The notes under the pieces: model-generated
Seen by the model: the letters and a program-made list of their open reading frames with translations, nothing else
Told to the model about the DNA's origin: nothing
Databases searched by the model: none
Shown: positions 1-64,000 of the stretch, piece after piece
Position numbering within the stretch: the first letter of the stretch is position 1
How the letters are laid out: each line of letters opens with the position of its first letter
Assembly: GCA_902794155.1 (NCBI GenBank)
Contig: CADBGN010000007.1
Location: 19,182 to 83,181, forward strand
DNA length: 64,000 nucleotides
From: an uncultured Bacteroidia bacterium
Lineage (GTDB): Bacteria; Bacteroidota; Bacteroidia; Bacteroidales; F082
Direction: 5' to 3'
Made by a program: the position numbers and the translations under genes

Positions 1-1
1 G

Positions 2-1687
2 AAGGTCATTGGCACCTGCATGAGCCTCGGTATGCCCGTCTCCATCAACCAACGTCTCGATGCTGAAGCCCTGACTGTGGTGGCCGAGGAGTTCGGCTTC
101 CAAGTTGACTTCGTCAGCGCTGATGTGCAGGAAGCCATCGCAGAGACAGAAGAGATTGACCACGAAGAAGACCTCGTTCCCCGCGCTCCTGTCGTCACCG
201 TCATGGGCCACGTCGACCATGGTAAGACAAAACTTTTGGACTATATCCGTAACACCAACGTGGTGGCCGGTGAGGCTGGTGGTATCACTCAGCACATCGG
301 TGCCTATGAGGTGACCACTGAGAGTGGCAAGAAGATTACCTTCTTGGATACCCCTGGTCACGAAGCCTTCACCGCTATGCGTGCCCGTGGTGCCAAGATT
401 ACCGATGTCGCCATCATCGTCATCGCTACCGACGACAGTGTGATGCCGCAGACCGTCGAGGCCATCAACCACGCCCAAGCCGCTGGCGTGCCTATCGTCT
501 TTGCCCTGAACAAGATCGATAAGCCCACCGCCAACCCCGACAAGATTCGTGAGCAACTCGCCAACATGAACATCCTCGTCGAGAGCTGGGGCGGTAAATA
601 CCAAGACCAGGAAATCGCTGCTAAGATCGGTTTGAACGTCGATGCATTACTTGAAAAAGTTTTGCTTGAGGCCGAACTCCTCGACCTGAAGGCTAACCCC
701 AACCGTCTCGCTAAGGGTACGGTCATCGAGTCGGCATTGGACAAGGGCCGTGGCTATGTGGCCAAAATCCTGGTGCAGAACGGCACCTTGAAGATTGGTG
801 ACATGGTGCTTGCTGGTACTACTTACGGTAAAGTAAAGGCCATGTTCGACGACCACAACCGTCCCGTCAAGGAGGCTGGTCCTTCTACGCCGGTGCTGTT
901 GCTTGGTTTGAACGGCGCTCCCATGCCGGGCGATGCCTTCAACGTGATGACTGACGAGCGTGAGGTGAAAGCCATCGCCAACCGTCGTGAGCAGTTGCAG
1001 CGCGAACAGACGCGTCGCACCAGCCCGCACATCACCTTGGACGAGATCGGTCGTCGTATCGCCATCGGCGACTTCAAGGAACTCAACATCATCGTCAAGG
1101 CCGACGTGGACGGCTCCGTGGAAGCTCTGGCCGACAGCTTGCTGAAGCTCTCCACTGAAGAGGTGCAGGTCAACGTCATCCACAAGTCGGTGGGTGCCAT
1201 CAGCGAGTCGGACGTCATGCTGGCTTCGGCATCCAATGCCGTCATCGTGGGCTTCAACGTGCGTCCTACCGCACAAGCGCGTAAAATGGCTGAGAATGAG
1301 AAGATTGACATTCGTCTTTACTCCATCATCTACACAGCCATCGAAGAAATCAAGGCCGCTATCGAAGGCATGTTGGCTCCCGATATTGAGGAAGTGGTCA
1401 CCTGCAACCTCGAGATTCGCGAGACCTTCAAGATCAGCAAGGTCGGCACCATCGCTGGCTGTATGGTCTTGGACGGCAAGGTCACCCGCAATACTAAGGT
1501 TCGTGTCATCCGCGATGGCATTGTAATCTACACGGGTGTGCTCGGTTCCTTGAAGCGTTACAAGGACGACGTCAAGGAAGTCAGTGCCGGCATGGACTGC
1601 GGTTTGAACATCGAGAACTTCAACGACATCAAGGTCGGTGACATCATCGAGGGTTACACCGAGAAGGAAGTTGCAAGGAAGTTGTAA
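2..1687 (+). CDS. infB: translation initiation factor IF-2, C-terminal part (5' end outside window)
   Basis: Reading frame stays open to the window start. GTPase motifs [13 protein letters not shown] and NKID are present, followed by IF-2 C-terminal domains. Confidence 0.97.
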
Positions 1688-1710
1688 TTCAGATTAAATG
1701 CAAAAACTTT

Positions 1711-1744
1711 GTAGAGACGCGATTAATCGCGTCTCTACTTTTTT
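1711..1744. terminator. intrinsic terminator hairpin between convergent infB and the 1756..2352 ORF
   Basis: Perfect 12-bp stem gtagagacgcga/tcgcgtctctac with a ttaa loop, followed by T6. Confidence 0.8.
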
Positions 1745-1755
1745 GGGGAAAGATT

Positions 1756-2352
1756 TTATTGTTGTTTCAATTCGCACAATCCATCATTGTTGCCCACCAC
1801 AAAAGCCACAGGTGGATTGCTGCCCTGCACAAGGTCATTCAGGTAAAGTGGCTCGCGGAGGATGAAGAGCGCACAGCGGAATGTGTTGCCCACTTTCAGT
1901 TTGGAGTTTTCTGCATGTTCAACGATGAAACGGTAGTCGCCAAGATAGCGGAATGTGCAGTGACGATTGGGTTTCCATGACACGGAGATATGGTCGCCTA
2001 CCTTCAGGTCCTCCGTCTTGATGTGTTGCTTAGTTACACGGTCGGAGCCGTTGTCTTGGCTAATATGCTCCAGAAAACCGTCCCAATCTTTAAAACCCAA
2101 GAATTTTGACAGGATTTCAAGCGTGCTGTTGCGGGTGGTGTCGGGACCGTCAACATAGCCCCAAAGACGTTTCAGCGTAGAGGTGCTGATGTTTTCGTGG
2201 GTGCGCTCCCAAATGGCACCGCTGAGGAAGGTGAAGTCGTTTGAGGTCTTCATCTTTCGTCCAACACTTTCTTCAATTTGCTGCTTGAGTTCGGAGATTT
2301 CTGGACTGGTTTTCTGCATAGATTTGCTATTAGTTATAATAGAACGCGGCAT
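1756..2352 (-). CDS. hypothetical protein (~198 aa)
   Basis: Long ORF with no competing frame. The track start at 2370 is GTG; ATG candidates are at 2352 and 2319. No motif recognised. Confidence 0.55.
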   Translation of the reverse strand: MPRSIITNSKSMQKTSPEISELKQQIEESVGRKMKTSNDFTFLSGAIWERTHENISTSTLKRLWGYVDGPDTTRNSTLEILSKFLGFKDWDGFLEHISQDNGSDRVTKQHIKTEDLKVGDHISVSWKPNRHCTFRYLGDYRFIVEHAENSKLKVGNTFRCALFILREPLYLNDLVQGSNPPVAFVVGNNDGLCELKQQ

Positions 2353-2379
2353 TATAATAGAATTCGACACTCCTTTTTA

Positions 2380-2470
2380 CCGTCATCGCGGACTTGATCC
2401 GCGATCTCCCCAGCGCAGGGGATATGCCTTCCGCGCTGAGGAGATGGCGGATGCTTCTCCGCCATGACGG
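2380..2470 (+). repeat. ~90-nt three-hairpin intergenic element, copy 1 (copy 2 at 62152..62241)
   Basis: ccgtc...gacgg closes three hairpins: atcgcgga/tccgcgat, cagcgc/gcgctg and atggcgga/tccgccat. It shares the CCGTCAT and ATCTCCC spacers with copy 2. Confidence 0.6.
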
Positions 2471-2580
2471 CATAAGGGCAAGTATAAACCTCCGCATTTC
2501 AACACACAAAGAAACGAACTTTTTTTTGAATTCGGTTTATTCTTTTTGGTTCATTTTGAACATGACAATGTGTTTTCGCT

Positions 2581-2588
2581 TATTTTTG
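2581..2588 (+). promoter_or_regulatory. putative Bacteroidota -7 promoter box (tatttttg) for the kinase gene
   Basis: TAnnTTTG match 17 nt upstream of the ATG at 2605. Confidence 0.45.
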
Positions 2589-2604
2589 CAGAAAAATATG
2601 AACC

Positions 2605-3771
2605 ATGGACGACGGTAGCACATCGGGAATCATCAATGGGAGTTTCATCACTGAGACGGATGCCTTGACGGTGTACGAGTCCTCGTCGTCGCGTGGCTTC
2701 AACCAGGTGGTGAAGATTCGGAGACAAGGCAAGTGGTTCGTCCTGAAAGGATTGAAGCCTGGGTATAGCGATCAACAAGCTTATGTCGAGCTGTTGAAAA
2801 AGGAGTTTGACTTGGGCACCCAACTCGACCATCCCAACATTGTGAAGATTCTTGCTAAGGAAATGAATCCCGAGATTGGGCCTTGCATCGTGATGGAGTA
2901 TGTGGATGGCGTGACTTTGGACGAGTTTCTTGCAGCAAAGCCCTCCATGGCCGCTCGCAAAAAAGTGGTGGAACAACTGGTGGAAGTCCTTGCTTACATC
3001 CATGGCAAGCAGATCATCCATCGCGACTTGAAGCCAAGCAATATTTTGGTGACAAGAAACGGCAATAATGTGAAAATCATCGATTTCGGTCTTTCCGATG
3101 CCGATGACTATGCCGTGTTGAAACAGCCTGCTGGCACCTTGAAGTATATGGCTCCCGAGCAAAAGGAGCCGGATGTGAAGATAGATGGCCGCGCCGACAT
3201 CTATGCTTTTGGATTGTTGTTGAAGGAAATCTTTCCGCGTCGCTACAAACACATCGCTGCCAAGTGTTCCCGTGCCGACCGTGACCGCCGTTATGCCAAT
3301 GCTGAAGCATTAAGGAAGGCTTTTGAACGGCATTCGCGCTGGCTTTGGATGCTCCCCATCCTGATAGGTGTGGCATTGGCGATTATTCCGATGTTGTTGA
3401 AGCCCAAGGAAATTGTCCGAACCGAGGTGCAGCATGTGATTGACACTATCATTGTGGAACGCAATCCCAACGGCTATTCCGACGAGTTCATGGCACTGCT
3501 CGACAGGGCTGAGTTTATCATTGATAGCATGTATCAGCCTGTCATCGACGACATAAACAATGGAAAATATGAGGCAGATATTGTTGGTGTCAACAATGAT
3601 TTCACTAACAGGATGAAGATTTGTCGTTCATTGTTACAAAACATCCAATCGCCGTTGCTTGACGACCGCAAGACGAGCGATGAGTTCAGAAGTGCATGGG
3701 AAAAAGTGCACAACGACAAGTATAACCAGATTGCTTTTATGATGTTCGACCGGGTGAACCAAACGGAATAG
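2605..3771 (+). CDS. Ser/Thr protein kinase with one TM helix and a C-terminal non-kinase region
   Basis: Hanks-type motifs HRDLKPSNILV, DFGLS and YMAPE. TM segment WLWMLPILIGVALAIIPMLL. Confidence 0.88.
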   Translation: MDDGSTSGIINGSFITETDALTVYESSSSRGFNQVVKIRRQGKWFVLKGLKPGYSDQQAYVELLKKEFDLGTQLDHPNIVKILAKEMNPEIGPCIVMEYVDGVTLDEFLAAKPSMAARKKVVEQLVEVLAYIHGKQIIHRDLKPSNILVTRNGNNVKIIDFGLSDADDYAVLKQPAGTLKYMAPEQKEPDVKIDGRADIYAFGLLLKEIFPRRYKHIAAKCSRADRDRRYANAEALRKAFERHSRWLWMLPILIGVALAIIPMLLKPKEIVRTEVQHVIDTIIVERNPNGYSDEFMALLDRAEFIIDSMYQPVIDDINNGKYEADIVGVNNDFTNRMKICRSLLQNIQSPLLDDRKTSDEFRSAWEKVHNDKYNQIAFMMFDRVNQTE

Positions 3772-3806
3772 ATTTGAGGAATAAACACAAATGGAATCAG
3801 AGAGAC

Positions 3807-5159
3807 CTATAATAAAGGTGTCATGTAAATAGGTAGGTAGGTGACATTGTTCTCGATTTTTAGGTCTGAGGTGTGGATGACGGTAGGAGTGGTTAAATGC
3901 TCTGAGAACTTTCTCATGGCTTTGTTTAGTGATGACAATGTGTAGTTTTTGCCACTCTTGACTTCGATGGGACGGATATTGTGGCGACTGGTCACTTTAT
4001 CCTTTTGAAGCAGAAAATCAATTTCCATTCTGTCCTCTGCGTTTTCTGACGAGTTGCTGAAAAAATAAAGGTTGTGTCCGCTTGAGGTGAGCATCTGGGC
4101 CACCATGTTTTCCATGAACATGCCTTCATTTACCTCCAGTTTCTCGAGCAGCAGTTTTCTGTAGATGTCAGATGAGACGATGCCTCGTTCATCGAATGCA
4201 TGGCTGATGAGCAGTCCGGTATCATTCATATAACATTTCAGGGTGGTACGCTCCTCGTTCAGTTTCAACCCAATGTTTGGTTCCGTTGAATTATAGCAAA
4301 TGTTGACAATCCTTGCGTCTTTCAGCCAAAAGAATGCATCATCCCAATCGCGATATTTGGCGCCAGGTTTCAAGGCCGAAAGCCGGAATTTCTTTTCGTG
4401 CTTCGATAGTTGTGAAGGTGTTTGGTCGAAAATGCTTGCCACTTTGTCGGCTTGGTCGCCAGCATAATTGAAGATGTCGTTGCGATAGATGGTCAATATA
4501 TCCCGTTTGGCTTCGTCAACGGCATCGAAATCCTTGGTTTCTATGTACTTTTTGACGGCCTGGGGCATACCTCCAACAATCATATACTTACGGAACGCAT
4601 CCATGGCTTGCCTATGAAAAACCTGCCCCATTGGTTTATGATCCTCATACATTTTTCGAATCAAGTCCATAAGTGTCTCGTTGCCAGTTGCCCAAAGGAA
4701 CTCCTCGAAATCCATTGGATACATTTTCAGGCTGCGCTCTTCAGAGGGTAGCACTATGCCCTCCGTGTTTTTCTTGATGCTGACCAACGAGCCTGTCTCG
4801 ATGTAATCATATCTGCCGTCAGCCACTAGGAACTTGATGGCGGCTCGGGCTCTTTTGCAGAGTTGTATTTCATCAAGGATAATTAAGGAACGGCGTTCGT
4901 GAAGTTTGACGTGGTAATGCTGGCTCAGATAAAGAAACAGCGTGTCGAGGTCTTCCAAGTAGAGGTCGAACCATTCGTGCACCATCTGTGGAGCCTTGTT
5001 GAAGTCGACAAGCAGATACGAGTCATATTCATTACGGCCAAACGCCTCTACTATATAGCTTTTCCCGATACGACGGGCTCCCTCTATGAGTAGCGCCACT
5101 TCTCCTTGACGTTGCTCTTTCCATTCAACAAGTTGCTGATATATCTTACGTTTCATCAT
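3807..5159 (-). CDS. AAA ATPase of the AAA_14/DUF4143 (COG1373-like) type, copy 1
   Basis: Walker A GARRIGKS and Walker B-like IILDEIQ. The C-terminus carries a D...EVK motif (EIDFLL...IEVKSGK). Confidence 0.85.
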   Translation of the reverse strand: MMKRKIYQQLVEWKEQRQGEVALLIEGARRIGKSYIVEAFGRNEYDSYLLVDFNKAPQMVHEWFDLYLEDLDTLFLYLSQHYHVKLHERRSLIILDEIQLCKRARAAIKFLVADGRYDYIETGSLVSIKKNTEGIVLPSEERSLKMYPMDFEEFLWATGNETLMDLIRKMYEDHKPMGQVFHRQAMDAFRKYMIVGGMPQAVKKYIETKDFDAVDEAKRDILTIYRNDIFNYAGDQADKVASIFDQTPSQLSKHEKKFRLSALKPGAKYRDWDDAFFWLKDARIVNICYNSTEPNIGLKLNEERTTLKCYMNDTGLLISHAFDERGIVSSDIYRKLLLEKLEVNEGMFMENMVAQMLTSSGHNLYFFSNSSENAEDRMEIDFLLQKDKVTSRHNIRPIEVKSGKNYTLSSLNKAMRKFSEHLTTPTVIHTSDLKIENNVTYLPIYMTPLL

Positions 5160-5166
5160 TACAAAA

Positions 5167-5265
5167 CACCTTTTTGAGATTTTTGACGCTGCAAATATAC
5201 ACCTTTTTGAGATTTTTGATGCTATAAATATACACCTTTTTGAGATTTTTCACGCTGCATTTGTA
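5167..5265. repeat. 3 x 33-bp tandem array (cacctttttgagatttttgacgctgcaaatata)
   Basis: Units are 5167-5199, 5200-5232 and 5233-5265. Read on the minus strand, units 1 and 2 contain tatatttg and tatattta, which are -7-like boxes upstream of the ATPase start at 5159. Confidence 0.9.
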
Positions 5266-5547
5266 CTGCCTGCAAAAAGTAGACACGGAAAATAATTTTC
5301 ATTGATTAGTATTTTCCAAAGTAGGCACTGGCGAATTTTTTGGCTCGAATCGGTTTACAAAAGTAGACATATTTTCGCTTTTTGTCGTGTTTTCTTTTAC
5401 AGACTGTACCAGCTTTAGAAAGTAGACACGGAAAACATGAACCAACATGAACCAAACTGATTCCGTTTTTATTATCTTATTTTGCAGCCGTAAACATTCT
5501 GTTAAACGTTTAAAGGTTGCGCCCGACACGGAATTAGGGTTTAGAAA

Positions 5548-5865
5548 ATGAAAAAGTTGTATTTTGTAATGTTTGTAATGATGGCATTGTTTTTTGTGTC
5601 TTGTGGGTCGAGTGGTTCACAGGAGTACAAGGATTGGAAAAAGGTTTGTTCCAAGCTTGAGAAAGCCATTGACAAGGCCAAAAGTTGCGAGGAGTTAGAA
5701 GACGCCTATGAGGCGTTTGATGATGCCACGGAACTTTTAACGGACAAGGATTATGCAAAAGGTCAGGAAATGACGGACGAAGAGGAAGGCGAGCTTGACC
5801 TTTCCATCAAACAACTTGAAAGAAAATATGAACGGATGGAAGAAAAACTCTGCGATGATGACTGA
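5548..5865 (+). CDS. small acidic lipoprotein (105 aa)
   Basis: Signal peptide with lipobox (FFVSC). Followed by its own terminator. Confidence 0.65.
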   Translation: MKKLYFVMFVMMALFFVSCGSSGSQEYKDWKKVCSKLEKAIDKAKSCEELEDAYEAFDDATELLTDKDYAKGQEMTDEEEGELDLSIKQLERKYERMEEKLCDDD

Positions 5866-5897
5866 TCATAGTAGTTGCTTCTCTTGAAGACATCGAG

Positions 5898-5934
5898 TGC
5901 CGAATGGTGTGGTGACACACGGTTCGGCATTTTT
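5898..5934 (+). terminator. intrinsic terminator after the small lipoprotein gene
   Basis: Stem tgccgaa/ttcggca with an inner gtgtg/cacac stem, followed by T5. Confidence 0.7.
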
Positions 5935-5982
5935 GTGTTTTGTGCGAAATGCAACATTTTGAGCGAATTAAGCAAATGATTT

Positions 5983-6081
5983 CCCATTTTTCTGAACGAA
6001 TAATCCATAGTTCGCCCCGTTTTTCTGAACGAATAATCCATGGTGTGCCCCATTTTTCTGAACGAATAAATCCTTCCTTTG
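5983..6081. repeat. 3 x ~33-bp tandem array (cccatttttctgaacgaataatccat...)
   Basis: Units are 5983-6014, 6015-6047 and 6048-6081. A possible degenerate fourth unit lies at 5950-5982. The last unit merges into leader copy A. Confidence 0.9.
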
Positions 6082-6379
6082 CCGCAAAATCCTCATTTTT
6101 CTTTTGCTTTTCTCGAAAAATCCCTAATTTTGGAGCGTAAAACTAAAAGAAAAGCCTATGGAATAACCCGCCGTAAGGCGCAATAAGAAGCAATACACAT
6201 CACATAATCAGACGATTAGCAATATTCTGTCTTATCGAAAGTTTGGCGATTTAAGATAAAGAAACCAGAATGACGCTGAAAGTTGCACGAATAGCGTGTG
6301 CTTTTCAACATTCGGTTTCTTTAGGTATGCCAAACACCTCGATAAGCGGATGCAAAAGTATCACGCTTTTTTTGTGCTG
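6056..6379 (+). promoter_or_regulatory. conserved noncoding leader, copy A (near-identical to 12838..13164)
   Basis: ~325 nt align to copy B with only scattered substitutions and small indels. No conserved ORF. Contains a -7 box, a GNRA-capped hairpin (6169-6180) and a long hairpin (6241-6335). Confidence 0.7.
6125..6132 (+). promoter_or_regulatory. putative -7 promoter box (taattttg) inside leader copy A
   Basis: TAnnTTTG match with a TTTG-containing T-rich stretch ~20 nt upstream. The identical box occurs in copy B. Confidence 0.5.
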
Positions 6380-6518
6380 GTCCGAAGTGAACAAACATGA
6401 ACCAACAAGAACCTGAAGAGATTGCGGGGAAGTGTGTTTCTTTGCGGTGGGAAAAGCAGAAGTAATAATAATGGAAATAGGAAACAAAATCAATATCAAC
6501 AATTAAAACATTAGGACT

Positions 6519-7451
6519 ATGAAGTTGGCTAACAATCAAAAAAACAAAGCTAATTCATTGCGTCAATTGCTTTTTGGTAAGGACGAAGGCCTTAATCAAG
6601 CTTTATCAACAGGAGAAGTTCAGTTGATGCGTTTGAAAAACAGAGCAATTATTATTGACGGTCAGGAACATCCAGACCTGAATTTGTTCGATCTGTTTCT
6701 TGACCATCAAAACGATGCTTTGTTTGAGGATTATGTTAGAGAACATACAATTAGACGCGCCGCGCAATTGAGAAAAGCAAAATATGTAGTAGTTTTTATG
6801 TCTGATGGCAATTATTCACGATTCGCTGGAGTATATAAAATTCTTGGAGAAGAAAAACGAATACAAATTCTATCAGAAGCCCAACAAGGATATGAAGAAA
6901 CAGTGTTTTTTAAAGTTTCATATCTTGAAGTTTTTGAAGAGAACAGAGGCCGTATACTGATTGATTGGGGCGGTAGAGAGGCACAATGTTGGCTTCAATG
7001 GTTTAAGGGTGATAAAAACATCATTAGAATTGACAACGGGATTGTTCGTATACCGATACCTTTTGTTTCGTATAATGATGTATTATTGTCATTTAAGGAA
7101 TTGAAAAACATCATTGAAACAGATAATGCTGAATGGTGTGTAAAGCTGAAAAACGTTAAGGGCGTTTACTGCATTGCTGATCGAAAAAACGGTATGCTTT
7201 ATGTTGGCTCAGCTTATGGCACTGAAGGTATTTGGGGACGTTGGAGGGATTATGTAGGAACTAATGGACATGGTAATAATGAATTATTGATTGAGGTCAC
7301 TAAAGAAGATCCAAATTATGCTTTGAAACACTTCCAATGGTTTATTCTTGAATCTTTCCCCCTGGATGTGGACGACAGTTATGCAATTCAAAGAGAAGAA
7401 TTGTATAAAACGAAACTATGTACTCGGGTGTTTGGGTATAACAAAAACTAA
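6519..7451 (+). CDS. GIY-YIG nuclease-domain protein with an uncharacterised N-terminal region (paralog of 17889..18812)
   Basis: C-terminal sequence GVYCIADRKNGMLYVGSAYG...GRW...N...E gives the GIY...YIG pattern. Aligns along its full length with the second copy. Confidence 0.8.
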   Translation: MKLANNQKNKANSLRQLLFGKDEGLNQALSTGEVQLMRLKNRAIIIDGQEHPDLNLFDLFLDHQNDALFEDYVREHTIRRAAQLRKAKYVVVFMSDGNYSRFAGVYKILGEEKRIQILSEAQQGYEETVFFKVSYLEVFEENRGRILIDWGGREAQCWLQWFKGDKNIIRIDNGIVRIPIPFVSYNDVLLSFKELKNIIETDNAEWCVKLKNVKGVYCIADRKNGMLYVGSAYGTEGIWGRWRDYVGTNGHGNNELLIEVTKEDPNYALKHFQWFILESFPLDVDDSYAIQREELYKTKLCTRVFGYNKN

Positions 7452-7495
7452 AATTCAATCAAGTAATAAGATAATAACATAATAACATAATCATC

Positions 7496-7711
7496 ATGGA
7501 AACTCTAGAATTAATATTTGGAATATTAGCATGCATTGCATTTTTTGTATTAGCTTTTGGATTTGGCAGCAGCGTGTTCAATAAAGTTACCGGGCGTTTT
7601 GAGTTGGTAGGTGGCTGGATGGAAGAAGTAGGTTGTTTAACTAGGCTGATAATCATTTTAGTTTGCGTTGGGATTATATTGATTTGGTTGTGGCTGAGGG
7701 GAGATTTGTAA
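7496..7711 (+). CDS. small membrane protein (71 aa, two hydrophobic helices)
   Basis: Two long hydrophobic stretches. Tightly spaced after the GIY-YIG gene. Confidence 0.5.
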   Translation: METLELIFGILACIAFFVLAFGFGSSVFNKVTGRFELVGGWMEEVGCLTRLIIILVCVGIILIWLWLRGDL

Positions 7712-7750
7712 ACATGGTATGTTATACATCCTTTAAATAACGATGACATT

Positions 7751-9118
7751 ATGAAAAAACTATTTGTTATATTATTTGCTTGGGCTGCATTTGTTTTTAC
7801 AGGTTGCGGCCATTTTCAGGAAAAAGAGACGCAGTCAGATGAAATATCTGCAGGCGATTGTGCAACTCAAAAATCTGCCAATCCACAGCAAAACGAATCA
7901 CAAATAACAAAGACGCAGATGGTGGATGGCGATATCCAGCGCTCTGCTGCAATCATTGAGGATGCTATCATTGCAATGAAGACATATTCGATGTCAGCTT
8001 CCCAGGATAATTACTTGAAGGTAGTTAACCTTTCAAAAGATTTGATATTTGACTTTCAAGAAGAAGGGCTTGCCCCTGAAGACCGAAGTCGATGTGTTAA
8101 GCAAAAATTTGTGGTAGATTCCATGAAGATGGTTGTTGACCGTTGGTTGCAAGACGAAATCGGTAAGATGCGTTTAACTCTTGTGCAAAAAGAAGACTGC
8201 CTTATCGAAGATGTCACTACTTATCCCATCTATTTGCAAAAGGGTGTAAAACTATACATTGACCAGAAAATGCAAGGTAATAAGATGACGAAGTTCTACA
8301 ATGCAGATAGCAAGAAGTTGATAAAGACCTATCAAGCCAAAAACAAAATCCATGATTCCATCAAGATAGAGAACACAGCCATTTATCTCCTTGAAATCAC
8401 ACCCAATGGATCACAATACCTTGATTTATCGCTTCAACGATCAGTCAACACTCCAGACAAAATCTCAGAAAAGCAACAGGTCAAGGTGGAAACTGTTGAC
8501 GCATCAGCCAAGGATTTCCGAGCAAAAAAGTACGATGCGATTGATTTGCAAAATGTTTTCGAGGAGCCTCGAAAAATCACTTTGCGTTCGCAATTCAAAT
8601 CTGCTTTTTCTGGCAACCATCGCTCAGTAGTGGCCGTTTCTATCCCTTCTGGTGCCAATGACATTGCTTATAGTCTTCGCATCGCCACGAGTGAACAAGA
8701 TCGAAGCAGTGACGGCAATTTTTTCAAAGAAATGGAGTCGAATTATAAGACAATCAAGTTTTTGGGATTGCCTGTCTATGAATCTACAAACAGTAAGACA
8801 AGCATTTTGCGAGAGCTGCTAAATCGTCATAAACCAGTTAGGGAGGAAGATGCCTATTGTAGCATATATGTGTTTACCAATGGAGACATGGCTCGTCGTT
8901 TCCAGAATAAAGAGGATGTTGCCAAATTGAAATACAATATTGACCTTTCTAGTTTCGGAACGCAATCTTGTAATGGACGCATTCCTTGCAAAGGCTTGAA
9001 AACTATCTATCTCGGTTTTGAGAACGAACGTTCAACAACAACGGTCTATCTATGGCTTGAAGTCATTGCAACAGTGCCAGTAACACAATACTCAATGGAA
9101 CGATATTCAATGGAATAA
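7751..9118 (+). CDS. lipoprotein, function unknown (455 aa)
   Basis: Signal peptide with lipobox (VFTGC). Long uninterrupted ORF in an AT-rich region. Confidence 0.7.
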   Translation: MKKLFVILFAWAAFVFTGCGHFQEKETQSDEISAGDCATQKSANPQQNESQITKTQMVDGDIQRSAAIIEDAIIAMKTYSMSASQDNYLKVVNLSKDLIFDFQEEGLAPEDRSRCVKQKFVVDSMKMVVDRWLQDEIGKMRLTLVQKEDCLIEDVTTYPIYLQKGVKLYIDQKMQGNKMTKFYNADSKKLIKTYQAKNKIHDSIKIENTAIYLLEITPNGSQYLDLSLQRSVNTPDKISEKQQVKVETVDASAKDFRAKKYDAIDLQNVFEEPRKITLRSQFKSAFSGNHRSVVAVSIPSGANDIAYSLRIATSEQDRSSDGNFFKEMESNYKTIKFLGLPVYESTNSKTSILRELLNRHKPVREEDAYCSIYVFTNGDMARRFQNKEDVAKLKYNIDLSSFGTQSCNGRIPCKGLKTIYLGFENERSTTTVYLWLEVIATVPVTQYSMERYSME

Positions 9119-9166
9119 TCTTAATGCTATTAAATAGAGAAAAATACACATACAAATCACAATAAA

Positions 9167-10291
9167 ATGAATCGTAAAATGAAAAAAGTAATCAGTTTAG
9201 CAATTCTTTTGCTTGCTACTCCATGGATATTCGCACAGCAGGCCGATGATTATCGAAAAGCCGCCAATCAAGGTGATGTAGAAGCCCAATCTAATTTGGG
9301 TCGTTGTTATTATTTTGGAGACGGTGTTACGCAGGACTACAAACAAGCGGTTGTTTGGCTAACTAAAGCTGCTAACCAGGGTAACGCTGATGCCCAATAT
9401 TTGTTGGGCGGATGTTATTATTGGGGAAGAGGTGTGAGGCAAGACTACAAACAAGCAGTTTCTTGGTACACCAAGGCTGCAAATCAAGGTGATGCAGACG
9501 CCCAACTTCAATTGGGATGGTGTTATAAAAAAGGTGATGGTGTGAGGCAAGACTACGAGCAAGCTGTTGCTTGGGTTACCAAGGCTGCAAACCAAGGTGA
9601 TGCAGACGCCCAATGTTTTTTGGGCGGATGTTATTATAATGGAACCGGAGTAAAGCAAGACTACAAACAAGCGGTTTCATGGTACAATAAGTCTGCCAAC
9701 CAAGAACTTGCTGATGCCCAATATATGCTAGGCTTATGTTATTATTTTGGTGATGGTGTAAAGCAAGATTCCAAACAAGCGGTTTCATGGTTTACAAAAG
9801 CCGCCAACCAAGGCAATGCTAATGCCCAATATAGTTTAGGTAGATGTTATCAGGCTGGAGACGGTGTGAAGCAAGACAGCAAACAAGCGGTTACTTGGTT
9901 CGTCAAGGCCGCCGACCAGGGTCATGCTGATGCCCAAGGTAATTTGGGATTTTGTTATAATAATGGAGTAGGTGTAAAGCAAGACTACAAACAAGCGGTA
10001 TACTGGTGGACTAAGGCTGCCGACCAAGGGAATGCTGATGCCCAATGTGTTTTGGGTATGTGTTATTATATAGGAAGAGGTGTGAAGCAAGACTACAAAC
10101 AAGCGGTTTCATGGTATACCAAAGCCGCCAACCAAGGGAATGCTGAGGCCCAATATGGTTTGGGCGGATGTTACTATAATGGAGATGGTGTGAAGCAAGA
10201 CTACAAACAAGCGGTTTATTGGTGGACCAAGGCGGCAAATCAAGGACACCATGAAGCCTTGGAATGGTTGAAAGAAATGGGAGAACGTTGA
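9167..10291 (+). CDS. secreted Sel1-like (SLR/TPR) repeat protein, ~9 repeats
   Basis: Signal peptide. The 36-aa units (AANQGxAxAQxxLGxCYxxGxGVxQDYKQAVxWxxK) repeat at a 108-bp period. Confidence 0.9.
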   Translation: MNRKMKKVISLAILLLATPWIFAQQADDYRKAANQGDVEAQSNLGRCYYFGDGVTQDYKQAVVWLTKAANQGNADAQYLLGGCYYWGRGVRQDYKQAVSWYTKAANQGDADAQLQLGWCYKKGDGVRQDYEQAVAWVTKAANQGDADAQCFLGGCYYNGTGVKQDYKQAVSWYNKSANQELADAQYMLGLCYYFGDGVKQDSKQAVSWFTKAANQGNANAQYSLGRCYQAGDGVKQDSKQAVTWFVKAADQGHADAQGNLGFCYNNGVGVKQDYKQAVYWWTKAADQGNADAQCVLGMCYYIGRGVKQDYKQAVSWYTKAANQGNAEAQYGLGGCYYNGDGVKQDYKQAVYWWTKAANQGHHEALEWLKEMGER

Positions 10292-10483
10292 AATAACAAT
10301 AAATAGAAAAGAGACTAAACAGTCTTGAATTCTCTCTTCAATTCAATTCGTATTATCCGAAGCATTGGTTTTGTCAACCATTACACTTCAAAAAATTACT
10401 ACTACTTCTGGATTCCCGAGAAGCGATTGCGTGCTTCTGTTGTTTATAAAAGGATAATGAAAAGAGGATAAAAGTGAGTTATT

Positions 10484-10729
10484 ATGCCCAACACCGCCCA
10501 AATAGAATCCACCAAGCAAAAGCTTGAAGAAACCAAAAAGACCCTCAAGGAACTGCAGGAAAAGAAGACCGCCATCACTGATGCCGCCAAGCTGAAAGCC
10601 GTCAACAAGCAAATCAATGCCCTGCAAGCAGAAATCGGGAAGCTGAAAAGCGACATCCGTCTTTATGCAAGCTTAAATAGAGACGCCATCCGCGATTATC
10701 ATGAGATGGTCTTAGGAGATTTGGATTGA
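10484..10729 (+). CDS. small coiled-coil protein (81 aa)
   Basis: Heptad-rich ORF. Its 3' portion recurs as DNA fragments at 12271-12375, 21265-21319 and 21543-21617. Confidence 0.5.
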   Translation: MPNTAQIESTKQKLEETKKTLKELQEKKTAITDAAKLKAVNKQINALQAEIGKLKSDIRLYASLNRDAIRDYHEMVLGDLD

Positions 10730-10792
10730 TAGGAGAACTCAACATTGTTTGGATATTGTGTTCTCGAACGAGCAGACTTAGTCTTTTAGACA
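10625..10792. repeat. ~165-bp junction segment, copy 1 (copy 2 at 12271..12436)
   Basis: Covers the 3' end of the coiled-coil gene, the spacer and the last codons of the convergent ATPase. Aligns to 12271-12436. Confidence 0.8.
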
Positions 10793-12055
10793 GCCGATTG
10801 GAACGACAAAAATACCGTCGGGGCGTTGGTATGCGTATTGCCCGACAGCGGTCAGCACCATCATGAACGAAGGGCTAGGCATCTTAGTCGTGTCTATGGA
10901 GGCAGCAAGCGTCTTGAGCGCATTTACACCTTCTTCTATAAGTTTGTCGCCCCCCAGTTTGACTTCAACCAATGCGTATGTCCCGTTTCTGCGGTGAATT
11001 ACCGTATCGCATTCCAAGCCAGAGCTGTCGCGGTAATGGTAGAGTCTGCCATCGAGAGCTTCTGCGAACACGCGCAGGTCGCGAACGGCAAGGTCTTCGA
11101 AAAACAACCCAAATGAATTAAGGTCGTTAATTAAGTCGCTGGGGCCAAGTCCAAGGGCTGCCGTGCCAATGCTGGGGTCGACGAAATGGCGTGTGTCGCT
11201 GGTCCGGATGGCAGATTTGCTGCGTATATTCGGATTCCATGCCTCCAAGTCCTCAATGACGAACAAGCGTTTCAAAGCCTTGATATAGTCTGCCACGGTG
11301 TCCTCGTCCAATGTAGCCGAATCATTTGAAAGCATGTCGGCCTTGATGGTGGCGTAGGAGACTTGTTGGGCAATGTTGCGAGCATACGAGCGTAAAAGGA
11401 GACGGGCTCGGGTGGGACTGCGTTTCACCCCGTCAACGCGCTGGATGTCATGCTCAGCGACGGCATCGACATAGTCAAAGGCTTGGTCAAGTGCCAAGTC
11501 TCCTTCCAGCAATGTCGCTTGAGGCCAACCGCCACGACAGGTGAGATAAGCCATCTTTTGCAGGTCGAGATTGCAAGATTGCGGTTCAAAGGTCTCTCCG
11601 TCAAACAGTTTTCGGAGACTGACTAGGCCTGAAGACTCTCCCGATTCGAAAATGCTCATCGGCCTCATTTTCAATCGGGTGAAACGCCCTGTGCCACTAT
11701 GTGTGGTCTCATCGGCTTGTGGAAGCACCGATGACCCCGTTAGGATAAACTGAGAGAAGGTTCCTCGACGGTCCACTTCACTGCGAATATTGTCCCATAA
11801 AGGTGGCAAGGTCTGCCATTCGTCGATTAAACGAGGCGTTTCCCCCTGAAGCAAAGTCTTTGGACTTATTTCCAACATGTTTCGACTTTGCTTTAGCACC
11901 TCGCTATCGCCAAGGTCTAGCATACTTTTGGCCTGCTGTTGAGCTGTGGTGGTTTTTCCACACCACTTCGGCCCTTCAATCAGCACAGCCCCTTTACCTG
12001 CCAGCTTGCGGGCAAGAAGCTTGTCGGCAATCCGAGGTTTATATTCTTTTTTCAT
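10778..12055 (-). CDS. AAA ATPase of the AAA_14/DUF4143 type, copy 2 (different subfamily from copy 1)
   Basis: Walker A GPKWCGKTT. The C-terminus carries D...EVK (ECDTVI...LVEVKLGG). Confidence 0.85.
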   Translation of the reverse strand: MKKEYKPRIADKLLARKLAGKGAVLIEGPKWCGKTTTAQQQAKSMLDLGDSEVLKQSRNMLEISPKTLLQGETPRLIDEWQTLPPLWDNIRSEVDRRGTFSQFILTGSSVLPQADETTHSGTGRFTRLKMRPMSIFESGESSGLVSLRKLFDGETFEPQSCNLDLQKMAYLTCRGGWPQATLLEGDLALDQAFDYVDAVAEHDIQRVDGVKRSPTRARLLLRSYARNIAQQVSYATIKADMLSNDSATLDEDTVADYIKALKRLFVIEDLEAWNPNIRSKSAIRTSDTRHFVDPSIGTAALGLGPSDLINDLNSFGLFFEDLAVRDLRVFAEALDGRLYHYRDSSGLECDTVIHRRNGTYALVEVKLGGDKLIEEGVNALKTLAASIDTTKMPSPSFMMVLTAVGQYAYQRPDGIFVVPIGCLKD

Positions 12056-12061
12056 TATTCA

Positions 12062-12137
<76 letters not shown>

Positions 12138-12146
12138 TATTCGCTG

Positions 12147-12154
12147 CAAAATTA
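12147..12154 (-). promoter_or_regulatory. putative -7 promoter box (taattttg, followed by cagcg) for ATPase copy 2
   Basis: The minus strand reads TAATTTTGCAGCG. The box upstream of ATPase copy 1 reads TATATTTGCAGCG. Confidence 0.45.
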
Positions 12155-12190
12155 CTGATTTTATTTTAATTACAAATACACTTCTTAAAT

Positions 12191-12254
12191 TTTCGGTTGT
12201 TTATAGTGAATTTATTCGGTTATTTGTGGTAGATTTATTCGGTTGTTTGTAATC
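12191..12254. repeat. 3 x ~22-bp tandem repeat (atttattcggttgtttgt...)
   Basis: Units are 12191-12209, 12210-12232 and 12233-12254. Confidence 0.7.
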
Positions 12255-12270
12255 AATTGGCCAAGACTAA

Positions 12271-12375
12271 CAGGAAGAAATAGGGAAACTGAAAAGCGAT
12301 ATTCGTCATTATGCAAGCCTGAACAAGGACTCCATCCGGGATTATCATGAGATGGTTTTGGGGGATTTGGAGTGA
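12271..12375 (+). pseudogene. 3' fragment of a coiled-coil gene copy (no start codon)
   Basis: Translates to EEIGKLKSDIRHYASLNKDSIRDYHEMVLGDLE*. An in-frame TAA lies immediately upstream. Homologous to 10625-10729. Confidence 0.65.
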
Positions 12376-12450
12376 TAGGTGAACTCAACATTGTTTGGAT
12401 ATTGCGTTCTCGTACGAGCCGACTTGGTCTTTTAGGAGAATAGCATAACT

Positions 12451-12726
12451 TTATACCTCCGTCAGGAGGAATGCCATATATATTGGCAAGGTCAGCAGGT
12501 TATCGCTTCTGCCAATATTGTAGTCGCCTAATTTGAATGCGCTCGTGACATGATATTTTTCAGGGTGCTTCAAGACGGTGCGCATCGACTTGGCATTGCC
12601 CGTTGTGGCTTTACATTCCACAGGTGTGCATCGTCCTTTATAGCGCATAAGAAAGTCAAGTTCCACACCGCCGTCTTTGTGATAGTAATACAACTTGCGT
12701 CCCATCTTGCCGAAGATGTCGGCCAC
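12451..12726 (-). pseudogene. C-terminal remnant (~90 aa) of a DUF4143-type ATPase
   Basis: Aligns to the last ~90 aa of ATPase copy 1 (ELDFL...PVECK...LPIYM). No ATG and no ATPase domain. An in-frame stop lies just upstream. Confidence 0.65.
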
Positions 12727-12737
12727 AAGGTTCTAAA

Positions 12738-12836
12738 CACATTTTCATACCGAGTTTTTTGTGTTTTACACACATTTTCCACCCGACTTTTGGCGCAAAA
12801 ATTCACATTTTCTGTAAAAACCTGCAAAAAGTGAGG
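12738..12836. repeat. 3 x 33-bp periodic array (cacattttc... at 12738, 12771 and 12804)
   Basis: Exact 33-bp phasing of the cacattttc motif. The array directly abuts leader copy B. Confidence 0.75.
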
Positions 12837-12837
12837 T

Positions 12838-13164
12838 TCTCTGAACGAATAATACCTTCCTCTGCCGCAAAATCCTCATTTTTCTTTTGCTTTTCTCAAA
12901 AAATCCCTAATTTTGGAGCGTAAAACTAAAAGAAAAGCCTATGGAATGACCTGCCGTAAGGCGCAATAAGAAGCAATATAATTCATATAATCAGACGATT
13001 AGCAATATTCTGTCTTATCGAAAGTTTGGCGATTTGAGATAAAGAAACCAGAATGATGCTGAAAGTTGCACGTATAGCGTGTGCTTTTCAACATTCGGTT
13101 TCTTTAGGTATGCCAAACACCTCGATAAGCGGATGCAAAAGTATCACGCTTTTTTTTGTGCTGT
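12838..13164 (+). promoter_or_regulatory. conserved noncoding leader, copy B (near-identical to 6056..6379)
   Basis: Same -7 box (12908-12915), GNRA hairpin and long hairpin (13024-13118) as copy A. The T-run is T8 here versus T7 in copy A. Confidence 0.7.
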
Positions 13165-13269
13165 CAAGAAACGACTCGATATGAACCAAAATGAACCTGA
13201 AAAGATTGTGCGGAAGTGCGTTTCTTTGCAGGTAGAAAATAAGACAAGAACAACTAAAACAATACGAAT

Positions 13270-13530
13270 ATGAGTGTCGAATACTACAAAAAGAAATTGG
13301 TGGATTTGCGCGCCGATGTGGCCAAAGAGAAAGAAGCCAAGAAAAGAGACAACGAGAGGTATGCAGATTTAATCAAAAATGCCTCGTCACCTTCGAGCAA
13401 GGCTTCTTACAAAAAGAGTAAAATCGATCATGCTGCTTCACACGATCGCAGGATTGAAAGCCTGAAACGGGAAATAGAGCGTTGCAAAGAGACTTTGGCG
13501 CGCGAAAGGGAAAGAGCAAAGAGAAAATAG
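13270..13530 (+). CDS. small Lys/Glu-rich coiled-coil protein (86 aa)
   Basis: First ORF after leader copy B. Charged heptad-like sequence. Confidence 0.5.
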   Translation: MSVEYYKKKLVDLRADVAKEKEAKKRDNERYADLIKNASSPSSKASYKKSKIDHAASHDRRIESLKREIERCKETLARERERAKRK

Positions 13531-13560
13531 AATTATTGTTTCACTTAAATACTTAAAATC

Positions 13561-13929
13561 ATGGGACTGATTAACAATCTGAAAGACAAATTCAACAAGG
13601 CGGAATTCACTGTGGCTCCGCAGAAGAAACTCAAAACCCTCTCCAAGGAGTTCTTGGATGCGTTTGACCTGCAATTGGTGTTCTACAAAGGCAACATCAT
13701 CGCCGAAGGCGACTTGACCTTGGCTGCCTTGAACAAGAAAACCACTAAAGATGTTAACGCCAAAGCAGATGGCATCAAAATCAAAGGCAGCACAAAAGTT
13801 GGCGATGCCGAAAAGATGTTTGACACCAACTTTGGCGTAAAGGTGCAAATCAAGGACAAGGCTGGAAAAATTTGCGTTCCTAATGAGATAACCATTGGGC
13901 AGGCCGCAAGAGGAGAGTATGAACGGTAA
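13561..13929 (+). CDS. small protein with two copies of a ~45-aa module (122 aa)
   Basis: Internal duplication (KKLKTLSKEFLDAFDLQLVFY and GSTKVGDAEKMFDTNFGVKVQI). Same module as in 13946.., 15569.. and 18873... Confidence 0.6.
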   Translation: MGLINNLKDKFNKAEFTVAPQKKLKTLSKEFLDAFDLQLVFYKGNIIAEGDLTLAALNKKTTKDVNAKADGIKIKGSTKVGDAEKMFDTNFGVKVQIKDKAGKICVPNEITIGQAARGEYER

Positions 13930-13945
13930 TTTAAACAATAAAGTT

Positions 13946-14479
13946 ATGGCAACAACAACCAAAAAGACAACAACAAAGACTGCAGCAAAGAAGACAACGA
14001 CGGCCAAACCCGCCGCCAAGAAGACCACCACAACGGCCAAGCCTGCAGCAAAACCCGCTACGAAGAAAGCCGCTCCTTTGAAGACTGCCGTTGAGCTGTC
14101 AGTGACAGGCAACAAAAAGATTGGCACCCTAATGAAGGAGTTCAACAAGCAGTTCCCATTTCTTCGCCTGAAGATATGCTATAGTTATGCCCGTCAAGCT
14201 GTGGCTAAAGGAGAGAGCATCAGCGGTATTGATCCCGATAAGACCCTTGCTTCGGTACGCCGTGCCGACTCGGGTGGTGACATCTCCATCAGCGGCAACA
14301 AGAAAATCAAGTCGTTGGAGAAGGAATTCGATACCGTCTTTGGCCTCTATGTCCAAGTATGCTACACAGAGAAGGATGGCCACCGTTACTATACAAGTGG
14401 TTCCGCCGACGAGATGACTCTTGCCGCCTTCAACAAGAAGTGCGAAGCCGACGGCTGCCAAAAAGGCTTGTGGAAATGA
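13946..14479 (+). CDS. protein with a histone-H1-like Lys/Thr/Ala/Pro-rich tail plus two copies of the ~45-aa module
   Basis: N-terminal tail TTKKTTTKTAAKKTTTAKPAAKK.... Modules GNKKIGTLMKEFNKQFPFLRLKI and GNKKIKSLEKEFDTVFGLYVQV. Confidence 0.6.
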   Translation: MATTTKKTTTKTAAKKTTTAKPAAKKTTTTAKPAAKPATKKAAPLKTAVELSVTGNKKIGTLMKEFNKQFPFLRLKICYSYARQAVAKGESISGIDPDKTLASVRRADSGGDISISGNKKIKSLEKEFDTVFGLYVQVCYTEKDGHRYYTSGSADEMTLAAFNKKCEADGCQKGLWK

Positions 14480-15135
14480 CGTTAATCGAACAAGCAAAAG
14501 CCGATATACAGCAATACCTCGACCGTGAGGACGGGGAACTGCTGTTCAATGAGCGCGATTTGCAGATGCATTTGGCGTTGTATCTCATCGGGAGTGGACA
14601 CTACGATGATGTGGATGTAGAATATTATGTGCCTTTCGAGGAGTTGGATAACTACATCTGGAAGAACGAACTAAAGTTAGATATCCTATTACGGAAGGGG
14701 AACGAGTTCCTGCCCGTGGAGTTGAAATACAAGACCAAAAAGCATAGCAAACAATTGACACGATTCGATGAATGTCTTAACCGACAGGTTGACGTGTTGA
14801 AGAATCAGGATGCACGTGATCTTGGAATGTACGATTTCTGGAAGGACGTTCGTCGTGTTGAGTTGGTACGTAACCGTTTTAACGCTGTGAAACATGGCCT
14901 AGCAGTGTTCGTCACCAACGACAAGCGGTATCTTAACCCTAGCCGTGTGTCTTCAAACAACTGCCTCTTCAGTATGGAAGAAGGTCTTCATGGTCCCGTC
15001 AAACACTGGCAACAGTCAGAAAGTACCTGTGCGAAGACGCATCCAGACTTCGACCTCGAACATGAATATACAATTCACTGGGGACAAAATCTTTATGAGG
15101 ACATTGAGTTTAATTATTGTATTGTAACAATCTGA
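14476..15135 (+). CDS. PD-(D/E)xK nuclease-like protein (motif-level call)
   Basis: ATGA start/stop overlap with the upstream ORF. The sequence ...LDILL(x9)VELKYK gives D69...E82-x-K84. Confidence 0.5.
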   Translation: MTLIEQAKADIQQYLDREDGELLFNERDLQMHLALYLIGSGHYDDVDVEYYVPFEELDNYIWKNELKLDILLRKGNEFLPVELKYKTKKHSKQLTRFDECLNRQVDVLKNQDARDLGMYDFWKDVRRVELVRNRFNAVKHGLAVFVTNDKRYLNPSRVSSNNCLFSMEEGLHGPVKHWQQSESTCAKTHPDFDLEHEYTIHWGQNLYEDIEFNYCIVTI

Positions 15136-15146
15136 ATAACAAATCT

Positions 15147-15533
15147 ATGAATATCAAGAAATCAGCCGAGAGTGGAGAATACATGATTGGCGTAAAAGAG
15201 AACAACAGTATTGAGGTGTATCGCATTTATGACAACACCAAAGAGGCTTTACGAGAGATTGCCAAGCAAGAAAACTATGAATATGACCCCAACTGGAATA
15301 CTCGCCAATTTGGAGCCAAACTCTGCAAACAATTCGGCGACGGCCAGCAGGCAACAGTGGGTTGCTATACCGTCTACATCCGCAGCACCGAGACCGTTGA
15401 GGTCTATCGCACATACGATAACACCAAAGGTGCCTTGCGCGAAATTGCAGAGAAACTTGGCTTCGAGGTGGATCCAAAGTGGAACACCCAGCAGTTTGGC
15501 AGCAAGCTGGTGGACTTTATCAATGGAAAATGA
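15147..15533 (+). CDS. small protein with two copies of a ~40-aa HTH-like module
   Basis: YRIYDNTKEALREIAKQENYEYDPNWNTRQFGAKL and YRTYDNTKGALREIAEKLGFEVDPKWNTQQFGSKL. The same module ends KAP NTPase 1. Confidence 0.6.
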   Translation: MNIKKSAESGEYMIGVKENNSIEVYRIYDNTKEALREIAKQENYEYDPNWNTRQFGAKLCKQFGDGQQATVGCYTVYIRSTETVEVYRTYDNTKGALREIAEKLGFEVDPKWNTQQFGSKLVDFINGK

Positions 15534-15568
15534 ACCCTAATCTATTAACCCATTAAATTCAAATTATT

Positions 15569-15883
15569 ATGGCAGAAATTGCATTAAAAGGAAACATGAA
15601 GGTGAAAACCCTCAAGGCAGATTTCAAGAAAGCTTTTGGCTCAACGCTCCGCGTCTATTTGAGCCCCACCTGCAAAGGTCGCATGGCCGATGACGATGCA
15701 ACCCTCGCTTCTATCCGCGCCGAAGGTGCCAAAGGTGGCGAACTAAAAGTGGTAGGTAACATGCAGGTTGGCAACTTCGAGAAGAAGATTGTTGAACTGT
15801 ATGGCATTGGCGTCCAGGTGGCCAACGCCGACGACAGCAAACTGGCCGATAACAGTGTCACTCTCGTGGCCGCAGGAAAGTAA
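15569..15883 (+). CDS. two-module small protein (104 aa), paralog of 18873..19175
   Basis: GNMKVKTLKADFKKAFGSTLRVY and GNMQVGNFEKKIVELYGIGVQV. High similarity to 18873..19175. Confidence 0.65.
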   Translation: MAEIALKGNMKVKTLKADFKKAFGSTLRVYLSPTCKGRMADDDATLASIRAEGAKGGELKVVGNMQVGNFEKKIVELYGIGVQVANADDSKLADNSVTLVAAGK

Positions 15884-15932
15884 ATGTTTGAAACGCGAGC
15901 GCGAAAGAGCCAAGAAAAAATAACCAAGTGAC

Positions 15933-17519
15933 ATGAGATCAAGTATAATCGACATCCCTCGCCGACACGACCAGGCAGACCTTTTTGGCATCAAAGTCTA
16001 TCAAGAGGCTTTGATAGAGTATATTAAGTTAACGGATACTCCTATCACTATAGCTTTGCAGGGCGAATGGGGTAGTGGCAAGACTTCGTTGATGAACCAA
16101 CTGAAGTATAAGTTGTGCGATGAAGACGGTGCTCCCTATTTTTCTGTGTGGATAAACACCTGGCAGCATTCGCTGATGAAGAATCCGAATCAGGCTATTA
16201 TGAGCATCTTGGAAGGATGCATAAGTCAGATAGGTTCATTGAATCCAGACAAACAGAAGTGGGAGGAAAGCAAAAAGGTGATAGGTGGCGTGTTCAAAAG
16301 CATTGCTAAAGTGGGAGCTAAAGTTGCCGTAAGCACTCTGGGTGCAGATAGCGAGAGCGTCGACGATTTGTTTGGTGGTGGAGGCGAAACTTCAGATATA
16401 TCGAAGTTGAAGGATGAGATAGGCAAGATGATAGAGGCGGCACTAAATGTGAATCCGAACAAGATCGGATTCACATTCTATATTGATGACCTTGACCGAA
16501 TCGACCCGCCGGTGGCTGTCGAGATACTTGAACTATTGAAGAATATCTTCGACTTGGAGAAGTGCGTTTTCATATTGGCTATAGACTACGATGTAGTCAT
16601 CAAGGGTTTACGTTCCAAATTTGGTGAACTGACAGATAAGAATGAGCGTGAGTTCCGTGCTTTCTTCGACAAAATCATACAACTTCCATTCTCGATGCCG
16701 GTGGCTTCCTACAATGTTGACACATTCTTGGTGGATGCATTGAAGCGAATAGGAGTTTTCACGGATGAGGAACTGGCGAAGGAAGGCACAGCGGAATTAC
16801 TTTCAGAAATCGCCCAACTGTCGGTAGGTTGCAATCCAAGATCGTTGAAGCGACTGATGAATACCTTGTCGCTGATTTCCATAATCAATAACAAACTGAA
16901 AAACGAAGAGGAAACCTTGAAGCAGAACAAGGTGCTGAACTTTGCTTTGGTTTGTATGCAGATTGCTTACCCGTTCATTTACAATCAGCTTACAGAGGCA
17001 CCAGACTTCAAACAGTGGAATGATAGTATTGCGGCGAAGTTGAAACTCAAGCCGCTGACTGAGGGCGAAAAGCAGAGTCTTGATGCCGCAGAAGAATTTG
17101 ACGAAGATTGGGAGAAAGTGCTATTCCGCATGTGCCAGAAAGAGATATACTTAAGTAACAGGGCTTTTCAAGTATCGCTGCTGATGAACAAAATAGCAGA
17201 AATAGTGAATGATGATGCAAATCTTGGCGGCATTGTTGAATCAACCCTTGAACTCTCTGCCGTAACCAATCTGAAAGCCTTTGACACACCCAAGAAGTTA
17301 CAAGGCAAAAAATCGGCCATTGTCGGGGACTTCTTTGTTGAGATCATGACCGACAATAAGGTTGTTGTCAAGAAAGGTGGTGCTGCATGTGACAACACCA
17401 AAGGTGCTTTGCGCGAGATTGCCGAGAAGGTGGGGTTTATTGTCGATCCCAAATGGAATACCCAACAACTTGGCAATAAATTGGTAAACTATATCAATCA
17501 GAAAACCGTAAACGTATAA
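15933..17519 (+). CDS. KAP-family P-loop NTPase 1 (no TM insert) with a C-terminal HTH-like module
   Basis: Walker A GEWGSGKTS and Walker B FYIDDLDR, with the overall KAP layout. C-terminal module DNTKGALREIAEKVGFIVDPKWNTQQLGNKL. Confidence 0.85.
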   Translation: MRSSIIDIPRRHDQADLFGIKVYQEALIEYIKLTDTPITIALQGEWGSGKTSLMNQLKYKLCDEDGAPYFSVWINTWQHSLMKNPNQAIMSILEGCISQIGSLNPDKQKWEESKKVIGGVFKSIAKVGAKVAVSTLGADSESVDDLFGGGGETSDISKLKDEIGKMIEAALNVNPNKIGFTFYIDDLDRIDPPVAVEILELLKNIFDLEKCVFILAIDYDVVIKGLRSKFGELTDKNEREFRAFFDKIIQLPFSMPVASYNVDTFLVDALKRIGVFTDEELAKEGTAELLSEIAQLSVGCNPRSLKRLMNTLSLISIINNKLKNEEETLKQNKVLNFALVCMQIAYPFIYNQLTEAPDFKQWNDSIAAKLKLKPLTEGEKQSLDAAEEFDEDWEKVLFRMCQKEIYLSNRAFQVSLLMNKIAEIVNDDANLGGIVESTLELSAVTNLKAFDTPKKLQGKKSAIVGDFFVEIMTDNKVVVKKGGAACDNTKGALREIAEKVGFIVDPKWNTQQLGNKLVNYINQKTVNV

Positions 17520-17532
17520 AACCACTTTTTTT

Positions 17533-17826
17533 ATGGCAATCTTTCTTTGGCTTTTCCAGTTTATCAGTCCGATTACTTTCATTCTCGGAGGACTGTATCT
17601 TTTGGAAGCCCCGTCGCCGTTGGCACTTGTATTGGGTGGTGTGGCGGCAGTCCTCGGCCTCGTTACAGGTATTGTCGGATGGGGCGACACTGTGCCACCC
17701 CGTTGGTTTTGGATAAAGAGCAGTATGGAGTTGGCCGACAGTCGGTTTATGACAGCCCTCGGATATGCCATCCAGTTCTTTTTCATTCCTCCCTGCGTGA
17801 TAGGATTGATTGAATACTTCGGTTAA
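17533..17826 (+). CDS. small membrane protein (97 aa)
   Basis: Hydrophobic helices. GGVAAVLGLVTGIVGWG resembles VGAILAVLGFIVGWSAW in 20976..21170. Confidence 0.55.
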   Translation: MAIFLWLFQFISPITFILGGLYLLEAPSPLALVLGGVAAVLGLVTGIVGWGDTVPPRWFWIKSSMELADSRFMTALGYAIQFFFIPPCVIGLIEYFG

Positions 17827-17834
17827 AATCGATT

Positions 17835-17886
17835 ATGGGCGTAGAATACTACAGAAATTGGGCAAGCCGCAAGAGGCGAGTATGAA
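17835..17886 (+). other. deletion scar fusing the start of a 13270-like ORF to the end of a 13561-like ORF
   Basis: 17835-17861 matches 13270-13300 and 17857-17886 matches 13894-13923. The junction lies at a shared attgg. Confidence 0.7.
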
Positions 17887-17888
17887 AA

Positions 17889-18812
17889 ATGACAGGAAAA
17901 GAGTTAAATACAACATCTTTGATAGAGTTGCTCAGTGGCAAAGACAACGGTTTCGACCAAGCCATGGTTGCTGGCAAGGTGCAACTGATGCGCCTGAAAA
18001 ACATGGCCATCACCATCGAAGGAAAGATGCACAGGGACAAGAACCTGTTCGACCTATTCCTCGATCATCAGGATGATGGCTTGTTTGAGGATTACGTCAG
18101 GGAGCACACGCCTGAAAATGCAAAACTGCTGATGCAAGCGGCATACGTTGTTGTCTTTGTCGTCGACGGAAAGTATTCCCGTTTCGTTGGTGTATACAGG
18201 ATTCTCGGCCTGGACAAGAAGATCACCGTTCCGACCGATGACAAAAAGTCGTTCAGGAATAGAGTCTTTGTGAAAGTGGCTGAGCTAAAAGTTTTCAAGG
18301 AATATAGTGGTCGTGTGCTCGTCGATTGGGGTGGCGTGGCGGCCCTTCGTTGGATGCAATGGTTTAGAGGCGACAAGAAAGTGCTTCGCATTGACGAAGG
18401 CATCATTCGCATGATGATTCCTTTCACCTCCTATAATGACGTACTGCTTTCTTTCAAGGAGTTGAAGAACCTCATCGAGACCGACAATGTGGAGTGGCGC
18501 GACAAACTGAAGGCGGTGAATGGCATCTATGGCATAGCCGACCAAAGCAACGGCAAGCTCTATGTTGGATCAGCCTACGGCGACGAAGGCATTTGGGGCC
18601 GATGGAAAGTGTATGTCGAAACCAACGGACATGGCAACAACGACTTGCTGGTTGAACTGCTAAGCAAGAATAAAGACTACGCTTGGGACCATTTCCAATG
18701 GTTCATCCTCGAAACCTTCCCTTTGGACGTGACTGATGATTACGCTGTCCATAGGGAGAGCCTGTATAAAGAAAAACTTTGTACACGAGTGTTTGGGTAC
18801 AATAAGAATTAG
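17889..18812 (+). CDS. GIY-YIG nuclease-domain protein, paralog of 6519..7451
   Basis: NGIYGIADQSNGKLYVGSAYG... at the C-terminus. Full-length alignment to copy 1. Confidence 0.8.
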   Translation: MTGKELNTTSLIELLSGKDNGFDQAMVAGKVQLMRLKNMAITIEGKMHRDKNLFDLFLDHQDDGLFEDYVREHTPENAKLLMQAAYVVVFVVDGKYSRFVGVYRILGLDKKITVPTDDKKSFRNRVFVKVAELKVFKEYSGRVLVDWGGVAALRWMQWFRGDKKVLRIDEGIIRMMIPFTSYNDVLLSFKELKNLIETDNVEWRDKLKAVNGIYGIADQSNGKLYVGSAYGDEGIWGRWKVYVETNGHGNNDLLVELLSKNKDYAWDHFQWFILETFPLDVTDDYAVHRESLYKEKLCTRVFGYNKN

Positions 18813-18872
18813 ATAAGGAGCATCGCCGAAAATCCTATAAAGAGTAGGCAAACATTAAACAATTTATTTATT

Positions 18873-19175
18873 ATGGCAGATTTCAATATTGACGGCCGCA
18901 TGAAGGTCAAGACTTTGAAAGCCCAGTTTAAGGAGGCTTTCGGTGCAACATTGAGAGTTTACAAAGGTCCCGGCTTCGCTGACGACAACGCTACTTTGGC
19001 ATCCATCCGTGCCGAAGGCGCCAAAGGCGGCGAGGTGAAAGTGGTCGGCAACATGAAGGTCGGCAACTTCGAGGACAAGATCAAGGAAGTGTTCGGCATT
19101 AAGGTGCAGGTCGCCACAAAGGACGACTCAGCCCTTGCCGACAACGGTCTCACCTTGAGCGCTGCGGGAAAATAA
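18873..19175 (+). CDS. two-module small protein (100 aa), paralog of 15569..15883
   Basis: GRMKVKTLKAQFKEAFGATLRVY and GNMKVGNFEDKIKEVFGIKVQV. Confidence 0.65.
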   Translation: MADFNIDGRMKVKTLKAQFKEAFGATLRVYKGPGFADDNATLASIRAEGAKGGEVKVVGNMKVGNFEDKIKEVFGIKVQVATKDDSALADNGLTLSAAGK

Positions 19176-19235
19176 CCCATTTTTTCTATGAGGAGGGCGG
19201 GCGTAGTGTCAGCCCTCCCAATTTATGTTAAGCCT

Positions 19236-20949
19236 ATGAAATCCAGTATCATCGATGTGCCTCGCAGACACGACCAAGAAGACCTTTTCGGCATCAAAGT
19301 GTATCAGGATGCTCTCATCAAATACATCAAACTAACCGATACGCCCATCACTATCGCATTGCAGGGCGAGTGGGGCAGCGGCAAGACCTCGTTGATGAAC
19401 CTGCTTCGCTGGAACCTCTGCGAGGTGGACGACGCACCCTATTTTCCCGTGTGGATCAACACTTGGCAGTATTCATTGATGAAAACACCGCAACAGGCTA
19501 TCATCAGCATCTTGGAGGGCATCGTCAACCAAATTGGAGCGCTCAATCCCAACGCCCAAAGGAATGAGAGCATGAAGAAGATAGGCGGACTATTCAAGAA
19601 AATGGCCACGGTGGGTGCTAAGGTGGCAGCTGGCGTGGCTGGCATTGATGGTGGTGTGGTTGACGACCTTGTCGGTAGTGAGGAGGCACAATCCGACATC
19701 AACCAACTTAAGGAAGAAATCGGCAAACTCATTAATGAGGCTTTGGCCAATGACCCCTCAAAAATCGGCTTCACTTTTTATATTGATGACCTCGATCGTA
19801 TCGACCCACCTGTGGCGGTGGAAATTCTCGAACTTTTGAAGAATATCTTTGACTTGGAGAAGTGTGTTTTCATTCTTGCCATCGACTATGACGTGGTCAT
19901 CAAAGGCTTGAAGCCAAAATTCGGCGAACTGACTGAAAAAGAACGAGCGCGAATTCCGCTCTTTCTTCGACAAAATCATCCAACTGCCGTTCTCCATGCC
20001 CGTGGCTTCCTATAACGTGGACACGTTTTTAGTCGATGCCTTGAGCAAAATCGAATTCTTCTCCAAGAATGAGTTGACTGATGCGCAGTTGGCTGAAACT
20101 TTGTCGGAAGTGGCGCGACTCTCGGTGGGCAGCAATCCCCGCTCACTGAAACGCCTGACCAATACGCTTTCGCTCATTTCCATTATCAACGCGGAGAAGA
20201 GTGCCGAAGCGGAAAACAATACCCTGAACAAGACCTTGAATTTCTCGTTGGTCTGTATGCAGATTGCCTATCCCTACATTTACAACCAACTGACTGAGGA
20301 ACCCGATTTCAAGCAATGGAACGAGCGCATTGCCTCGAAACTGAAGCTGCGCCACTTGACCCCAGAAGAAAAGGAGAGTTTAGATGCCACTGAGGAGTTT
20401 GACGAGGATTGGGAGAAAGTGGTTTTCCGCATGTGCCAAAAAGAGACTTACCTGAGTAACAGGGCTTTTCAGGTTTCATTATTGTTGTCGAAAATCGCCG
20501 AAATCGTGAATGATGACAATCATTTGGGTGAAATCGTCGAAGCGACCATTGCCCTTTCCGCTGTTACCAATTTGAAGGCTTTTGATGGGCCTTTGCTGGT
20601 GAAGAAATCAAGAGCGTTGGAAGTGAACACTTTCAACGGTATGGAAATCAAGGGTAAAGGCCGTCTGTGCCATGCTATTGTTAAAGACTATGTGGAAAAG
20701 CATCCTGAGGTGACTTTGTCAGAACTGAAATCCGTTTTCAATGTACCCAAGTGCGAGGTCGTCGAGTCGCTTGAAGTGGCTATGACCATTAAAGATAGTG
20801 CTGGCAAGATTGGGGGAGACTATTATATCAAGGAAAACGACCAAATCAAGACCAAAGAAGGAAAGGTTGTAGTTTGGAGTTACTGGCCGGAACGCTTTTA
20901 TGCGCCGTTTATAGAGAAGGTTCAGAAATTAGGAATCAGAATTGGTTAA
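19236..20949 (+). pseudogene. KAP-family P-loop NTPase 2, reading frame broken once (frameshift or homopolymer sequencing error)
   Basis: ORFs 19188..20015 and 19996..20949 both align to KAP 1. Removing one A from the A5 run at 19936-19940 restores ...TEKNEREFRSFFDKIIQLPFSMPVASYNV.... Confidence 0.75.
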
Positions 20950-20975
20950 AGCAAAATGTTTGTAACAGCCTTATT

Positions 20976-21170
20976 ATGGCTTTTTCAGAAGATTTCGCCG
21001 ATACTTACCGTCCTTGGGCACTAGTGCTTTTCAGTGGTTGCTTTGAAGGATATGAATTCATTGTCGGAGCGATTTTGGCGGTGCTTGGCTTCATTGTCGG
21101 TTGGTCAGCATGGGAATCAGGAAGTGCCGCCACGCTGGTTTTGGGTGAAGTCGAAACTCGCATTGTTTGA
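20976..21170 (+). CDS. small membrane protein (64 aa)
   Basis: ATG at 20976 within track ORF 20874..21170. Hydrophobic core similar to 17533..17826. Confidence 0.5.
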   Translation: MAFSEDFADTYRPWALVLFSGCFEGYEFIVGAILAVLGFIVGWSAWESGSAATLVLGEVETRIV

Positions 21171-21264
21171 TAATCGAGTCTGGAATGCATTCAGTTACGC
21201 TATTTAGTTTTCTTGATACCGTTTGCCATCACGGGAATCATTACAATTGTTGATATGTTGTGAT

Positions 21265-21319
21265 GAACAAGGACTCCATCCGCGATTATCATGAGATGGT
21301 TTTGGGGGATTTGGAGTGA
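21265..21319 (+). pseudogene. 3'-terminal fragment of a coiled-coil gene copy
   Basis: Near-identical to 12321-12375 (NKDSIRDYHEMVLGDLE*). Confidence 0.6.
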
Positions 21320-21329
21320 AAAGCCGAAA

Positions 21330-21395
21330 TTTTGAGAATTTTGTGTTTTTGTGCGGAAAAAATTTTGAGGATTTTGTATTCTTCCTACAAGACGC
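21330..21395. repeat. 2 x 33-bp units related to the ATPase-upstream array (ttttgagaattttgtg / ttttgaggattttgta)
   Basis: ttttgag occurs at 21330 and 21363, exactly 33 bp apart. Confidence 0.6.
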
Positions 21396-21400
21396 ATGCA

Positions 21401-21529
21401 TCATTATACGCCTTTTGCAAGAAGTTCTCGTCGCGCATCACCAACGAACGTTACCTCATCTTTGCGAAAGACTATGCCCATGAGGAATCGGTGAAATATC
21501 TGCCCGCTTATTTGGCGTGTTTTCTATAG
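21401..21529 (+). pseudogene. possible C-terminal remnant of a DUF4143-type ATPase, in inverted orientation
   Basis: Ends ...VKYLPAYLACFL*, resembling the C-terminal ends ...VTYLPIYMTPLL* (copy 1) and ...LPIYMAFLL (remnant). The similarity is short. Confidence 0.3.
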
Positions 21530-21542
21530 TCAGAATCTCTTT

Positions 21543-21617
21543 ACCGATGCCGAAGAACTGAAAGCCATCAACAAGCAAATCAACGCCTTGAGGGAAGAAA
21601 TAGGGAAACTGAAAGAC
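21543..21617 (+). pseudogene. internal fragment of a coiled-coil gene copy
   Basis: Matches 10578-10652 (DAxxLKAxNKQINALxxEIGKLK). No start or stop of its own. Confidence 0.55.
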
Positions 21618-21737
21618 GTCAGCAAGCGGCGCTATGGTTTCTTGATCACTTTCAGTAATTCTTTGACACTTTTCTTAAGTTTTTCTTTACAAACGAAAAA
21701 AAATCTTATTTTTGTGCTTAATTCAAACGATCATTCT

Positions 21738-22523
21738 ATGAAGAAAGTTCTACTATTCACAATTCTGGTCGCCCTGTCCGTATTGTGTTTCGGGCAGGAT
21801 GTCGAGACGGTGTCGGAACGCTTCCATTACCGATACCTGAAAAAGGAACAGACCAAGGAGCAAATCCAAAAGGATAACGAGGAACGCCAGCGCAACTGGC
21901 AGGAGGAACTGGCAGCGATGAAAGCCAACCTTGCTGAAGGACAAAAGGTTTCCGACAATGTGAAGATCGAGGTCCAGACGGATGTCCAAGACAACAATCT
22001 CATCATTTCAGTAGCATACGAGACCTTGGTGGTTGCCGATGCTGCTGACGACTACGCCCTTGGCAAATACACTATTGAGAATTCCAATGCCTGTATGTTG
22101 ATGTGCAATTTTTTGAAAGACAAGCTGGAGAACGATCTTGCCGAGTACTTGAAAGAAGGTGCGAAAGTTGATGTGAAGATTACAGGCGCTACTGATGGCA
22201 CGCCTATCCGTTCAAAGATTATATATAAAGGCGAATATGGCGACTTCATCGACAAGCCGATCACTTTGAACAGTTTGCCCTACAACATGACTGTGACGCA
22301 AAAGACAGGTGTCACCACTAATGGACAGTTGGCATTTCTTCGTACGCAAGGTGTTGAGGATTTCCTAAAAAACCAAGTGGAGACATTGAAACATACGGAA
22401 AACGCATTCCAGGAATTTGCCGTTGAGAACAAAGAAAAAGGCGGAGGCTACCGTCGGGTCTCGGTGGAGATGACTATTCGCGGAGCCTTTGCCGTTGAAA
22501 CAGAAAAAACCGAGAAGCCATGA
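21738..22523 (+). CDS. secreted protein with an OmpA-like C-terminal domain (motif-level call)
   Basis: Signal peptide MKKVLLFTILVALSVLCFG. ITGATDGTPI, LAFLRTQGVEDFL and GGYRRVSVEMTI resemble the OmpA-family motifs GHTDxxG, LSxxRA and NRRVEI. Confidence 0.6.
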   Translation: MKKVLLFTILVALSVLCFGQDVETVSERFHYRYLKKEQTKEQIQKDNEERQRNWQEELAAMKANLAEGQKVSDNVKIEVQTDVQDNNLIISVAYETLVVADAADDYALGKYTIENSNACMLMCNFLKDKLENDLAEYLKEGAKVDVKITGATDGTPIRSKIIYKGEYGDFIDKPITLNSLPYNMTVTQKTGVTTNGQLAFLRTQGVEDFLKNQVETLKHTENAFQEFAVENKEKGGGYRRVSVEMTIRGAFAVETEKTEKP

Positions 22524-23371
22524 AGAAGTTTACCTTATTATTGTTGGCCAGCCTTCTCATAGGCTTGCAAATGGCTGTTGCACAGCAAGACAATGTAACC
22601 AACATTCGCGCCGTGCAGAATGACAAGATGGTGACCGTCACCTACGACCTAAAGACCCGCTCCGATGTGCGCTTGCTCATTTCCATCGATGATGGAGAGC
22701 ACTATACTGATACAATGAAAGTTACTGGTTTTGTCAACCGCGTGATTCCTCCTGGAAAGAATCGTACTATCCGTTGGAAAGCTTTTCAGGATTTGGGCTA
22801 TGGCGACTATCCATTGATTCGTTTCAAGTTCATTACCCAGGATCCTAAGCCTACCCAACCTGCTCCGGCTGTGACTCGCAAAAGTGGCATGAAAACCTTT
22901 GCTACACTCAATGGCTCGTATGGCAGTTCGGGCATTCCGATGGTAGGCTTTACAGTTGGGCAATATGATAAGTTTGGATGGTTTGTTACCCTGATGACAG
23001 CGTTGGACTTTGACTATATGGGCTATCAAGTGGTTGACCATTGTAAAAAAGACGGCTACATCGGTGAGATTCTGCCTTTCTACAACCCGGAAAGCAAAAT
23101 CAGCGCTGTTTCGGGTATGGTGGGAGGCATCATGCGACTGAATGAAATAATTTATGCCAAAGCAGGTGTGGGCTACGGTATGCGTTCCGTTGCCTGGCAG
23201 CTTTGGGAAGGCGAATATGTGACCAATGACGGCTTCTCCGCCCATGGTGTGGATGTCAGTGCAGGCCTCCTTCTCGACCTGAACCGATTTGTTCTCACCT
23301 TGGACGGTGTGACCACCAATTTCCATGTTTTCGAAGGCCGTTTGGGCCTTGGTTTTAGATTTACAAAATAA
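22520..23371 (+). CDS. secreted protein, probable outer-membrane beta-barrel with an N-terminal Ig-like part
   Basis: ATGA overlap with the upstream ORF. Signal peptide present. Alternating beta pattern ending ...GRLGLGFRFTK. Confidence 0.6.
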   Translation: MKKFTLLLLASLLIGLQMAVAQQDNVTNIRAVQNDKMVTVTYDLKTRSDVRLLISIDDGEHYTDTMKVTGFVNRVIPPGKNRTIRWKAFQDLGYGDYPLIRFKFITQDPKPTQPAPAVTRKSGMKTFATLNGSYGSSGIPMVGFTVGQYDKFGWFVTLMTALDFDYMGYQVVDHCKKDGYIGEILPFYNPESKISAVSGMVGGIMRLNEIIYAKAGVGYGMRSVAWQLWEGEYVTNDGFSAHGVDVSAGLLLDLNRFVLTLDGVTTNFHVFEGRLGLGFRFTK

Positions 23372-23406
23372 TTAAACACTTGAATAACAAATAAATAATA
23401 ATCAAT

Positions 23407-25566
23407 ATGAAAAAATTACACTTTATTATTCTGGCGGCGATGCTCGCCTTTGTAGGCTGTGCAAAAAAGCCTCAAGATGTCAATGTGGAACTGGTCACCG
23501 TTGAAAACGAGGTGAAGACCATTGGCTCGACCCAAGCGTATTTTGAATGTGAGTTCGAATACCTCAACGAAATCACCAAGGCTTTGTTGGTCTATTGCGA
23601 AGACGACCAATTGAAGTATGCCCAGACCTCAAAACTTGAATATGTTGACGGCAAGTGGCTGACTCAAATGAATTACCTTGAGAAGAAGACCAAGTACTAT
23701 TACAGGTATGAGTTCTATAACGGTTATAACCTGATGTGGACCGAAATCTTCAATTTCACCACTACGGATCAGCAAGATAAGCCGAGCGTCGAAACTGTTG
23801 AAGCCACCAACATCACGATGAATTCGGCTACGGTGGAAGGCAACGTGACCAACGATGGCGGATCTCCGGTCACGGAGCGCGGTATCTGTTACAGCATTTA
23901 TGAGAATCCTACTCTGTCTGATTCCGTACGTCTGGCTGGCACGGGCATAGGACGCTATTACTGTGAAATGACTAACTTAACCAATGCAACCACCTATTAT
24001 ATCCGTGCTTTTGCCACCAATAGCGAAGGGACGAGTTTTGGAGATGTGATTACCGTTCGTACTGTGGAGCATCCCATGCTCCCGACGGTTACCACGGATG
24101 AGGTTTCCGATATCACCCTCAACACGGCAGTTTGTGGCGGCAATGTGCTCAGCGACGGCTTTGCAGAGATTACGGAAAGAGGCATCTGCTATGCTACGCA
24201 CGAAGAACCGACTGTCTTTGATTACAAGGTGCCAGGTGGCGAAGGCTTGGGTCTGTTCCAATGTCGTATGTCTGGTTTGGAGACCCTCACCACTTATTAT
24301 GTACGTGCATACGCCAGAAACAGTGAAGGCTATGCTTATGGCAATGAGGTGACCTTCGTTACGGCCGATGAAACCTTCCTGCCAGAAGTGATTACTCATG
24401 AGGTGACAGACTTCAACCATTTCTATGCCATCGGTGGTGGTGAGGTGGTTTCCAATGGTGGTTTAGACATTATTGAACGTGGTATCTGTTGGAATACTTC
24501 GCCTACTCCTACCACTACGGACAATAAGCTGACCGCTGGAACAGGCATGGGCGAGTTTGAATGCCGTATCACCTACCTGTTTGGCAACACCACCTATTAT
24601 GTACGCGCCTTTGCTGCCAATGAAGCGGGCATGAAGTATGGCAATGAGGTGACCTTTACGACCCCGCCTCATCCGAATACGGCTCCTGAAGGTTCCATCC
24701 CTTCATTGTTCTCCATCAGCGATAACCAACAAGTGTTCTTCTCACAAGGCAACTTGCAGTATCGTGCTTCATCCAACTCTTGGCGTTTTGCCGAACACCA
24801 ATATGATTTTGTAGGAGGTTCAAGTGATGATTATTGGTCAGGAGGAGAATTTGGCAATGTTTATGAAAACGGAGTGAAATGCAGTAACAATGAGATTTCG
24901 CAAACTTATTCAGGTTGGATCGACCTGTTTGGTTGGGCTACTTCGGGCTGGAACAACAACAACCATTACTATCATCCATACGATTACGAATCGACAGGCT
25001 GGACTGTGGATGGTTATGGCTATGGTTATTGGGATGGCCAGTATGCTAATTATTCAATGGCAGGTGACTATGTCAATATGGACTGGGGCGTATATAATCC
25101 TATTACTAATGGTGGTAACGAGGCAGGCAGATGGAGAACACTGAATTGCAGTGAATGGAATTATGTATTGCAATACCGTCACGATGCCACCTATAAACGT
25201 TCAAGCGCCACAGTGAATGGCGTCGAAGGTTACATCCTTCTACCTGATGCTTGGATTCTTCCTTCGGGTCTCACATTCACAGCAAACGCACCTGATTTCG
25301 TGACCAATAATTACGATCTGGCTAAATGGGCTATCATGGAGAATGCGGGTGCCGTGTTCTTCCCACGGGCAGGGAGACGTTATTACGGAGACGAAGGTGT
25401 CAGATACGATTCATATTATGATTATTACTGGTCTTCATCGCATGATGCGTCGGCATCTTACTCTACCAACGATAATGCCTATTGCGCCAGTTTATCTTAT
25501 TTCTCAGGGTACTATGGTATGTCACGCAATAGCGGACTTCCCGTTCGTCTCGTGCAGAATTACTAA
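23407..25566 (+). CDS. surface lipoprotein with three to four ~95-aa tandem domains plus a conserved C-terminal domain
   Basis: Lipobox AFVGC. ERGICY/ERGICW-containing repeats span ~23782-24667. The C-terminal FSQGNLQY...WRFAEHQYD...GWIDLFGWATSG...VRLVQ domain is shared with 25639..26481. Confidence 0.75.
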   Translation: MKKLHFIILAAMLAFVGCAKKPQDVNVELVTVENEVKTIGSTQAYFECEFEYLNEITKALLVYCEDDQLKYAQTSKLEYVDGKWLTQMNYLEKKTKYYYRYEFYNGYNLMWTEIFNFTTTDQQDKPSVETVEATNITMNSATVEGNVTNDGGSPVTERGICYSIYENPTLSDSVRLAGTGIGRYYCEMTNLTNATTYYIRAFATNSEGTSFGDVITVRTVEHPMLPTVTTDEVSDITLNTAVCGGNVLSDGFAEITERGICYATHEEPTVFDYKVPGGEGLGLFQCRMSGLETLTTYYVRAYARNSEGYAYGNEVTFVTADETFLPEVITHEVTDFNHFYAIGGGEVVSNGGLDIIERGICWNTSPTPTTTDNKLTAGTGMGEFECRITYLFGNTTYYVRAFAANEAGMKYGNEVTFTTPPHPNTAPEGSIPSLFSISDNQQVFFSQGNLQYRASSNSWRFAEHQYDFVGGSSDDYWSGGEFGNVYENGVKCSNNEISQTYSGWIDLFGWATSGWNNNNHYYHPYDYESTGWTVDGYGYGYWDGQYANYSMAGDYVNMDWGVYNPITNGGNEAGRWRTLNCSEWNYVLQYRHDATYKRSSATVNGVEGYILLPDAWILPSGLTFTANAPDFVTNNYDLAKWAIMENAGAVFFPRAGRRYYGDEGVRYDSYYDYYWSSSHDASASYSTNDNAYCASLSYFSGYYGMSRNSGLPVRLVQNY

Positions 25567-25591
25567 TTTCTAATAATAATGCAAAAAAGTC

Positions 25592-25620
25592 AAAGAGGGT
25601 GTAAAAACCCTCTTTTGCTT
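25592..25620 (+). terminator. intrinsic terminator
   Basis: Stem aaagagggt/accctcttt with loop gtaaaa, followed by a T-rich tail. Confidence 0.7.
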
Positions 25621-25638
25621 TCGTAAAAAACATAGGAT

Positions 25639-26481
25639 ATGAAGACTAAAGGATTAACAATAGGTATTTGCTTGCTTCTTGTTGCTTTTGTGGCCTGCAA
25701 AAAGGAAAACGAAAATGGAAACAGCAACGGAGGCAATGAGCATCAGACAGAAGGCAGCCTTTCGGGCGTGTTTTCGGTAGGCAACGGCAAGTCGGTGAGG
25801 TTCTCGCAAGGCAACTTGCAGTATCTAGCCTCAACAGATACATGGCGTTTCGCGGAACATCAATACGACTGCATCGGCAGCACTAACAGCAACATCAGCC
25901 TATTCTATCAGGGTTGGGTGGATTTGTTTGGCTGGGGCACCAGTGGTTACAACGACGTGAAGCCCTGGCTCATTGATTACGACATGGATGCCTTAAGTAT
26001 CACTGGCACGAAATACGACTGGGGCCTGAACAACGCCATCTCAAACGGCGGCAACAAGCCAGGCTTGTGGCATTTGCTCGCTATAGATGAATGGGAGTAT
26101 ATTGTCGATAGACGTAACGGATCGCGATTTGCCAAGGCTACCGTTAACAACGTGCGCGGCCTTTTGCTCCTTCCCGACGGATGGAGTACGGCCACCTATG
26201 CATTAGATGCCATCAATGACGCGCAAGGTGGATATGAAAGCAACTATATCTCTGCAACAGATTGGAGCGACATTCTGGAAGCCAACGGTGTAGTGTTTCT
26301 GCCCTGTGCAGGCATACGTGAAGGTACTACGGTGAATTATGTGAACGGATTTGCTCGATACTGGTCTTCTACCTACATCGAGAAAGCCCGCAGCCTATTC
26401 ATCCACCAAAGCGACGTGCGCCCCGAAGGGGCAGATTATCATTGGGGGCTTGCTGTGCGGCTGGTGCAGGATGTAAAGTGA
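25639..26481 (+). CDS. lipoprotein consisting mainly of the conserved C-terminal domain seen in 23407..25566
   Basis: Lipobox AFVAC. FSQGNLQYLASTDTWRFAEHQYD...GWVDLFGWGTSG...AVRLVQ. Confidence 0.75.
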   Translation: MKTKGLTIGICLLLVAFVACKKENENGNSNGGNEHQTEGSLSGVFSVGNGKSVRFSQGNLQYLASTDTWRFAEHQYDCIGSTNSNISLFYQGWVDLFGWGTSGYNDVKPWLIDYDMDALSITGTKYDWGLNNAISNGGNKPGLWHLLAIDEWEYIVDRRNGSRFAKATVNNVRGLLLLPDGWSTATYALDAINDAQGGYESNYISATDWSDILEANGVVFLPCAGIREGTTVNYVNGFARYWSSTYIEKARSLFIHQSDVRPEGADYHWGLAVRLVQDVK

Positions 26482-26504
26482 AAGAATCATGAATTCTGAA
26501 GCAA

Positions 26505-26539
26505 TGTAGAGACGCGCCATGGCCCGTCTCTACATTTTT
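26505..26539. terminator. bidirectional terminator hairpin (GAGACG palindrome family)
   Basis: Stem tgtagagacg/cgtctctaca followed by T5. Lies between convergent genes. Confidence 0.7.
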
Positions 26540-29093
26540 ATTTCAACTTCGCCATCACCTTCAGCAGCTGCTCGCCCAAGCCGATGGTGTAGCCCTGCTT
26601 CACAAACACCACCTCGCTGTTGGTGTTGGCGATGAGGAAGATGGGGCGGACGTCGGGGTTGAGGTGCATACATTCAATGATTTCGTCGCGGGTGGAGCCG
26701 TCGTCGATGCCATAGACGATGCCTTCGGGCAGCTCGTTGAAGTTCTTTAACTTGAATTTGTCATATTCCTCTTTGCTACTGAAGATGAAAATCATCGGCA
26801 AACCGCTGTCCTCGAAGTTCTTGCGGAAGGCGGCGATATCCTGCATGGCGTGGGTGGTGGGCTCGCTGCCTTGGTCAAGATAGCCGAGGATGAAATAGTC
26901 GTTGCCCATCAATAGCCTTGGGTTGCCGTCTTCGCCCGTCTCAGGGTCGGTGAAATGGATGTCGGCGTAGAAGCAACCGATGACGTGGACGTCGTGGTCG
27001 GCTTCGCGCAAAATGAGGTTCACTTGTGTGGTCTTGTCAGCCTCGATGCTGAAGAACTCACTGTGGGTCAGCGCCGTGCCATCTTCCAGACGTGTGCCTG
27101 CCGTGAGGATGTAATATCCCCCGTCCAAAGGCGTGGGATGCTCGAAAGCGGAGAGCATCATTCCGTCGTCAATGCCAGGGTCTTTAGCGTCGTATGCCAG
27201 CAGTCGGAAACTGTTGCCGTCAAACTTCTTGATGCTGAAGTGTGTGTAGTATTTCGGGTCAGACACGGAAGCGATGGGGTAGTATTGGATGTCCAAGTAT
27301 CCCACGGCGGCATTGGCAGGCTCAGTAGCTTCGAAGTCCACATTGGTCCATTCCTTGCCGAAGTATTGCACATTGCCGTTCACGGGGTTGATTTGTGCGG
27401 CAATGCCCAAACTACGTGCCATGCTGACGAAGAAGATATCGCGCGAATGGCGGTCGGCCTTGCGGGCTTTCAATACGCCCAAAGGAGAGATGGGAATGCG
27501 TTGTAAGGCCAAATTGTCGTTGGCTTGTATATTCTTTTTTACCCAATCGACCAACAATGCGGGATTGTCATGGTATTGCCGTCTCTCCGCTTCAGGGAAG
27601 AACTCGGAAAGGGTCTTGCGGTAAGGCACGATCATTTCATTGCTCACTCTAGGACTGAGAATGTACTGTGCATAGAGTTCATGCGGCATGGAGATGATGG
27701 ATTGCTCGAGACCAGGTGTGTTGTCGAGATGGTCTTTCAGCACCTCAAGGCTGACATCGCGCAAGTCTTTGTCGGAGATGTTGCTGAGTAGCTCCACTGC
27801 CTTGATCTCTTGGTTCTTGCTTTGGGCGTATTTCACGAAGTCGGCGATGGTCTGCCAGTTGCCCCAGGTCTTTTCGTAGATGCTGCAAAGCTTTTTGTTG
27901 CCCGTATTTATAATCACGTCCATCTGGGCTTTCTTGCAGTTGGCAATGTAGGCGTTGCGCAGCGAGTCTTCAAAGGCTATGTGGCGGTCGTTCTCGGCAC
28001 GCATCTCGGTCGTCACCTCGGGCAAGACGCTGGTCGGGGCAGGCGGTACCATGTCGAACTCAAAGATGTTGTTTTGGCCCTGCTCATGGTCAAGGGTGAT
28101 GGTGATGTTGTCTTTCTCGCCCGACTTGAACACTTGAAAACCGAACTTGCCATCCTTGGCGGCGTAGGCCATCATGCAGCCCAAGCCAGAGGTAAGCCAG
28201 GTCTGGCCGTTCTCATCGGTAGTTTTCGTGACTACGGTGCAGAACTCGGCATAGTTATAGATCTTGAACTCCACGGGCAGGTTGGCTTGGGGCTTGCCAT
28301 CGCTGTCTACCACAGTGAAAGTGGTCTTGGCGGTCTTTCCGTAGTTGTCCACTACGTTGATTTCTGTGTAGTTGACACTGCGGCTGATGACCTCCTCGGG
28401 GCCGTCGTAGTCGCCGAAGACGCGGGTGTGTAATAACAAGGTGCGTGAGGCAGGCTCGTTGAACCAACCTAAGTCGAGCACGGGCTCAGGTTCGCAGGCG
28501 CCGAGGAAATGCCATTGTCCGTCCACCCAAGCCTCCACCCAGGCGTGGTTGTCGTCGCAGTGCGCCCAGCGAGGGGTATAGACCTGTCGTGCAGGAATGC
28601 CCACGGTGCGTAAGGCGGTCACCAGCAGCGTCGACTCTTCGCCGCAACGGCCCCACGAGGTTTTGATGGTGGCCATAGGCGAAGAAGTGCGGCTGTCGCT
28701 GCCCTTGTAGTTGACATGCTCGTGGCACCAGTGGTTCACTTCGAGGACGGCATCGTAAAGCGTCAAATCCTTCACTCGCCCTTTCAGCTCCTCATAATAG
28801 GTGGCACGGAAGCGGTCGAGATTCTCGTTGTTGACGCGCACAGGCACCACGAAGTGCTTGAACTCGCGCTCGGGGATGCTGTCGCCCCATGGCATTTCCT
28901 GTTTGGCGAGGAAGGCATAGTGGACGCATTCGCGATAATAGTCCTCGGCATAATCGACGCTATCGCCGAGCGGCATGTATTGGTAAAGGAATTCCAAAGC
29001 TGCTTTTTCGTTGAAAGCTAGTTTCTTTTCGGTCGAGCAGGCGGAAAAGAGTAATGCAAAGGCAGTAATGAGTGTGAGTAAGGAGTTTTTCAT
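26538..29093 (-). CDS. transglutaminase-like domain lipoprotein (851 aa)
   Basis: Lipobox LFSAC. The Cys-His-Asp core lies in WGRCGEESTL...RWAHCDDNHAWVEAW. Confidence 0.85.
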   Translation of the reverse strand: MKNSLLTLITAFALLFSACSTEKKLAFNEKAALEFLYQYMPLGDSVDYAEDYYRECVHYAFLAKQEMPWGDSIPEREFKHFVVPVRVNNENLDRFRATYYEELKGRVKDLTLYDAVLEVNHWCHEHVNYKGSDSRTSSPMATIKTSWGRCGEESTLLVTALRTVGIPARQVYTPRWAHCDDNHAWVEAWVDGQWHFLGACEPEPVLDLGWFNEPASRTLLLHTRVFGDYDGPEEVISRSVNYTEINVVDNYGKTAKTTFTVVDSDGKPQANLPVEFKIYNYAEFCTVVTKTTDENGQTWLTSGLGCMMAYAAKDGKFGFQVFKSGEKDNITITLDHEQGQNNIFEFDMVPPAPTSVLPEVTTEMRAENDRHIAFEDSLRNAYIANCKKAQMDVIINTGNKKLCSIYEKTWGNWQTIADFVKYAQSKNQEIKAVELLSNISDKDLRDVSLEVLKDHLDNTPGLEQSIISMPHELYAQYILSPRVSNEMIVPYRKTLSEFFPEAERRQYHDNPALLVDWVKKNIQANDNLALQRIPISPLGVLKARKADRHSRDIFFVSMARSLGIAAQINPVNGNVQYFGKEWTNVDFEATEPANAAVGYLDIQYYPIASVSDPKYYTHFSIKKFDGNSFRLLAYDAKDPGIDDGMMLSAFEHPTPLDGGYYILTAGTRLEDGTALTHSEFFSIEADKTTQVNLILREADHDVHVIGCFYADIHFTDPETGEDGNPRLLMGNDYFILGYLDQGSEPTTHAMQDIAAFRKNFEDSGLPMIFIFSSKEEYDKFKLKNFNELPEGIVYGIDDGSTRDEIIECMHLNPDVRPIFLIANTNSEVVFVKQGYTIGLGEQLLKVMAKLK

Positions 29094-29212
29094 GACAGAG
29101 ATATTTTCTGCAAAGGTAGTAATTAATGCAAAAAAGGTGGTAAACCTACCACCTTTTAGCCAACATTTTGTTCGGACCGTCTCGCGTCCCCTGTCTGATA
29201 GTCCCGCGTCTT

Positions 29213-30364
29213 TTATGCCATAAACTCTTCCAAAGAGGAGAATAGGATCTCTTTCAGTTCCTCTTTGTGCTCGGGCGTGGTCTGCGTGAACAGGAATCCC
29301 CAGATGCTCATGGCAGGGTTCATGATGTCGCGGGTTTCTAAAACGCCGTGGAAGTGCCGCTTGATACGCTCGAAGTCGAGCTTGCGGTTGGTGTCGTAGG
29401 GCTTGTCCAGGACGATGAAGCTGAATACATCATTCTCAATGCCGTTCCACATGGTGGCATAGTCGGGACGAATGCCTTCGAAATAGCACTGTACAGGCAG
29501 CAAGTGGCAGGTGTGGCGCGTCAGGTCGTTGAGGCACATGCCGGCGAAACGCAATGGGTTGACCTCAATCGGGATGGCACGACCCGTGTTTTTGTCGACG
29601 CGGAACTCCACATGCATCGGGAAGTTCTTCAGTCCCAGTACGCCGTTCAAGTCGATGCAGAACTGGTTGAAAGCCGGATAGTTGGCCTCGAAGATCTGCT
29701 TGCTCATGCAGTAGAGGCGGTCGCTGACGTCAGTCTCGTTCTTGAAGATGTGGTGGAAGATGTTGATGATGTTGGGCTTGCCCTCGGCATCATAGTAGGC
29801 ATCTACGGCATATTCCTCGCCCTCGATGAACTGCTCGAGCACGAACTTTTCGCTGCGCACCACGGTCTCTGGGAAGACGGCGCATTGCTTGGCGAAGTTT
29901 TGGTCGATGTCATCCAAAGCGGCTTGCCATTCAACCTTGTTGCGGACAATGTACACGCCTACGCTGAGGAAGCCCACAGCGGGTTTCAGTACCAAAGGCA
30001 ACGGCAACTCGTCGGGGTTGAGGCTGCGCAAGGCTTTCATCTCCACCTCTTTGTAATAGAAGTCGGGATAGATCTGCTGGCAGATGCGACGGAAGGCAGC
30101 CTTGTCCTTCAATATCTTTACCTTCTTCACCAGCTCCGACTCAGGCAGTTGGGCGTAGAGCCACACCAAGGCATTCTCGGAGACGGCATACAACTGATGG
30201 CTTTGTTCGTATTTCTCGACGAAAGCCTTGTCATCCAAAAGGTTGAGTTGGTGGCCTTGCTGTTTCAGCACCTCGGCCATGTCGTTATGCAAAACGGGGA
30301 TTTGTTTCTCTTCCAGATAGGCCACTAACGGGGCGGATACGTATGGTTTTTCTAAAATGATCAT
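29213..30364 (-). CDS. ATP-grasp domain protein, substrate unknown
   Basis: LVLKPAVGFLSVGVYIV, EQFIEGEEYAVDAYY and MHVEFRV...IPIEVNPLR fit the ATP-grasp fold pattern. Confidence 0.75.
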   Translation of the reverse strand: MIILEKPYVSAPLVAYLEEKQIPVLHNDMAEVLKQQGHQLNLLDDKAFVEKYEQSHQLYAVSENALVWLYAQLPESELVKKVKILKDKAAFRRICQQIYPDFYYKEVEMKALRSLNPDELPLPLVLKPAVGFLSVGVYIVRNKVEWQAALDDIDQNFAKQCAVFPETVVRSEKFVLEQFIEGEEYAVDAYYDAEGKPNIINIFHHIFKNETDVSDRLYCMSKQIFEANYPAFNQFCIDLNGVLGLKNFPMHVEFRVDKNTGRAIPIEVNPLRFAGMCLNDLTRHTCHLLPVQCYFEGIRPDYATMWNGIENDVFSFIVLDKPYDTNRKLDFERIKRHFHGVLETRDIMNPAMSIWGFLFTQTTPEHKEELKEILFSSLEEFMA

Positions 30365-30387
30365 TGTTAAATTGTTATTATGCGGTT

Positions 30388-30417
30388 TGTAGAGACGGTG
30401 TGCACACCGTCTCTACA
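30388..30417. repeat. perfect 30-nt palindrome of the GAGACG family
   Basis: tgtagagacggtgtg/cacaccgtctctaca. Lies between the purA stop and the ATP-grasp start. No U-tract follows on the coding strand. Confidence 0.85.
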
Positions 30418-30420
30418 GGG

Positions 30421-31698
30421 TTATCTATAAATATTCTGTGTCCTGTCGGGCCCGTACGAAACGAATTTGATCGGCACGCCGACATAATCCTCAATGAATT
30501 TAATATAGTCTTCCAGTTTCTGTGGAATCTTGCCTTCAATCTTCTGCTGCCAACCGGGAATTTCAGTGTAGACGGGTTCCATCGTCTCAGTGCAGGCAGC
30601 AAAAGGCAACCGTTTGGTGTCTTGCCCGTTGTAGCTGTAGGCAGTGGCGACTTTAAGGGTGGCGAAGTCGTCCATGACGTCGCTCTTCATCATCATCAGG
30701 TCGGTGACGCCGCTGAGCATGACGGCATACTTCAGCGCGGGCAAGTCGAGCCAGCCGCAGCGACGTGGGCGGCCTGTGGTGGCGCCAAACTCGTGCCCGT
30801 TCTGGCGAAGCATCTCGCCCGTCTCATCGAACAACTCGGTGGGGAAGGGGCCTGTTCCCACGCGGGTACAGTAGGCCTTGAAGATACCATACACCTTGCC
30901 CACGCGGCTCGGGGCAACACCCAAGCCGGAGCAAACACCAGCAGCGATGACATTAGAAGAAGTCACAAAGGGATAACTGCCAAAGTCCACGTCGAGCATG
31001 GAGCCTTGGGCACCTTCGGCCAGCACTTTCTTGCCGTTGTCAAGAGCCTCATTGATGAAATATTCGCCGTCAACGAACTGATATTGTTTCAAGTATTCGA
31101 TGCCTTCGAACCACAGCTTCTCGTACTCGGCGAAGTCGAGTCCGTCGAGTTGGAAACCCTGCATCTCGAAGCCGAGGCCTGCGATTTGTTGCAGATGCGC
31201 TTTTTTCAGGTTCTCGTATTTCTCGCGGAAGTCGGAGGAGTTGATGTCACCGATGCGGAGGCCTCTACGGGCGGTCTTGTCGGTATAGGTCGGGCCGATA
31301 CCTTTCAGCGTGGTGCCGACTTTCATCTTGCCTAAAGCCTTCTCGTTGGCGGCGTCCATGGCGCGGTGGGTAGGCAGGATGAGATGGGCCCGGTTGGCGA
31401 TCATCAAAGTCTTACGCAGGTCAAAGCCAGCTTCACGCAGGCCTTCAATCTCACCTTTTAATATATGCGGCTCGATGATGACGCCGTTGCCGATGAGGTT
31501 GACGCAACCCGGAGTGAGTACACCCGAAGGGATGTTGTGCAACACAAACTTCCTGCCTTCAAATTCGATGGTGTGTCCGGCATTGGGACCGCCTTGGAAA
31601 CGGCAGACGATGTCATAGTTCGGGGTGAGTGCATCGACCACCTTGCCTTTGCCTTCATCGCCCCATTGTAAGCCTAAAAGTATGTCTATTTTGTTCAT
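30421..31698 (-). CDS. purA: adenylosuccinate synthase
   Basis: QWGDEGKGKVVD, GPNAGHT and GTTxKGIGPTY motifs. Confidence 0.97.
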   Translation of the reverse strand: MNKIDILLGLQWGDEGKGKVVDALTPNYDIVCRFQGGPNAGHTIEFEGRKFVLHNIPSGVLTPGCVNLIGNGVIIEPHILKGEIEGLREAGFDLRKTLMIANRAHLILPTHRAMDAANEKALGKMKVGTTLKGIGPTYTDKTARRGLRIGDINSSDFREKYENLKKAHLQQIAGLGFEMQGFQLDGLDFAEYEKLWFEGIEYLKQYQFVDGEYFINEALDNGKKVLAEGAQGSMLDVDFGSYPFVTSSNVIAAGVCSGLGVAPSRVGKVYGIFKAYCTRVGTGPFPTELFDETGEMLRQNGHEFGATTGRPRRCGWLDLPALKYAVMLSGVTDLMMMKSDVMDDFATLKVATAYSYNGQDTKRLPFAACTETMEPVYTEIPGWQQKIEGKIPQKLEDYIKFIEDYVGVPIKFVSYGPDRTQNIYR

Positions 31699-31716
31699 AT
31701 TTTCTTTGTTTTGCTT

Positions 31717-31780
31717 TCAGCTCTCAGCAATCAGCTTTCAGCAGGCTAAACCTAGCTGATAGCTGATTGCTGATGGCTGA
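31717..31780. repeat. long imperfect hairpin whose arms are built of short periodic units (cagc-type)
   Basis: tcagctctcagcaatcagctttcagcagg pairs with cctagctgatagctgattgctgatggctga with a few mismatches. Lies downstream of the fur stop. Confidence 0.7.
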
Positions 31781-31797
31781 CTGCCAATTATAAACTC

Positions 31798-32241
31798 TCA
31801 ACTTTTCTTGTGTCCATAAAATATCAACGAATGATGCGTAATCTCAACACCCAATTGCTCTTCGATGGAGCGTTGGATTTCAAGCAAACGCGGGTCGCAA
31901 AACTCCATGACTTGTTCCGTATCCATGTCTATGAAATGGTCGTGCTGGCGGAACTTGTATGAGCGTTCGTATTGTGCACAGTTGTGTCCAAACTGGTGCT
32001 TGATGACAAGCCCACAGTCTAGAAGTAGGTCGATAGTGTTGTATAGTGTGGCCCTGCTGACACGGTACTTGTTGTCTTTCATCTGGTTATACAGCGAGTC
32101 GATGTCGAAGTGCCCGTTAGTGGAGTAAATCTCCTTCAGTATGGCAAAACGCTCGGGGGTCTTGCGCAACTTTCTTCGCTGTAGGTAATCGATGAATAAC
32201 TTCTTGACGGCCAGATAGGTATTGTCAAAAGAGTCTTTCAT
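31798..32241 (-). CDS. Fur-family transcriptional regulator
   Basis: Winged-helix region RKTPERFAILKEI...VSRATLYNTIDLL and C-terminal His/Cys-rich metal-site residues. Confidence 0.85.
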   Translation of the reverse strand: MKDSFDNTYLAVKKLFIDYLQRRKLRKTPERFAILKEIYSTNGHFDIDSLYNQMKDNKYRVSRATLYNTIDLLLDCGLVIKHQFGHNCAQYERSYKFRQHDHFIDMDTEQVMEFCDPRLLEIQRSIEEQLGVEITHHSLIFYGHKKS

Positions 32242-32265
32242 TTTTTCTTACGTCATGATGAGGCG

Positions 32266-32273
32266 CAAAGATA
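32266..32273 (-). promoter_or_regulatory. putative -7 promoter box (tatctttg) for the fur-family gene
   Basis: TAnnTTTG on the minus strand, 24 nt upstream of the ATG at 32241. Confidence 0.45.
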
Positions 32274-32314
32274 AGAAAACTTTTCAGATTGATTCTAAAT
32301 AATGCGCAATATTT

Positions 32315-34507
32315 TTAATTGCTCTTGCGCACCACTTTTTGGATCTCCTTCAGCTGGTTCAGTTTGGCAATCAAGTCGTCAAGTTCCTTGGTGTTGTGTA
32401 CATAGATGGATATGGCGGCTTCCACCACGTCCTGCTTGGCTTCCATGTGGAGCGAGTGCAGGTTGAGTTGCATCTCGTTGGAGAGCAGGTTGGTCATGCG
32501 GTTGAGCAGTCCCTTGGTGTCCAAAGCGGTGATTTTCAGCTCGGCGAGGAAGGCAATTTCACTCTTGGGTTGCCATTTGGCCTTCACGATGTTGTTGCCG
32601 AAACGCGACGAGAGTTGGATGGCCTTGGGGCAGTTGCTCCTATGGATTTGCAGCGGTTCTCCGGGGAAGCTGAATGCGATGACGTCATCGCCAGGGATGG
32701 GGTTGCAGCAGGTCGACACGTTGAAGTCGAACTCGCCAGAGGTGGTGATGGACGGCGTTTCGTCCTTTTCCTTGCTGCTGTTGCCCAAGAGGCCGAAAGT
32801 GATGTAACGCACAAAGCTACCGTTCGACTGTGGCTTCAGCACACTGCGGATGAGGCGTTCGTCGATTTTGCCTATGGCCACATTGTAATAAAAGTCAATG
32901 GTACTGGTCAGCTTTTCGGCTGCCATCACTTCGTTGCGGTTGACTTTCGAGGGCTCCATGTCGAGTTTCTTCATGATGGCCTCGTATTTTTGCTCGCCTT
33001 CTTCGCGGAAAGTGCGGCGGTATTCCTTGATGCCACTCTTGAGGCGCGACTTAGCCGTAGCCGTGGCGAGGAACTCAAACCATTTCTCTTGCGGGTGCTG
33101 CGACTCTGAGGTAATGATCTCCACTTGGTCGCCCTTGGTGAGCTTGCGGTCGAGTTGCGCCAGCTGGTTGTTGACGTTGGCCGCGATGCTGTGGTCGCCG
33201 ATTTCGCTGTGGATATAATAGGCGAAGTCGAGCACGGTGGAGCCTTTGGGCAGCGTGATCATCTTGCCCTGCGGGGTGAATACGTAGATCTCGTCGGAGA
33301 AGAGGTCAAGCTTGAAGTTGTCGACGAACTCGATGGCGTTGTCCGACTCGCTTCCGATGAGGTCCTGGGCTTTCTTCAGCCATTCGTCGAAGCCGCTTTC
33401 GGTCTTGTCGTCGTCGGTCTTGAACTTCCAATAGGCACCGAAGCCCTTCTCGGCAATCTCCTCCATACGCTGGCTGCGGATTTGCACCTCGACCCAGTTG
33501 CCTGTCTGACCCATCACCACGGCATGCAGTGATTCGTAGCCGTTGGCTTTCGGGAACGAGATCCAGTCTTTCAGCTTCTTGGTGTAAGGACGGTAGCAAT
33601 TGGTGAGCACGGCATAGATCTTCCAACACTCCATGCGTTCCTGCTCTTTCGGGCAGTCGGTGATGAGGCGGACGATGAAGGAACCATAAAGGTCTTCAAA
33701 AGCCAGTTCCTTGTCCATCATGCGTTTCCAGACTGAGTTGACCGAGCGTTCCTTGATCTCGGCTCTGGCTTTGATGCCATTCTTTGCCAATTCGGCCTCT
33801 ATGGGTGAGATGAAGTCGCGCAGTTCGCCCATGCGTTTGCCGCGCACGTCGTCCATGCGTTTGCGGATGTTGTAATAGATGGTGGGGTTGGTATATTTCA
33901 ACGACAGGTCTTCCAACTCGATTTCGATGGCATGGAGGCCGAGGCGATAGGCGAGGGGTGCATAGATATAGGTGGTCTCCGAGGCAATCTTCAGCTGCTT
34001 GTGCTTGGGCATCGAGTCCAAGGTGCGCATGTTGTGGAGGCGGTCGGAGAGCTTGATGAGCACCACGCGGATGTCGTACGACAGTGAGGAGATGACCTTC
34101 TTGAAGTTCTCGGCCTGGGCGCTCTCGGCACCTTCGAGGTTGGCGAACTTAGTGAGGCCATCCACCACACGTTCCACCTTCTCGCCAAACATCTCGCGGA
34201 TGTCGTCGAGGGTGTACTTTGTGTCTTCCACCACATCGTGCAGCAGGGCGCAGATGATGGAGGTGCGTCCCAGTCCGATGTCGTGGGCGGCGATGGTAGC
34301 TACCTCGATGGGATGGTAGATATAAGGCTCGCCCGAGCGGCGGCGCTGGTCCTTGTGCGCTTCGCAGGCAAAATAGAACGCCTTGTCGACCATTTCCAGG
34401 TCGGCGGCTTCCTTGCGCGTCTGCCAAGCGTCGATGAGGCGCTGGTGTCGTCGCTCGATTTCTTCTTTCTCTTCTTTTGAATAAGTGTCGGGTAAAATAG
34501 GCGTCAT
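32315..34507 (-). CDS. relA: bifunctional (p)ppGpp synthetase/hydrolase, RelA/SpoT family
   Basis: HD hydrolase motif HDVVEDT, synthetase region ...YESLHAVV..., and TGS and ACT-like C-terminal parts. The ATG is at 34507; the track start at 34513 is TTG. Confidence 0.95.
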   Translation of the reverse strand: MTPILPDTYSKEEKEEIERRHQRLIDAWQTRKEAADLEMVDKAFYFACEAHKDQRRRSGEPYIYHPIEVATIAAHDIGLGRTSIICALLHDVVEDTKYTLDDIREMFGEKVERVVDGLTKFANLEGAESAQAENFKKVISSLSYDIRVVLIKLSDRLHNMRTLDSMPKHKQLKIASETTYIYAPLAYRLGLHAIEIELEDLSLKYTNPTIYYNIRKRMDDVRGKRMGELRDFISPIEAELAKNGIKARAEIKERSVNSVWKRMMDKELAFEDLYGSFIVRLITDCPKEQERMECWKIYAVLTNCYRPYTKKLKDWISFPKANGYESLHAVVMGQTGNWVEVQIRSQRMEEIAEKGFGAYWKFKTDDDKTESGFDEWLKKAQDLIGSESDNAIEFVDNFKLDLFSDEIYVFTPQGKMITLPKGSTVLDFAYYIHSEIGDHSIAANVNNQLAQLDRKLTKGDQVEIITSESQHPQEKWFEFLATATAKSRLKSGIKEYRRTFREEGEQKYEAIMKKLDMEPSKVNRNEVMAAEKLTSTIDFYYNVAIGKIDERLIRSVLKPQSNGSFVRYITFGLLGNSSKEKDETPSITTSGEFDFNVSTCCNPIPGDDVIAFSFPGEPLQIHRSNCPKAIQLSSRFGNNIVKAKWQPKSEIAFLAELKITALDTKGLLNRMTNLLSNEMQLNLHSLHMEAKQDVVEAAISIYVHNTKELDDLIAKLNQLKEIQKVVRKSN

Positions 34508-34530
34508 AGGCAATCGTCTTTTTCAGACTG

Positions 34531-34538
34531 CAAAATTA
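34531..34538 (-). promoter_or_regulatory. putative -7 promoter box (taattttg) for relA/spoT
   Basis: TAnnTTTG on the minus strand, 24 nt upstream of the ATG. Confidence 0.45.
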
Positions 34539-34612
34539 GGGATAATCCTTTGTATCGTTGGCTTTTTTAGCGCAATTTTTTGAAGGTTTAGGTGGATTTT
34601 TTGGAAAATTTG

Positions 34613-34620
34613 TATATTTG
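34613..34620 (+). promoter_or_regulatory. putative -7 promoter box (tatatttg)
   Basis: TAnnTTTG 23 nt upstream of the ATG at 34644. Confidence 0.45.
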
Positions 34621-34643
34621 CCCCATCATCAATCGAAAAAAAC

Positions 34644-35132
34644 ATGGAAGGATACAAGAAATGCCCTTACTGCGGCGAGGAAATCCCTGAGAATGCCGCG
34701 AAATGTATGTATTGCACAGCTTGGCTGACGGGACCACAGGCCGAACAAACTGCCAGAAATGCGGAAATGCCACCTCAACAACCGAGATACCAGGGCGGCA
34801 CTCCGACGACCAACGTGTATGTCAATGCGACTCCAGCTCAAGCTGCAGCTTCCCAACCCCAACCCGTGAGACAGAAAAACGGACCAGGGAGTGCAGGTCT
34901 CGTGCTGTCCATACTCGGTCTGGTGTTGTGTTGGGTGCCTATTGCGAATCTCATTTTATGGTTCCTCGGTCTCTTGTTCTCGTTTATCGGTATGTTCAAG
35001 CGCCCCAAAGGGAAGGCTATCGCTGGTCTGGTGATTTCTATTGTATGTCTGGTGACCCTTATCGTGCTTTTCTCTGTTTTGGGGAATGCGTTTCTCGAAT
35101 CTGACATTTTTGACGAGCTGTTTTATTATTAA
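34644..35132 (+). CDS. zinc-ribbon plus DUF4190-like membrane protein
   Basis: CPYCGEEIPENAAKCMYC zinc ribbon, a Pro/Gln-rich linker and C-terminal TM helices. Confidence 0.75.
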   Translation: MEGYKKCPYCGEEIPENAAKCMYCTAWLTGPQAEQTARNAEMPPQQPRYQGGTPTTNVYVNATPAQAAASQPQPVRQKNGPGSAGLVLSILGLVLCWVPIANLILWFLGLLFSFIGMFKRPKGKAIAGLVISIVCLVTLIVLFSVLGNAFLESDIFDELFYY

Positions 35133-35187
35133 ACAAAATGCCAGCGCTTTTCGTGCGTTTTTCTGAGGCTGCAAACGAAATTTTTCC

Positions 35188-35195
35188 TAATTTTG
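35188..35195 (+). promoter_or_regulatory. putative -7 promoter box (taattttg) for lepA
   Basis: TAnnTTTG ends 7 nt before the ATG at 35203, which implies a very short or absent leader. Confidence 0.4.
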
Positions 35196-35202
35196 CAGCC
35201 CA

Positions 35203-36990
35203 ATGAAAAACATCCGAAATTTTTGCATCATAGCCCATATCGACCACGGCAAATCGACCTTGGCCGATAGACTTTTGGAACTAACACATACGCTCAACGA
35301 CAAAGAACTCGTCGACCAGGTGCTCGACGACATGGACCTTGAGCGCGAGCGCGGCATCACCATCAAGAGCCACGCCATCCAGATGAAATACAACTACAAG
35401 GGCGAGGAATACACCCTCAACCTCATCGATACTCCCGGCCATGTCGACTTCTCCTATGAGGTGTCGCGCAGCATCGCGGCCTGCGAAGGCGCTTTGTTGG
35501 TGGTAGATGCCACGCAAGGTATTCAGGCCCAAACGATTGCCAACCTTTATTCAGCTCTTGAACATGACCTCGAAATCATCCCCGTGATGAACAAGATCGA
35601 CATGGACAGTGCCATGGTTGACATCGTGGAGGACCAGATGGTGGATCTCTTGGGCTGCGACCCTTCAGAAATCCTGAAGGTCAGTGCCCGAACGGGTGAA
35701 GGTGTGCCCGCTGTTCTCGATGCCATCGTTGAACGCATTCCTTGTCCCAAAGGCGACCCCGAAGCTCCACTTCAAGCTCTCATCTTCGATTCTGTGTTTA
35801 ACTCGTTCCGTGGTATCATCGCCTATTTCCGCATCATGAACGGCACCATGCATACCAATGACTTGGTGAAGTTCTTCGCCACAGGTAAGGAATACAACGC
35901 GGACGAAATTGGTGTGCTACAACTGAAGCAAGTGCCTAAGAAAGAGCTTTCCGCAGGCGATGTGGGTTACATCATCTCGGGCATCAAGACCTCGAAGGAG
36001 GTCAAGGTGGGCGACACCATCACGCATGTCGAAAGACCTTGTGCCGAGCCAGTGGCTGGCTTCGAAAATGTGAAACCCATGCTGTTTGCGGGTATCTATC
36101 CCGTCGACGCGGATGACTACGAAGAACTGCGTGCTTCGTTGGAGAAGCTGCAACTCAATGACGCTTCCCTCGTTTGGGAGCCTGAATCGTCAGCGGCCTT
36201 GGGCTTTGGCTTCCGTTGTGGCTTCTTGGGCCTTTTGCACATGGAGATTGTGCAGGAGCGCCTTGACCGCGAGTTTGACATGGACGTCATCACTACGGTG
36301 CCCAACGTCTCATTCAAGTGCTTCAAGACCGACGGTGAGATGATTGAGGTGCACAACCCCAGCGGATTACCCGAGGTGACGAAGATTGACCACATTGAGG
36401 AACCATATATTCTTGCGCAAATCATTTCGAAGAACGACTTTACTGGCCCCATCATGACGCTCTGCATCGACAGGCGTGGCGTGCTGAAGAACCAGGTCTA
36501 CCTCTCTACCGACCGTGTGGAGTTGACCTTCCAGATGCCATTGAGCGAAATCGTCTTCGACTTCTACGACAAACTGAAATCCATATCGAAAGGCTATGCC
36601 TCCTTCGATTATCATATCGCTGGCTATCAAGATGCCGACTTGGTGAAACTCGACATTATGCTCAACGGCGAGTCCGTCGACGCCTTGTCGACTTTGATCC
36701 ACCGTGGCCATGCCTATGACTTCGGTCGCCGCATGTGCGAGAAGCTGAAAGAATTGATACCAAGACACCAGTTCGACATCGCCATTCAGGCGGCCATTGG
36801 TGCGAAGATCATCGCCCGCGAGACGGTGCGTCAGGTGCGCAAGGACGTGACGGCGAAGTGCTATGGTGGCGACGTCTCCCGTAAGCGCAAGCTGCTTGAG
36901 AAACAGAAGGCGGGTAAGAAACGCATGCGTCAAATCGGCAACGTCGAGGTACCGCAATCGGCGTTCCTTGCAGTGTTGAAATTGGATTAG
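35203..36990 (+). CDS. lepA: elongation factor 4
   Basis: [28 protein letters not shown] and NKID motifs, plus the LepA C-terminal domain. Confidence 0.97.
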
Positions 36991-36991
36991 C

Positions 36992-37051
36992 GGTCCCTGA
37001 GCCAGTCGAATGGCCGCCTTAATTAACGGTGCTTCGACGAGCTCAGCAACC
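36992..37051. terminator. imperfect ~20-bp-stem hairpin after lepA, built from two inverted copies of a 20-nt motif
   Basis: ggtccctgagccagtcgaa ... cttcgacgagctcagcaacc. The motif recurs at 61475-61494. Confidence 0.5.
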
Positions 37052-37093
37052 TGCCCCAACTAACAACTGAATAACTGAACAACTGATAACTGA

Positions 37094-38191
37094 ATGACCG
37101 ACCTCCAATATCAAATAGCATTGACATTACTCCCTGGTATCGGTGATATCAGCGGGAAGAAATTCGTGCAGTATTGCGGCAGCGCCAAGGCCATCTTCAA
37201 GGAGACGCGCAAGTCGCTGGAGAAGATCACAGGTATGCGCGAGGCTTCCATCGACGCTATCTGCAAGCCCGAGGAATACCTGAAAAGGGCAGAGGAGGAG
37301 ATTGAATTTGTCGAGAAGAATGGCATTCAGCCTTTGTTTTTCTTGGATTCTGACTATCCGCGGCGATTGTCACAGTGTGACGATGCCCCGATGATGCTGT
37401 ATTACAAAGGCAAGGCCAACCTCAACGCCAATCGCGTGGTGGCCATCGTTGGAACCCGTAATATCACGGAATACGGGAAAGAGAACTGCAACCAGTTGGT
37501 GGAGGATTTGAAGGATGACAATGTGCTGATAGTAAGTGGTTTGGCCTACGGTGTTGACACCTGTGCACACAAGGCCTCTGTGAAGCATGGCATCCCCACC
37601 GTTGGTGTGATGGGTAGTGGCATGCAGCAAATCTATCCTGCGCCAAACAAAAAATTGGCTACCGATATGGTGGAGCAAGGAGGCGGCATCCTGACGGAGT
37701 GCATGAGCGGCACCTTACCTGATCGAGAGAATTTCCCGCGCCGCAATCGCATCATCGCTGGCATGGCCGACGCCGTGGTAGTCATCGAGTCGGCGATGAA
37801 AGGCGGCTCTCTGATTACGGCCGATTTGGCCAATTCATACAGTCGCGATGTATTTGCCTATCCCGGGCGTGTGATGGATATCTATAGCCAAGGCTGCAAC
37901 TACCTCATCCGCACCAACCGCGCCCACCTTATGGAAAGTGTACTCAATTTGCGATATATCATGCGCTGGGATTCGGAGTCGAAGAGCGAGAAACAGACGG
38001 CCTTGTTCCGTGAGTTCACCGCTGAGGAAAAGTTGGTCATGGACTGCTTTGGCGCGAATGCTGTCATCAATTTGGACGACATCATCGTGAAGACCGAGCT
38101 ACCGACCACGAAAATCGCAGCCATTCTGTTGACCTTGGAATTCGACGGTGTGCTGATGGCATTGCCGGGAAAAAGATACCAGAAATGTTAG
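37094..38191 (+). CDS. dprA: DNA-processing protein DprA
   Basis: Rossmann-like core VVAIVGTRNIT and SGLAYGVDTCAHKA. Confidence 0.92.
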   Translation: MTDLQYQIALTLLPGIGDISGKKFVQYCGSAKAIFKETRKSLEKITGMREASIDAICKPEEYLKRAEEEIEFVEKNGIQPLFFLDSDYPRRLSQCDDAPMMLYYKGKANLNANRVVAIVGTRNITEYGKENCNQLVEDLKDDNVLIVSGLAYGVDTCAHKASVKHGIPTVGVMGSGMQQIYPAPNKKLATDMVEQGGGILTECMSGTLPDRENFPRRNRIIAGMADAVVVIESAMKGGSLITADLANSYSRDVFAYPGRVMDIYSQGCNYLIRTNRAHLMESVLNLRYIMRWDSESKSEKQTALFREFTAEEKLVMDCFGANAVINLDDIIVKTELPTTKIAAILLTLEFDGVLMALPGKRYQKC

Positions 38192-39123
38192 GCAAGGTCA
38201 TCAAATCGACAGGCAGCTGGTACATCGTTCTCGACGAACAGGGACGACAATGGGAGTGTCGTCTGCGCGGCAAGATCCGTTTGGACGGTATCCGAAGCAC
38301 CAATCCTGTGGCCGTGGGTGACAACGTGCAGTTTGAGCAGGAACCTGGCAAGGACACGGGCGTCATCAAGAAGATCGAGCCACGCGATAATGTGATTGTG
38401 CGTCAGTCGGTCAACTTGAGCAAGGCCTCTCATATCATCGCCGCCAATGTCGACTTGGCCATCGTGGTGGCTACCATTGCCCAACCGCGTACCTCCACGG
38501 GTTTTATAGACCGTTTTCTGGTCACTGCAGAAGCCTATCACATCCCTGCTGCGCTGATTTTCAACAAGTGCGACCTATACACTGACGAGCAGATAGGGGA
38601 GATGTGCGTGTTAATGGAGTATTACCAAAGCCTTGGTTATACCTCTTTCGGTGTTTCTGCCAAGACAGGCTTCCAAATCGACCAACTGAAAGACTTGATG
38701 AAAGATAAGATTTGCCTATTCTCAGGTCATTCCGGCGTGGGCAAGTCGGCTTTAGTAAAAGCCCTCGACCCCTCTTTGGATGTCCGCATCGGAGCCATCT
38801 CCGACTATCATGAGAAAGGCAAGCACACCACCACCTTCGCCGAGATGCACCACTTGGATTTCGGTGCTTGGATTGTGGATACTCCCGGCATCAAGGAGTT
38901 TGTGCTGTATGACCTTGAGAAAGAGACTTTGGCGCAGCGTTTCCCCGAGATGCGTAATTTGATGAGCGAGTGCCGTTTCGCCAACTGTACTCATACACAT
39001 GAACCAGGCTGTGCAGTGAAAACAGCTGTTGAAAACGGAGATATCGCTGACTGGCGTTATGTGAATTACATCCGCATGATGACTGACGAAAGCCATGATT
39101 CGGTAAAAGAAGAAGGAATATGA
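38185..39123 (+). CDS. rsgA: ribosome small-subunit-dependent GTPase A
   Basis: Circularly permuted GTPase motifs NKCDL and GHSGVGKS, and Zn-finger CRFANCTHTHEPGCAV. Overlaps dprA by 7 nt. Confidence 0.95.
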   Translation: MLGKVIKSTGSWYIVLDEQGRQWECRLRGKIRLDGIRSTNPVAVGDNVQFEQEPGKDTGVIKKIEPRDNVIVRQSVNLSKASHIIAANVDLAIVVATIAQPRTSTGFIDRFLVTAEAYHIPAALIFNKCDLYTDEQIGEMCVLMEYYQSLGYTSFGVSAKTGFQIDQLKDLMKDKICLFSGHSGVGKSALVKALDPSLDVRIGAISDYHEKGKHTTTFAEMHHLDFGAWIVDTPGIKEFVLYDLEKETLAQRFPEMRNLMSECRFANCTHTHEPGCAVKTAVENGDIADWRYVNYIRMMTDESHDSVKEEGI

Positions 39124-39992
39124 GAATCGCCCTATTTGGAAAAACCATCGCCCCGGAGAATGGGGAATATATGCGTCAATTATTCAAGAAATTGGCCGAT
39201 AATCAAGTAGAAATCGTTGTTTACCAACTATTTGCAGACATTGTCGCTGCCTACATCCCCGTAGGCGTTCAATTCACAGTCTTCCATTCCCATGAAGACC
39301 TGAAGGCAGACCTGCTGTTTTCCATCGGCGGCGACGGTACCATCCTCGACACGGTGCCCTTCGTGCTCAATTCGGGCATTCCAGTGGTGGGCATCAATAT
39401 GGGGCGTTTGGGTTTCCTGTCCAGCATCTCCAAAAACGAGATTGACATGGCGGTCAATAGCGTGCTCACGGGCGATTACTCCGTGGAGCAGCGCACCCTC
39501 CTTGAGTTGGTCTCGCCCGAGAAAGTTTTCGACGACGTGAAATATGCCCTCAATGAGTTGAATGTCATCCGCAATCCAGAGCATAGTCTGTTGGCTATCA
39601 AGGTGTTTGTTGACGATATCTATCTTAATACCTATTGGGGCGACGGCATCCTGTTGGCCACACCGACGGGTTCTACGGCCTACTCACTGAGTGCCGGTGG
39701 CCCCATCATTGCACCCAATGCAAAAAACTTTGTCATTACACCCATTGCCACGCACAATTTGACGGTGCGTCCCGTGGTCATCCCCGACGACAGCACCATC
39801 CGCATCCAGGTGGAAGGACGAGAGAAGAAATTTGTCTTCAGTATGGACTCAAGAAGCTGTACGTTAGATACTTCCGTTCAACTGGAAGTGCGCAAGGCAG
39901 GCTTCTGCCTTAACTTGGTCAGGATGCGTGGCGAGGACTTTTTTGGCACCATCCGCAACAAGTTGATGTGGGGCAAAGACAATAGAAATTGA
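39120..39992 (+). CDS. nadK: NAD kinase
   Basis: GGDGT motif and NE...TPTGSTAYSLSAGGPI. ATGA overlap with rsgA. Confidence 0.95.
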   Translation: MRIALFGKTIAPENGEYMRQLFKKLADNQVEIVVYQLFADIVAAYIPVGVQFTVFHSHEDLKADLLFSIGGDGTILDTVPFVLNSGIPVVGINMGRLGFLSSISKNEIDMAVNSVLTGDYSVEQRTLLELVSPEKVFDDVKYALNELNVIRNPEHSLLAIKVFVDDIYLNTYWGDGILLATPTGSTAYSLSAGGPIIAPNAKNFVITPIATHNLTVRPVVIPDDSTIRIQVEGREKKFVFSMDSRSCTLDTSVQLEVRKAGFCLNLVRMRGEDFFGTIRNKLMWGKDNRN

Positions 39993-40020
39993 TTTCTATC
40001 GTTTTCATTAGAAAAATTCG

Positions 40021-40028
40021 TAATTTTG
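40021..40028 (+). promoter_or_regulatory. putative -7 promoter box (taattttg)
   Basis: TAnnTTTG 12 nt upstream of the ATG at 40041. Confidence 0.45.
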
Positions 40029-40040
40029 CAGTTTTGAATT

Positions 40041-40943
40041 ATGATTAGAAAACTTCGTTTCTTATTGATATTGAGCTGCTTGGCTGTTTTTGTCCAAGCC
40101 AATGCCCAATTTGACGACCCCAAGACGCTTGAAATCGGTCCTCATGCTGGTGTGAGCTACTATATGGGTGACCTTAACCCTACCTTGCCTTTTGCCATGC
40201 CGCAGCTGGAATACGGCGGCGTAGTGCGTTTCAACTATAACAACCGTTGGACCTTCCGCGCCGACTATTCCTACCTCACCGTGAAGGGTGATGATGCAAT
40301 CATCAAATGGCGTCCTGAACGAGGTTTGAACTTCACGAGCAAGATCCATGACCTCAGCTTTGTGGCAGAATTCAATTTCTTGGAATATTATACTGGCAAC
40401 CCGAAAAGAAATGTCTCGCCTTATATCTTTGGTGGCATTTCGGTGTTTTATTATACGGCTTATGCCACGGTCAGCGATACCTTGATTGACCTTAGCGACC
40501 ACCTGACCGAACCTGCTCCTGCCGAACCCAAATGGTACGACAAGGCTTTTGGCAAAACAAGTCCAATAGGCATATCCATCCCTTTCGGCATGGGTGTGAA
40601 ACTCGCTCTGTCGAAGCACATGGCTGCTACGGTGGAATGGCGCATGCAGAAAACCTTCACGGACTACCTCGACGATGTGGCCACAGTGTATCCTGCCGAT
40701 GACCGCCATGCTACTGTTATTATTGATGGCATGTATTATGATTTGACAGACCCTACAGCGACTCCATCTGGAATTCCTGTGAACTCCAATGGGCAACCTA
40801 CAACCACTCCTGAAGGAAACTATACAAAAGACCAACAACGCGGCAACTCTGCTTTCAACGATTGGTTCGGCATGGCGCGTGTGTCACTAACTTGGAAATT
40901 CAACCTGCCCGACGGAAGGGGTTGTAACTTAAGCAAATTCTAA
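40041..40943 (+). CDS. DUF6089-like outer-membrane beta-barrel protein
   Basis: Signal peptide and beta-barrel-like pattern. Holds the conserved position upstream of uppS-bamA. Confidence 0.75.
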   Translation: MIRKLRFLLILSCLAVFVQANAQFDDPKTLEIGPHAGVSYYMGDLNPTLPFAMPQLEYGGVVRFNYNNRWTFRADYSYLTVKGDDAIIKWRPERGLNFTSKIHDLSFVAEFNFLEYYTGNPKRNVSPYIFGGISVFYYTAYATVSDTLIDLSDHLTEPAPAEPKWYDKAFGKTSPIGISIPFGMGVKLALSKHMAATVEWRMQKTFTDYLDDVATVYPADDRHATVIIDGMYYDLTDPTATPSGIPVNSNGQPTTTPEGNYTKDQQRGNSAFNDWFGMARVSLTWKFNLPDGRGCNLSKF

Positions 40944-40945
40944 CT

Positions 40946-41704
40946 ATGGAACTGAAAGACCAACTGATGCAACAAATCGACCGCGAACGCTTGCCACAGC
41001 ATGTTGCGATTATCATGGATGGTAACGGGCGTTGGGCCAAGGAGAGAGGAAAAGCACGCCTTTTTGGACACCAAAGTGCCATACAGTCGGTGCGCGAGGT
41101 GTCGGAGGGATGCGCAGAGTTGGGCGTTGGATACCTGACCTTGTATGCTTTTTCCACCGAGAACTGGAACCGTCCCTTGGCTGAAGTCAGCGGATTGATG
41201 TCGCTGCTGGCCACCACCATTACAAAAGAGGTGGTCACGATGAACAAGAACAGCATCAAGTTGAATGCCATCGGCGACTTGAAGAGCCTTCCCAAAGCCA
41301 ATTACGACCAGTTGATGCAAGCCATTGAGGACACGAGCAACAATACCCGCATGACCTTGACTTTGGCCTTGAGCTACTCCGGACGTTGGGACTTGAAGCA
41401 AGCTTCGCAACGTATGGCTCAAGATGTGGCTGCGGGTAAACTGGCTCCCGATGCCATCGACGATGCGACAATTTCGTCTTACCTTTCCACCTATAATATG
41501 CCCGACCCTGAGTTACTCATTCGTACCAGTGGCGAGGAACGCATCAGCAACTTCCTGTTGTGGCAGTTGGCTTATTCCGAACTTTATTTCACGTCCAAGT
41601 ACTGGCCTGACTTCCGCAAGGCCGACTTATACGAGGCGATTTTGAATTATCAACACCGTGAACGTCGCTTCGGGAAGACGAGCGAACAAGTGAACACAAA
41701 ATGA
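40946..41704 (+). CDS. uppS: isoprenyl transferase (undecaprenyl-diphosphate synthase)
   Basis: IIMDGNGRWA, FSTENWNRP and RTSGEERISNFLLWQ motifs. Confidence 0.96.
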   Translation: MELKDQLMQQIDRERLPQHVAIIMDGNGRWAKERGKARLFGHQSAIQSVREVSEGCAELGVGYLTLYAFSTENWNRPLAEVSGLMSLLATTITKEVVTMNKNSIKLNAIGDLKSLPKANYDQLMQAIEDTSNNTRMTLTLALSYSGRWDLKQASQRMAQDVAAGKLAPDAIDDATISSYLSTYNMPDPELLIRTSGEERISNFLLWQLAYSELYFTSKYWPDFRKADLYEAILNYQHRERRFGKTSEQVNTK

Positions 41705-41716
41705 TTGAATGATATT

Positions 41717-44362
41717 ATGCGATTGAGATATATACCTTTAATGCTGTTTCTGTTGGCTCTTTTTGAGTTTGGAAACAGCGCATTTGCCCAAATTCAAATT
41801 GGCGATGACCTCTCTGAGATTGACTATGCCCGTCCGCAGAAATACGAGATTGGTGGCGTGGTCGTCGAAGGTGCCAAGTATGTCGATGGCTCGATGTTGA
41901 GTATGATTGCTGGTTTGAGGGTAGGCGACGAGATCTCTATACCAGGCGACGAAATCTCAAATGGCATCCGCAAGATTTGGGAACAAGGCCTATTTGAAGA
42001 CGTGTCCGTCAATGCCACTGATTTTGTGGGCAACAAGGTCTTCCTTCAAATTGTCATCAAGGAAAAACCGCGTGTTTCAAAGTTCTCGTTCAATGGTATC
42101 AAGAAGAGCGAGGCCGACGACATTCGCAACAAAATCAACCTGTCGCGCGGCGATATCGCTACAGAACACCTGATGACCAAGACAACCCGCATCATAGAGG
42201 ATTTTTTCTACGACAAAGGTTATCTCAACGTGGATATCGACATTGAACAAAAGCCTGATACCGTACGCGAGAACTATATTGACATGGTCATCAATATTGA
42301 TAAGGGCGACAAGGTGAAGATTGGAAAAATCAATGTGATTGGCAATGAGAACCTTGCCGATGGTCAGGTACTCGCTTCGATGAAGGAAACCAAACAACGT
42401 GGCCATTTCGACCCCTTGGACCCCCTTGGTCCGACCATTGTGAATGCTATAGCGGATGTGGTGACACTGCATCCCTTGAGGGCCATCAATGGGGTGGAGG
42501 AATATTTTTACGACAACTACCGCCCGCGAATTTTCAAGGCTTCGAAATATATCGAGAAGAACTACGAGGATGACAAAAAGCTGATTATTGACAAGTACAA
42601 CGCCAAGGGGTATCGTGATGCACGCATCGTTAGCGACTCGGTGTATCGCATTGACGACAAAAACTTGGGTATCGACCTCGTCATCGATGAAGGTAACAAA
42701 TACCACTACCGTAACATCACTTGGACGGGCAACACCAAGTACACCGACGAAACCCTCAATTCCATCTTGGGCATAAAGAAAGGCGACGTATATAATAAGG
42801 AGTTGCTCGACAAGAACCTGAACTATAGCGAGACCAATCTTGATATCAGTTCGTTGTATATGGACGACGGATACCTCTTCTTCCGTGTGGATCCCGTGGA
42901 AGTGGCCATTGAGAATGATTCAATCGACCTCGAAATTCGGCTCACCGAAGGCAAGCAGGCCCGCATCAGCAATATCACGTTGTCGGGCAATACCAAAACA
43001 TACGACCATGTAGTGCTGCGTGAGCTTTACACCCGTCCAGGACAGCTCTTCAGTCGTAGCGACGTGATGCGTTCCGTGCGTGAGTTGGCCACCCTCGGTT
43101 TCTTCAACCAGGAGTCCATTAATCCCGACGTGCAGCCCAATCCTGCTGACAACACCGTTGACATCGACTATTCAGTTGAGGAAGCCGCTGCCGACCAGAT
43201 CCGTTTCTCCGCTGGTTTCGCTGCTAGGATGCTGATGCTGGAGGCTGGATTGCAGTTCTCCAACTTCTCGATGCGTAACATCTTCAACAAGAAAGCTTGG
43301 CGACCTTTGCCGATGGGCGATGGACAAAAGCTTTCTTTGAGCGTAAGTACCTTGGGCAGCCGTTACATTACTTATAACATTTCATTTACCGAGCCTTGGT
43401 TGGGCGGCCGCAAACCTAACTCTCTGACGGCTTCGTTCTACCAAGCTTTTTATTCTAACAACTATGAGAAGACAGATAATAGATATGGTTGGTTCAACAT
43501 GACGGGTGGTACCATTGGCTTGGGTCGTCGCTTGACCTGGCCTGATGATTATTTCTCTTTATATCAAGGACTTAACTATAAACGTTACAAGCTGAACAAC
43601 TATTCAAATACCTTCCTTTCCGTGGGTGATGGCAATGGTAAGTTCAACCTTGTTAGTTACAGTTTTGTGCTGTCGCGCAACTCGGTGAGCCAGCCCCTTT
43701 ATCCGCGTAACGGCTCCGAGTTCCAACTTGGACTTGAGATCACACCGCCCTATTCGCTGCTGAGCAATAAGGATTACAGCAACCTCTCTGAAAACGAAAA
43801 GTACAAGTGGATAGAGATGCACCGTTGGACCTTCAAGGCGGCTTGGTACACCGAGCTCTATGAAAAACTCGTGATGATGACCCGCGTGCGCTTTGGCTAT
43901 CTGGGTTATTATAACGACCAGATTGGTCCCACGCCCTTCCACCGCTACTTCCTTGGCGGCGATGGTTTGAGTAACTATTCGTTTGACAGCCGCGAGCTCG
44001 TTGGTATGCGTGGCTATGCCAACAACTCGCTTACACCTGGCTTCTACAACAATTCTGGCACGGGCGGCAGTGGTGGTAATATCATGACGAAATACACCTT
44101 AGAGTTGCGTTACCCGCTCTCGTTGAATCCTCAGGCCACTATCTATGCCTTGACCTTCCTTGAGGCGGGTAACTGCTGGCTTGGCTTCAATAACTTTGAT
44201 CCGTTTGAAGTGAAGCGTTCGGCTGGTGTTGGTGTGCGCATCTTCTTGCCTATGTTCGGTTTGCTCGGCCTCGACTGGGGCTACGGCTTCGATGACGTCT
44301 ATGGCACCACGGGTAATAACCATAGCCAGTTCCACTTCTCTATCGGAGGCTCTATTGATTAA
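41717..44362 (+). CDS. bamA: outer membrane protein assembly factor BamA
   Basis: Signal peptide, POTRA-repeat region and a C-terminal Omp85 barrel. ATG at 41717; the track start at 41705 is TTG. Confidence 0.93.
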   Translation: MRLRYIPLMLFLLALFEFGNSAFAQIQIGDDLSEIDYARPQKYEIGGVVVEGAKYVDGSMLSMIAGLRVGDEISIPGDEISNGIRKIWEQGLFEDVSVNATDFVGNKVFLQIVIKEKPRVSKFSFNGIKKSEADDIRNKINLSRGDIATEHLMTKTTRIIEDFFYDKGYLNVDIDIEQKPDTVRENYIDMVINIDKGDKVKIGKINVIGNENLADGQVLASMKETKQRGHFDPLDPLGPTIVNAIADVVTLHPLRAINGVEEYFYDNYRPRIFKASKYIEKNYEDDKKLIIDKYNAKGYRDARIVSDSVYRIDDKNLGIDLVIDEGNKYHYRNITWTGNTKYTDETLNSILGIKKGDVYNKELLDKNLNYSETNLDISSLYMDDGYLFFRVDPVEVAIENDSIDLEIRLTEGKQARISNITLSGNTKTYDHVVLRELYTRPGQLFSRSDVMRSVRELATLGFFNQESINPDVQPNPADNTVDIDYSVEEAAADQIRFSAGFAARMLMLEAGLQFSNFSMRNIFNKKAWRPLPMGDGQKLSLSVSTLGSRYITYNISFTEPWLGGRKPNSLTASFYQAFYSNNYEKTDNRYGWFNMTGGTIGLGRRLTWPDDYFSLYQGLNYKRYKLNNYSNTFLSVGDGNGKFNLVSYSFVLSRNSVSQPLYPRNGSEFQLGLEITPPYSLLSNKDYSNLSENEKYKWIEMHRWTFKAAWYTELYEKLVMMTRVRFGYLGYYNDQIGPTPFHRYFLGGDGLSNYSFDSRELVGMRGYANNSLTPGFYNNSGTGGSGGNIMTKYTLELRYPLSLNPQATIYALTFLEAGNCWLGFNNFDPFEVKRSAGVGVRIFLPMFGLLGLDWGYGFDDVYGTTGNNHSQFHFSIGGSID

Positions 44363-44472
44363 TGCTGAATGTTGAATGTGGAATAGGTCTTGAGTCTCAT
44401 TGTCCCGAGTCAAAAAAATGGAACGATTATTGATAAAACCAACAAGAAAAACAATTAGAAACACTATAAAAA

Positions 44473-45159
44473 ATGAAAGCATTTAAAACCTTGATCTTGA
44501 CCGCTGCCTTGGTATGTGGCGGCATCATGATTGCCAATGCACAGCTTGGCGGTGGACAGAAAATCGTCTATGTCGATTCGGAATATATCATGGAAAACAT
44601 TCCGGAATATGGCGACGCACAAGAAGAACTGAACGCTTTGTCGGAGAAATGGCAGAAAGAAGTGAAGGCTGTTTACGACAAGGTGTCGGAGATGTACAGC
44701 AAGTACCAGACGGAGATGCTGCTTCTTTCGGAAGACCAAAAGCGTGCCCGTGAGCAAGCCATCGTTGACAAAGAGCAGGAAGCCAAGAACCTTCAGATGC
44801 AGTATTTTGGTGCTGAAGGTCAACTCTATCAGAAACGCACTGAACTCATACAGCCTATTCAGGAGAAAGTCTATACGGCCATGAAGGAAGTGGCCCAGAC
44901 CAAAAACTACGCTTTTATCCTAGACCTCGCTTCGGGAACTTCGGTGCTCTATGCCAGCGACAAAAATGATGTAAGCGACGATGTGCTTGACCAGCTCGGC
45001 AATGTCATGCAAACTGTGCGCCGTGAGAACCGCCGTAAAGCCAGTGCGGCCCCTGTAGCAGGCACTAAGGGCACTACTGTCAAGAGTGGCACCACAAGCG
45101 GAAACAAAAACACTACCTCGGGTAGTAACAAAACGGTACCTGTTAAAACCAAGAAATAA
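44473..45159 (+). CDS. OmpH/Skp-family periplasmic chaperone
   Basis: Signal peptide and coiled-coil OmpH pattern. Holds the position downstream of bamA. Confidence 0.88.
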   Translation: MKAFKTLILTAALVCGGIMIANAQLGGGQKIVYVDSEYIMENIPEYGDAQEELNALSEKWQKEVKAVYDKVSEMYSKYQTEMLLLSEDQKRAREQAIVDKEQEAKNLQMQYFGAEGQLYQKRTELIQPIQEKVYTAMKEVAQTKNYAFILDLASGTSVLYASDKNDVSDDVLDQLGNVMQTVRRENRRKASAAPVAGTKGTTVKSGTTSGNKNTTSGSNKTVPVKTKK

Positions 45160-45192
45160 TGAATTAATCAAAGAGGGGACGCAAATAATTTG

Positions 45193-45200
45193 TATCTTTG
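45193..45200 (+). promoter_or_regulatory. putative -7 promoter box (tatctttg)
   Basis: TAnnTTTG upstream of the ATG at 45250. Confidence 0.4.
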
Positions 45201-45249
45201 CGGCTCGTTAGCGAATCAAAAATTGGATAAATTATTAAAAGTCAATAAA

Positions 45250-45768
45250 ATGAAAAGAGTATTCAGAGTTTTGTTTCTGGGTGTGGCACTCTTCATGATG
45301 AGTGGAGTGGTCAATGCCCAAGTGAAGATTGCACATGTCAACACGGCTGAGATCCTCGATGCCATGCCTGACAAGGCCAAGGCAGAAAAGAGCTTGGAGA
45401 AGTACTATGGTGAGCTGCAAAGCCAGCTTGAGACTATGGCCAAGGAATATCAGACCAAGATGCAGGATTACGAAGCCAACCAGGCTACCATGTCGAATCT
45501 GGTGAAACAGTCGAAAGAAAAGGAGATTGTCGACCTCCAGACCCGTATCCAACAGTTCCAAGTCAACGCCGAGAATGAGTTTGAAGGCAAGCGCGCCGAG
45601 CTGCTGAAGCCTATTCTCGACAAGATACAGAATGCCATCAATACGGTGGGGAAGGAAAAGGGCTACACTTACGTCCTTGACCTGGCCACTGGTGCAGCCG
45701 TCTATGTTGGCGACAACGCAGTTGATTGCACTAAAGATGTGAAAGCCAAGTTGGGTATCACCAAATAA
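45250..45768 (+). CDS. OmpH/Skp-family periplasmic chaperone (second copy)
   Basis: Signal peptide MKRVFRVLFLGVALFMMSGVVNA and OmpH-like coiled coil. Confidence 0.88.
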   Translation: MKRVFRVLFLGVALFMMSGVVNAQVKIAHVNTAEILDAMPDKAKAEKSLEKYYGELQSQLETMAKEYQTKMQDYEANQATMSNLVKQSKEKEIVDLQTRIQQFQVNAENEFEGKRAELLKPILDKIQNAINTVGKEKGYTYVLDLATGAAVYVGDNAVDCTKDVKAKLGITK

Positions 45769-45794
45769 GGATTATTGAAATCCTAATCAACAAG

Positions 45795-45830
45795 AAACAG
45801 CCGACTCAGTTGAGCCGGCTGTTTTGTTAT
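45795..45830. terminator. intrinsic terminator between convergent genes
   Basis: 9-bp stem aaacagccg/cggctgttt followed by a T-rich tail. Confidence 0.65.
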
Positions 45831-46894
45831 TTAATGCTCTCGCGCTTGACTTTCGCGAATCGTAGCAGCTTGAGGATGCCCAAAGGCTTGCGGTCGTCTT
45901 TGTTGGCGAGGTTGAGGTAAAGCCCAAGTTTCTTTGCTATGGGAATCTTGTAGGTCTCAACGAACTCGATGAGCGTACCGTCGGGATCTTCCACGTAGGT
46001 AAAGTGGCCGTTGGCGTCGCCCATGCCGAAGTCGGCGCCGCTGTCGCATACGAAAGGATGTCCCATGAGTTCAGCCTCTTCCTTGACGGAAGCCATGTTA
46101 CGCACGTCAAAGCAGAGGTGTATGTAGCCTGGGTCGCCCCAATAGCGGCCTTCATAGAGTTTCTTGCCTGGTGCATCGATATTTTGGATGAGCTCAAGAT
46201 GCGAGGTACCCATGATGCGGCTCAAGGGCCCTTCGATGGGCTTGGAACGCTCCAAGATGACACGGCGCAAAGTACTTTTGCCACCTTCGATGGCTTCGAG
46301 GTCTTCAAAGACGCCAGTCTGGTCGAAGACCACCTTGTCGTATTCCAATAGCTGTGTGTAGAAGGGTAGGGAACGCTCGATGTCGCTCACGCCGATGACG
46401 GCGCCGTTGGCGCCACCCGTGGTCTTCTTCTCGTCGATGAAGACGTAGTCGTCCTGCTCCAGTTGGAAGAGGTTGCCATAGGGGTCTTTCATGAAGAATT
46501 CCTTTTGGCCGGCAGGAGAAGTCATAACGGGACTGATAACGTCGAGACCTTTATTAATAAAGGTGTTGTAGGCCGCTTCGATGTCGGGGGTCTTCACCTT
46601 GGCGATGAGGATGCCCAAGTCGCCTAATTTGACGGGCTCTTTCAGGTAGTTGAGCTCTCGCCCTTTGGGTTGCCAAATCTCGAAGCCGCCGCCGCCGCGG
46701 ATGTTGACGGCGATGCCCGAACGACGCGGTTGGGGCTTGCCACCCGTGTAGGGGAGCATGCGCTCCGCCACGCCTTCGTCGTCGACGATCTTGATCTCGA
46801 AGCCGAAGTTGTCGTAATACCATTTCCAGGCTTCCACGAAGTCGTTGACTCCGATGCCCACTTGCTGTATACCGCAGATGATTTTCTCTTTCAT
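45827..46894 (-). CDS. VOC (glyoxalase/bleomycin-resistance/dioxygenase) family protein, two VOC modules
   Basis: Repeated beta-alpha-beta-beta-beta pattern (QQVGIGVNDF..., HLELIQ...). ATG at 46894; the track start at 46918 is GTG. Confidence 0.8.
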   Translation of the reverse strand: MKEKIICGIQQVGIGVNDFVEAWKWYYDNFGFEIKIVDDEGVAERMLPYTGGKPQPRRSGIAVNIRGGGGFEIWQPKGRELNYLKEPVKLGDLGILIAKVKTPDIEAAYNTFINKGLDVISPVMTSPAGQKEFFMKDPYGNLFQLEQDDYVFIDEKKTTGGANGAVIGVSDIERSLPFYTQLLEYDKVVFDQTGVFEDLEAIEGGKSTLRRVILERSKPIEGPLSRIMGTSHLELIQNIDAPGKKLYEGRYWGDPGYIHLCFDVRNMASVKEEAELMGHPFVCDSGADFGMGDANGHFTYVEDPDGTLIEFVETYKIPIAKKLGLYLNLANKDDRKPLGILKLLRFAKVKRESIK

Positions 46895-46910
46895 GGTTGT
46901 TCGTTTTTTT

Positions 46911-47000
46911 TTGGCCACTGGCTGCTGGCTACTGGCCGTTGGCAGTTACCCTGTCTGTAGGGAAGGTCAGCCAGATGCCAAAAGCCAGATGCCAGAAGCC
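46911..47000. repeat. imperfect hairpin with periodic tggc-type arms
   Basis: ggccactggctgctggctactggccgttggcag ... agccagatgccaaaagccagatgccagaagcc, with a central small hairpin ccct/aggg. Confidence 0.6.
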
Positions 47001-47792
47001 TTATGTCGCAGATATTTTCCTAGATAGTTTATAATACAAAGGTAAGCAATATTTATGAATATACGCCATCAGCAATTCTGTCCGTCCGATGAGCTTGCGG
47101 TGTTTCTGTCGTTTGATGGCGCGCACGGCAATTTGGCCGGTTTTCTCCACGCTGAGGCCGTTGGCCTGCCCTGCGTCCATCTTGGCATGGGCGGTGCCAT
47201 CGCCATGAAGGGCACTCTTGCTGATTTGCGTGTTGATGCGTCCTGGGATGAGGAAGGTGACGTTGATGTTGTCGTATTCGAGTTCCAGTGATTCGTAAAA
47301 GCCAAACAGGGCATGCTTCGCGGCGCAATAGGCCGAGCGCAGCGGGAAGCCGAACAAACCCGATAGGGAAGTGGTCACACTGAACTGCACGTGCTCTTTG
47401 GCGAGAATCATCTCCTTGAACTTCTTCACGAGATAGACCCCACTGAGAAAATCGATTTTCAGGATTTTTTCGTCCACGCTGATGTCAGTGTCCAAGGCCT
47501 TCTCACGCTGCGAAATGCCCGCGTTCAGCACGAAGAGATCGATGCTGAGGCCTTGTTCCATGACATAGTCGTAAAGCCGATCAATGGAGGCGTAATCGTC
47601 GAGTTGGGTCTCGGTGGCGTAGGCTTTCACACCGTATTGCTCGCACATCTCTTTGGTCTTGTTGAGGTCGTCGATGCCCAGTCCTGTGAGGACGAGGTGA
47701 CAGCCTTCTTGCGCCAGATGCAGGGCGATGCTTTGCCCGATGCCTGTGCCGCCTCCGGTGATGAGGGCGGTTTTGTTTTTGAGTTGTAACAT
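47001..47792 (-). CDS. SDR-family oxidoreductase
   Basis: TGGGTGIG cofactor motif and YCAAK catalytic motif. Confidence 0.9.
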   Translation of the reverse strand: MLQLKNKTALITGGGTGIGQSIALHLAQEGCHLVLTGLGIDDLNKTKEMCEQYGVKAYATETQLDDYASIDRLYDYVMEQGLSIDLFVLNAGISQREKALDTDISVDEKILKIDFLSGVYLVKKFKEMILAKEHVQFSVTTSLSGLFGFPLRSAYCAAKHALFGFYESLELEYDNINVTFLIPGRINTQISKSALHGDGTAHAKMDAGQANGLSVEKTGQIAVRAIKRQKHRKLIGRTELLMAYIHKYCLPLYYKLSRKISAT

Positions 47793-47810
47793 AACAATAA
47801 TGCTCTTCAG

Positions 47811-47931
47811 TTTCCCTTCGGGAATGGAGTCTGTTGTTGTTTTCCTGCGGCGGCCTGTGGCGTTTTCGATTAGGCAACTGACTCTAGCCGCCGCTTGTTA
47901 AATATTGCCCCCTTTCCATTCCCGAAGGGAA
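47811..47931 (-). promoter_or_regulatory. structured 5' leader candidate of the SDR gene
   Basis: tttcccttcgggaatggag (47811-47829) is the inverted partner of ccattcccgaagggaa (47916-47931). An inner gcggcggc/gccgccgc pair lies at 47847-47854 and 47887-47894. The element sits between a -7 box and the start codon. Confidence 0.35.
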
Positions 47932-47948
47932 TCTCCTTTTCTGCGCTG

Positions 47949-47956
47949 CAAAGATA
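47949..47956 (-). promoter_or_regulatory. putative -7 promoter box (tatctttg, followed by cagcg) for the SDR gene
   Basis: TAnnTTTG on the minus strand, ~155 nt upstream of the ATG at 47792. Confidence 0.4.
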
Positions 47957-47996
47957 AAAAATAATTCCTTCATGTTGGGATAATCAATATATTTAC

Positions 47997-48004
47997 TAAT
48001 TTTG
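47997..48004 (+). promoter_or_regulatory. putative -7 promoter box (taattttg) for the SPT-like gene
   Basis: TAnnTTTG ~80 nt upstream of the ATG at 48085. Confidence 0.4.
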
Positions 48005-48010
48005 TGGCTC

Positions 48011-48046
48011 GTTGTGTGAGACGCAAAGCATTGCGTCTCTACAACG
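48011..48046. repeat. GAGACG-family hairpin in the SPT-like gene leader
   Basis: 9-bp stem gagacgcaa/ttgcgtctc with partially pairing flanks gttgt.../...acaac. Confidence 0.6.
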
Positions 48047-48084
48047 TTTCAACAATTAAACAATTAACAATTAAACATATCTCA

Positions 48085-49344
48085 ATGGACATTTTCGAAA
48101 GAATATCAAAGGATTCCGGTGGCCCGATTGGGCAATACCGCGAACGCGCCGATGGTTATTTCGCATTTCCGCGTTTGGAAGGCGAACTGGGACCTCGCAT
48201 GACCTTCAACGGCAGAGAGGTGCTCTGCTGGAGTTTGAACAACTATTTGGGTTTGGCTAATCACCCTGAAATTCGTCGCGTGGATGCCGAAGCCGCCGCG
48301 AAATACGGCCTTGCTGCCCCCATGGGCGCCCGTATGATGACTGGCCACACCCGCATGCACGAGCATTTCGAGCATGAATTGGCCGATTTCGAGAAGAAGG
48401 AAGCCGCCTACCTGTTTAATTTTGGTTATCAAGGCATTGTGTCGACCATCGACACCTTGACCAGCCCGCACGATGTTATCGTTTACGACAACGAGGCCCA
48501 TGCTTGCCTACTTGACGGTATCCGTTTGCACATTGGCAACAAGTACAAGTACCGCCACAACAATATGGAAGACCTCGAGAAGAAGTTGAAGGTTGCCACT
48601 GAGGTGGTGGCCAAGACGGGCGGTGGCATCCTCGTGATTACCGAGGGTGTGTATGGCATGACGGGCGCTTTGGGCGACCTCGCCGGCATCGTGGCCTTGA
48701 AGAAGAAATACAGTTTCCGCATTCTCATTGATGACGCCCACGGTTTCGGCGTGATGGGCCCAACAGGTCGCGGTACGTCAGAACACTTTAATGTGATGGA
48801 TGACATCGACATTTACATCGGTGCCTATGCCAAGGCCATGGCTATCATTGGCGGCTTCGTGGCTGGACCGAAGTATGTGATTGAGTATCTGCGTTATAAC
48901 ATGCGTTCACAGATGTATGCCAAGAGTTTGCCGTTGGCCATCGTGGAAGGCTGCGAGAAGCGTCTCGAAATCATCCGCAGCGCCGAGGGTGACGCTTTGC
49001 GTGCCCAACTGTGGAAGGTGACCCGCGCCTTGCAGAAGGGCTTCCGCGACCTGGGCTTCGACATCGGTCCGGCAGAGGCTTGCGTGACGCCGGTGCATGT
49101 GCAAGGTGACGTGGTGCAGGCCACCAATATCGCGATGGACCTGCGCGAGAACTACAAGATCTTCTGCTCGGTCATCACCTATCCCGTCATTCCCAAGGGC
49201 ATGATTATCTTCCGCATCATCCCGACGGCTGCGCACACCATGGATGACGTCAACTACACGTTGAACGCATTCGCTGAGGTGCGCCAGAAGCTCGACAAGG
49301 GCTATTATGACGGCACGGAAGTCCCGAATATGAGGATTGAGTAA
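48085..49344 (+). CDS. alpha-oxoamine synthase family PLP enzyme (serine palmitoyltransferase / 8-amino-7-oxononanoate synthase-like)
   Basis: Class-II aminotransferase fold pattern. Sequence type typical of Bacteroidota SPT. ATG at 48085. Confidence 0.85.
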   Translation: MDIFERISKDSGGPIGQYRERADGYFAFPRLEGELGPRMTFNGREVLCWSLNNYLGLANHPEIRRVDAEAAAKYGLAAPMGARMMTGHTRMHEHFEHELADFEKKEAAYLFNFGYQGIVSTIDTLTSPHDVIVYDNEAHACLLDGIRLHIGNKYKYRHNNMEDLEKKLKVATEVVAKTGGGILVITEGVYGMTGALGDLAGIVALKKKYSFRILIDDAHGFGVMGPTGRGTSEHFNVMDDIDIYIGAYAKAMAIIGGFVAGPKYVIEYLRYNMRSQMYAKSLPLAIVEGCEKRLEIIRSAEGDALRAQLWKVTRALQKGFRDLGFDIGPAEACVTPVHVQGDVVQATNIAMDLRENYKIFCSVITYPVIPKGMIIFRIIPTAAHTMDDVNYTLNAFAEVRQKLDKGYYDGTEVPNMRIE

Positions 49345-49366
49345 AGGGTTTGGAATGTACTCAAAT

Positions 49367-49399
49367 AAAGGAGCGACATTTGTCGCTCCTTTATTTTTG
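49367..49399 (+). terminator. intrinsic terminator after the SPT-like gene
   Basis: 11-bp stem aaaggagcgac/gtcgctccttt followed by atttttg. Confidence 0.8.
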
Positions 49400-49419
49400 C
49401 ACATTTCAAGTATTATCTA

Positions 49420-49427
49420 TATTTTTG
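49420..49427 (+). promoter_or_regulatory. putative -7 promoter box (tatttttg) for the MarR gene
   Basis: TAnnTTTG ~40 nt upstream of the ATG at 49467. Confidence 0.4.
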
Positions 49428-49466
49428 CACTTTCATAAAGCAAGATAATCCCAAAAATATGATAAT

Positions 49467-49913
49467 ATGATACTCGTGAAACAAGTTGGCGTCTACGTCA
49501 ACATCCTGAATTGCAGACTTAAAAAGTACCTTGCCGAGGTATTCAAGAAGAACAACGTGAACTTGACGGGTGAGCAATACCTCGTCATGGATGCTTTGTG
49601 GAATGAGGGCACGCTTACCCAGCAGGCCATTGCCTTCATCATCCAGAAGGACAAGAACTCGGTCACCCAGTTTATCGACAACCTCGAGAAGAAGGGCCTT
49701 GTCACTCGCTCAGTGTCGAAGGATGATCGCCGTGTGAACAACATCGTCGTGACGAAGGAAGGCATGGCGTTGAAGGATTCCACCAAGCAACTGGCCATCG
49801 ATACGATGAACAAAGCCATCGATGGCATCTCTGAGGACGACCTGAACACTTTTGTTAGTGTGTTGAAAAAGGTATGTGGCAACATCAGTGACTTTGGCAC
49901 TAAAATTGGATAA
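49467..49913 (+). CDS. MarR-family transcriptional regulator
   Basis: Winged-helix region LTGEQYLVMDALWNEGTLTQQAIA...LEKKGLVTRSVSKDDRR. Confidence 0.88.
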   Translation: MILVKQVGVYVNILNCRLKKYLAEVFKKNNVNLTGEQYLVMDALWNEGTLTQQAIAFIIQKDKNSVTQFIDNLEKKGLVTRSVSKDDRRVNNIVVTKEGMALKDSTKQLAIDTMNKAIDGISEDDLNTFVSVLKKVCGNISDFGTKIG

Positions 49914-49941
49914 TATTTCTTTTGGCAATCCGTTGAATAAC

Positions 49942-49949
49942 TATCTTTG
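49942..49949 (+). promoter_or_regulatory. putative -7 promoter box (tatctttg)
   Basis: TAnnTTTG 16 nt upstream of the ATG at 49966. Confidence 0.45.
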
Positions 49950-49965
49950 CAAACTTTAATTTTAA

Positions 49966-50685
49966 ATGAATATGAAGAAAACCATCCATTTATTATTGAC
50001 TCTTATGGTGATGGCATTTTTGCTGCCTTCATGCAACAAAGGTCCAGGCGAAGGAGGTACGGGTACAGTGCAAGGCTTCGTGAAGTTGGTGCATCATCCC
50101 GATGACGACTACACTTTGACTCCCGATACCATGGTGGCAGCCAAGACGGACGTCTTCATTATCTATGGCGACGAAGACTTTTTTGGCGACGATGTGGAGA
50201 CCAACGCCGAAGGCATGTATCAGTTTGAGTATCTGCGTCCTGGCGAGTATACCGTGTTCGCCTACAGCACTTTGCCTTCGGGCGAGAAGGTGGCAGTGAG
50301 CGTAAAGGTCGAACTGCAACGTGGTGCAGTGGCAAAGGTACCTACGCTTTACATCCACGATGGCAAGGCATACGGCACTTCGGTGGTGAAAGGCCGCGTG
50401 CATGCCACCTACTATCACAACGGCAGTTATCGCGGCGAAGGCTGGGCTTGCGAACATCGTGTCTATATCCGCCGTATGGGTGAGGACATCCCTTTCGACG
50501 ACACTCGCGTGGGTCCCGACGGCTATTTCGCTTTTCAGAAACTGCAACCTGGCACATATGAGGTCTATACCGTTACCCAGGACTTCAATGAGGTGCCTGA
50601 CTTCGTCTTCCAAAGCATCGAGGTGGAGGAGGCAGAACAGATTTACGAGATCCCTGAACAGTATGAAATAATTATCAATGTGTAA
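49966..50685 (+). CDS. lipoprotein with carboxypeptidase-regulatory-like beta-sandwich repeats
   Basis: Lipobox LLPSC. LRPGEYTVFAY and LQPGTYEVYTV motifs. Confidence 0.65.
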   Translation: MNMKKTIHLLLTLMVMAFLLPSCNKGPGEGGTGTVQGFVKLVHHPDDDYTLTPDTMVAAKTDVFIIYGDEDFFGDDVETNAEGMYQFEYLRPGEYTVFAYSTLPSGEKVAVSVKVELQRGAVAKVPTLYIHDGKAYGTSVVKGRVHATYYHNGSYRGEGWACEHRVYIRRMGEDIPFDDTRVGPDGYFAFQKLQPGTYEVYTVTQDFNEVPDFVFQSIEVEEAEQIYEIPEQYEIIINV

Positions 50686-50695
50686 GACTATAAAT

Positions 50696-51124
50696 ATGAA
50701 AAAGTTATTGGTTTTAGTTGCGTTTGTGACGCTCAGTGTCAGCTGCTTCGCACAGTCGGTCTCAGAGAGCACGATCCAGAAGCGTGAGAACCGCAAGGGC
50801 ATGGTGCTGAAGGAATGGAACACGGCGGCAGGCGACAAGCGCGCCTTCCTTGACCGTGTGACGACCTACGACGAATTGGGCCGTAAGGTTGAGGAGATTG
50901 AATATGCCAGCTACGGACAGAAGTGGCGCATCGTGTTCGAGTATCCCAAAGACAGCGACATCACGGCTAAGGTGGTGCGCGAGATTGAGTACAACGACCG
51001 CGACAAGGTGTCGAGAATCAAGAAGTACGAGTACAACGAAGACGGCTCCAAGAAATGCCAAAAGAACTATTATCCGAATGGCAAGCTGGAGTCGGTGAAG
51101 ACCTACGAGTACGTCCCGAAATAA
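50696..51124 (+). CDS. small secreted protein, function unknown
   Basis: Signal peptide MKKLLVLVAFVTLSVSCFA. Confidence 0.6.
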   Translation: MKKLLVLVAFVTLSVSCFAQSVSESTIQKRENRKGMVLKEWNTAAGDKRAFLDRVTTYDELGRKVEEIEYASYGQKWRIVFEYPKDSDITAKVVREIEYNDRDKVSRIKKYEYNEDGSKKCQKNYYPNGKLESVKTYEYVPK

Positions 51125-51159
51125 GACCTGTGGAGGAGATTCTCGACATAGTGCAAGGC

Positions 51160-51891
51160 ATGAAACCCATCTCGTTGGATGAGATGAGTGCTGTGAAGCT
51201 GATGAACCGCATCGACACCAAATATGTCGTGACGGAAGATCAGCTTCGCGCCATTTTGTTGGGAATACGCAACAGCTATTACGCCCAGGAGGTGGAAGGC
51301 CACCGCCTGTCGCCCTACAGTACGGTGTATTACGACACGCCCGAGCTGACGATGTACCTCATCCACCACGACCGCCATCTGGTGCGCGACAAGGTGAGGG
51401 TACGGACCTACGTCGACTCCCACCTGACCTTCTGCGAGGTGAAGCACAAGAACAACAAGGGACGCACGAAGAAGAAACGCATCGAGGTGGAACCCATTGC
51501 CAACATCATTGAGAATCCCGAGGCGGCTGCATTTTTGGCCAAGAAACAGCCCTATCCAGTGGAAACCTTGAGCCCGCATCTAGTCACCATCTTCGACCGT
51601 TTCACCTTGGTGAACTACGAAAAGACCGAACGTCTCACCATCGACTGCAACCTTCGCTTCGAGAACCTCCGCAACGGCAACACCGCTTCAATGGCACCTC
51701 TCGCTGTGATGGAACTCAAACAAGACGGTCGCGCCCACTCGCTGCTGAAAGACGTGCTCTTTGAATTGAGAATCAGACCGTTCAAGGTCAGCAAATACTG
51801 CATCGGCACCTGCCTGACCCGGCCCGAGGTGAAGCAGAACCGGTTTAAGAAAAAGCTTAGGAGAATAGAAAAACTGAAGACAAATAAATAA
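51160..51891 (+). CDS. VTC-domain (polyphosphate-polymerase-like triphosphate tunnel) protein
   Basis: RIDTKYVV, YSTVYYDTPELTMY, KVRVRTY and FCEVKHK fit the VTC/CYTH tunnel pattern. Confidence 0.8.
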   Translation: MKPISLDEMSAVKLMNRIDTKYVVTEDQLRAILLGIRNSYYAQEVEGHRLSPYSTVYYDTPELTMYLIHHDRHLVRDKVRVRTYVDSHLTFCEVKHKNNKGRTKKKRIEVEPIANIIENPEAAAFLAKKQPYPVETLSPHLVTIFDRFTLVNYEKTERLTIDCNLRFENLRNGNTASMAPLAVMELKQDGRAHSLLKDVLFELRIRPFKVSKYCIGTCLTRPEVKQNRFKKKLRRIEKLKTNK

Positions 51892-52000
51892 TTGCTTCTG
51901 GCTTTTGGCCTCTGGCCTCTGGCGGCTTCTCGAGAAGGAAGGACCTTCCTTTTGGTTGAAGCAGCCAAGAGCCAGTAGCCAAGAGCCAGTAGCCAAAAAG
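51892..52000. repeat. imperfect hairpin with periodic tggc-type arms and a central small hairpin
   Basis: ttgcttctggcttttggcctctggcctctggcggcttc ... gaagcagccaagagccagtagccaagagccagtagccaa. Centre is aaggaagg/ccttcctt. Confidence 0.65.
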
Positions 52001-52008
52001 ACAACAAT

Positions 52009-52737
52009 ATGAACCTACTACAAATCAACATGCAGGACTTTGACCCTGACATTGCGCGCGAGTTTGGAGGCGATGCCACGGCCATGGACTTCCTCGGCGT
52101 ACCGCTCTTTGATGCCCAAAGCCTGTGGACGACCTTGATCCGCTTCGTGTTCAACTTCCTTGTCTGCTGGGTCATCATCCACTGCTTCTACTACAAGAAA
52201 GCCAATCGCAAGGACTATTATTTCACCTTCCTCATGTTTGCCGTGGTCATCTTCCTCATCATCTCGTTGATGGAGAACATGAAGATGAACATCGCCTATG
52301 CCCTCGGCCTCTTTGCCATCTTTGGCATGATACGTTACCGAACGGAGACGATTAAAATCCGTGAAATGACTTATCTCTTTGTGGTGATGGGACTGAGTAT
52401 CGTCAATGGCATGGCACTCTCGACGAGCTATTCTGAACTGCTCATGGTCAACTTGCTGACGGTGGTGATCATTTGGCTGCTCGACGGGACGAAGTTGCTG
52501 AAACACACGGCCACGAAGATTATCTTGTACGACCGCATCGAGAACACCAAGCATGGCAAGGAGGAAGACTTGAAGGCTGACCTCATCGAGCGCACGGGCC
52601 TCGACATCTCGAAGGTGGAGGTGGGGCACATTGACTACCTGCGCGACGTGGCTTACGTGAAGGTGTACTACAAGCCCATCGATGGCGAAGTGAATACGAT
52701 CGATACGGTTACGAAACTGAAGGATTTTGATGTATAG
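52009..52737 (+). CDS. DUF4956-like integral membrane protein
   Basis: Several TM helices followed by a soluble C-terminal domain. Usual neighbour of VTC-domain genes in Bacteroidota. Confidence 0.75.
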   Translation: MNLLQINMQDFDPDIAREFGGDATAMDFLGVPLFDAQSLWTTLIRFVFNFLVCWVIIHCFYYKKANRKDYYFTFLMFAVVIFLIISLMENMKMNIAYALGLFAIFGMIRYRTETIKIREMTYLFVVMGLSIVNGMALSTSYSELLMVNLLTVVIIWLLDGTKLLKHTATKIILYDRIENTKHGKEEDLKADLIERTGLDISKVEVGHIDYLRDVAYVKVYYKPIDGEVNTIDTVTKLKDFDV

Positions 52738-52740
52738 ACT

Positions 52741-52809
52741 ATGGCTCATGGCAGATGGCCTATGGCTTACGAAAGTGCCAATAGGCCATAAGCCATAGCC
52801 AGAGGCCAT
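52741..52809. repeat. imperfect hairpin with periodic atggc-type arms
   Basis: atggctcatggcagatggcctatggctt / gccaataggccataagccatagccagaggccat. Confidence 0.6.
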
Positions 52810-52822
52810 CGTAAAAGGCTGT

Positions 52823-53503
52823 ATGAAGAAAACAATAACCATAGCAGTATTGCTGTTCCTAACAGTTGCCTCCTACGCGCAGAGCGAACGTACGACCGAC
52901 TTCGGCGGCATCGTCTCGACCGAGGTAGAGGCGGGCTTGGGCGGCCCTTTCGGATTGTCGGCAGAGGAGGAGTTGCGCTTCGACCATAACTTCTCGCAGC
53001 TCGACCGTTGGTTGAACTCGGTTGGAGTGGACTATACCTGCCTGCACAACCGCATGAACATCTGTCTCACCGCCGATTACGTCCGCCGTCACAACGACCG
53101 TGGCTATTACGAGAACCGTGGCCGTTTGGGCTTACAGGTGACCTACACCGAAGAATGGCGCCGCTTCAAGTTCCAGGTGCGCAGCAAGGCCATGGGCACC
53201 TTCTTCGATGAGCGCACGGGTGAACATCGTGTCAATCCAAGGCTGTATTGGCGCAACCGCGTGAAGGTGACTTATCAGCCCATGAACAGCCGTTGGAAAT
53301 ATGCGCTCTCCACGGAATTGTTCTGGCTCACCAACGACCCCAAGAAAGGCGGCCTTGACAACCTGCGCACTGTGCTCTCGGTGGACTACCGCCTTTCGAG
53401 ACGGTATTATCTCTCCGCCTTTGCCCGTATGGATAACGACCTTTGGGTGACTGTGCCCGTGGATAGGTTTTATGCCGGTTTGACGTTGAAGGCGAAATAC
53501 TGA
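52823..53503 (+). CDS. DUF2490-like outer-membrane beta-barrel protein
   Basis: Signal peptide. Alternating beta pattern ending ...AGLTLKAKY. Confidence 0.7.
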   Translation: MKKTITIAVLLFLTVASYAQSERTTDFGGIVSTEVEAGLGGPFGLSAEEELRFDHNFSQLDRWLNSVGVDYTCLHNRMNICLTADYVRRHNDRGYYENRGRLGLQVTYTEEWRRFKFQVRSKAMGTFFDERTGEHRVNPRLYWRNRVKVTYQPMNSRWKYALSTELFWLTNDPKKGGLDNLRTVLSVDYRLSRRYYLSAFARMDNDLWVTVPVDRFYAGLTLKAKY

Positions 53504-53541
53504 GTCTTAGTGCCATCCGTAAAATTACTCAAATTTTACTT

Positions 53542-53573
53542 AAAAGCCGTTTTTCTCACAAAACGGCTTTTTT
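53542..53573 (+). terminator. intrinsic terminator
   Basis: Perfect 12-bp stem aaaagccgtttt/aaaacggctttt with a T-run. Confidence 0.85.
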
Positions 53574-53627
53574 GTGTCACGGTTTTTGTATAGTTTTGTG
53601 CTCGGAAACCATAAAAATCTAATTAAT

Positions 53628-56600
53628 ATGAGTAATAGAATGAAAAAAATCGGCAGCATCGGCCTGTTGGCGGCCATGATGCTGCTTTGCTTCTTGCCCT
53701 CCTGTGGCAAGAAGGGGACCGGCGGACAGAATGCCGCTTTCGTGGAGCGCATCCAGCCCCTCAATGAGGCCTTGCTGCCGTTGCTCGACAGCTACACCTC
53801 GGGCGTGGTCGCCGCAGGCGAGCCCATTGTGGTGCGCTTCAAGAGTCCTGAGACGATGAAGGTGAAGTTTGGCGAGACCATTCCCGCCAAGGCCTTCCAA
53901 TTCACCCCTGCCCTGAAAGGCCAGGCCTATTGGGTCGACGAGAACACCGTCGGTTTCAAGTATGACAACATCGACAAGGAACAGAACTACATCTGTAAGT
54001 TTCATGTCTCCGATTTCGTGGATTGTGGCTCCGACCAAATGCTTGAGTTCGGCTTTGGCGTGCGCCGCCAGAACTTCAGCCTTGTCGCCCAGCAGCCCAT
54101 CTGCAACTCGAACGAGACGATGGACTATAACCTGCGTATCGCCTTTGCCGTGCCCGTCGATCAGGACGATGCCGTCAAACTGTTTGACGACGCCTTCCGC
54201 AACAGCCATCCTGTGGAGATTACTTATGCGGGTAACAACATCTATGACTTCTTGGTCCAGAACTTTGAGCGTAAGAACGACAACTATGACGTTCATGTGG
54301 TCCTCAATGGCAAGGCCGTCGACTCAAAAGCCAAGATGGAACGCGACCTGACCATTTATGCCAAGAATGTCTTCGTGCCCGTCGGTTTCGACGTCGACCA
54401 AACTTCTGATCATGCCACACTGCTTTTCAGCCAGCCTCTGAATGAGTCGCAGAATCTTACCGGTTTCATCACTACTCCGAGAAACTTGGGCTATAAGGCC
54501 GACATTAAGGGGAATAAGGTGGACTTCTATTTCGACAAGAGCAATGTCTATAGATATGAGTTGGACGAGTTGAAGATTGGCGTGAACAGCGGCATCCGCT
54601 CGGCCAATGGCATGGTGCTTCAAGAAGATTATGAGTATGCCCTCGACCTCACCGAGGTGCAGCCTAAAGTGCGTTGGACCGACGAAGGCGTCATCATCCC
54701 CAATGTGGATGAGACCACCGTCTATTTCGATGCCATCTGCCTCAATGGTGTGACGCTGAGAATCATTCGTATCTTCGACGACAACATCCTCTCGTTCTTG
54801 CAGGACAACGATTTGACCGAGACATACGGCGTCCGTAAGGCTGGCCGTCTGGAGAAGAAGGTGCGTTTGGCTATCGACAATCCCTATCCGAACCAGTGGA
54901 AGACGTTCCCCATCGTGCTCTCCGATTACATCAAGGTGGAGCCGGGTGCCATGTATCAGCTGAGCCTCAACTTCGGTCCTGCCGACTACACCTTTGCTAG
55001 TGACGAGATGAAGCTTGCTTTGACCGACAACAACGATGAGAAGGAAGCCCAATATTGGGATGGCGAGGCCTACGACTACAAGGAATACCGCTACGATGGC
55101 GAATACGGCGATCCCCACGGCTACTACTATTATAACTATGTGGAGAAAAAGAAGAATATCGTCGTCAGCGACCTCGCTGTGACTGCCAAGATGGGCCGTA
55201 ACGACCTGGTGGACGTCTTCGTCTTCAACATCTCCAATGCCAAGCCCGCTTCGGGTGCCGAGGTGACTGCCTACAACTACCAACGCCAAGAACTCAGCAA
55301 AGGCACTGTCGATGGCAAGGGCCATGTGCAACTGCAATGCGCCAACCGTCCCGCCTTCGTGGTGGCTGCCGACAGGAAGAGCAAGTCGGTGATTAAGCTG
55401 AACGATGGCAATGCCTTGTCTTACAGCCGCTTCAATGTTTCTGGTGAGTCCGTCGAGAAAGGAGTGACAGCCTTTGCCTACTCCAACCGTGGCGTGTGGC
55501 GTCCTGGCGACGAGCTGCAGCTCAACCTCATGCTCAACGACATGGAATCGTCGGTGCCGGATGACTATCCCGTCGTCCTCGAAGTGATCGATGCCAATGG
55601 TCGTCTCTATGCCAAGCAGGTGAACACCAAGCCTGTCAACGACATCTACTGCTTCAATGTGAAGACCAACGTGTCGGACGAAACGGGTCTGTGGACGGCT
55701 CGCTTCAAGGTGGGCACCAGCACCATCACGCAAAACCTCCGTGTGGAGACTGTGAAACCCAACCGGTTGGAAATCAAGATGGACTTGCCTGAGGTGGTGA
55801 GCCTCTCGCGCAACGAGCGCGCCGACCTGAACGCCAAATGGCTCAATGGACTGAAAGCCACTAACTTGAAAGCCGATGTCGACCTGATGCTGCGCGGCGG
55901 TGAGACTTCGTTCAAGAACTTTGCCAACTATTGTTTCGAGAACGAGACCCGAGGTTTCGAGCCTCAAGAGATTTCCCTTTTCAGTGGTCAACTGAATGCC
56001 GAAGGCAATGCTAGCGTGGGCTTTGGTCCTTTGGAGGATGTGTATGCCTCTCAGATGATGAACGGCACTTACGTGGTGAAGGTCTTCGAACAAGGCGGCG
56101 ACTTCAGCATCGCTTCGTTCACGTCGAAGATTTCGCCTTACGAGCGTTATGTGGGTGTGGAACTGCCCAAGACCCTTTCGAAATATGGCAGCTACTACGA
56201 CACCAACACGGACTGGAAGTTCAACATCGCTGTGGTCAACGAAAACGGTACGGCCTGCAATTCGTCGGTCGCCCTGGAGTACGCACTCTACAAGTTGGAT
56301 CATTACTGGTGGTGGTCGAGCGAGGATTACTACTCGCTGCAACGCTATGCCTCGGGCACTTATAAGGCCCCGTATGATAATGGTTATTTGACCTGTAACG
56401 GCACCACTTCGGTGACCTTCAACATCCCGAACGACAAATGGGGCAGCTATCTCCTCGTCGTTAACGACAAGCAGGGTGGACACACCTTCGCCAAGGTTAT
56501 CAACTTCGACTGGGGTTATGGCCACTCGTCAAGCGAATCGGGTGCTCCTGCACAGCTGTCGATGAAGACTTCAGCTGAGAACTACGAGGTGGGTGAGAAG

Positions 56601-59138
56601 ATCGTCGTCACCTTCCCCGCCAACGAGCAGGCCAAGGCCCTCGTCACCGTGGAAGCCAACGACCGTGTGCTTCAAAACATGCTGGTGGAGAACCTCGGCG
56701 AGGAAGGCAAGGTGGAAATCACCGCCACCGAGGAGATGATCCCGAATGTGTACATCTATGTGGCCCTGATTCAGCCGCATGATGCCAACAACGACCTGCC
56801 CATCCGTCTCTATGGCGTAGTGCCGGTGAAGGTGGAAAACAAGAAGCTGCAGCTGCAGCCCAACATCCAAATCCCCGAGACCACAAACACCAAGAAGAAG
56901 ATTGACGTGAAGGTGAGTGAAGCCGCCGGACAAGCCATGACCTACACCTTGGCCGTTGTCGATGAAGGCATCCTCGGTCTGACCAACTTCAAGACCCCGA
57001 ATCCTTACGGTTACTTCAACAGCAAGCAGGCCTTGAGCGTGCGCACTTGGGACAACTACGCCAGCATCGTCGATGCTTTCAGTGGTGAGTTGGGTTCCGT
57101 CTACGCCATCGGTGGTGATGGTGCTCTCGTCGCACAGGAAGTCACTCTGGACAAGCGCTTCAAGGCATACGCTGTCACTTTGGGCCCCTTCGAGCTGAAG
57201 GCTGGTGATACCAACACCCACAGCTTCGAAGTGCCGCAATGCTCTGGCGCCCTCCGCTTCATGGTGGTGGCCAAGGGCAAAGGCAAGGCTTTTGGCTCGG
57301 CTGACAAGAAGATGACCGTGGTCGACCCGATCAACCTCTTTGCCTCGGCACCGCGTGTGGTGGCACCTGGCGATGAGCTCAACCTCAAGGTGCAGGTGCA
57401 GGCTCCCAATATGAAGAACAAGACTCTGGAGGTGAAGTTCAATAACAAGAACCTCAACCCCGTGGAGGCTTTGCCGACTTCGGTGAAGATCGACGGCAAC
57501 GGAGAGGGCATCGTGGCTGTTAGAACGACCATTCCCAAGACCATGGGCAATGCCGAGTTGAACGTTTCGGTGACGGGCGACGGCTACACCGCTGAGTCAT
57601 CGACGCAGATGCCTATCCGCATGCCTTACGCTGAGCGCCGCAACACCATCACCAAGGACATCGAAGCCGGTCAGACGGTCACCGTGCCGTTCAACCTTGA
57701 AGGCATGGAGGGCACGCAGCAAGGCAACATCACCGTGTCGTCGCTGATGCCTGTCGACCTCTTCGGTCGCATCGACTACCTGATGGACTATCCGCACGGC
57801 TGCCTTGAACAGACTACCTCAAAGGCCTTCCCACAGCTCTATCTGAACTATTTCGTCCAACTTGACGACAAGGAGAAGGCAGATTTGAAGAACAACGTCG
57901 AAACGGCTATCACCAACCTGAAGTCGTACCAGAAGTCTGACAACTCGATGACCAACTGGCCCGGCGGTCGCTACACCGACCCGTGGACAGAAATCTACGC
58001 CCTGCATTTCTTGGTCGAAGCCAACAAGCAAGGCTACAACGTGCCGCAGTACTTCATGGATGGCCTTCTGAACTATCAGGCCGACCGCGCCAAGCAGTGG
58101 AGGAACAACCCCGACTACAAGCAGGGTGAGACCATCCAAGCCTATCGTCTCTTCGTGCTGGCACTCGCTGGCAAGGCGGAGATGGGCGCTATGAACCGCT
58201 TCAAGGAACTTGAGATGAATTATGACCTCACCAAGGCACTGGCCGCTGCTGCCTTTGCCCAGACGGGTAAGACCAGCATCGCACAAGGCTTGTTACCCAA
58301 GGCGACCGATGGTCAAGCCATGTCCGACTACTACACGTCCTTCGGCTCCAAGACCCGCGACCTCGCCTTCTTGACTTACGTCCAGATGCTTTGCGATGTC
58401 GACAAGCAGACGGTGCAGAACAACGTCAACAACGTGTGCCGCATGCTGAGCTCCAACCATTGGCTCGACACCCAGTCAACGTCGTTTGCCCTCTTCGTCT
58501 TGGGCAAGTACGCCGAGAAGATGAACGTGGCCAACACCAACCTCTCCGCCACCGTCAAGGTGAATGGCGAGGAGCGTGCGCTGAACACGAACATGGCTTC
58601 GGTGGGCTTTGGCTACACGCCGAAATTGGGCGACAACACGGTGGAGATCAAGAACAACACCGACCAAAAGATGGTGGCCAACCTCTACACCAAGACCTCG
58701 GTCGCCGAATACGACATGAATGAAGGCGGCAACCTGATCAAGATGTCGGTGAACTACACCGATAAGAATGGTGCTCCTGTCAACCTCTCGGCACTCACCG
58801 CTGGTACCGATGTGAAGGTGCAGATTACGGTGCAGAACCCGAGCGAGTGGCAAGTCACTGAGCTGGCACTGTCATACTACCTGCCTTCGGGCTGGGAGTT
58901 GGTCAACGACCGCCTGATGGGTGACATGACGGGCAATGAAGGCGCCAAGCACCTCGACCTGCGTGACGACCGTGCCTACTTCTACTTCGACCTCATGCCA
59001 GGCGCGAAGAAGACCTTCAACCTGAAGGCCAACGCCACCTACGAAGGCAACTACATGATTCCCGCCGTCCGCTGCGAGGATATGTATAACAACGAGATCT
59101 TCTATCAGATTCCCGCCCGTGGGTGTGTGGTGAAGTAA
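53628..59138 (+). CDS. alpha-2-macroglobulin family lipoprotein with an intact thioester motif
   Basis: Lipobox FLPSC. CLEQ thioester motif at 57801-57812 (YPHGCLEQTTS). About 1830 aa of MG-domain architecture. Confidence 0.93.
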   Translation: MSNRMKKIGSIGLLAAMMLLCFLPSCGKKGTGGQNAAFVERIQPLNEALLPLLDSYTSGVVAAGEPIVVRFKSPETMKVKFGETIPAKAFQFTPALKGQAYWVDENTVGFKYDNIDKEQNYICKFHVSDFVDCGSDQMLEFGFGVRRQNFSLVAQQPICNSNETMDYNLRIAFAVPVDQDDAVKLFDDAFRNSHPVEITYAGNNIYDFLVQNFERKNDNYDVHVVLNGKAVDSKAKMERDLTIYAKNVFVPVGFDVDQTSDHATLLFSQPLNESQNLTGFITTPRNLGYKADIKGNKVDFYFDKSNVYRYELDELKIGVNSGIRSANGMVLQEDYEYALDLTEVQPKVRWTDEGVIIPNVDETTVYFDAICLNGVTLRIIRIFDDNILSFLQDNDLTETYGVRKAGRLEKKVRLAIDNPYPNQWKTFPIVLSDYIKVEPGAMYQLSLNFGPADYTFASDEMKLALTDNNDEKEAQYWDGEAYDYKEYRYDGEYGDPHGYYYYNYVEKKKNIVVSDLAVTAKMGRNDLVDVFVFNISNAKPASGAEVTAYNYQRQELSKGTVDGKGHVQLQCANRPAFVVAADRKSKSVIKLNDGNALSYSRFNVSGESVEKGVTAFAYSNRGVWRPGDELQLNLMLNDMESSVPDDYPVVLEVIDANGRLYAKQVNTKPVNDIYCFNVKTNVSDETGLWTARFKVGTSTITQNLRVETVKPNRLEIKMDLPEVVSLSRNERADLNAKWLNGLKATNLKADVDLMLRGGETSFKNFANYCFENETRGFEPQEISLFSGQLNAEGNASVGFGPLEDVYASQMMNGTYVVKVFEQGGDFSIASFTSKISPYERYVGVELPKTLSKYGSYYDTNTDWKFNIAVVNENGTACNSSVALEYALYKLDHYWWWSSEDYYSLQRYASGTYKAPYDNGYLTCNGTTSVTFNIPNDKWGSYLLVVNDKQGGHTFAKVINFDWGYGHSSSESGAPAQLSMKTSAENYEVGEKIVVTFPANEQAKALVTVEANDRVLQNMLVENLGEEGKVEITATEEMIPNVYIYVALIQPHDANNDLPIRLYGVVPVKVENKKLQLQPNIQIPETTNTKKKIDVKVSEAAGQAMTYTLAVVDEGILGLTNFKTPNPYGYFNSKQALSVRTWDNYASIVDAFSGELGSVYAIGGDGALVAQEVTLDKRFKAYAVTLGPFELKAGDTNTHSFEVPQCSGALRFMVVAKGKGKAFGSADKKMTVVDPINLFASAPRVVAPGDELNLKVQVQAPNMKNKTLEVKFNNKNLNPVEALPTSVKIDGNGEGIVAVRTTIPKTMGNAELNVSVTGDGYTAESSTQMPIRMPYAERRNTITKDIEAGQTVTVPFNLEGMEGTQQGNITVSSLMPVDLFGRIDYLMDYPHGCLEQTTSKAFPQLYLNYFVQLDDKEKADLKNNVETAITNLKSYQKSDNSMTNWPGGRYTDPWTEIYALHFLVEANKQGYNVPQYFMDGLLNYQADRAKQWRNNPDYKQGETIQAYRLFVLALAGKAEMGAMNRFKELEMNYDLTKALAAAAFAQTGKTSIAQGLLPKATDGQAMSDYYTSFGSKTRDLAFLTYVQMLCDVDKQTVQNNVNNVCRMLSSNHWLDTQSTSFALFVLGKYAEKMNVANTNLSATVKVNGEERALNTNMASVGFGYTPKLGDNTVEIKNNTDQKMVANLYTKTSVAEYDMNEGGNLIKMSVNYTDKNGAPVNLSALTAGTDVKVQITVQNPSEWQVTELALSYYLPSGWELVNDRLMGDMTGNEGAKHLDLRDDRAYFYFDLMPGAKKTFNLKANATYEGNYMIPAVRCEDMYNNEIFYQIPARGCVVK

Positions 59139-59151
59139 AAATGTTTGAATA

Positions 59152-61467
59152 ATGAAATGGCTCGCAAGACATAAGAAAACAAAAATTGTATTCATGGTCC
59201 TTGCGGGCCTTTTCATTGCCTTTCTCTGCATCCCTGTGCCGCGATTCGACAAACCGTATTCGACGGTTTTGACGGCGAAAAACGGCGAGCTGCTCGGCGC
59301 GAAGATTGCCGACGACGGACAGTGGCGCTTCCCTGCTACCAACAACTATTCCCCGAAATATGTGGCCTGCCTGTTGGAATACGAAGACCGATGGTTTTTC
59401 TTCCATCCGGGATTCAACCCTGTGGCTTTCGTGAAGTCGTTCATCGACAATATGAAGGCAGGGGAGGTGGTGCGCGGCGGTAGCACTGTTTCCATGCAGG
59501 TGGTGCGCATGTCGCGCGATAACCCGCCACGTACCTACGCAGAGAAGCTCTGGGAGGTCATCTTGGCCATGCGGCTTGAATTGCATTACTCCAAGAGATC
59601 TATCCTTAATATGTATGCCGCCAACGCGCCCTTTGGGGGCAATGTAGTCGGCATCGATGCGGCGGCATGGCGGTATTTCCACACCACGCCCGATGAACTC
59701 TCCTGGGGCGAGGCGGCCACCCTCGCTGTGTTGCCCAACTCACCCGCGCTGATTCATCCTGGCCGCTCGCGCGACCGTCTGGAACAGAAACGCGACGAAC
59801 TGCTGCAACGCATGCCCAATGCCAAGGCTTACATTCCAAGGCGGTTCCACGCCCCCAAGCTCTCAGAGGAAGACGCCGAGCTGGCCATGATGGAGAGCAT
59901 CCCCGACAGGCCTTTCGACATGCCTATGATGGCCTACCATTACCTCAGCGACCAAGACAAACGGCATCATGGACAGCATATTTCTTCCACCCTTGACTAT
60001 AATATGCAGCAGTCAGTGATGGACATCATGCACCGCCACCACGAGGCCAATGTGATCAATAACATCGACAATGCCGCGGTTTATGTCGTGGATTATCTGA
60101 ACGACGAGATTGTGGCGTATGTGGGCAACAACAGCGATGCCGCCGATGCCGCCATGGTCGACATGGTGAAGGCGCAACGCTCCACAGGAAGCATCTTGAA
60201 GCCCTTCCTTTTTGCCGCCATGCTGGACGAGGGTACCTTGTTGCCCGAGATGGTCCTGCCCGATGTACCGATGAGCCTGGCGGGCTTCACACCAAAGAAC
60301 TACAGCGGCGAATACTGGGGTGCGGTGCCTGCAGACAAAGCCTTGCAGAACTCGCTCAATGCGCCTTTCGTGCATCTGCTGCGCGAATATGGCCAGCAGC
60401 GTTTTCATGGGTTGCTGAAGCAGTTGCCGCTCAAAGGCATCGTCTTCGAAGCGGAGCATTACGGGCTGTCGCTCATCGTGGGTGGCGGCGAGGCTTCGCT
60501 CTACGACATCACCAATGCCTACGCCAAGATGGGTCGCAAATTGGCGGTTCATGTGAATGAAAGCTACGACGCCAAGGTGGACGAGAAGGAGTCGCCCTTC
60601 TCGGCGGAAGCCATCGCCGAGACTTTCAATGTGATGAAGGGCTTGACTCGCCCCATGAGCCAGATAGGGTGGGGCAGTTTCTCTTCCTCGACGCAGGTGG
60701 CCTGGAAGACGGGCACCAGTTTTGGCTTCAAGGACGCTTGGGCGGTGGGCCTCACCGACCGTTATGTTGTAGGCGTTTGGGTGGGCAACTCCGATGGTGA
60801 GGGCCGTCCTGGAATTACGGGTGTAGGCGTAGCGGCTCCAGTTCTTTTTGATGTTGTGGGAAAGTTGAACGACAGCTACCGCTATCCCGCCAACACCTCG
60901 GAAAGCATTGAGATCGAGGTCTGCGCCGAGTCGGGCTATCCCAAGTCGGAGTACTGCAAGCACACTAAGAAGATCCGTGTGCCCAACGTGGAAAACCAGA
61001 CGGGTGTGTGCCCTTATCACAAGAAAGTGTTTTTGGATGAAACGCGGCAGTTCCAGGTGTTGCCCGATTGCTATCCCGTCGACCAGAAGTGCTATGAGGT
61101 GTATTATGTGTTGCCGCCCGTGATGGAGTGGTTCTACAAGAGGCACTCGCCTTTGTATCGTCCCATGCCTGCCTTCTATCCTGGCTGCGGCACTGCGCAT
61201 CCCGACGAGGTGATGGCCTTCGTCTACCCCAAGAGCGATGCCAAGGTGAGCATTCCCATCGGCATCCGAGGCGACCGCCAGCAGGTCATCTTTGAGATTG
61301 CCCACCGCAACCCGCAGAAGACCATCTATTGGAACCTCAACGATGAATTTTTAGGTGCCACTCGCCTCAACCACCAAATGCCCATTGACGTGGAGAAAGG
61401 CGTCTACCGCCTCCGTTGTGTCGACGAGGACGGGGTGGAGTTGAATAGAAGGATTGTGGTGCAATAA
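59152..61467 (+). CDS. pbpC: penicillin-binding protein 1C
   Basis: Glycosyltransferase motifs EDRWFFFHPGFNP and RGGSTVSMQ. Transpeptidase motifs STGSILKP, SLN and KTGTS. PBP1C-type C-terminal domain. Confidence 0.92.
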   Translation: MKWLARHKKTKIVFMVLAGLFIAFLCIPVPRFDKPYSTVLTAKNGELLGAKIADDGQWRFPATNNYSPKYVACLLEYEDRWFFFHPGFNPVAFVKSFIDNMKAGEVVRGGSTVSMQVVRMSRDNPPRTYAEKLWEVILAMRLELHYSKRSILNMYAANAPFGGNVVGIDAAAWRYFHTTPDELSWGEAATLAVLPNSPALIHPGRSRDRLEQKRDELLQRMPNAKAYIPRRFHAPKLSEEDAELAMMESIPDRPFDMPMMAYHYLSDQDKRHHGQHISSTLDYNMQQSVMDIMHRHHEANVINNIDNAAVYVVDYLNDEIVAYVGNNSDAADAAMVDMVKAQRSTGSILKPFLFAAMLDEGTLLPEMVLPDVPMSLAGFTPKNYSGEYWGAVPADKALQNSLNAPFVHLLREYGQQRFHGLLKQLPLKGIVFEAEHYGLSLIVGGGEASLYDITNAYAKMGRKLAVHVNESYDAKVDEKESPFSAEAIAETFNVMKGLTRPMSQIGWGSFSSSTQVAWKTGTSFGFKDAWAVGLTDRYVVGVWVGNSDGEGRPGITGVGVAAPVLFDVVGKLNDSYRYPANTSESIEIEVCAESGYPKSEYCKHTKKIRVPNVENQTGVCPYHKKVFLDETRQFQVLPDCYPVDQKCYEVYYVLPPVMEWFYKRHSPLYRPMPAFYPGCGTAHPDEVMAFVYPKSDAKVSIPIGIRGDRQQVIFEIAHRNPQKTIYWNLNDEFLGATRLNHQMPIDVEKGVYRLRCVDEDGVELNRRIVVQ

Positions 61468-61474
61468 ACCGGCC

Positions 61475-61494
61475 CTTCGACAGGCTCAGGGACC
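61475..61494. repeat. single copy of the cttcgacaggctcagggacc motif
   Basis: Matches both arms of the 36992-37051 hairpin. Lies between convergent pbpC and kdsC. Confidence 0.6.
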
Positions 61495-61500
61495 TCACAT

Positions 61501-62016
61501 TTACCAAGCATACGCCTCAGCCGTCATCCATTTTCCCTGCACTTTCAATACATGCTCAATCACGTCGCGCACAGCGCCTTTGCCGCCATTGCGCTCGCTG
61601 ATAAACTTGCTGATGGCCTTCACCTCGGGCGAGGCATCGGCAGGACAGGTTGGTAAGCCCACGCATTGCATCACGCGCAGGTCGGGGATGTCGTCGCCCA
61701 TGAAGATGATTTCCTCAGGCTTTAAACCCTTCTCCTGCATGTATTCCTTGAGCTTCAGCACTTTGTCGGGAATGCCGGTGAAAACGTCAGTCACGCCGAG
61801 GCTGTTCATGCGGACTTCCATCGAGGGACAGATAGCGCCCGAGATAACGGCCACATGATAGCCCAATTTGGAGGCCAGCTGCAAGGCATAGCCGTCTTTC
61901 ACGTTGGTGGCGCGCCAAGGGTGTCCGTCATGGTCACTGAAAACGGTTCCGTCGGTCATCACGCCGTCGTAGTCGAAGATGAAAGTGGTGATGGGGGAGA
62001 AGTCGATTTCGTTCAT
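61501..62016 (-). CDS. kdsC: 3-deoxy-D-manno-octulosonate 8-phosphate phosphatase (HAD-IIIA)
   Basis: FIFDYDGVMTDG and MGDDIPD motifs. Length about 170 aa. Confidence 0.9.
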   Translation of the reverse strand: MNEIDFSPITTFIFDYDGVMTDGTVFSDHDGHPWRATNVKDGYALQLASKLGYHVAVISGAICPSMEVRMNSLGVTDVFTGIPDKVLKLKEYMQEKGLKPEEIIFMGDDIPDLRVMQCVGLPTCPADASPEVKAISKFISERNGGKGAVRDVIEHVLKVQGKWMTAEAYAW

Positions 62017-62151
62017 GGATGCTCGTTTTATGCCCCAAAAATAGGGATTTTTTTGTAAAACGACTTACATTAAGTAAAAAAGAGTAATTTTGCACTCTTA
62101 AACAAGACGCGAGGCATCAAGTCCACGCCGTATTGCCTCATGGCGGAGGGA

Positions 62152-62241
62152 CCGTCATTCCGCGAAAGCGGAACGCCATCTCCCAATTGCGAAGACGTAT
62201 CCCTTTCGCTTGGGTGATTGCGGGTCAAGCCCGCAATGAGG
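62152..62241 (+). repeat. ~90-nt three-hairpin intergenic element, copy 2
   Basis: Hairpins ttccgc-gaaa-gcggaa, gcgaa/ttcgc and attgcggg/cccgcaat. Shares the CCGTCAT and ATCTCCC spacers with copy 1. Confidence 0.6.
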
Positions 62242-62298
62242 CCAAGAGGCGGGAGGTTCCCAGTCCCGAAGTCTCGCAGTCCCGAAGTCAAAAAGAAT

Positions 62299-62676
62299 AT
62301 GAGAATCAGACATCAAAACGATAACGTTGAAGAGATTGTGGCCGCCACGATAGAGGCCATGGAAGCCGTCAAAGGCAAGGACATCGTCACCCTCGACTTG
62401 AGGGAAATCACCACCGCCGTGACCGATTATTTCGTCATCTGCCACGCGCCGTCGAAGACTCAGGTCGATGCCATCGCCGACAAGGTGGAGGAGCTGGTGT
62501 TCGAAAAGACGCACAGCAAACCCTACCACGTGGAGGGTCGCGACAATACGGAATGGATTTTGATAGACTTCGTCGATGTCGTCGTTCATGTGTTCTTGGA
62601 ATCAGCCCGCGGCTATTACAAATTGGAGGAGCTATGGGCTGATGCCGAAAGAATCGTGAAAGAGGCAGAGGAGTAA
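62299..62676 (+). CDS. rsfS: ribosome silencing factor RsfS
   Basis: Iojap-like pattern ...DIVTLDL...TDYFVICH...DFVDVVVHVF. ATG at 62299. Confidence 0.92.
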   Translation: MRIRHQNDNVEEIVAATIEAMEAVKGKDIVTLDLREITTAVTDYFVICHAPSKTQVDAIADKVEELVFEKTHSKPYHVEGRDNTEWILIDFVDVVVHVFLESARGYYKLEELWADAERIVKEAEE

Positions 62677-62700
62677 TCTTTTCAAAATCAAAATTTTACA

Positions 62701-64000
62701 ATGGAGAATAACGAGAATAGAGGGCTCGGCAATAACCCGAACCACCCTAACCAACCGAATCAAAAACCCAACGGCAAAAGGCGGTTCAATTTGATGTGGA
62801 TATATGCCATTTTGGCAATCGTCCTCATCGGGGTGAATTTCTTTGGCAGGGGTTCACGTACACCACAAGAGGATATCGATCAGGGTAAGTTTATCGAACT
62901 GCTGGAGAAGCAACAGATACAGCGCATCGACTTGGTCAACAACAAGGAAGCTGAAGTGTATCTCAATCAGAAAGGCTTGTCGGAGTATTTCCCTGACGTG
63001 ACTCCCGACGCTGAGGGCACTACTACGACGCCGAGCTATACCTTCCGCATCGGCGACCTTGGCCGTTTCGAAGAGATGGTGGAGAACGTACAAAAGGAGA
63101 AAGAGATCAAAGAGCCGGTGTATATCAATAATGTGGAACGCAAGAGCTGGGTCTCCGACTTTTTGATTGGCTGGCTGCCTTTCATCATACTGATTGTGAT
63201 ATGGGTGGTCATCATGCGTGGCATGGGTCGCGGCATGGGTGGCGGAGGCGGCGCAGGCTCGATTTTCAACATCGGCAAGTCGCGCGCCCAACTCTATGAC
63301 AAGAATACCAGCGTCAATGTGACATTCAAGGACGTGGCGGGATTGGAAGAGGCTAAGGTGGAAATCATGGAGGTCGTCGACTTCCTGAAGAATCCTGAGA
63401 AATACACCAAATTGGGCGGCAAGATCCCGAAAGGCGTGTTGCTCGTAGGCCCTCCCGGAACGGGTAAGACCCTGCTGGCCAAGAGTGTGGCAGGCGAGGC
63501 CAATGTACCTTTCTTCAGCCTGTCGGGCTCCGACTTCGTGGAGATGTTTGTCGGTGTGGGTGCCTCGCGCGTCCGTGACTTGTTCAACAACGCCAAGCAA
63601 AAAGCCCCGTGCATCATCTTCATCGATGAGATCGACGCCATCGGTCGTGCCCGTGGCAAGAGTGCCATCACGGGCGGCAACGACGAACGTGAGAGCACCT
63701 TGAACCAATTGCTCACCGAGATGGACGGCTTCGGCACCAACTCAGGCGTCATCGTGTTGGCTGCCACCAACCGTGCCGACATCCTCGACAAGGCCCTGCT
63801 TCGTGCTGGCCGCTTCGACCGCCAGATTTACGTCGAGTTGCCCGACATCGTCGGTCGTAAGGAAATCTTTGAGGTGCACATGCGTGGCTTGAAGCTGGGC
63901 AACGATGTCGACAAGGATTTCTTGGCCAAGCAGACCCCGGGCTTCTCGGGTGCCGACATCGCCAATGTGTGTAACGAGGCCGCTCTGATGGCTGCCCGCA
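62701..64000 (+). CDS. ftsH: ATP-dependent zinc metalloprotease FtsH, N-terminal ~433 aa (3' end outside window)
   Basis: ATG at 62701 and the frame stays open to the window end. Two TM helices, Walker A GPPGTGKT, Walker [10 protein letters not shown] and the SRH region. Absent from the ORF track because no stop codon falls in the window. Confidence 0.96.

Follow-up and report, generated by a model that had tools for sequence, protein, structure and literature searches.

A candidate cis-acting attenuator leader at the head of variable defence-gene arrays in rumen Bacteroidales

Terminator attenuators and other 5′ leader riboregulators (riboswitches and the BglG/SacY, PyrR and LoaP systems) share one layout: a promoter, a structured and covarying sensor, a hairpin followed by a U-tract, and co-directional genes for which no separate promoter is evident. 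In Bacteroides fragilis, the capsular-polysaccharide loci carry a conserved promoter and a long 5′ UTR that is acted on by the UpxY NusG-like antiterminators. Here, we describe a leader with the attenuator layout, present twice in a 64-kb window (the whole stretch of DNA analysed) from an uncultured Bacteroidales bacterium. By motif, a promoter lies upstream, and a hairpin plus U-tract precedes the genes, as in terminator-type attenuators. Unlike the described attenuator leaders, this one matches no Rfam family and showed no mutually exclusive pairing on inspection, and no cognate antiterminator protein was identified nearby; its candidate sensor is a single 112-nt hairpin, and the genes behind it form a changing defence set rather than one pathway.

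With metabolite riboswitches the leader shares covarying helices and conserved unpaired nucleotides, but inspection revealed no mutually exclusive expression platform, and its genes do not form a single metabolic or transport pathway. The HK022 put and EAR elements are likewise structured cis RNAs near the promoter of a long operon, but their folds differ from that of the leader and no sequence similarity exists. The capsular loci are also found in Bacteroidales, as several variable multi-gene loci, each with a similar promoter/leader governing transcription; in contrast, the arrays described here have no upxY/upxZ-like head gene and no invertible-promoter inverted repeats, and their gene content is unrelated. 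DUF805b RNA (RF02914), a small Bacteroidetes hairpin motif, occurs in one of the same arrays (18815–18850) as the only gathering-level Rfam match in the window, but it is 35 nt long, unrelated in sequence and internal to the array rather than at its head. Two other RNA classes were considered and rejected. A retron msr-msd RNA did not fit, as Pfam scans of most large ORFs in both arrays revealed no reverse transcriptase domain and the first genes vary between loci. A 6S RNA did not fit either: there was no Rfam match, the 3′ end is a terminator hairpin with no conserved 5′/3′ pairing, and the element is duplicated with the arrays.

The two copies, both on the + strand as are all features given below, were compared by blastn. 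Positions 6054–6454 (copy A) and 12837–13239 (copy B) are 91.3% identical over 403 columns (E = 2e-162), bearing out the near-identical duplication reported in the initial annotation. The core (6054–6353 vs. 12837–13136) aligns without gaps at 95% identity, and the fainter similarity previously noticed past a 325-nt core indeed extends to ∼6447 and ∼13232. Blastn and the covariance model agree that there are only two copies in the 64 kb, the covariance-model matches being 6208–6376 and 12991–13160. Each copy is a five-part module composed of a predicted promoter, a 5′ domain, a 112-nt hairpin, a terminator hairpin plus U7–8, and a conserved tail of ∼75 nt.

The predicted promoter of copy A (6103–6132) consists of a −33 TTTG (6103–6106), an 18-nt spacer and a −7 TAATTTTG (6125–6132); that of copy B (12886–12915) is TTTG-N18-TAATTTTG, with the −7 box at 12908–12915, so that both boxes lie where they had first been placed. 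The full Bacteroidetes consensus pattern, TTTG-N17–21-TAnnTTTG, matched five sites in the 64 kb vs. 1.07 expected, and two of the five are the leaders; a scan of the window revealed no full-consensus match inside either array. The motif is kept in all lineages of the family despite diverged flanks. From its position, transcription would start near 6137–6141 in copy A and near 12921 in copy B.

Upstream of copy A, three 33-bp tandem repeats, each with TTCTGAACGAATAA, occupy 5957–6069 and end at the onset of similarity to copy B. Farther upstream, blastn and pattern searches revealed a copy of a tandem (A/G)TGAACC 10-bp repeat motif at 5433–5470, with zero mismatches to the pattern at 5437–5453 (six matches vs. 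0.78 expected). This upstream copy directly precedes the leader promoter in many related loci (L010 and others were compared), whereas in the window a lipoprotein gene and the 33-bp repeats separate the two. An ECF-sigma-type promoter within the TGAACC repeats was rejected, because every CGT-like −10 element lies at an unsuitable distance.

The 5′ domain begins with a mini-ORF, AUG GAA UAA in copy A (6158–6166) and AUG GAA UGA in copy B (12941–12949). In the main group it encodes ME, MK, MG or MD before the stop codon, and nine codons in a few loci; it is AUG-UAG in the distant group and AUG AUA UAG in L087. Its position is constant, 23–27 nt past the −7 box, and it is missing from L030 and from the L083 type. 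A GNRA hairpin follows, cgcc-GUAA-ggcg in copy A (6169–6180, as initially annotated) and ugcc-GUAA-ggcg in copy B (12952–12963). The tetraloop is GUAA or GCAA in the family and the closing pair is C-G, U-A or U-G, and also C-A; covariation gives this predicted hairpin moderate backing. Long-range pairing of the A-rich 5′ region with the U-tract plus GUGC was also considered and discarded, as the variation gives no support for a precise helix.

The long hairpin spans 112 nt in both copies, 6233–6344 in copy A (folding, covariation and G-U asymmetry) and 13016–13127 in copy B (P1–P6; folding, covariance model and covariation). P1 is UAUCGA/UCGAUA and P2 is GUUUGGCG/UGCCAAAC, beyond which lies an internal loop, AUUUGAGAU/AGGUA. 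P3, AAAGAAACC/GGUUUCUUU, is hypervariable yet compensated across the family, and P4–P6 form the apical part, with the helices AAAG/CUUU and (U)GCACG/CGUG(UG). Both the base helices and the internal loops keep their sequence, and the unpaired AGGU and (A)CC are retained in three lineages. Of the three helices proposed in the initial annotation, gtttggc/gccaaac and aaagaaacc.../...ggtttcttt are present, but the apical acgct/agcgt is neither part of the family consensus nor conserved; the ∼95 nt assigned to the hairpin was too short, as the outer helix UAUCGA/UCGAUA widens it to 6233–6344.

In alignments fitted by the covariance model itself, on which all covariation counts rest, 95.6% of the cells in the main family are paired, 17 pairs show compensatory changes and 12 of the 14 P3 pairs covary, and inclusion of the diverged lineages brings the number of covarying pairs to 27 of 45, among them three of six in P1 and six of eight in P2. 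None of 500 shuffles matched the covariation of the main family, and shifted controls paired at 30–46%. A plain MAFFT alignment followed by RNAalifold misaligned and missed the variable helix, which the covariance-model alignment recovered. When each of 41 distinct sequences was folded singly, the same architecture was obtained. G-U cells numbered 162 vs. 53 A-C cells, and in P1, P2 and the terminator each one-sided change led to G-U, or from G-U to a Watson-Crick pair. Since one-sided changes in the base helices and the terminator are only of the G-U type, it is the + strand that folds. A structured RNA read from the + strand is thus well supported by the pattern of substitutions.

Immediately 3′ of the long hairpin lies a terminator-like hairpin. 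In copy A, folding and conservation place it at 6347–6373 (CGGAUGC-AAAA-GUAUC(A)CG, C, U7), with the T7 run at 6367–6373 as described before; in copy B, hairpin and U8 occupy 13130–13157, the counterpart T8 run being 13150–13157. With an AAG/CUU extension the predicted stability is −10.8 kcal/mol. A simple terminator scanner skips it because of the bulged A. In the main family the hairpin is invariant but for a single pair-preserving change, G-U to A-U, and is followed by U7–9, although the apparent invariance of the 3′ half is partly due to the collection of main-family homologues with exact 19–21-mers from that half. A clear counterpart of the hairpin, followed by U7, is present in the L083 type, and L087 has a weak stem before its U-run. 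A U7–9 tract behind a decent hairpin would also suit a plain small-RNA gene.

The conserved tail occupies 6374–6447 in copy A, with tandem TGAAC repeats at 6387–6413 and, beyond them, GTTTCTTTGC, and 13158–13232 in copy B, with ATGAACCAAAATGAACC at 13181–13197. The sequence of these ∼75 nt, which in the main family lie between terminator and genes, is conserved and includes TGAAC repeats in 10-bp phase as well as a TTnnTTTG box close to the consensus; the family alignment revealed no consensus RNA structure in the tail, which is absent in the L087–L089 lineage and in L045. An ORF begins within it, of 22 codons (MNQQEPEE..., 6397–6465) in copy A and of 30 codons (13181–13273) in copy B, where its end overlaps the next gene by ATGA. 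Several roles for the tail were tried and rejected: as a coding ORF, it has early stops in 6 of 38 loci with an ATG, lacks the ATG in the distant group and is absent in L087; its TTTG as a −33 element has no −7 box at the right distance; and its GUUUCUUU as a competitor for the 5′ arm of P3 is unchanged in loci where P3 changes. The main-family tail could be a second, activator-dependent promoter, which would make the upstream RNA a separate unit. The hypothetical start of such a tail promoter would fall just past TTTCTTTGC, at about 6446–6455.

The first gene after copy A (6519–7451) encodes a 310-aa GIY-YIG protein, a homologue of UzuA of the Uzume defence system (PADLOC UzuA, 3.8e-67). The first gene after copy B (13270–13530) encodes an 86-aa, coiled-coil-like protein and heads a co-directional array that extends to about 26481, with KAP NTPases and a UzuA paralogue among its products. 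That paralogue of the first copy-A gene lies at 17889–18812 and shares ∼63–65% protein identity with it, as judged from near-identical orthologues in other loci; the two downstream operons, initially taken to be unrelated, therefore differ in the genes immediately after the leaders but not throughout. The arrays contain Uzume, PifA-like KAP NTPases, PDC-S01, nucleases, lipoproteins and Sel1 proteins in an operon-like packing, with intergenic gaps of 0–70 nt and no repeated hairpin. Within the arrays 26 weak consensus terminators were predicted vs. 19.7 expected, none of them strong.

A Ser/Thr protein kinase gene (2605–3771) lies upstream of copy A in the window and adjoins the leader in most related genomes; in 15 of 18 genome loci the leader has a fixed position downstream of this gene. 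At least 14 unrelated kinds of first gene follow the leader, all on its strand, and where the first gene was cleanly called it starts 77–165 nt past the U-run. In 47 loci, the interval from U-run to first gene contained no TAnnTTTG box. L087–L089 lack the tail, and their start codon lies only 29 nt past the U-run; the gene would therefore be transcribable only through the predicted terminator. Where an array is duplicated, so is its leader, as seen in the window and in L040 and L042/L070, which are independent assemblies. The proposal that the leader travels with the cassettes is thereby reversed: it is constant at the head of the array, and the cassettes behind it vary.

About 60 covariance-model loci were found in rumen Bacteroidales genomes and metagenomes, and their substitutions keep the main helices but not acgct/agcgt. 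Two further diverged lineages were reached via array proteins, not via the RNA sequence; the L083-type matches score 21–22 bits, about the level of reverse-strand self-matches of the palindromic hairpin. All carriers of the family belong to one clade of uncultured rumen bacteria. Every relative retrieved with the kinase as query was ≥73% identical, most of them >80%. Homologues of orf187, a conserved divergent neighbour, were found in loci (L077–L081) that have neither the small-gene arrays nor the leader RNA, and upstream of L090-type arrays lies another sequence, in which no significant match appeared even with filters off. No Pfam or PDB sequence match was found for orf187, and its confident AlphaFold model (pLDDT 82) gave no significant fold match, so that no partner binding DNA or RNA could be named.

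No Rfam 15 family matched the leader when the whole window was scanned at gathering thresholds, and a scan of 5850–6560 at a permissive E-value gave chance-level matches only (best 19.5 bits vs. a 50-bit cut-off). ARAGORN detected no tRNA or tmRNA. BLAST of 5940–6470 matched no plasmid or phage, and a pattern scan of IMG/VR gave no match; thus, no evidence ties the element to a known phage or plasmid. A literature search on DUF805b, Bacteroidales leader or antitermination RNAs, defence islands with structured RNA, and Uzume returned nothing relevant. Judged by these searches, the leader is a previously undescribed RNA family of a known kind; the comparisons establish its common structure, its folding strand, its promoter and terminator motifs and its position at the head of variable arrays.

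We favour, with a probability of roughly 0.55, a cis-acting leader with a conditional terminator at the head of each defence-gene array, which would most likely control whether the arrays are transcribed. Transcription would start a few bases past the TAnnTTTG box, at about 6138 in copy A and about 12921 in copy B, and the polymerase would pass the two-codon mini-ORF and the GNRA hairpin, then the 112-nt hairpin with its two conserved base helices and internal loops, before meeting the intrinsic terminator formed by the hairpin plus U7–8. Stopped transcripts would yield an RNA of ∼235 nt, and read-through transcripts would carry the conserved tail and then the array genes. Hairpin and terminator would act as an attenuator, keeping potentially costly defence genes low by default, and a factor recognising the conserved base of the hairpin would permit read-through. 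We infer both that starts and stops occur at the predicted sites and that read-through is regulated. The recognising factor seems more likely to be a protein than a metabolite. On inspection of the sequences, no alternative (antiterminator) pairing proved to be conserved: P1 and the terminator are neighbours that overlap by at most 1–3 nt, and the sole alternative found, 4 bp (GAUA/UAUC), is lost in other lineages. Of the earlier proposal of a portable cis-regulatory leader or a small RNA, the structured RNA and its strand hold, given the covariation and the conserved promoter and terminator, and a leader/attenuator fits better than a free-standing small RNA, as the element always lies immediately before genes on its own strand, with no second consensus promoter between and, in L087, a mere 29 nt from U-run to start codon. 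The riboswitch-like part is not supported, as inspection revealed no conserved alternation of terminator and antiterminator, and the controlled genes are a mixture of defence genes instead of a single pathway.

The alternative that we take most seriously, although we consider it unlikely, is a stand-alone small RNA gene whose ∼235-nt product would work in trans or serve the defence locus as a component, decoy or antitoxin, the arrays being driven by an activator-dependent promoter in the tail (10-bp-phased TGAAC repeats and a TTnnTTTG box). The RNA has its own consensus promoter and a canonical hairpin+U7–9 terminator, and conservation stops ∼8 nt past the TTTCTTTG box, the position expected for a start site; moreover, the tail has no RNA consensus structure, resembles a protein-binding DNA site and has a related copy upstream of the leader promoter. 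However, the L087 lineage and L045 are tail-less, with only 29 nt from U-run to ATG in L087, in the putative second promoter position 2 of the −7 box is not A and no −33 TTTG stands at the proper spacing, and the element is always oriented with its array and duplicated with it. That a hairpin of the HK022 put or Bacillus EAR type would bind its own polymerase and make it resist terminators, so that only modified polymerases pass into the array, appears improbable. Such processive antitermination would agree with an element just past the promoter, heading arrays of up to 13 kb of exchangeable cassettes, with base helices and loops conserved as expected for contact with a conserved host machine, and with the failure to find riboswitch-type alternative pairing. 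No strong terminators are predicted in the arrays, however, and therefore there is no apparent need for antitermination; the single long hairpin is unlike the two put stem-loops or the EAR fold.

Translation of the small proteins could itself be the functional feature, through ribosome-mediated attenuation or coupling by the two-codon mini-ORF or the tail ORF (MNQxEPEK..KCVSL), but we regard this as very improbable. The mini-ORF keeps its fixed position in three lineages, and most main-group loci keep the tail ORF open for at least 17 codons, its end overlapping the next gene by ATGA in nine loci; against this, changes in the long hairpin are compensatory rather than codon-like, the mini-ORF is not universal (L030 and the L083 type), and the tail ORF, with its early stops in six loci, has no ATG in the distant group and is missing from L087 and L045. 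We give least credence to a DNA-level element, in which a cruciform or single-stranded recombination site like integron attC/attI would capture or shuffle cassettes. As with attC/attI, mosaic, cassette-like arrays lie beside a conserved head, the base of the hairpin is conserved and its middle variable and compensated, and GTTTGGC/GCCAAAC is one base off the integron core GTTRRRY/RYYYAAC. In contrast to integrons, the hairpin occurs once for each array and not once for each cassette, the short intra-array gaps hold no repeated hairpin, and the core-like boxes are in reverse order. No recombinase domain, integrase included, was found among the ∼30 window ORFs scanned against Pfam, including most large array genes. 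The hairpin is flanked by a promoter and a U-run, and the asymmetry indicates one folded strand, which is the transcribed strand.

To our knowledge, the known regulators of defence islands are proteins, and how such islands are silenced and switched on is largely unexplained. An RNA backed by covariation, present in dozens of rumen Bacteroidales genomes at the head of interchangeable defence arrays, offers a testable handle on defence-island control, and the few catalogued regulatory RNAs of Bacteroidota gain a well-defined candidate family. In practice, the element can also serve to mark variable defence arrays in these genomes, and it explains why metagenome contigs break at the leader. Beyond the attenuator favoured here, we raise, as a speculative and on balance doubtful extension, an RNA switch for entire anti-phage arrays: a factor from host or phage, produced or altered in the course of infection or stress, would bind the conserved base of the hairpin, the polymerase would pass the terminator, and all cassettes would be turned on at once. 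The neighbouring membrane Ser/Thr kinase could feed into this switch. If true, such a switch would constitute an RNA-level master control of a defence island.

The two noncoding leaders, A (6054-6454) and B (12837-13239), shared 91.3% identity (blastn, E = 2e-162), and their cores (6054-6353 and 12837-13136) were 95% identical without gaps, confirming the near-identical duplication described in the initial annotation. The positions it gave for the TAATTTTG boxes, the GNRA hairpin and the T-runs were correct. A third copy was not found in the 64-kb window by blastn or by the covariance model.

The family alignment divided the leader into five modules: promoter, 5′ domain, 112-nt hairpin, terminator-like hairpin and tail. 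The promoter follows TTTG-N17-21-TAnnTTTG, which we take, from the Bacteroides promoter literature, to be the Bacteroidetes consensus; the window has five matches (1.07 expected), two of them being the leaders and none lying inside the arrays. The 5′ domain (∼90 nt) contains a mini-ORF at constant spacing from the -7 box (AUG-NNN-stop in the main group, AUG-UAG in a distant group and AUG-AUA-UAG in the diverged L087 lineage), followed by a GYAA-tetraloop hairpin. The 112-nt hairpin (6233-6344 in copy A) comprises, from the base, P1 (UAUCGA/UCGAUA), P2 (GUUUGGCG/UGCCAAAC), an asymmetric internal loop and a variable P3, and its apical part takes two forms across the family. Two of the three nested helices proposed earlier were placed correctly, but the apical acgct/agcgt helix falls outside the family consensus, and an additional outer helix extends the hairpin beyond that description. 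The terminator-like hairpin, CGGAUGC-AAAA-GUAUC(A)CG, is followed by U7-9 (together 6347-6373 in copy A; -10.8 kcal/mol including an AAG/CUU extension). The tail (∼75 nt) is conserved in sequence, no consensus structure was found in it, and it carries (A/G)TGAACC repeats at 10-bp phasing; it ends at GTTTCTTTGC, beyond which the sequence turns cassette-specific. Many loci have, in addition, a shorter relative of the tail 5′ of the promoter, as does the window at 5433-5470.

All 41 distinct hairpin sequences folded individually to the common architecture (-34 to -49 kcal/mol). In a model-guided alignment of 45 distinct sequences, fitted to the covariance model, 95.6% of cells were paired and both-sided changes were present in 17 of 45 pairs (12 of 14 in P3). 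The observed values were not reached in any of 500 shuffles, and shifting the partner by 1-3 columns lowered pairing to 30-46%. P3 occurs in about a dozen compensated versions, among them AAAGAAACC/GGUUUCUUU, UAGGAAU/AUUCCUA, UUGGUAC/GUACCAA, UCAGUAC/GUACUGA and AUAGAGA/UCUCUAU. G-U cells outnumbered A-C cells (162 vs. 53), and every one-sided change in P1, P2 and the terminator yielded G-U or converted G-U to a Watson-Crick pair; therefore, the + strand folds, the same strand as the promoter and the U-run.

Homologues, for which the initial annotation had suggested a search, were retrieved with two exact words, a 19-mer of the 3′ arm (present in ∼18 species-level genomes of rumen Bacteroidales) and a 21-mer of the terminator (39 metagenome contigs). 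Because this selects for the 3′ half, part of the invariance seen there in the main family reflects how its sequences were gathered. Nine sequences and a structure specified by hand went into a covariance model, which matched 60 sites in the collected loci (89-216 bits). Plasmid, phage and viral-contig searches gave no match to the element. The metagenome contigs often start or stop inside the hairpin, which fits repeated, variable sequence disrupting assemblies. At 15 of the 18 genome loci the kinase gene directly precedes the element, in the conserved order orf187 (minus strand)-kinase-leader-array, preceded by infB wherever the flank extends that far. Successive arrays, each headed by a leader, also occur in independent contigs (L040 and L042/L070); therefore, the tandem arrangement of the window is not an assembly artefact.

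Some loci carry altered leaders. In contigs L070 (3400-3820, minus strand) and L053 (2480-2900, plus strand) the leader promoter is cut off after ∼26-75 nt and followed by the upstream region and gene start of an AAA_14/DUF4143 (PDC-S01) ATPase, and fragments of such genes lie between kinase and leader in four loci (L035, L046, L048 and L058). It seems that such genes become inserted beside or within the leader and degenerate there. In L055 (1957-2015, minus strand), a short leader consists of promoter, mini-ORF and GNRA hairpin fused straight to a TGAACC repeat, with neither long hairpin nor terminator; thus, the hairpin-terminator unit behaves as a separable module. The downstream ORF of this locus appears decayed.

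Relatives were also sought through neighbouring proteins, independently of the RNA sequence. Homologues of orf187 led to six loci; L082, the one with a small-gene array, has the RNA (124.7 bits), and no RNA was found in the five loci lacking such an array. Homologues of the 122-aa protein, the commonest cassette protein, led to arrays in other genomic contexts. Directly 5′ of the array and on its strand, the model matched L087-L089 at 30.6 bits (E = 6e-5) and L083-L085 at 21-22 bits (E ∼0.01); L090-L092 gave no model match, even with filters off. Both lineages keep the fold architecture with different helix sequences: P1 GUGUCCGA/UCGGACAC and P2 UUCUGCA/UGCAGAA in L087, and P1 CUGAU/AUCAG and P2 CCUAGGAA/UUCCUAGG in L083. 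With them included, compensatory pairs rose to 27 of 45 (P1 3/6, P2 6/8). Unpaired AGGU, in the 3′ strand of the P2/P3 loop, and unpaired (A)CC, in the segment joining P2 to P1, recur in each of the three lineages. Scores of the L083 type are near those of reverse-strand self-matches (∼20 bits), and homology of this type, based on position, orientation and shared motifs, is less certain. Since L087 has no kinase nearby, the RNA goes with the arrays and not with the kinase. Related arrays (L084 at 10309-12591, L085 and L086) contain the gene for a protein of ∼760 aa that matches the Ribosomal_L12 domain; its neighbours are TerB, OmpA and ion-channel genes and a tandem pair of KAP NTPase genes. 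Finding such a ribosomal domain in a defence-type array is unusual.

In the window, the gene order is infB (20-1687), orf187 (1756-2319, minus strand, 187 aa), a membrane Ser/Thr kinase (2605-3771), an AAA_14/DUF4143 ATPase (3807-5159, minus strand), a small lipoprotein gene and, ahead of leader A, three 33-bp repeats. Array A encodes, in order, GIY-YIG (310 aa), 71-aa, 455-aa, Sel1-repeat and 81-aa proteins. Between it and leader B lie a second AAA_14 gene on the minus strand, a poly-T of ∼80 nt and a truncated piece of DUF4143; the co-directional array B (13270 to ∼26481) comes after leader B. PADLOC assigned the GIY-YIG protein to UzuA of the Uzume defence system (3.8e-67), the AAA_14 proteins to candidate defence family PDC-S01 and the KAP NTPases to PDC-S20/PifA-like, and the kinase domain is similar to defence kinase domains; the leaders therefore sit in a defence island. 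The genes immediately after each copy are unrelated, as initially annotated, but the one following copy A (6519-7451) has a paralogue in array B (17889-18812).

Other features of the region were recorded. Orf187, conserved divergently beside the kinase, belongs to a family of ∼580 proteins whose few source names are all Bacteroidales; it had no Pfam or PDB sequence match, and its AlphaFold model (pLDDT 82), a five-helix N-terminal domain and a C-terminal beta domain, gave no significant fold match. A weak TGAACC-like repeat lies upstream of it (2538-2554, minus strand, 3 mismatches). The stretch 5165-5430, 5′ of the AAA_14 gene at 3807-5159, contains a ∼38-bp unit (CACCTTTTTGAGATTTTTGA...) in three tandem copies, as well as three occurrences of the motif AAAGTAGACA(C/T). 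The poly-T (12060-12140) separates the second AAA_14 gene start (12055, minus strand) from a truncated copy of the 3′ end of the 81-aa gene and a DUF4143 3′ end (12271-12726). The same poly-T terminates two independent metagenome contigs (L001 and L002); either the homopolymer breaks assemblies or the sequences were joined there artefactually. Fragments from the 3′ part of the 81-aa coiled-coil gene are found repeatedly at array ends (10577-10729, 12271-12435, 21264-21319 and 21543-21621). The Sel1-repeat gene (9167-10291) has eight 108-nt units (9256-10311), 66-76% identical to the first. The sole Rfam gathering-level match in the window, a DUF805b RNA (RF02914, 40.8 bits, 18815-18850), is flanked by the UzuA paralogue (17889-18812) and a 100-aa cassette gene (18873-19175), and so lies inside the defence array. 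A paralogue of the KAP NTPase at 15933-17519 is split into two overlapping ORFs (19188-20015 and 19996-20949), as in L033; either two genuine genes or a conserved frameshift may account for this. The lipoprotein cluster starting at 21588 has its own leader in L016 and L040, and none in the window.

Covariation, motifs and position indicate a structured and probably cis-regulatory RNA, as initially proposed. It does not travel with the cassettes, as had also been suggested: the element is invariably 5′ of an array, in the same orientation, and the first genes behind it are of at least 14 unrelated kinds, starting 77-165 nt past the modelled region in cleanly called loci. We consider it slightly favored (probability ∼0.55) that the unit is a cis-acting leader with a conditional terminator, an attenuator that would restrict or gate the downstream defence genes. 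Structure, strand, motifs and position are established; on this reading, transcription would start at the leader promoter and stop at the U-run unless regulation let it pass. The conserved hairpin base would be recognized by a putative factor, more likely a protein than a metabolite. The family conserves no mutually exclusive terminator/antiterminator pairing, and the genes behind the leaders fall into no single pathway. No consensus -7 box was found between the modelled region and the first gene in 47 loci. In L087, a canonical TTTG-N19-TAATTTTG promoter, mini-ORF, hairpin and U-run are followed by 29 nt to the start codon, and the conserved tail is absent there and in L045, so that these genes should be expressible only by leader-promoter transcription passing the terminator. 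The missing tail also weighs against a stand-alone small RNA followed by a separate, activator-dependent promoter in the tail, whose putative features are imperfect; the canonical terminator, TGAAC repeats resembling a DNA site and conservation stopping just past a TTnnTTTG box speak for that arrangement, which we regard as possible but rather unlikely.

A position heading long mosaic operons would suit a processive antiterminator of the put/EAR kind, but internal terminators do not stand out in the arrays; we consider this reading improbable. A function through small ORFs (mini-ORF or tail ORF) would leave the compensatory changes unexplained, and several lineages have a broken tail ORF or none; we hold it to be very improbable, although a role of the mini-ORF is conceivable. 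Hardly any credence is given to an attC-like DNA recombination site, since each array has a single element, the boxes run in reverse order, no recombinase domain was found in the ∼30 window ORFs scanned against Pfam and the hairpin is flanked by promoter and terminator.

The suggested Rfam scan returned no Rfam 15 family for the element, and literature searches for such an element returned nothing. A riboswitch was rejected on the expression-platform test, and integron attC, retron ncRNA and 6S RNA on their respective tests. Terminator-type leaders and attenuators are closest in kind, and the biological setting resembles that of Bacteroides capsule loci, with their shared promoter-leader units. 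We rate the element as a new structured leader RNA family, unusual in that it heads interchangeable anti-phage gene arrays.

Follow-up and report, generated by a model that had tools for sequence, protein, structure and literature searches.

KAP NTPases with variable fused C-terminal regions have been shown experimentally to be antiphage proteins, and such fusions need their Walker B motif as well as their C-terminal region to protect against phage (PMC13552941). Two genes of this family, KAP-A and KAP-B, lie in the stretch of 64,000 nucleotides analysed here (the window), each in one of two paralogous blocks, A and B, that were originally predicted to be two three-gene systems (Table 1). The region 13270-21207 is instead probably the main part of a hypervariable, one-strand Bacteroidales defence array of largely autonomous modules. 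Named phage-defence genes are mixed in it with undescribed small domains, which makes a variable defence island its best description.

Table 1. Features of the array and related copies in the window, with the basis of each assignment
Feature	Position	Strand	Basis
Array leader copy 1	6054-6454		duplicate of 12837-13239 leader
Second UzuA copy	6519-7451		PADLOC UzuA, 3.8e-67
Array leader copy 2, non-coding, conserved	12837-13239	+	91% DNA identity to copy 1
cc86, 86-aa coiled-coil protein, lysine/glutamate-rich; usual first array gene	13270-13530	+	ORF
p122, 122 aa, two diverged ~45-aa module copies	13561-13929	+	module HMM, whole-protein E 6.8e-6
p177/p194, Thr/Lys/Ala-rich histone-H1-like tail, then ~45-aa module copies	13946-14479	+	module HMM, E 2.4e-7
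PDx, 219-aa predicted PD-(D/E)xK-fold protein	14476-15135	+	D69, E82-x-K84
m138, 128-aa protein, two module copies	15147-15533	+	DNA repeats D8, D9; tblastn, jackhmmer
smA, 104 aa, two ~45-aa modules	15569-15883	+	module HMM, per-domain E 1e-25, 7e-25
Likely remnant of cc86 3' end (..KRERERAKKK, stop) between smA and KAP-A	15884-15932	+	ORF 15768-15923 vs cc86 C-terminus
KAP-A, intact 528-aa soluble KAP P-loop NTPase	15933-17519	+	Pfam PF07693, E 1e-35
TM-A, 97-aa hydrophobic membrane protein, conserved PPRWFW motif	17533-17826	+	max Kyte-Doolittle mean 2.5
Junction scar, first ~8 cc86 codons joined to last ~10 p122 codons	17830-17886	+	direct repeats D19, D17
UzuA-type GIY-YIG nuclease gene (Uzume)	17889-18812	+	PADLOC UzuA, 5.5e-66
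DUF805b RNA motif (Rfam RF02914), UzuA-smB spacer	18815-18850	+	40.8 bits vs gathering 35.6, E 1.8e-8
smB, 100-aa smA paralogue	18873-19175	+	two modules, each E about 1e-25
KAP-B, KAP NTPase with family-typical CdB C-terminal domain, inactivated	19236-20949	+	+1 A at 19936-19940
TM-B pseudogene	20956-21255	+	three-frame translation vs intact L013 orthologue
Right-end repeat of array (NKDSIRDYHEMVLGDLE, stop)	21264-21319	+	98% identity to 12320-12375

The array would begin at a leader of about 400 nt with a canonical Bacteroidetes promoter, often 3' of a Ser/Thr kinase gene. A conserved leader of this length and the kinase precede the array in several related genomes, the kinase adjoining it in about 12 species-level loci, and leader copy 2 shares 86-93% identity with the sequence 5' of the first array gene in L006 and L013. 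Within this copy, positions 12886-12915 match the Bacteroidetes-type promoter consensus TTTG-N18-TAATTTTG. A consensus scan of the window matched this pattern six times (1.6 expected), two of the matches falling in the two leader copies, and found none on the + strand at 12916-21300. As the leader is the sole + strand site of this kind ahead of the array, the scan suggests a single promoter. All 381 pool-family genes detected at 67 loci lie on the KAP strand, in highly varied order; they include the genes of the small double-module (sm) protein, cc86, the PD-(D/E)xK protein, UzuA, PD-T4-3, OmpA-like proteins, TerB and an ion channel, among others. Arrays of this type occur in gut and rumen Bacteroidales, some of them KAP-less (L062-L069), and KAP genes are also found with no pool gene nearby (L010, L041, L043). 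At the right end, the terminal repeat, of which a further copy lies at 10630-10754 (86% identity), likewise follows the membrane gene in L006 and L013.

Such arrays may be built from a common cassette pool, subject to recombination both within species and between them. Turnover within the species is seen in L071 and L077, which carry four additional genes between UzuA and smB, and in L076 and L079, which differ in the genes after TM-A. KAP proteins of different genera are 70-75% identical where the flanking kinases share just 35-47%, which suggests exchange between lineages. The GC content of the array is 0.44-0.48, compared to 0.54 at the infB end of the window.

Members of the cc86 family, unassigned in Pfam, PHROG and PADLOC, were found at 38 loci, on the array strand in every case, and near-identical p122 proteins come after cc86 in L004 and L070-L079. 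The p177/p194 protein, annotated as a 177-aa gene in L070, has an Hc2-like low-complexity match in NCBIfam. The AlphaFold model of smA (pLDDT 89) consists of two beta-alpha-beta units, none of its 1294 homologues carries a Pfam domain, and smB is 73% identical to it. Short cc86-like matches lie 13-24 nt 5' of KAP in L006, L021, L025, L034 and L037; the derivation of the stretch between smA and KAP-A from a cc86 gene end is suggestive only. The DUF805b motif recurs about 25 nt ahead of the ATG of array genes, chiefly small-protein genes, at at least 10 other loci. The sequence features behind both predicted nuclease assignments were borne out. Across 33 homologues of PDx, K84 never varies and D69 and E82 hardly do; PDx matches Pfam PDDEXK_4 with an E value of 0.0036, below threshold, and the leading Foldseek PDB matches of its AlphaFold model (pLDDT 92.8) are PD-(D/E)xK nucleases, the best with an E value of 0.009 and none significant. 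The GIY-YIG domain encoded upstream of block B matches the structure of the I-TevI catalytic domain (1ln0, E 2e-4).

KAP-A matches PF07693 with 123.9 bits (cutoff 20), has the Walker motifs GEWGSGKTS and FYIDDLDR, and lacks a hydrophobic insert (top 19-residue Kyte-Doolittle mean 1.52); the family, the motifs and the missing insert had been read from the sequence at the outset. In the window KAP-B is split into two ORFs, 19188-20015 and 19996-20949, by a frameshift in an A-run that counts five residues, as opposed to four in the intact allele of L070. Further assemblies of this locus (L070, L073 and L078) carry intact 586-aa alleles; L072 and L074 share the split one, which is thus a real polymorphism. 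The NTPase bodies of KAP-A and KAP-B, estimated at about three quarters identity with many synonymous differences, are 75.3% identical over 454 aligned residues, with saturated synonymous sites (pS 0.81) and a dN of 0.19, and the repeat between the blocks has 70-79% DNA identity across about 2 kb, far above chance. Their C-termini are unrelated (20% identity), the domain having been swapped: KAP-A ends in an m138-type module (about aa 458-524), whereas KAP-B ends in CdB. The KAP protein would act as an NTP-driven switch that, by analogy with EF_KAP, would need its Walker B motif and C-terminal region. The small C-terminal domain, CdB in KAP-B and most of the family, may be the sensing or docking part, since it is without catalytic signature.

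These terminal domains are not confined to KAP proteins. CdB is carried by the C-termini of 38-39 KAP proteins, by LRR proteins, by a stand-alone protein and by the cytoplasmic N-termini of OmpA-like array proteins (30/30), and its KAP and OmpA-like versions align with an hhalign probability of 97.6% (E 3e-12). In the OmpA-like proteins either sm or m138 stands ahead of CdB, interchangeably. Hundreds of longer proteins (many of 200-640 aa) begin with the sm double module, and their C-termini include LRR, FGE-sulfatase, DUF4116, OmpA, TerB and Endonuclea_NS_2. The m138 module of the KAP-A C-terminus is duplicated two genes upstream (15412-15524 vs 17386-17498, 75% DNA identity). The presence of CdB in both KAP and OmpA-like proteins argues against full KAP autonomy and would suit a single integrated immune network, in which the sm double module, m138 and CdB act as homotypic adaptors or shared sensor heads linking sensor-type proteins (LRR, FGE-sulfatase-like, DUF4116) and the KAP switch to membrane or nuclease effectors (OmpA-like, ion channel, TM, PDx, UzuA), possibly with the flanking Ser/Thr kinase as controller. 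The single leader, the single strand and the adjacent kinase are in keeping with this, as is the similar logic of effector-associated domains in NTPase conflict systems (PMC7159879). We nevertheless consider such a network unlikely: the KAP domain type is weakly matched by partner genes, no other CdB protein is encoded within 10 kb of KAP-B or of the KAPs of L013 and L016, L004 has a KAP with m138 but no m138 gene, lone KAPs with a CdB domain occur in L041, L043, L051 and L052, and gene content varies too much between arrays for a machine of fixed stoichiometry.

Another reading, close to the original prediction, is that each block is a discrete system with a core of sm, KAP sensor and membrane protein and a swappable upstream nuclease as effector. 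The trio is indeed present in block A, and in block B the gene order (smB, KAP, membrane ORF) stood, whereas its intactness did not, KAP-B being frameshifted and TM-B broken. Both in the window and in L070 the TM-B gene is broken up over at least three frames, so the ORF 20976-21170, taken for a 64-aa membrane protein, is a fragment of a gene whose intact L013 orthologue encodes about 101 aa. The order sm-KAP-TM is held in one sub-clade by both KAP lineages (blocks A and B of the window, L006, L013, L034 and L037), with the membrane gene immediately 3' of KAP and spacers of just 13-65 nt, which fits some functional coupling and lets the prediction stand in a weaker form, and UzuA-sm-KAP-TM is found again in L013 and L034. 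Across the 47 loci, counted at species level, whose KAP is 65% identical or more, however, the synteny that had been expected is rare: a small protein lies immediately 5' of KAP in five, a membrane protein immediately 3' in four, the full trio in four and an adjoining nuclease in three. The TM-A family is present at 18 loci, and in L001 and L004, where its neighbours differ, sm and TM are distant from KAP. The PDx gene, two genes away from KAP-A, accompanies p122, m138 and small-protein genes even in the KAP-less arrays L062, L067 and L068; UzuA is a named stand-alone system, its second copy has no KAP or sm alongside, and a small-protein gene follows UzuA in six of seven loci, whether or not KAP comes next. 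On these grounds, the nuclease in the equivalent slot reflects cassette shuffling in a larger array and not effector swapping around a conserved core. Moreover, TM-B is a pseudogene in all assemblies of the species while KAP-B is intact in some. A discrete three-gene system is therefore quite improbable, and under the array reading sm proteins, cc86, p122, m138, the membrane protein and the PD-(D/E)xK protein would be further pool members, not fixed KAP partners.

The history of the two blocks may be read in the same way. A local duplication as the source of KAP-A and KAP-B was rejected on account of their closest relatives (96% identity of KAP-A to the L006 KAP; 86-90% of KAP-B to the KAPs of L013, L034 and L037, compared to 72% to KAP-A), the saturated synonymous sites and the junction scar; the two are separate lineages brought together. 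Block A would be an array of the type of L006, which has block A only, and block B an L013-type array (cc86-p122-UzuA-sm-KAP-TM) joined behind it, its first two genes having been deleted to leave the 57-nt scar. The direct repeats at the scar match the cc86 and p122 regions of the array (D19: 13265-13292 vs 17830-17857, 82%; D17: 13894-13923 vs 17857-17886, 93%). Block B is now decaying, with KAP-B split and TM-B broken.

The variable, defence-rich surroundings anticipated for the KAP genes were found: in the window, two UzuA genes, PDC-S01-type ATPases (two genes, flanking the array) and a kinase with a catalytic domain that matches PD-T4-6 models lie in the neighbourhood, and the L001 array has matches to PD-T4-3 (7e-46) and PDC-M09A (1e-28). 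The cassettes thought to work alone would be UzuA, the KAP NTPases, which group with PDC-S20/PifA-like proteins, and, in relatives, PD-T4-3 and PDC-M09; these defence modules are members of the arrays, and we infer that they are autonomous. Most pool families (sm, cc86, p122, m138, CdB, TM, the ion channel with its 241-aa protein, lipoproteins) match no defence model, so the label "defence" for the whole array rests on a minority of its members. That the array serves envelope or ion stress responses or competition and immunity between bacteria, the nuclease and NTPase genes being passengers in a recombination hotspot, is the least probable reading. In its favour, membrane or envelope proteins are common among the members (OmpA-like, ion channel, TerB, lipoproteins), which also include an ATP-grasp enzyme with an upstream 80-aa ORF as possible peptide substrate, and same-strand small-gene arrays resemble the acquired interbacterial defence gene clusters of Bacteroidales. 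Against it, arrays repeatedly contain known or candidate antiphage families of several independent kinds, no gene for a toxin, the T6SS or a recombinase was found among annotated neighbours, and the small proteins are, from their sequences, without signal peptides.

The new element of the locus is a set of three undescribed, swappable small domains, the sm double module, m138 and CdB, and a domain common to KAP C-termini and OmpA-like membrane proteins leaves room for an adaptor-wired network. The view that no named system is matched had to be given up. The ORF 17889-18812 matches UzuA of Uzume, a named single-gene system, over its full length (profile positions 16-278 of 278), and the KAP protein matches, over its NTPase region only, both PDC-S20, itself a PADLOC candidate (7e-31, profile positions 19-360 of 464), and PifA (7e-29, profile positions 7-315 of 720).

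From 13270 to about 21250 of the window, every gene lies on the plus strand and the spacers are short, as judged from the ORF calls. The original prediction saw two units here, blocks A and B, each with a small double-module protein (sm), a KAP NTPase and a small membrane protein (TM), and its description of the ORFs was largely accurate; it missed the frameshift in KAP-B and the breakage of TM-B. The two blocks share 70-79% DNA identity across the small-protein and NTPase parts, and the array has a lower GC content than the infB end of the window.

Features of the array and of its flanks (window positions)
Feature	Position	Strand	Description
Divergent gene	1756-2370	-	204 aa
Ser/Thr kinase	2605-3771	+	membrane-anchored
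AAA_14/DUF4143 ATPase	3807-5159	-	PDC-S01 match, 4.8e-115
Leader copy 1	6054-6454		before first UzuA
UzuA (second gene)	6519-7451		shorter second array
Lipoprotein-family gene	7751-9118		455 aa, shorter second array
Sel1-repeat protein	9167-10291		shorter second array
Right-end repeat	10630-10754
AAA_14/DUF4143 ATPase	10778-12055	-	PDC-S01 match, 8e-61
73-T run	12064-12136		poly-A on coding strand
Promoter match	12147-12176	-
Right-end repeat	12260-12400
ATPase remnant	12451-12726	-	91 aa, C-terminal
Leader copy 2	12837-13239		before cc86
cc86	13270-13530	+	86-aa coiled-coil protein
p122	13561-13929	+
p177	13946-14479	+	Lys/Thr-rich
PDx	14476-15135	+	219 aa
m138	15147-15533	+	128 aa
smA	15569-15883	+	104 aa
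KAP-A	15933-17519	+	528 aa
TM-A	17533-17826	+	97 aa
GIY-YIG ORF (UzuA)	17889-18812	+	307 aa
DUF805b RNA motif	18815-18850	+	UzuA-smB spacer
smB	18873-19175	+	100 aa
KAP-B	19236-20949	+	frameshifted
TM-B	about 20956-21255	+	broken
Right-end repeat	21264-21319
Repeated-domain protein	23407-25566		719 aa, downstream of array

KAP-A matches Pfam family PF07693 with 123.9 bits (cutoff 20; E 1e-35) over profile positions 2-289 of 293, and its homologues in L001 and L015 (L001 to L079 denote homologous loci in other genomes or assemblies) are likewise above the threshold. The translations of KAP-A and KAP-B alike contain the Walker A sequence GEWGSGKTS and the Walker B sequence FYIDDLDR, satisfying the family patterns GxWGxGK[ST] and hhhhDD[LF]DR. 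A transmembrane insert between Walker A and Walker B is common among KAP NTPases but not obligatory; neither protein has one, and the top 19-residue hydropathy mean, 1.52, falls after Walker B. The NTPase bodies are 75.3% identical at the protein level, with saturated synonymous sites (pS 0.81) and a dN of 0.19, and thus represent an old divergence under purifying selection. Their C-termini are unrelated (20% identity), and no Pfam domain was found there in Pfam scans.

The top PADLOC matches of KAP-A were PDC-S20 (7.2e-31; profile positions 19-360 of 464, the C-terminal part being unmatched), PifA (7e-29) and QatA (9e-19), all limited to the NTPase region. Full PifA membership is ruled out, since only profile positions 7-315 of 720 are matched. 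So is Qat, given the 70.8 bits obtained with NCBIfam QatA against a cutoff of 600 and an array devoid of QatB, QatC and QatD, and so is Tmn, in view of the missing PADLOC Tmn match at E up to 0.1 and the lack of a transmembrane segment after Walker A. PDB sequence searches with KAP-A, m138 and CdB (the C-terminal domain of KAP-B) returned nothing usable. Judged by these matches, the window KAPs are KAP family members resembling PDC-S20, PifA and the antiphage KAPs with variable C-terminal regions. The latter comprise EF_KAP and three gut-metagenome proteins; they adjoin small serine recombinases, and in EF_KAP there are two transmembrane helices and a C-terminal region of 322 aa, which is required for protection, as is Walker B (PMC13552941).

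The GIY-YIG ORF between the blocks matches the PADLOC UzuA model end to end (5.5e-66; profile positions 16-278 of 278), and the second UzuA gene of the window matches it at 3.8e-67 over positions 14-278. Residues 211-305 of the former match I-TevI (1ln0, E 2e-4), and its sequence contains GIYGI, LYVGS, an Arg, a Glu and an Asn; the Pfam GIY-YIG model remained below threshold (E 0.012). Both genes are accordingly classed, from their profile matches, as predicted members of Uzume, a listed single-gene GIY-YIG system (bioRxiv 10.1101/2024.10.26.620412), so the claim that the locus matches no named system does not hold for this ORF. In the second putative nuclease, PDx, comparison of 33 homologues shows K84 to be invariant and D69 and E82 nearly so, all three residues being placed on predicted strands 66-74 and 77-86. 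PDx scored 17.7 bits with Pfam PDDEXK_4 (cutoff 22.3), and a PDB profile search gave nothing relevant. Its AlphaFold model has a pLDDT of 92.8, and the leading Foldseek matches belonged to the PD-(D/E)xK superfamily (R2 endonuclease, AddAB, AF1548, Hjc, HincII and Cas4), with probabilities up to 0.99 and E no better than 0.009, which is non-significant. PDx is considered likely to have a PD-(D/E)xK nuclease fold. Its usual settings are p122-PDx or PDx-m138-sm, including in loci without KAP.

The two blocks have different origins. KAP-A is 96% identical to the KAP of L006, from the closest genome (rumen MAG RUG13515), and 87% to that of L001; KAP-B is 86-90% identical to those of L013, L034 and L037 and 72% to KAP-A. 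L006 has the order kinase-leader-cc86-p122-...-PDx-m138-sm-KAP-TM followed by the right-end repeat, with neither UzuA nor block B. L013 has the order cc86-p122-UzuA-sm-KAP(CdB)-TM and aligns to window positions 17857-21319 with 80% DNA identity. The interval between TM-A and UzuA holds a 57-nt scar, in which the first cc86 codons are joined to the last p122 codons (repeats D19 and D17). Since KAP-B is nearer to L013, L013 aligns across this segment and the scar consists of cc86 and p122 ends, block B is an L013-type array lying behind an L006-type array. A recent tandem duplication of A into B is ruled out by the closer relationship of both KAPs to those of other species, by the synonymous saturation and by the scar, which represents an array junction. 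Within the species, L071 and L077 have four extra genes between UzuA and smB, and L076 and L079 have different genes after TM-A; this strain-level variation confirms ongoing turnover. In L008, L016 and L031, KAP identity reaches 70-75% as against only 35-47% for the kinase, which suggests that cassettes are exchanged between lineages.

Block B is also decaying. KAP-B is present as two ORFs in the window due to an extra A at 19936-19940. The intact 586-aa allele (A4) was found in three independent assemblies of the locus (L070, L073 and L078), and the split allele (A5) also occurs in L072 and L074. Because the A5 allele is present in other independent assemblies, the frameshift is a genuine inactivating polymorphism. 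A sequencing error or a programmed frameshift is unlikely, given that A5 was found in two other assemblies and A4 in three, and that TM-B is broken too: it is interrupted in at least three frames in the window and in L070, the L013 orthologue being intact at about 101 aa. Efficient phase variation would call for a longer run than 4-5 A.

The same cassettes recur well beyond this species. A KAP search, in which the best 8000 word-sharing candidates were scored, returned at least 4941 protein clusters at E up to 1e-5, and the named matches were almost all from Bacteroidales metagenome-assembled genomes. About 20 families were mapped by tblastn and jackhmmer, with a small database, over 64 species-level genome loci and several metagenome contigs, considering flanks of 10 kb, beyond which many arrays extend. 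The same pool of families surrounds KAP in Prevotella, Alloprevotella, Alistipes, Rikenellaceae, Muribaculaceae and Paludibacteraceae, and all 381 of the 381 pool-family matches lie on the KAP strand, in highly varied order. The pool comprises cc86, p122, sm, m138, PDx, TM, UzuA, OmpA-like and TerB proteins, an ion channel with a 241-aa protein, an ATP-grasp enzyme with an 80-aa ORF, lipoproteins, a PD-T4-3-type GIY-YIG protein and a PDC-M09A-like protein. Arrays without KAP (L062-L069) and KAPs without any pool gene (L010, L041, L043) also exist, and no pool member lies near the more distant KAP homologues found in Victivallales, Lentisphaerae and Mailhella (41-50% identity).

Some cassettes of other arrays may be mentioned in their own right. 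An 80-aa ORF followed by an MvdD-like ATP-grasp enzyme is found inside the arrays of L001 (5841-7094), L015 and L019, a pair that resembles a graspetide-type peptide maturation pair. L001 also carries a full-length PD-T4-3-type GIY-YIG gene (9795-10532; 7e-46) and a PDC-M09A-like protein (1e-28) followed by a 268-aa partner (10706-12969). Among the annotated neighbours of the examined loci, no integrase, transposase or phage genes were seen. A phage or prophage origin found no support, as IMG/VR viral contigs contained no relatives, phage records reached only 22-28% identity and the small families had no PHROG match; integron-like attC cassettes were likewise unsupported, since spacers are mostly 12-60 nt, a repeat search gave no recurrent inverted repeats and the annotated neighbours included no integrase.

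We lean, with some reserve, towards reading the locus as an array of largely separate or loosely coupled modules. UzuA would act singly as a nuclease against invading DNA, and KAP would be a switch driven by NTP, its small C-terminal domain serving either to sense a cue or to dock to a partner, by analogy with EF_KAP (PMC13552941). The other cassettes would form modules that are separate or only loosely coupled, with their expression starting from the shared leader.

Three small domains, sm, m138 and CdB, are shuffled among the array proteins, as traced by iterative searches over the loci and profile-profile comparison. Each sm protein consists of two modules of about 45 aa (E about 1e-25 per copy), diverged copies of which are present in p122 and p177. 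The double module is also the N-terminal domain of hundreds of proteins of 200-640 aa, corresponding to 819 representative clusters at the 50% identity level; the identifiable C-termini include BspA-type LRR, DUF4116, FGE-sulfatase, OmpA, TerB and Endonuclea_NS_2, and about 80% of the fusions are without a Pfam match there. CdB is the usual C-terminal domain of this KAP family, found in 38-39 KAPs, among them homologues of 46-47% identity that lie outside arrays. It also forms the cytoplasmic N-terminus of 30 out of 30 OmpA-like array proteins (hhalign probability 97.6%, E 3e-12), where it may be preceded by sm or m138, and is found on LRR proteins and as a stand-alone protein. The m138 module takes the place of CdB in KAP-A and in the KAPs of L004, L006 and L010. 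No significant Pfam, NCBIfam, PHROG or PADLOC match was obtained for cc86, p122, m138, sm, TM or CdB, the borderline PADLOC matches being those of cc86 (E 0.004) and CdB (E 0.0025). The AlphaFold model of smA has a pLDDT of 89; its fold gave weak PDB matches only, to di-ubiquitin and ISG15 (E 0.03-1), and a weak match to uncharacterised jumbo-phage proteins (E 0.008). Two Pfam ubiquitin-like matches occurred among 100 sm fusion proteins, the matching region not being located. The sm tandem mini-domain is possibly beta-grasp-like.

These domains could also be taken as plug-ins of a hitherto undescribed, modular, adaptor-wired immune network specific to Bacteroidales, connecting interchangeable sensors (LRR, FGE-sulfatase-like), the soluble KAP switch and membrane or nuclease effectors. 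CdB would then link KAP C-termini to the cytoplasmic ends of OmpA-like, peptidoglycan-anchored proteins, and cassettes would be continually exchanged between species behind one leader and promoter beside a Ser/Thr kinase. The same small domain is found on KAP and a neighbouring protein in KAP-A, with the m138 gene, and in L001, L007 and L034; however, the pairing is irregular, such a partner being absent for KAP-B, L013, L016 and L004. A regular match of the KAP C-terminal domain type to a same-domain partner gene was rejected as weak and inconsistent, and a network of this kind is regarded as unlikely.

The discrete NTPase-nuclease-membrane system of the original prediction is more doubtful still. 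Among 47 species-level loci with a KAP at least 65% identical, 40 have some pool gene within the locus and 22 have a member of any of the three nuclease families, but the nuclease is adjacent to KAP in only 3. The sm gene is directly upstream of KAP in 5 of the 47 and TM directly downstream in 4, and the full trio is found in 4. The trio is restricted to one sub-clade (the window, L006, L013, L034 and L037), most of which shares the leader sequence. The expected synteny of the trio with variable nucleases in homologous loci was thus not generally observed (trio 4/47, adjacent nuclease 3/47), and together with the UzuA model match, these counts break the proposed three-gene system down into known or candidate single-gene systems and shuffled accessory cassettes. 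A function of the array other than antiviral is the least probable reading.

A non-coding leader of about 400 nt is present twice in the window, with 91% identity between copies, and also precedes the arrays of L006 and L013 (86-93% conserved). The sequence TTTG-N18-TAATTTTG in each copy agrees with the Bacteroidetes -33/-7 promoter consensus, reportedly that of Bayley et al. in 2000, and implies a 5' UTR of about 345 nt. A consensus scan gave 6 matches in the 64 kb against 1.6 expected, and no further match on the plus strand inside the array. Scans for sigma-70 promoters and intrinsic terminators did not exceed the shuffled expectation and are uninformative for Bacteroidetes. An invertible promoter was rejected: its sole candidate arms (12868-12887 and 21357-21376) show 80% complementarity at a distance of 8.4 kb, and were treated as a chance occurrence. 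Arrays are closed by the right-end repeat, which encodes '..NKDSIRDYHEMVLGDLE*'. In about 12 species-level loci, spanning several genera, the array comes after the Ser/Thr kinase and the divergent 204-aa gene. For the kinase domain, matches were obtained with the PADLOC models PD-T4-6, mad6 and Stk2 (1.7e-40), and the kinase could be a regulator of the array or a simple marker of a conserved hotspot.

Further observations concern the surroundings of the array. Leader copy 1 heads a shorter second array composed of UzuA, the lipoprotein-family gene and the Sel1-repeat protein. The AAA_14/DUF4143 ATPases, which match the PADLOC candidate PDC-S01, and the remnant of a third such ATPase are on the strand opposite to the arrays, positioned before and between them. 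The right-end repeat brackets the minus-strand ATPase gene and, in L006 and L013, also comes after the membrane gene. Between a Bacteroidetes-type promoter match on the minus strand and the ATG (12055) of a PDC-S01-like AAA_14/DUF4143 ATPase there is a run of 73 T; in independent assemblies of the same locus, its length is 73, 50, at least 47 and 5, which reflects either true hypervariability of the homopolymer or an artefact of assembly. The DUF805b RNA motif of Rfam (40.8 bits in the window; gathering score 35.6) recurs in at least 10 other loci (L004, L009, L013, L018, L034, L037 and others), where it precedes the start codon of array genes, chiefly those for small proteins, by about 25 nt; it could be a processing or translation signal. 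The 719-aa protein has a 35% identical homologue downstream of the L034 array, and its C-terminal region looks by eye like the Fibrobacter succinogenes major paralogous domain.

Current defence catalogues give poor coverage of gut and rumen Bacteroidales. This type of locus is abundant (at least 4941 KAP clusters and 819 sm clusters), and most of its families are without annotation. If it is a defence hotspot, it would provide a major gut phylum with a compact collection of antiphage gene candidates, recognisable by the leader in the closest relatives and, in about a dozen species-level genomes, by the kinase. Ever since the family was defined, the action of KAP NTPases at membranes has been a standing question; if the small domains are adaptors, the array would reveal the way in which membrane partners are coupled to a soluble KAP NTPase.

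Several known systems share features with this locus. PDC-S20, which is a PADLOC candidate only, and the 720-aa PifA of the F plasmid are single large NTPase proteins with the KAP Walker A and Walker B signatures, whereas the window KAPs end in m138 or CdB and the likeness does not extend beyond the NTPase and part of the helical region. Tmn, reportedly a transmembrane NTPase (from the work of Gao et al. in 2020), is similarly a P-loop NTPase of the KAP/YobI neighbourhood that serves in defence. The antiphage KAPs of PMC13552941 likewise have a KAP domain followed by a C-terminal region that lacks any known domain and differs between relatives, as in KAP-A and KAP-B, where the body is conserved and the C-terminus swapped; in contrast to them, the window KAPs are soluble, have C-terminal modules of 70-130 aa that recur in other array genes, and have no small serine recombinases seen nearby.

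Another parallel is that of the effector-associated domains (EADs) described by Kaur, Burroughs, Iyer and Aravind in 2020 for NTPase-centred conflict systems of multicellular bacteria, with vWA-MoxR, STAND or GTPase cores (PMC7159879). There, as in some of the present loci, the NTPase ends in a small non-catalytic domain that recurs in neighbouring genes, fused to other domains; architectures are highly variable in both cases. The shared small domains of the array would by this analogy follow an EAD adaptor logic, although the KAP/neighbour pairing is irregular; sm, m138 and CdB match no described EAD family in the Pfam scans run, and homotypic binding is hypothetical here. As for Uzume, which is listed as a single gene, UzuA is followed by an sm gene in 6/7 loci of the Bacteroidales arrays, often with the DUF805b RNA motif in between, a pairing that to our knowledge has not been described for this system.

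Defence islands are already a known kind of locus, and the arrays share with them the clustering of unrelated defence genes, a lowered GC content and strain-level turnover of content. Literature searches on PDC-S20, DUF805b and Bacteroidales cassette arrays found no account of this locus type. Unlike such islands, the arrays have no integrase or mobile-element genes seen nearby, lie strictly on one strand, with a single conserved leader and promoter followed by genes only tens of nucleotides apart, and shuffle the same small cassettes across genera. The new features are the single-strand cassette array with its leader and the three unannotated swappable domains.
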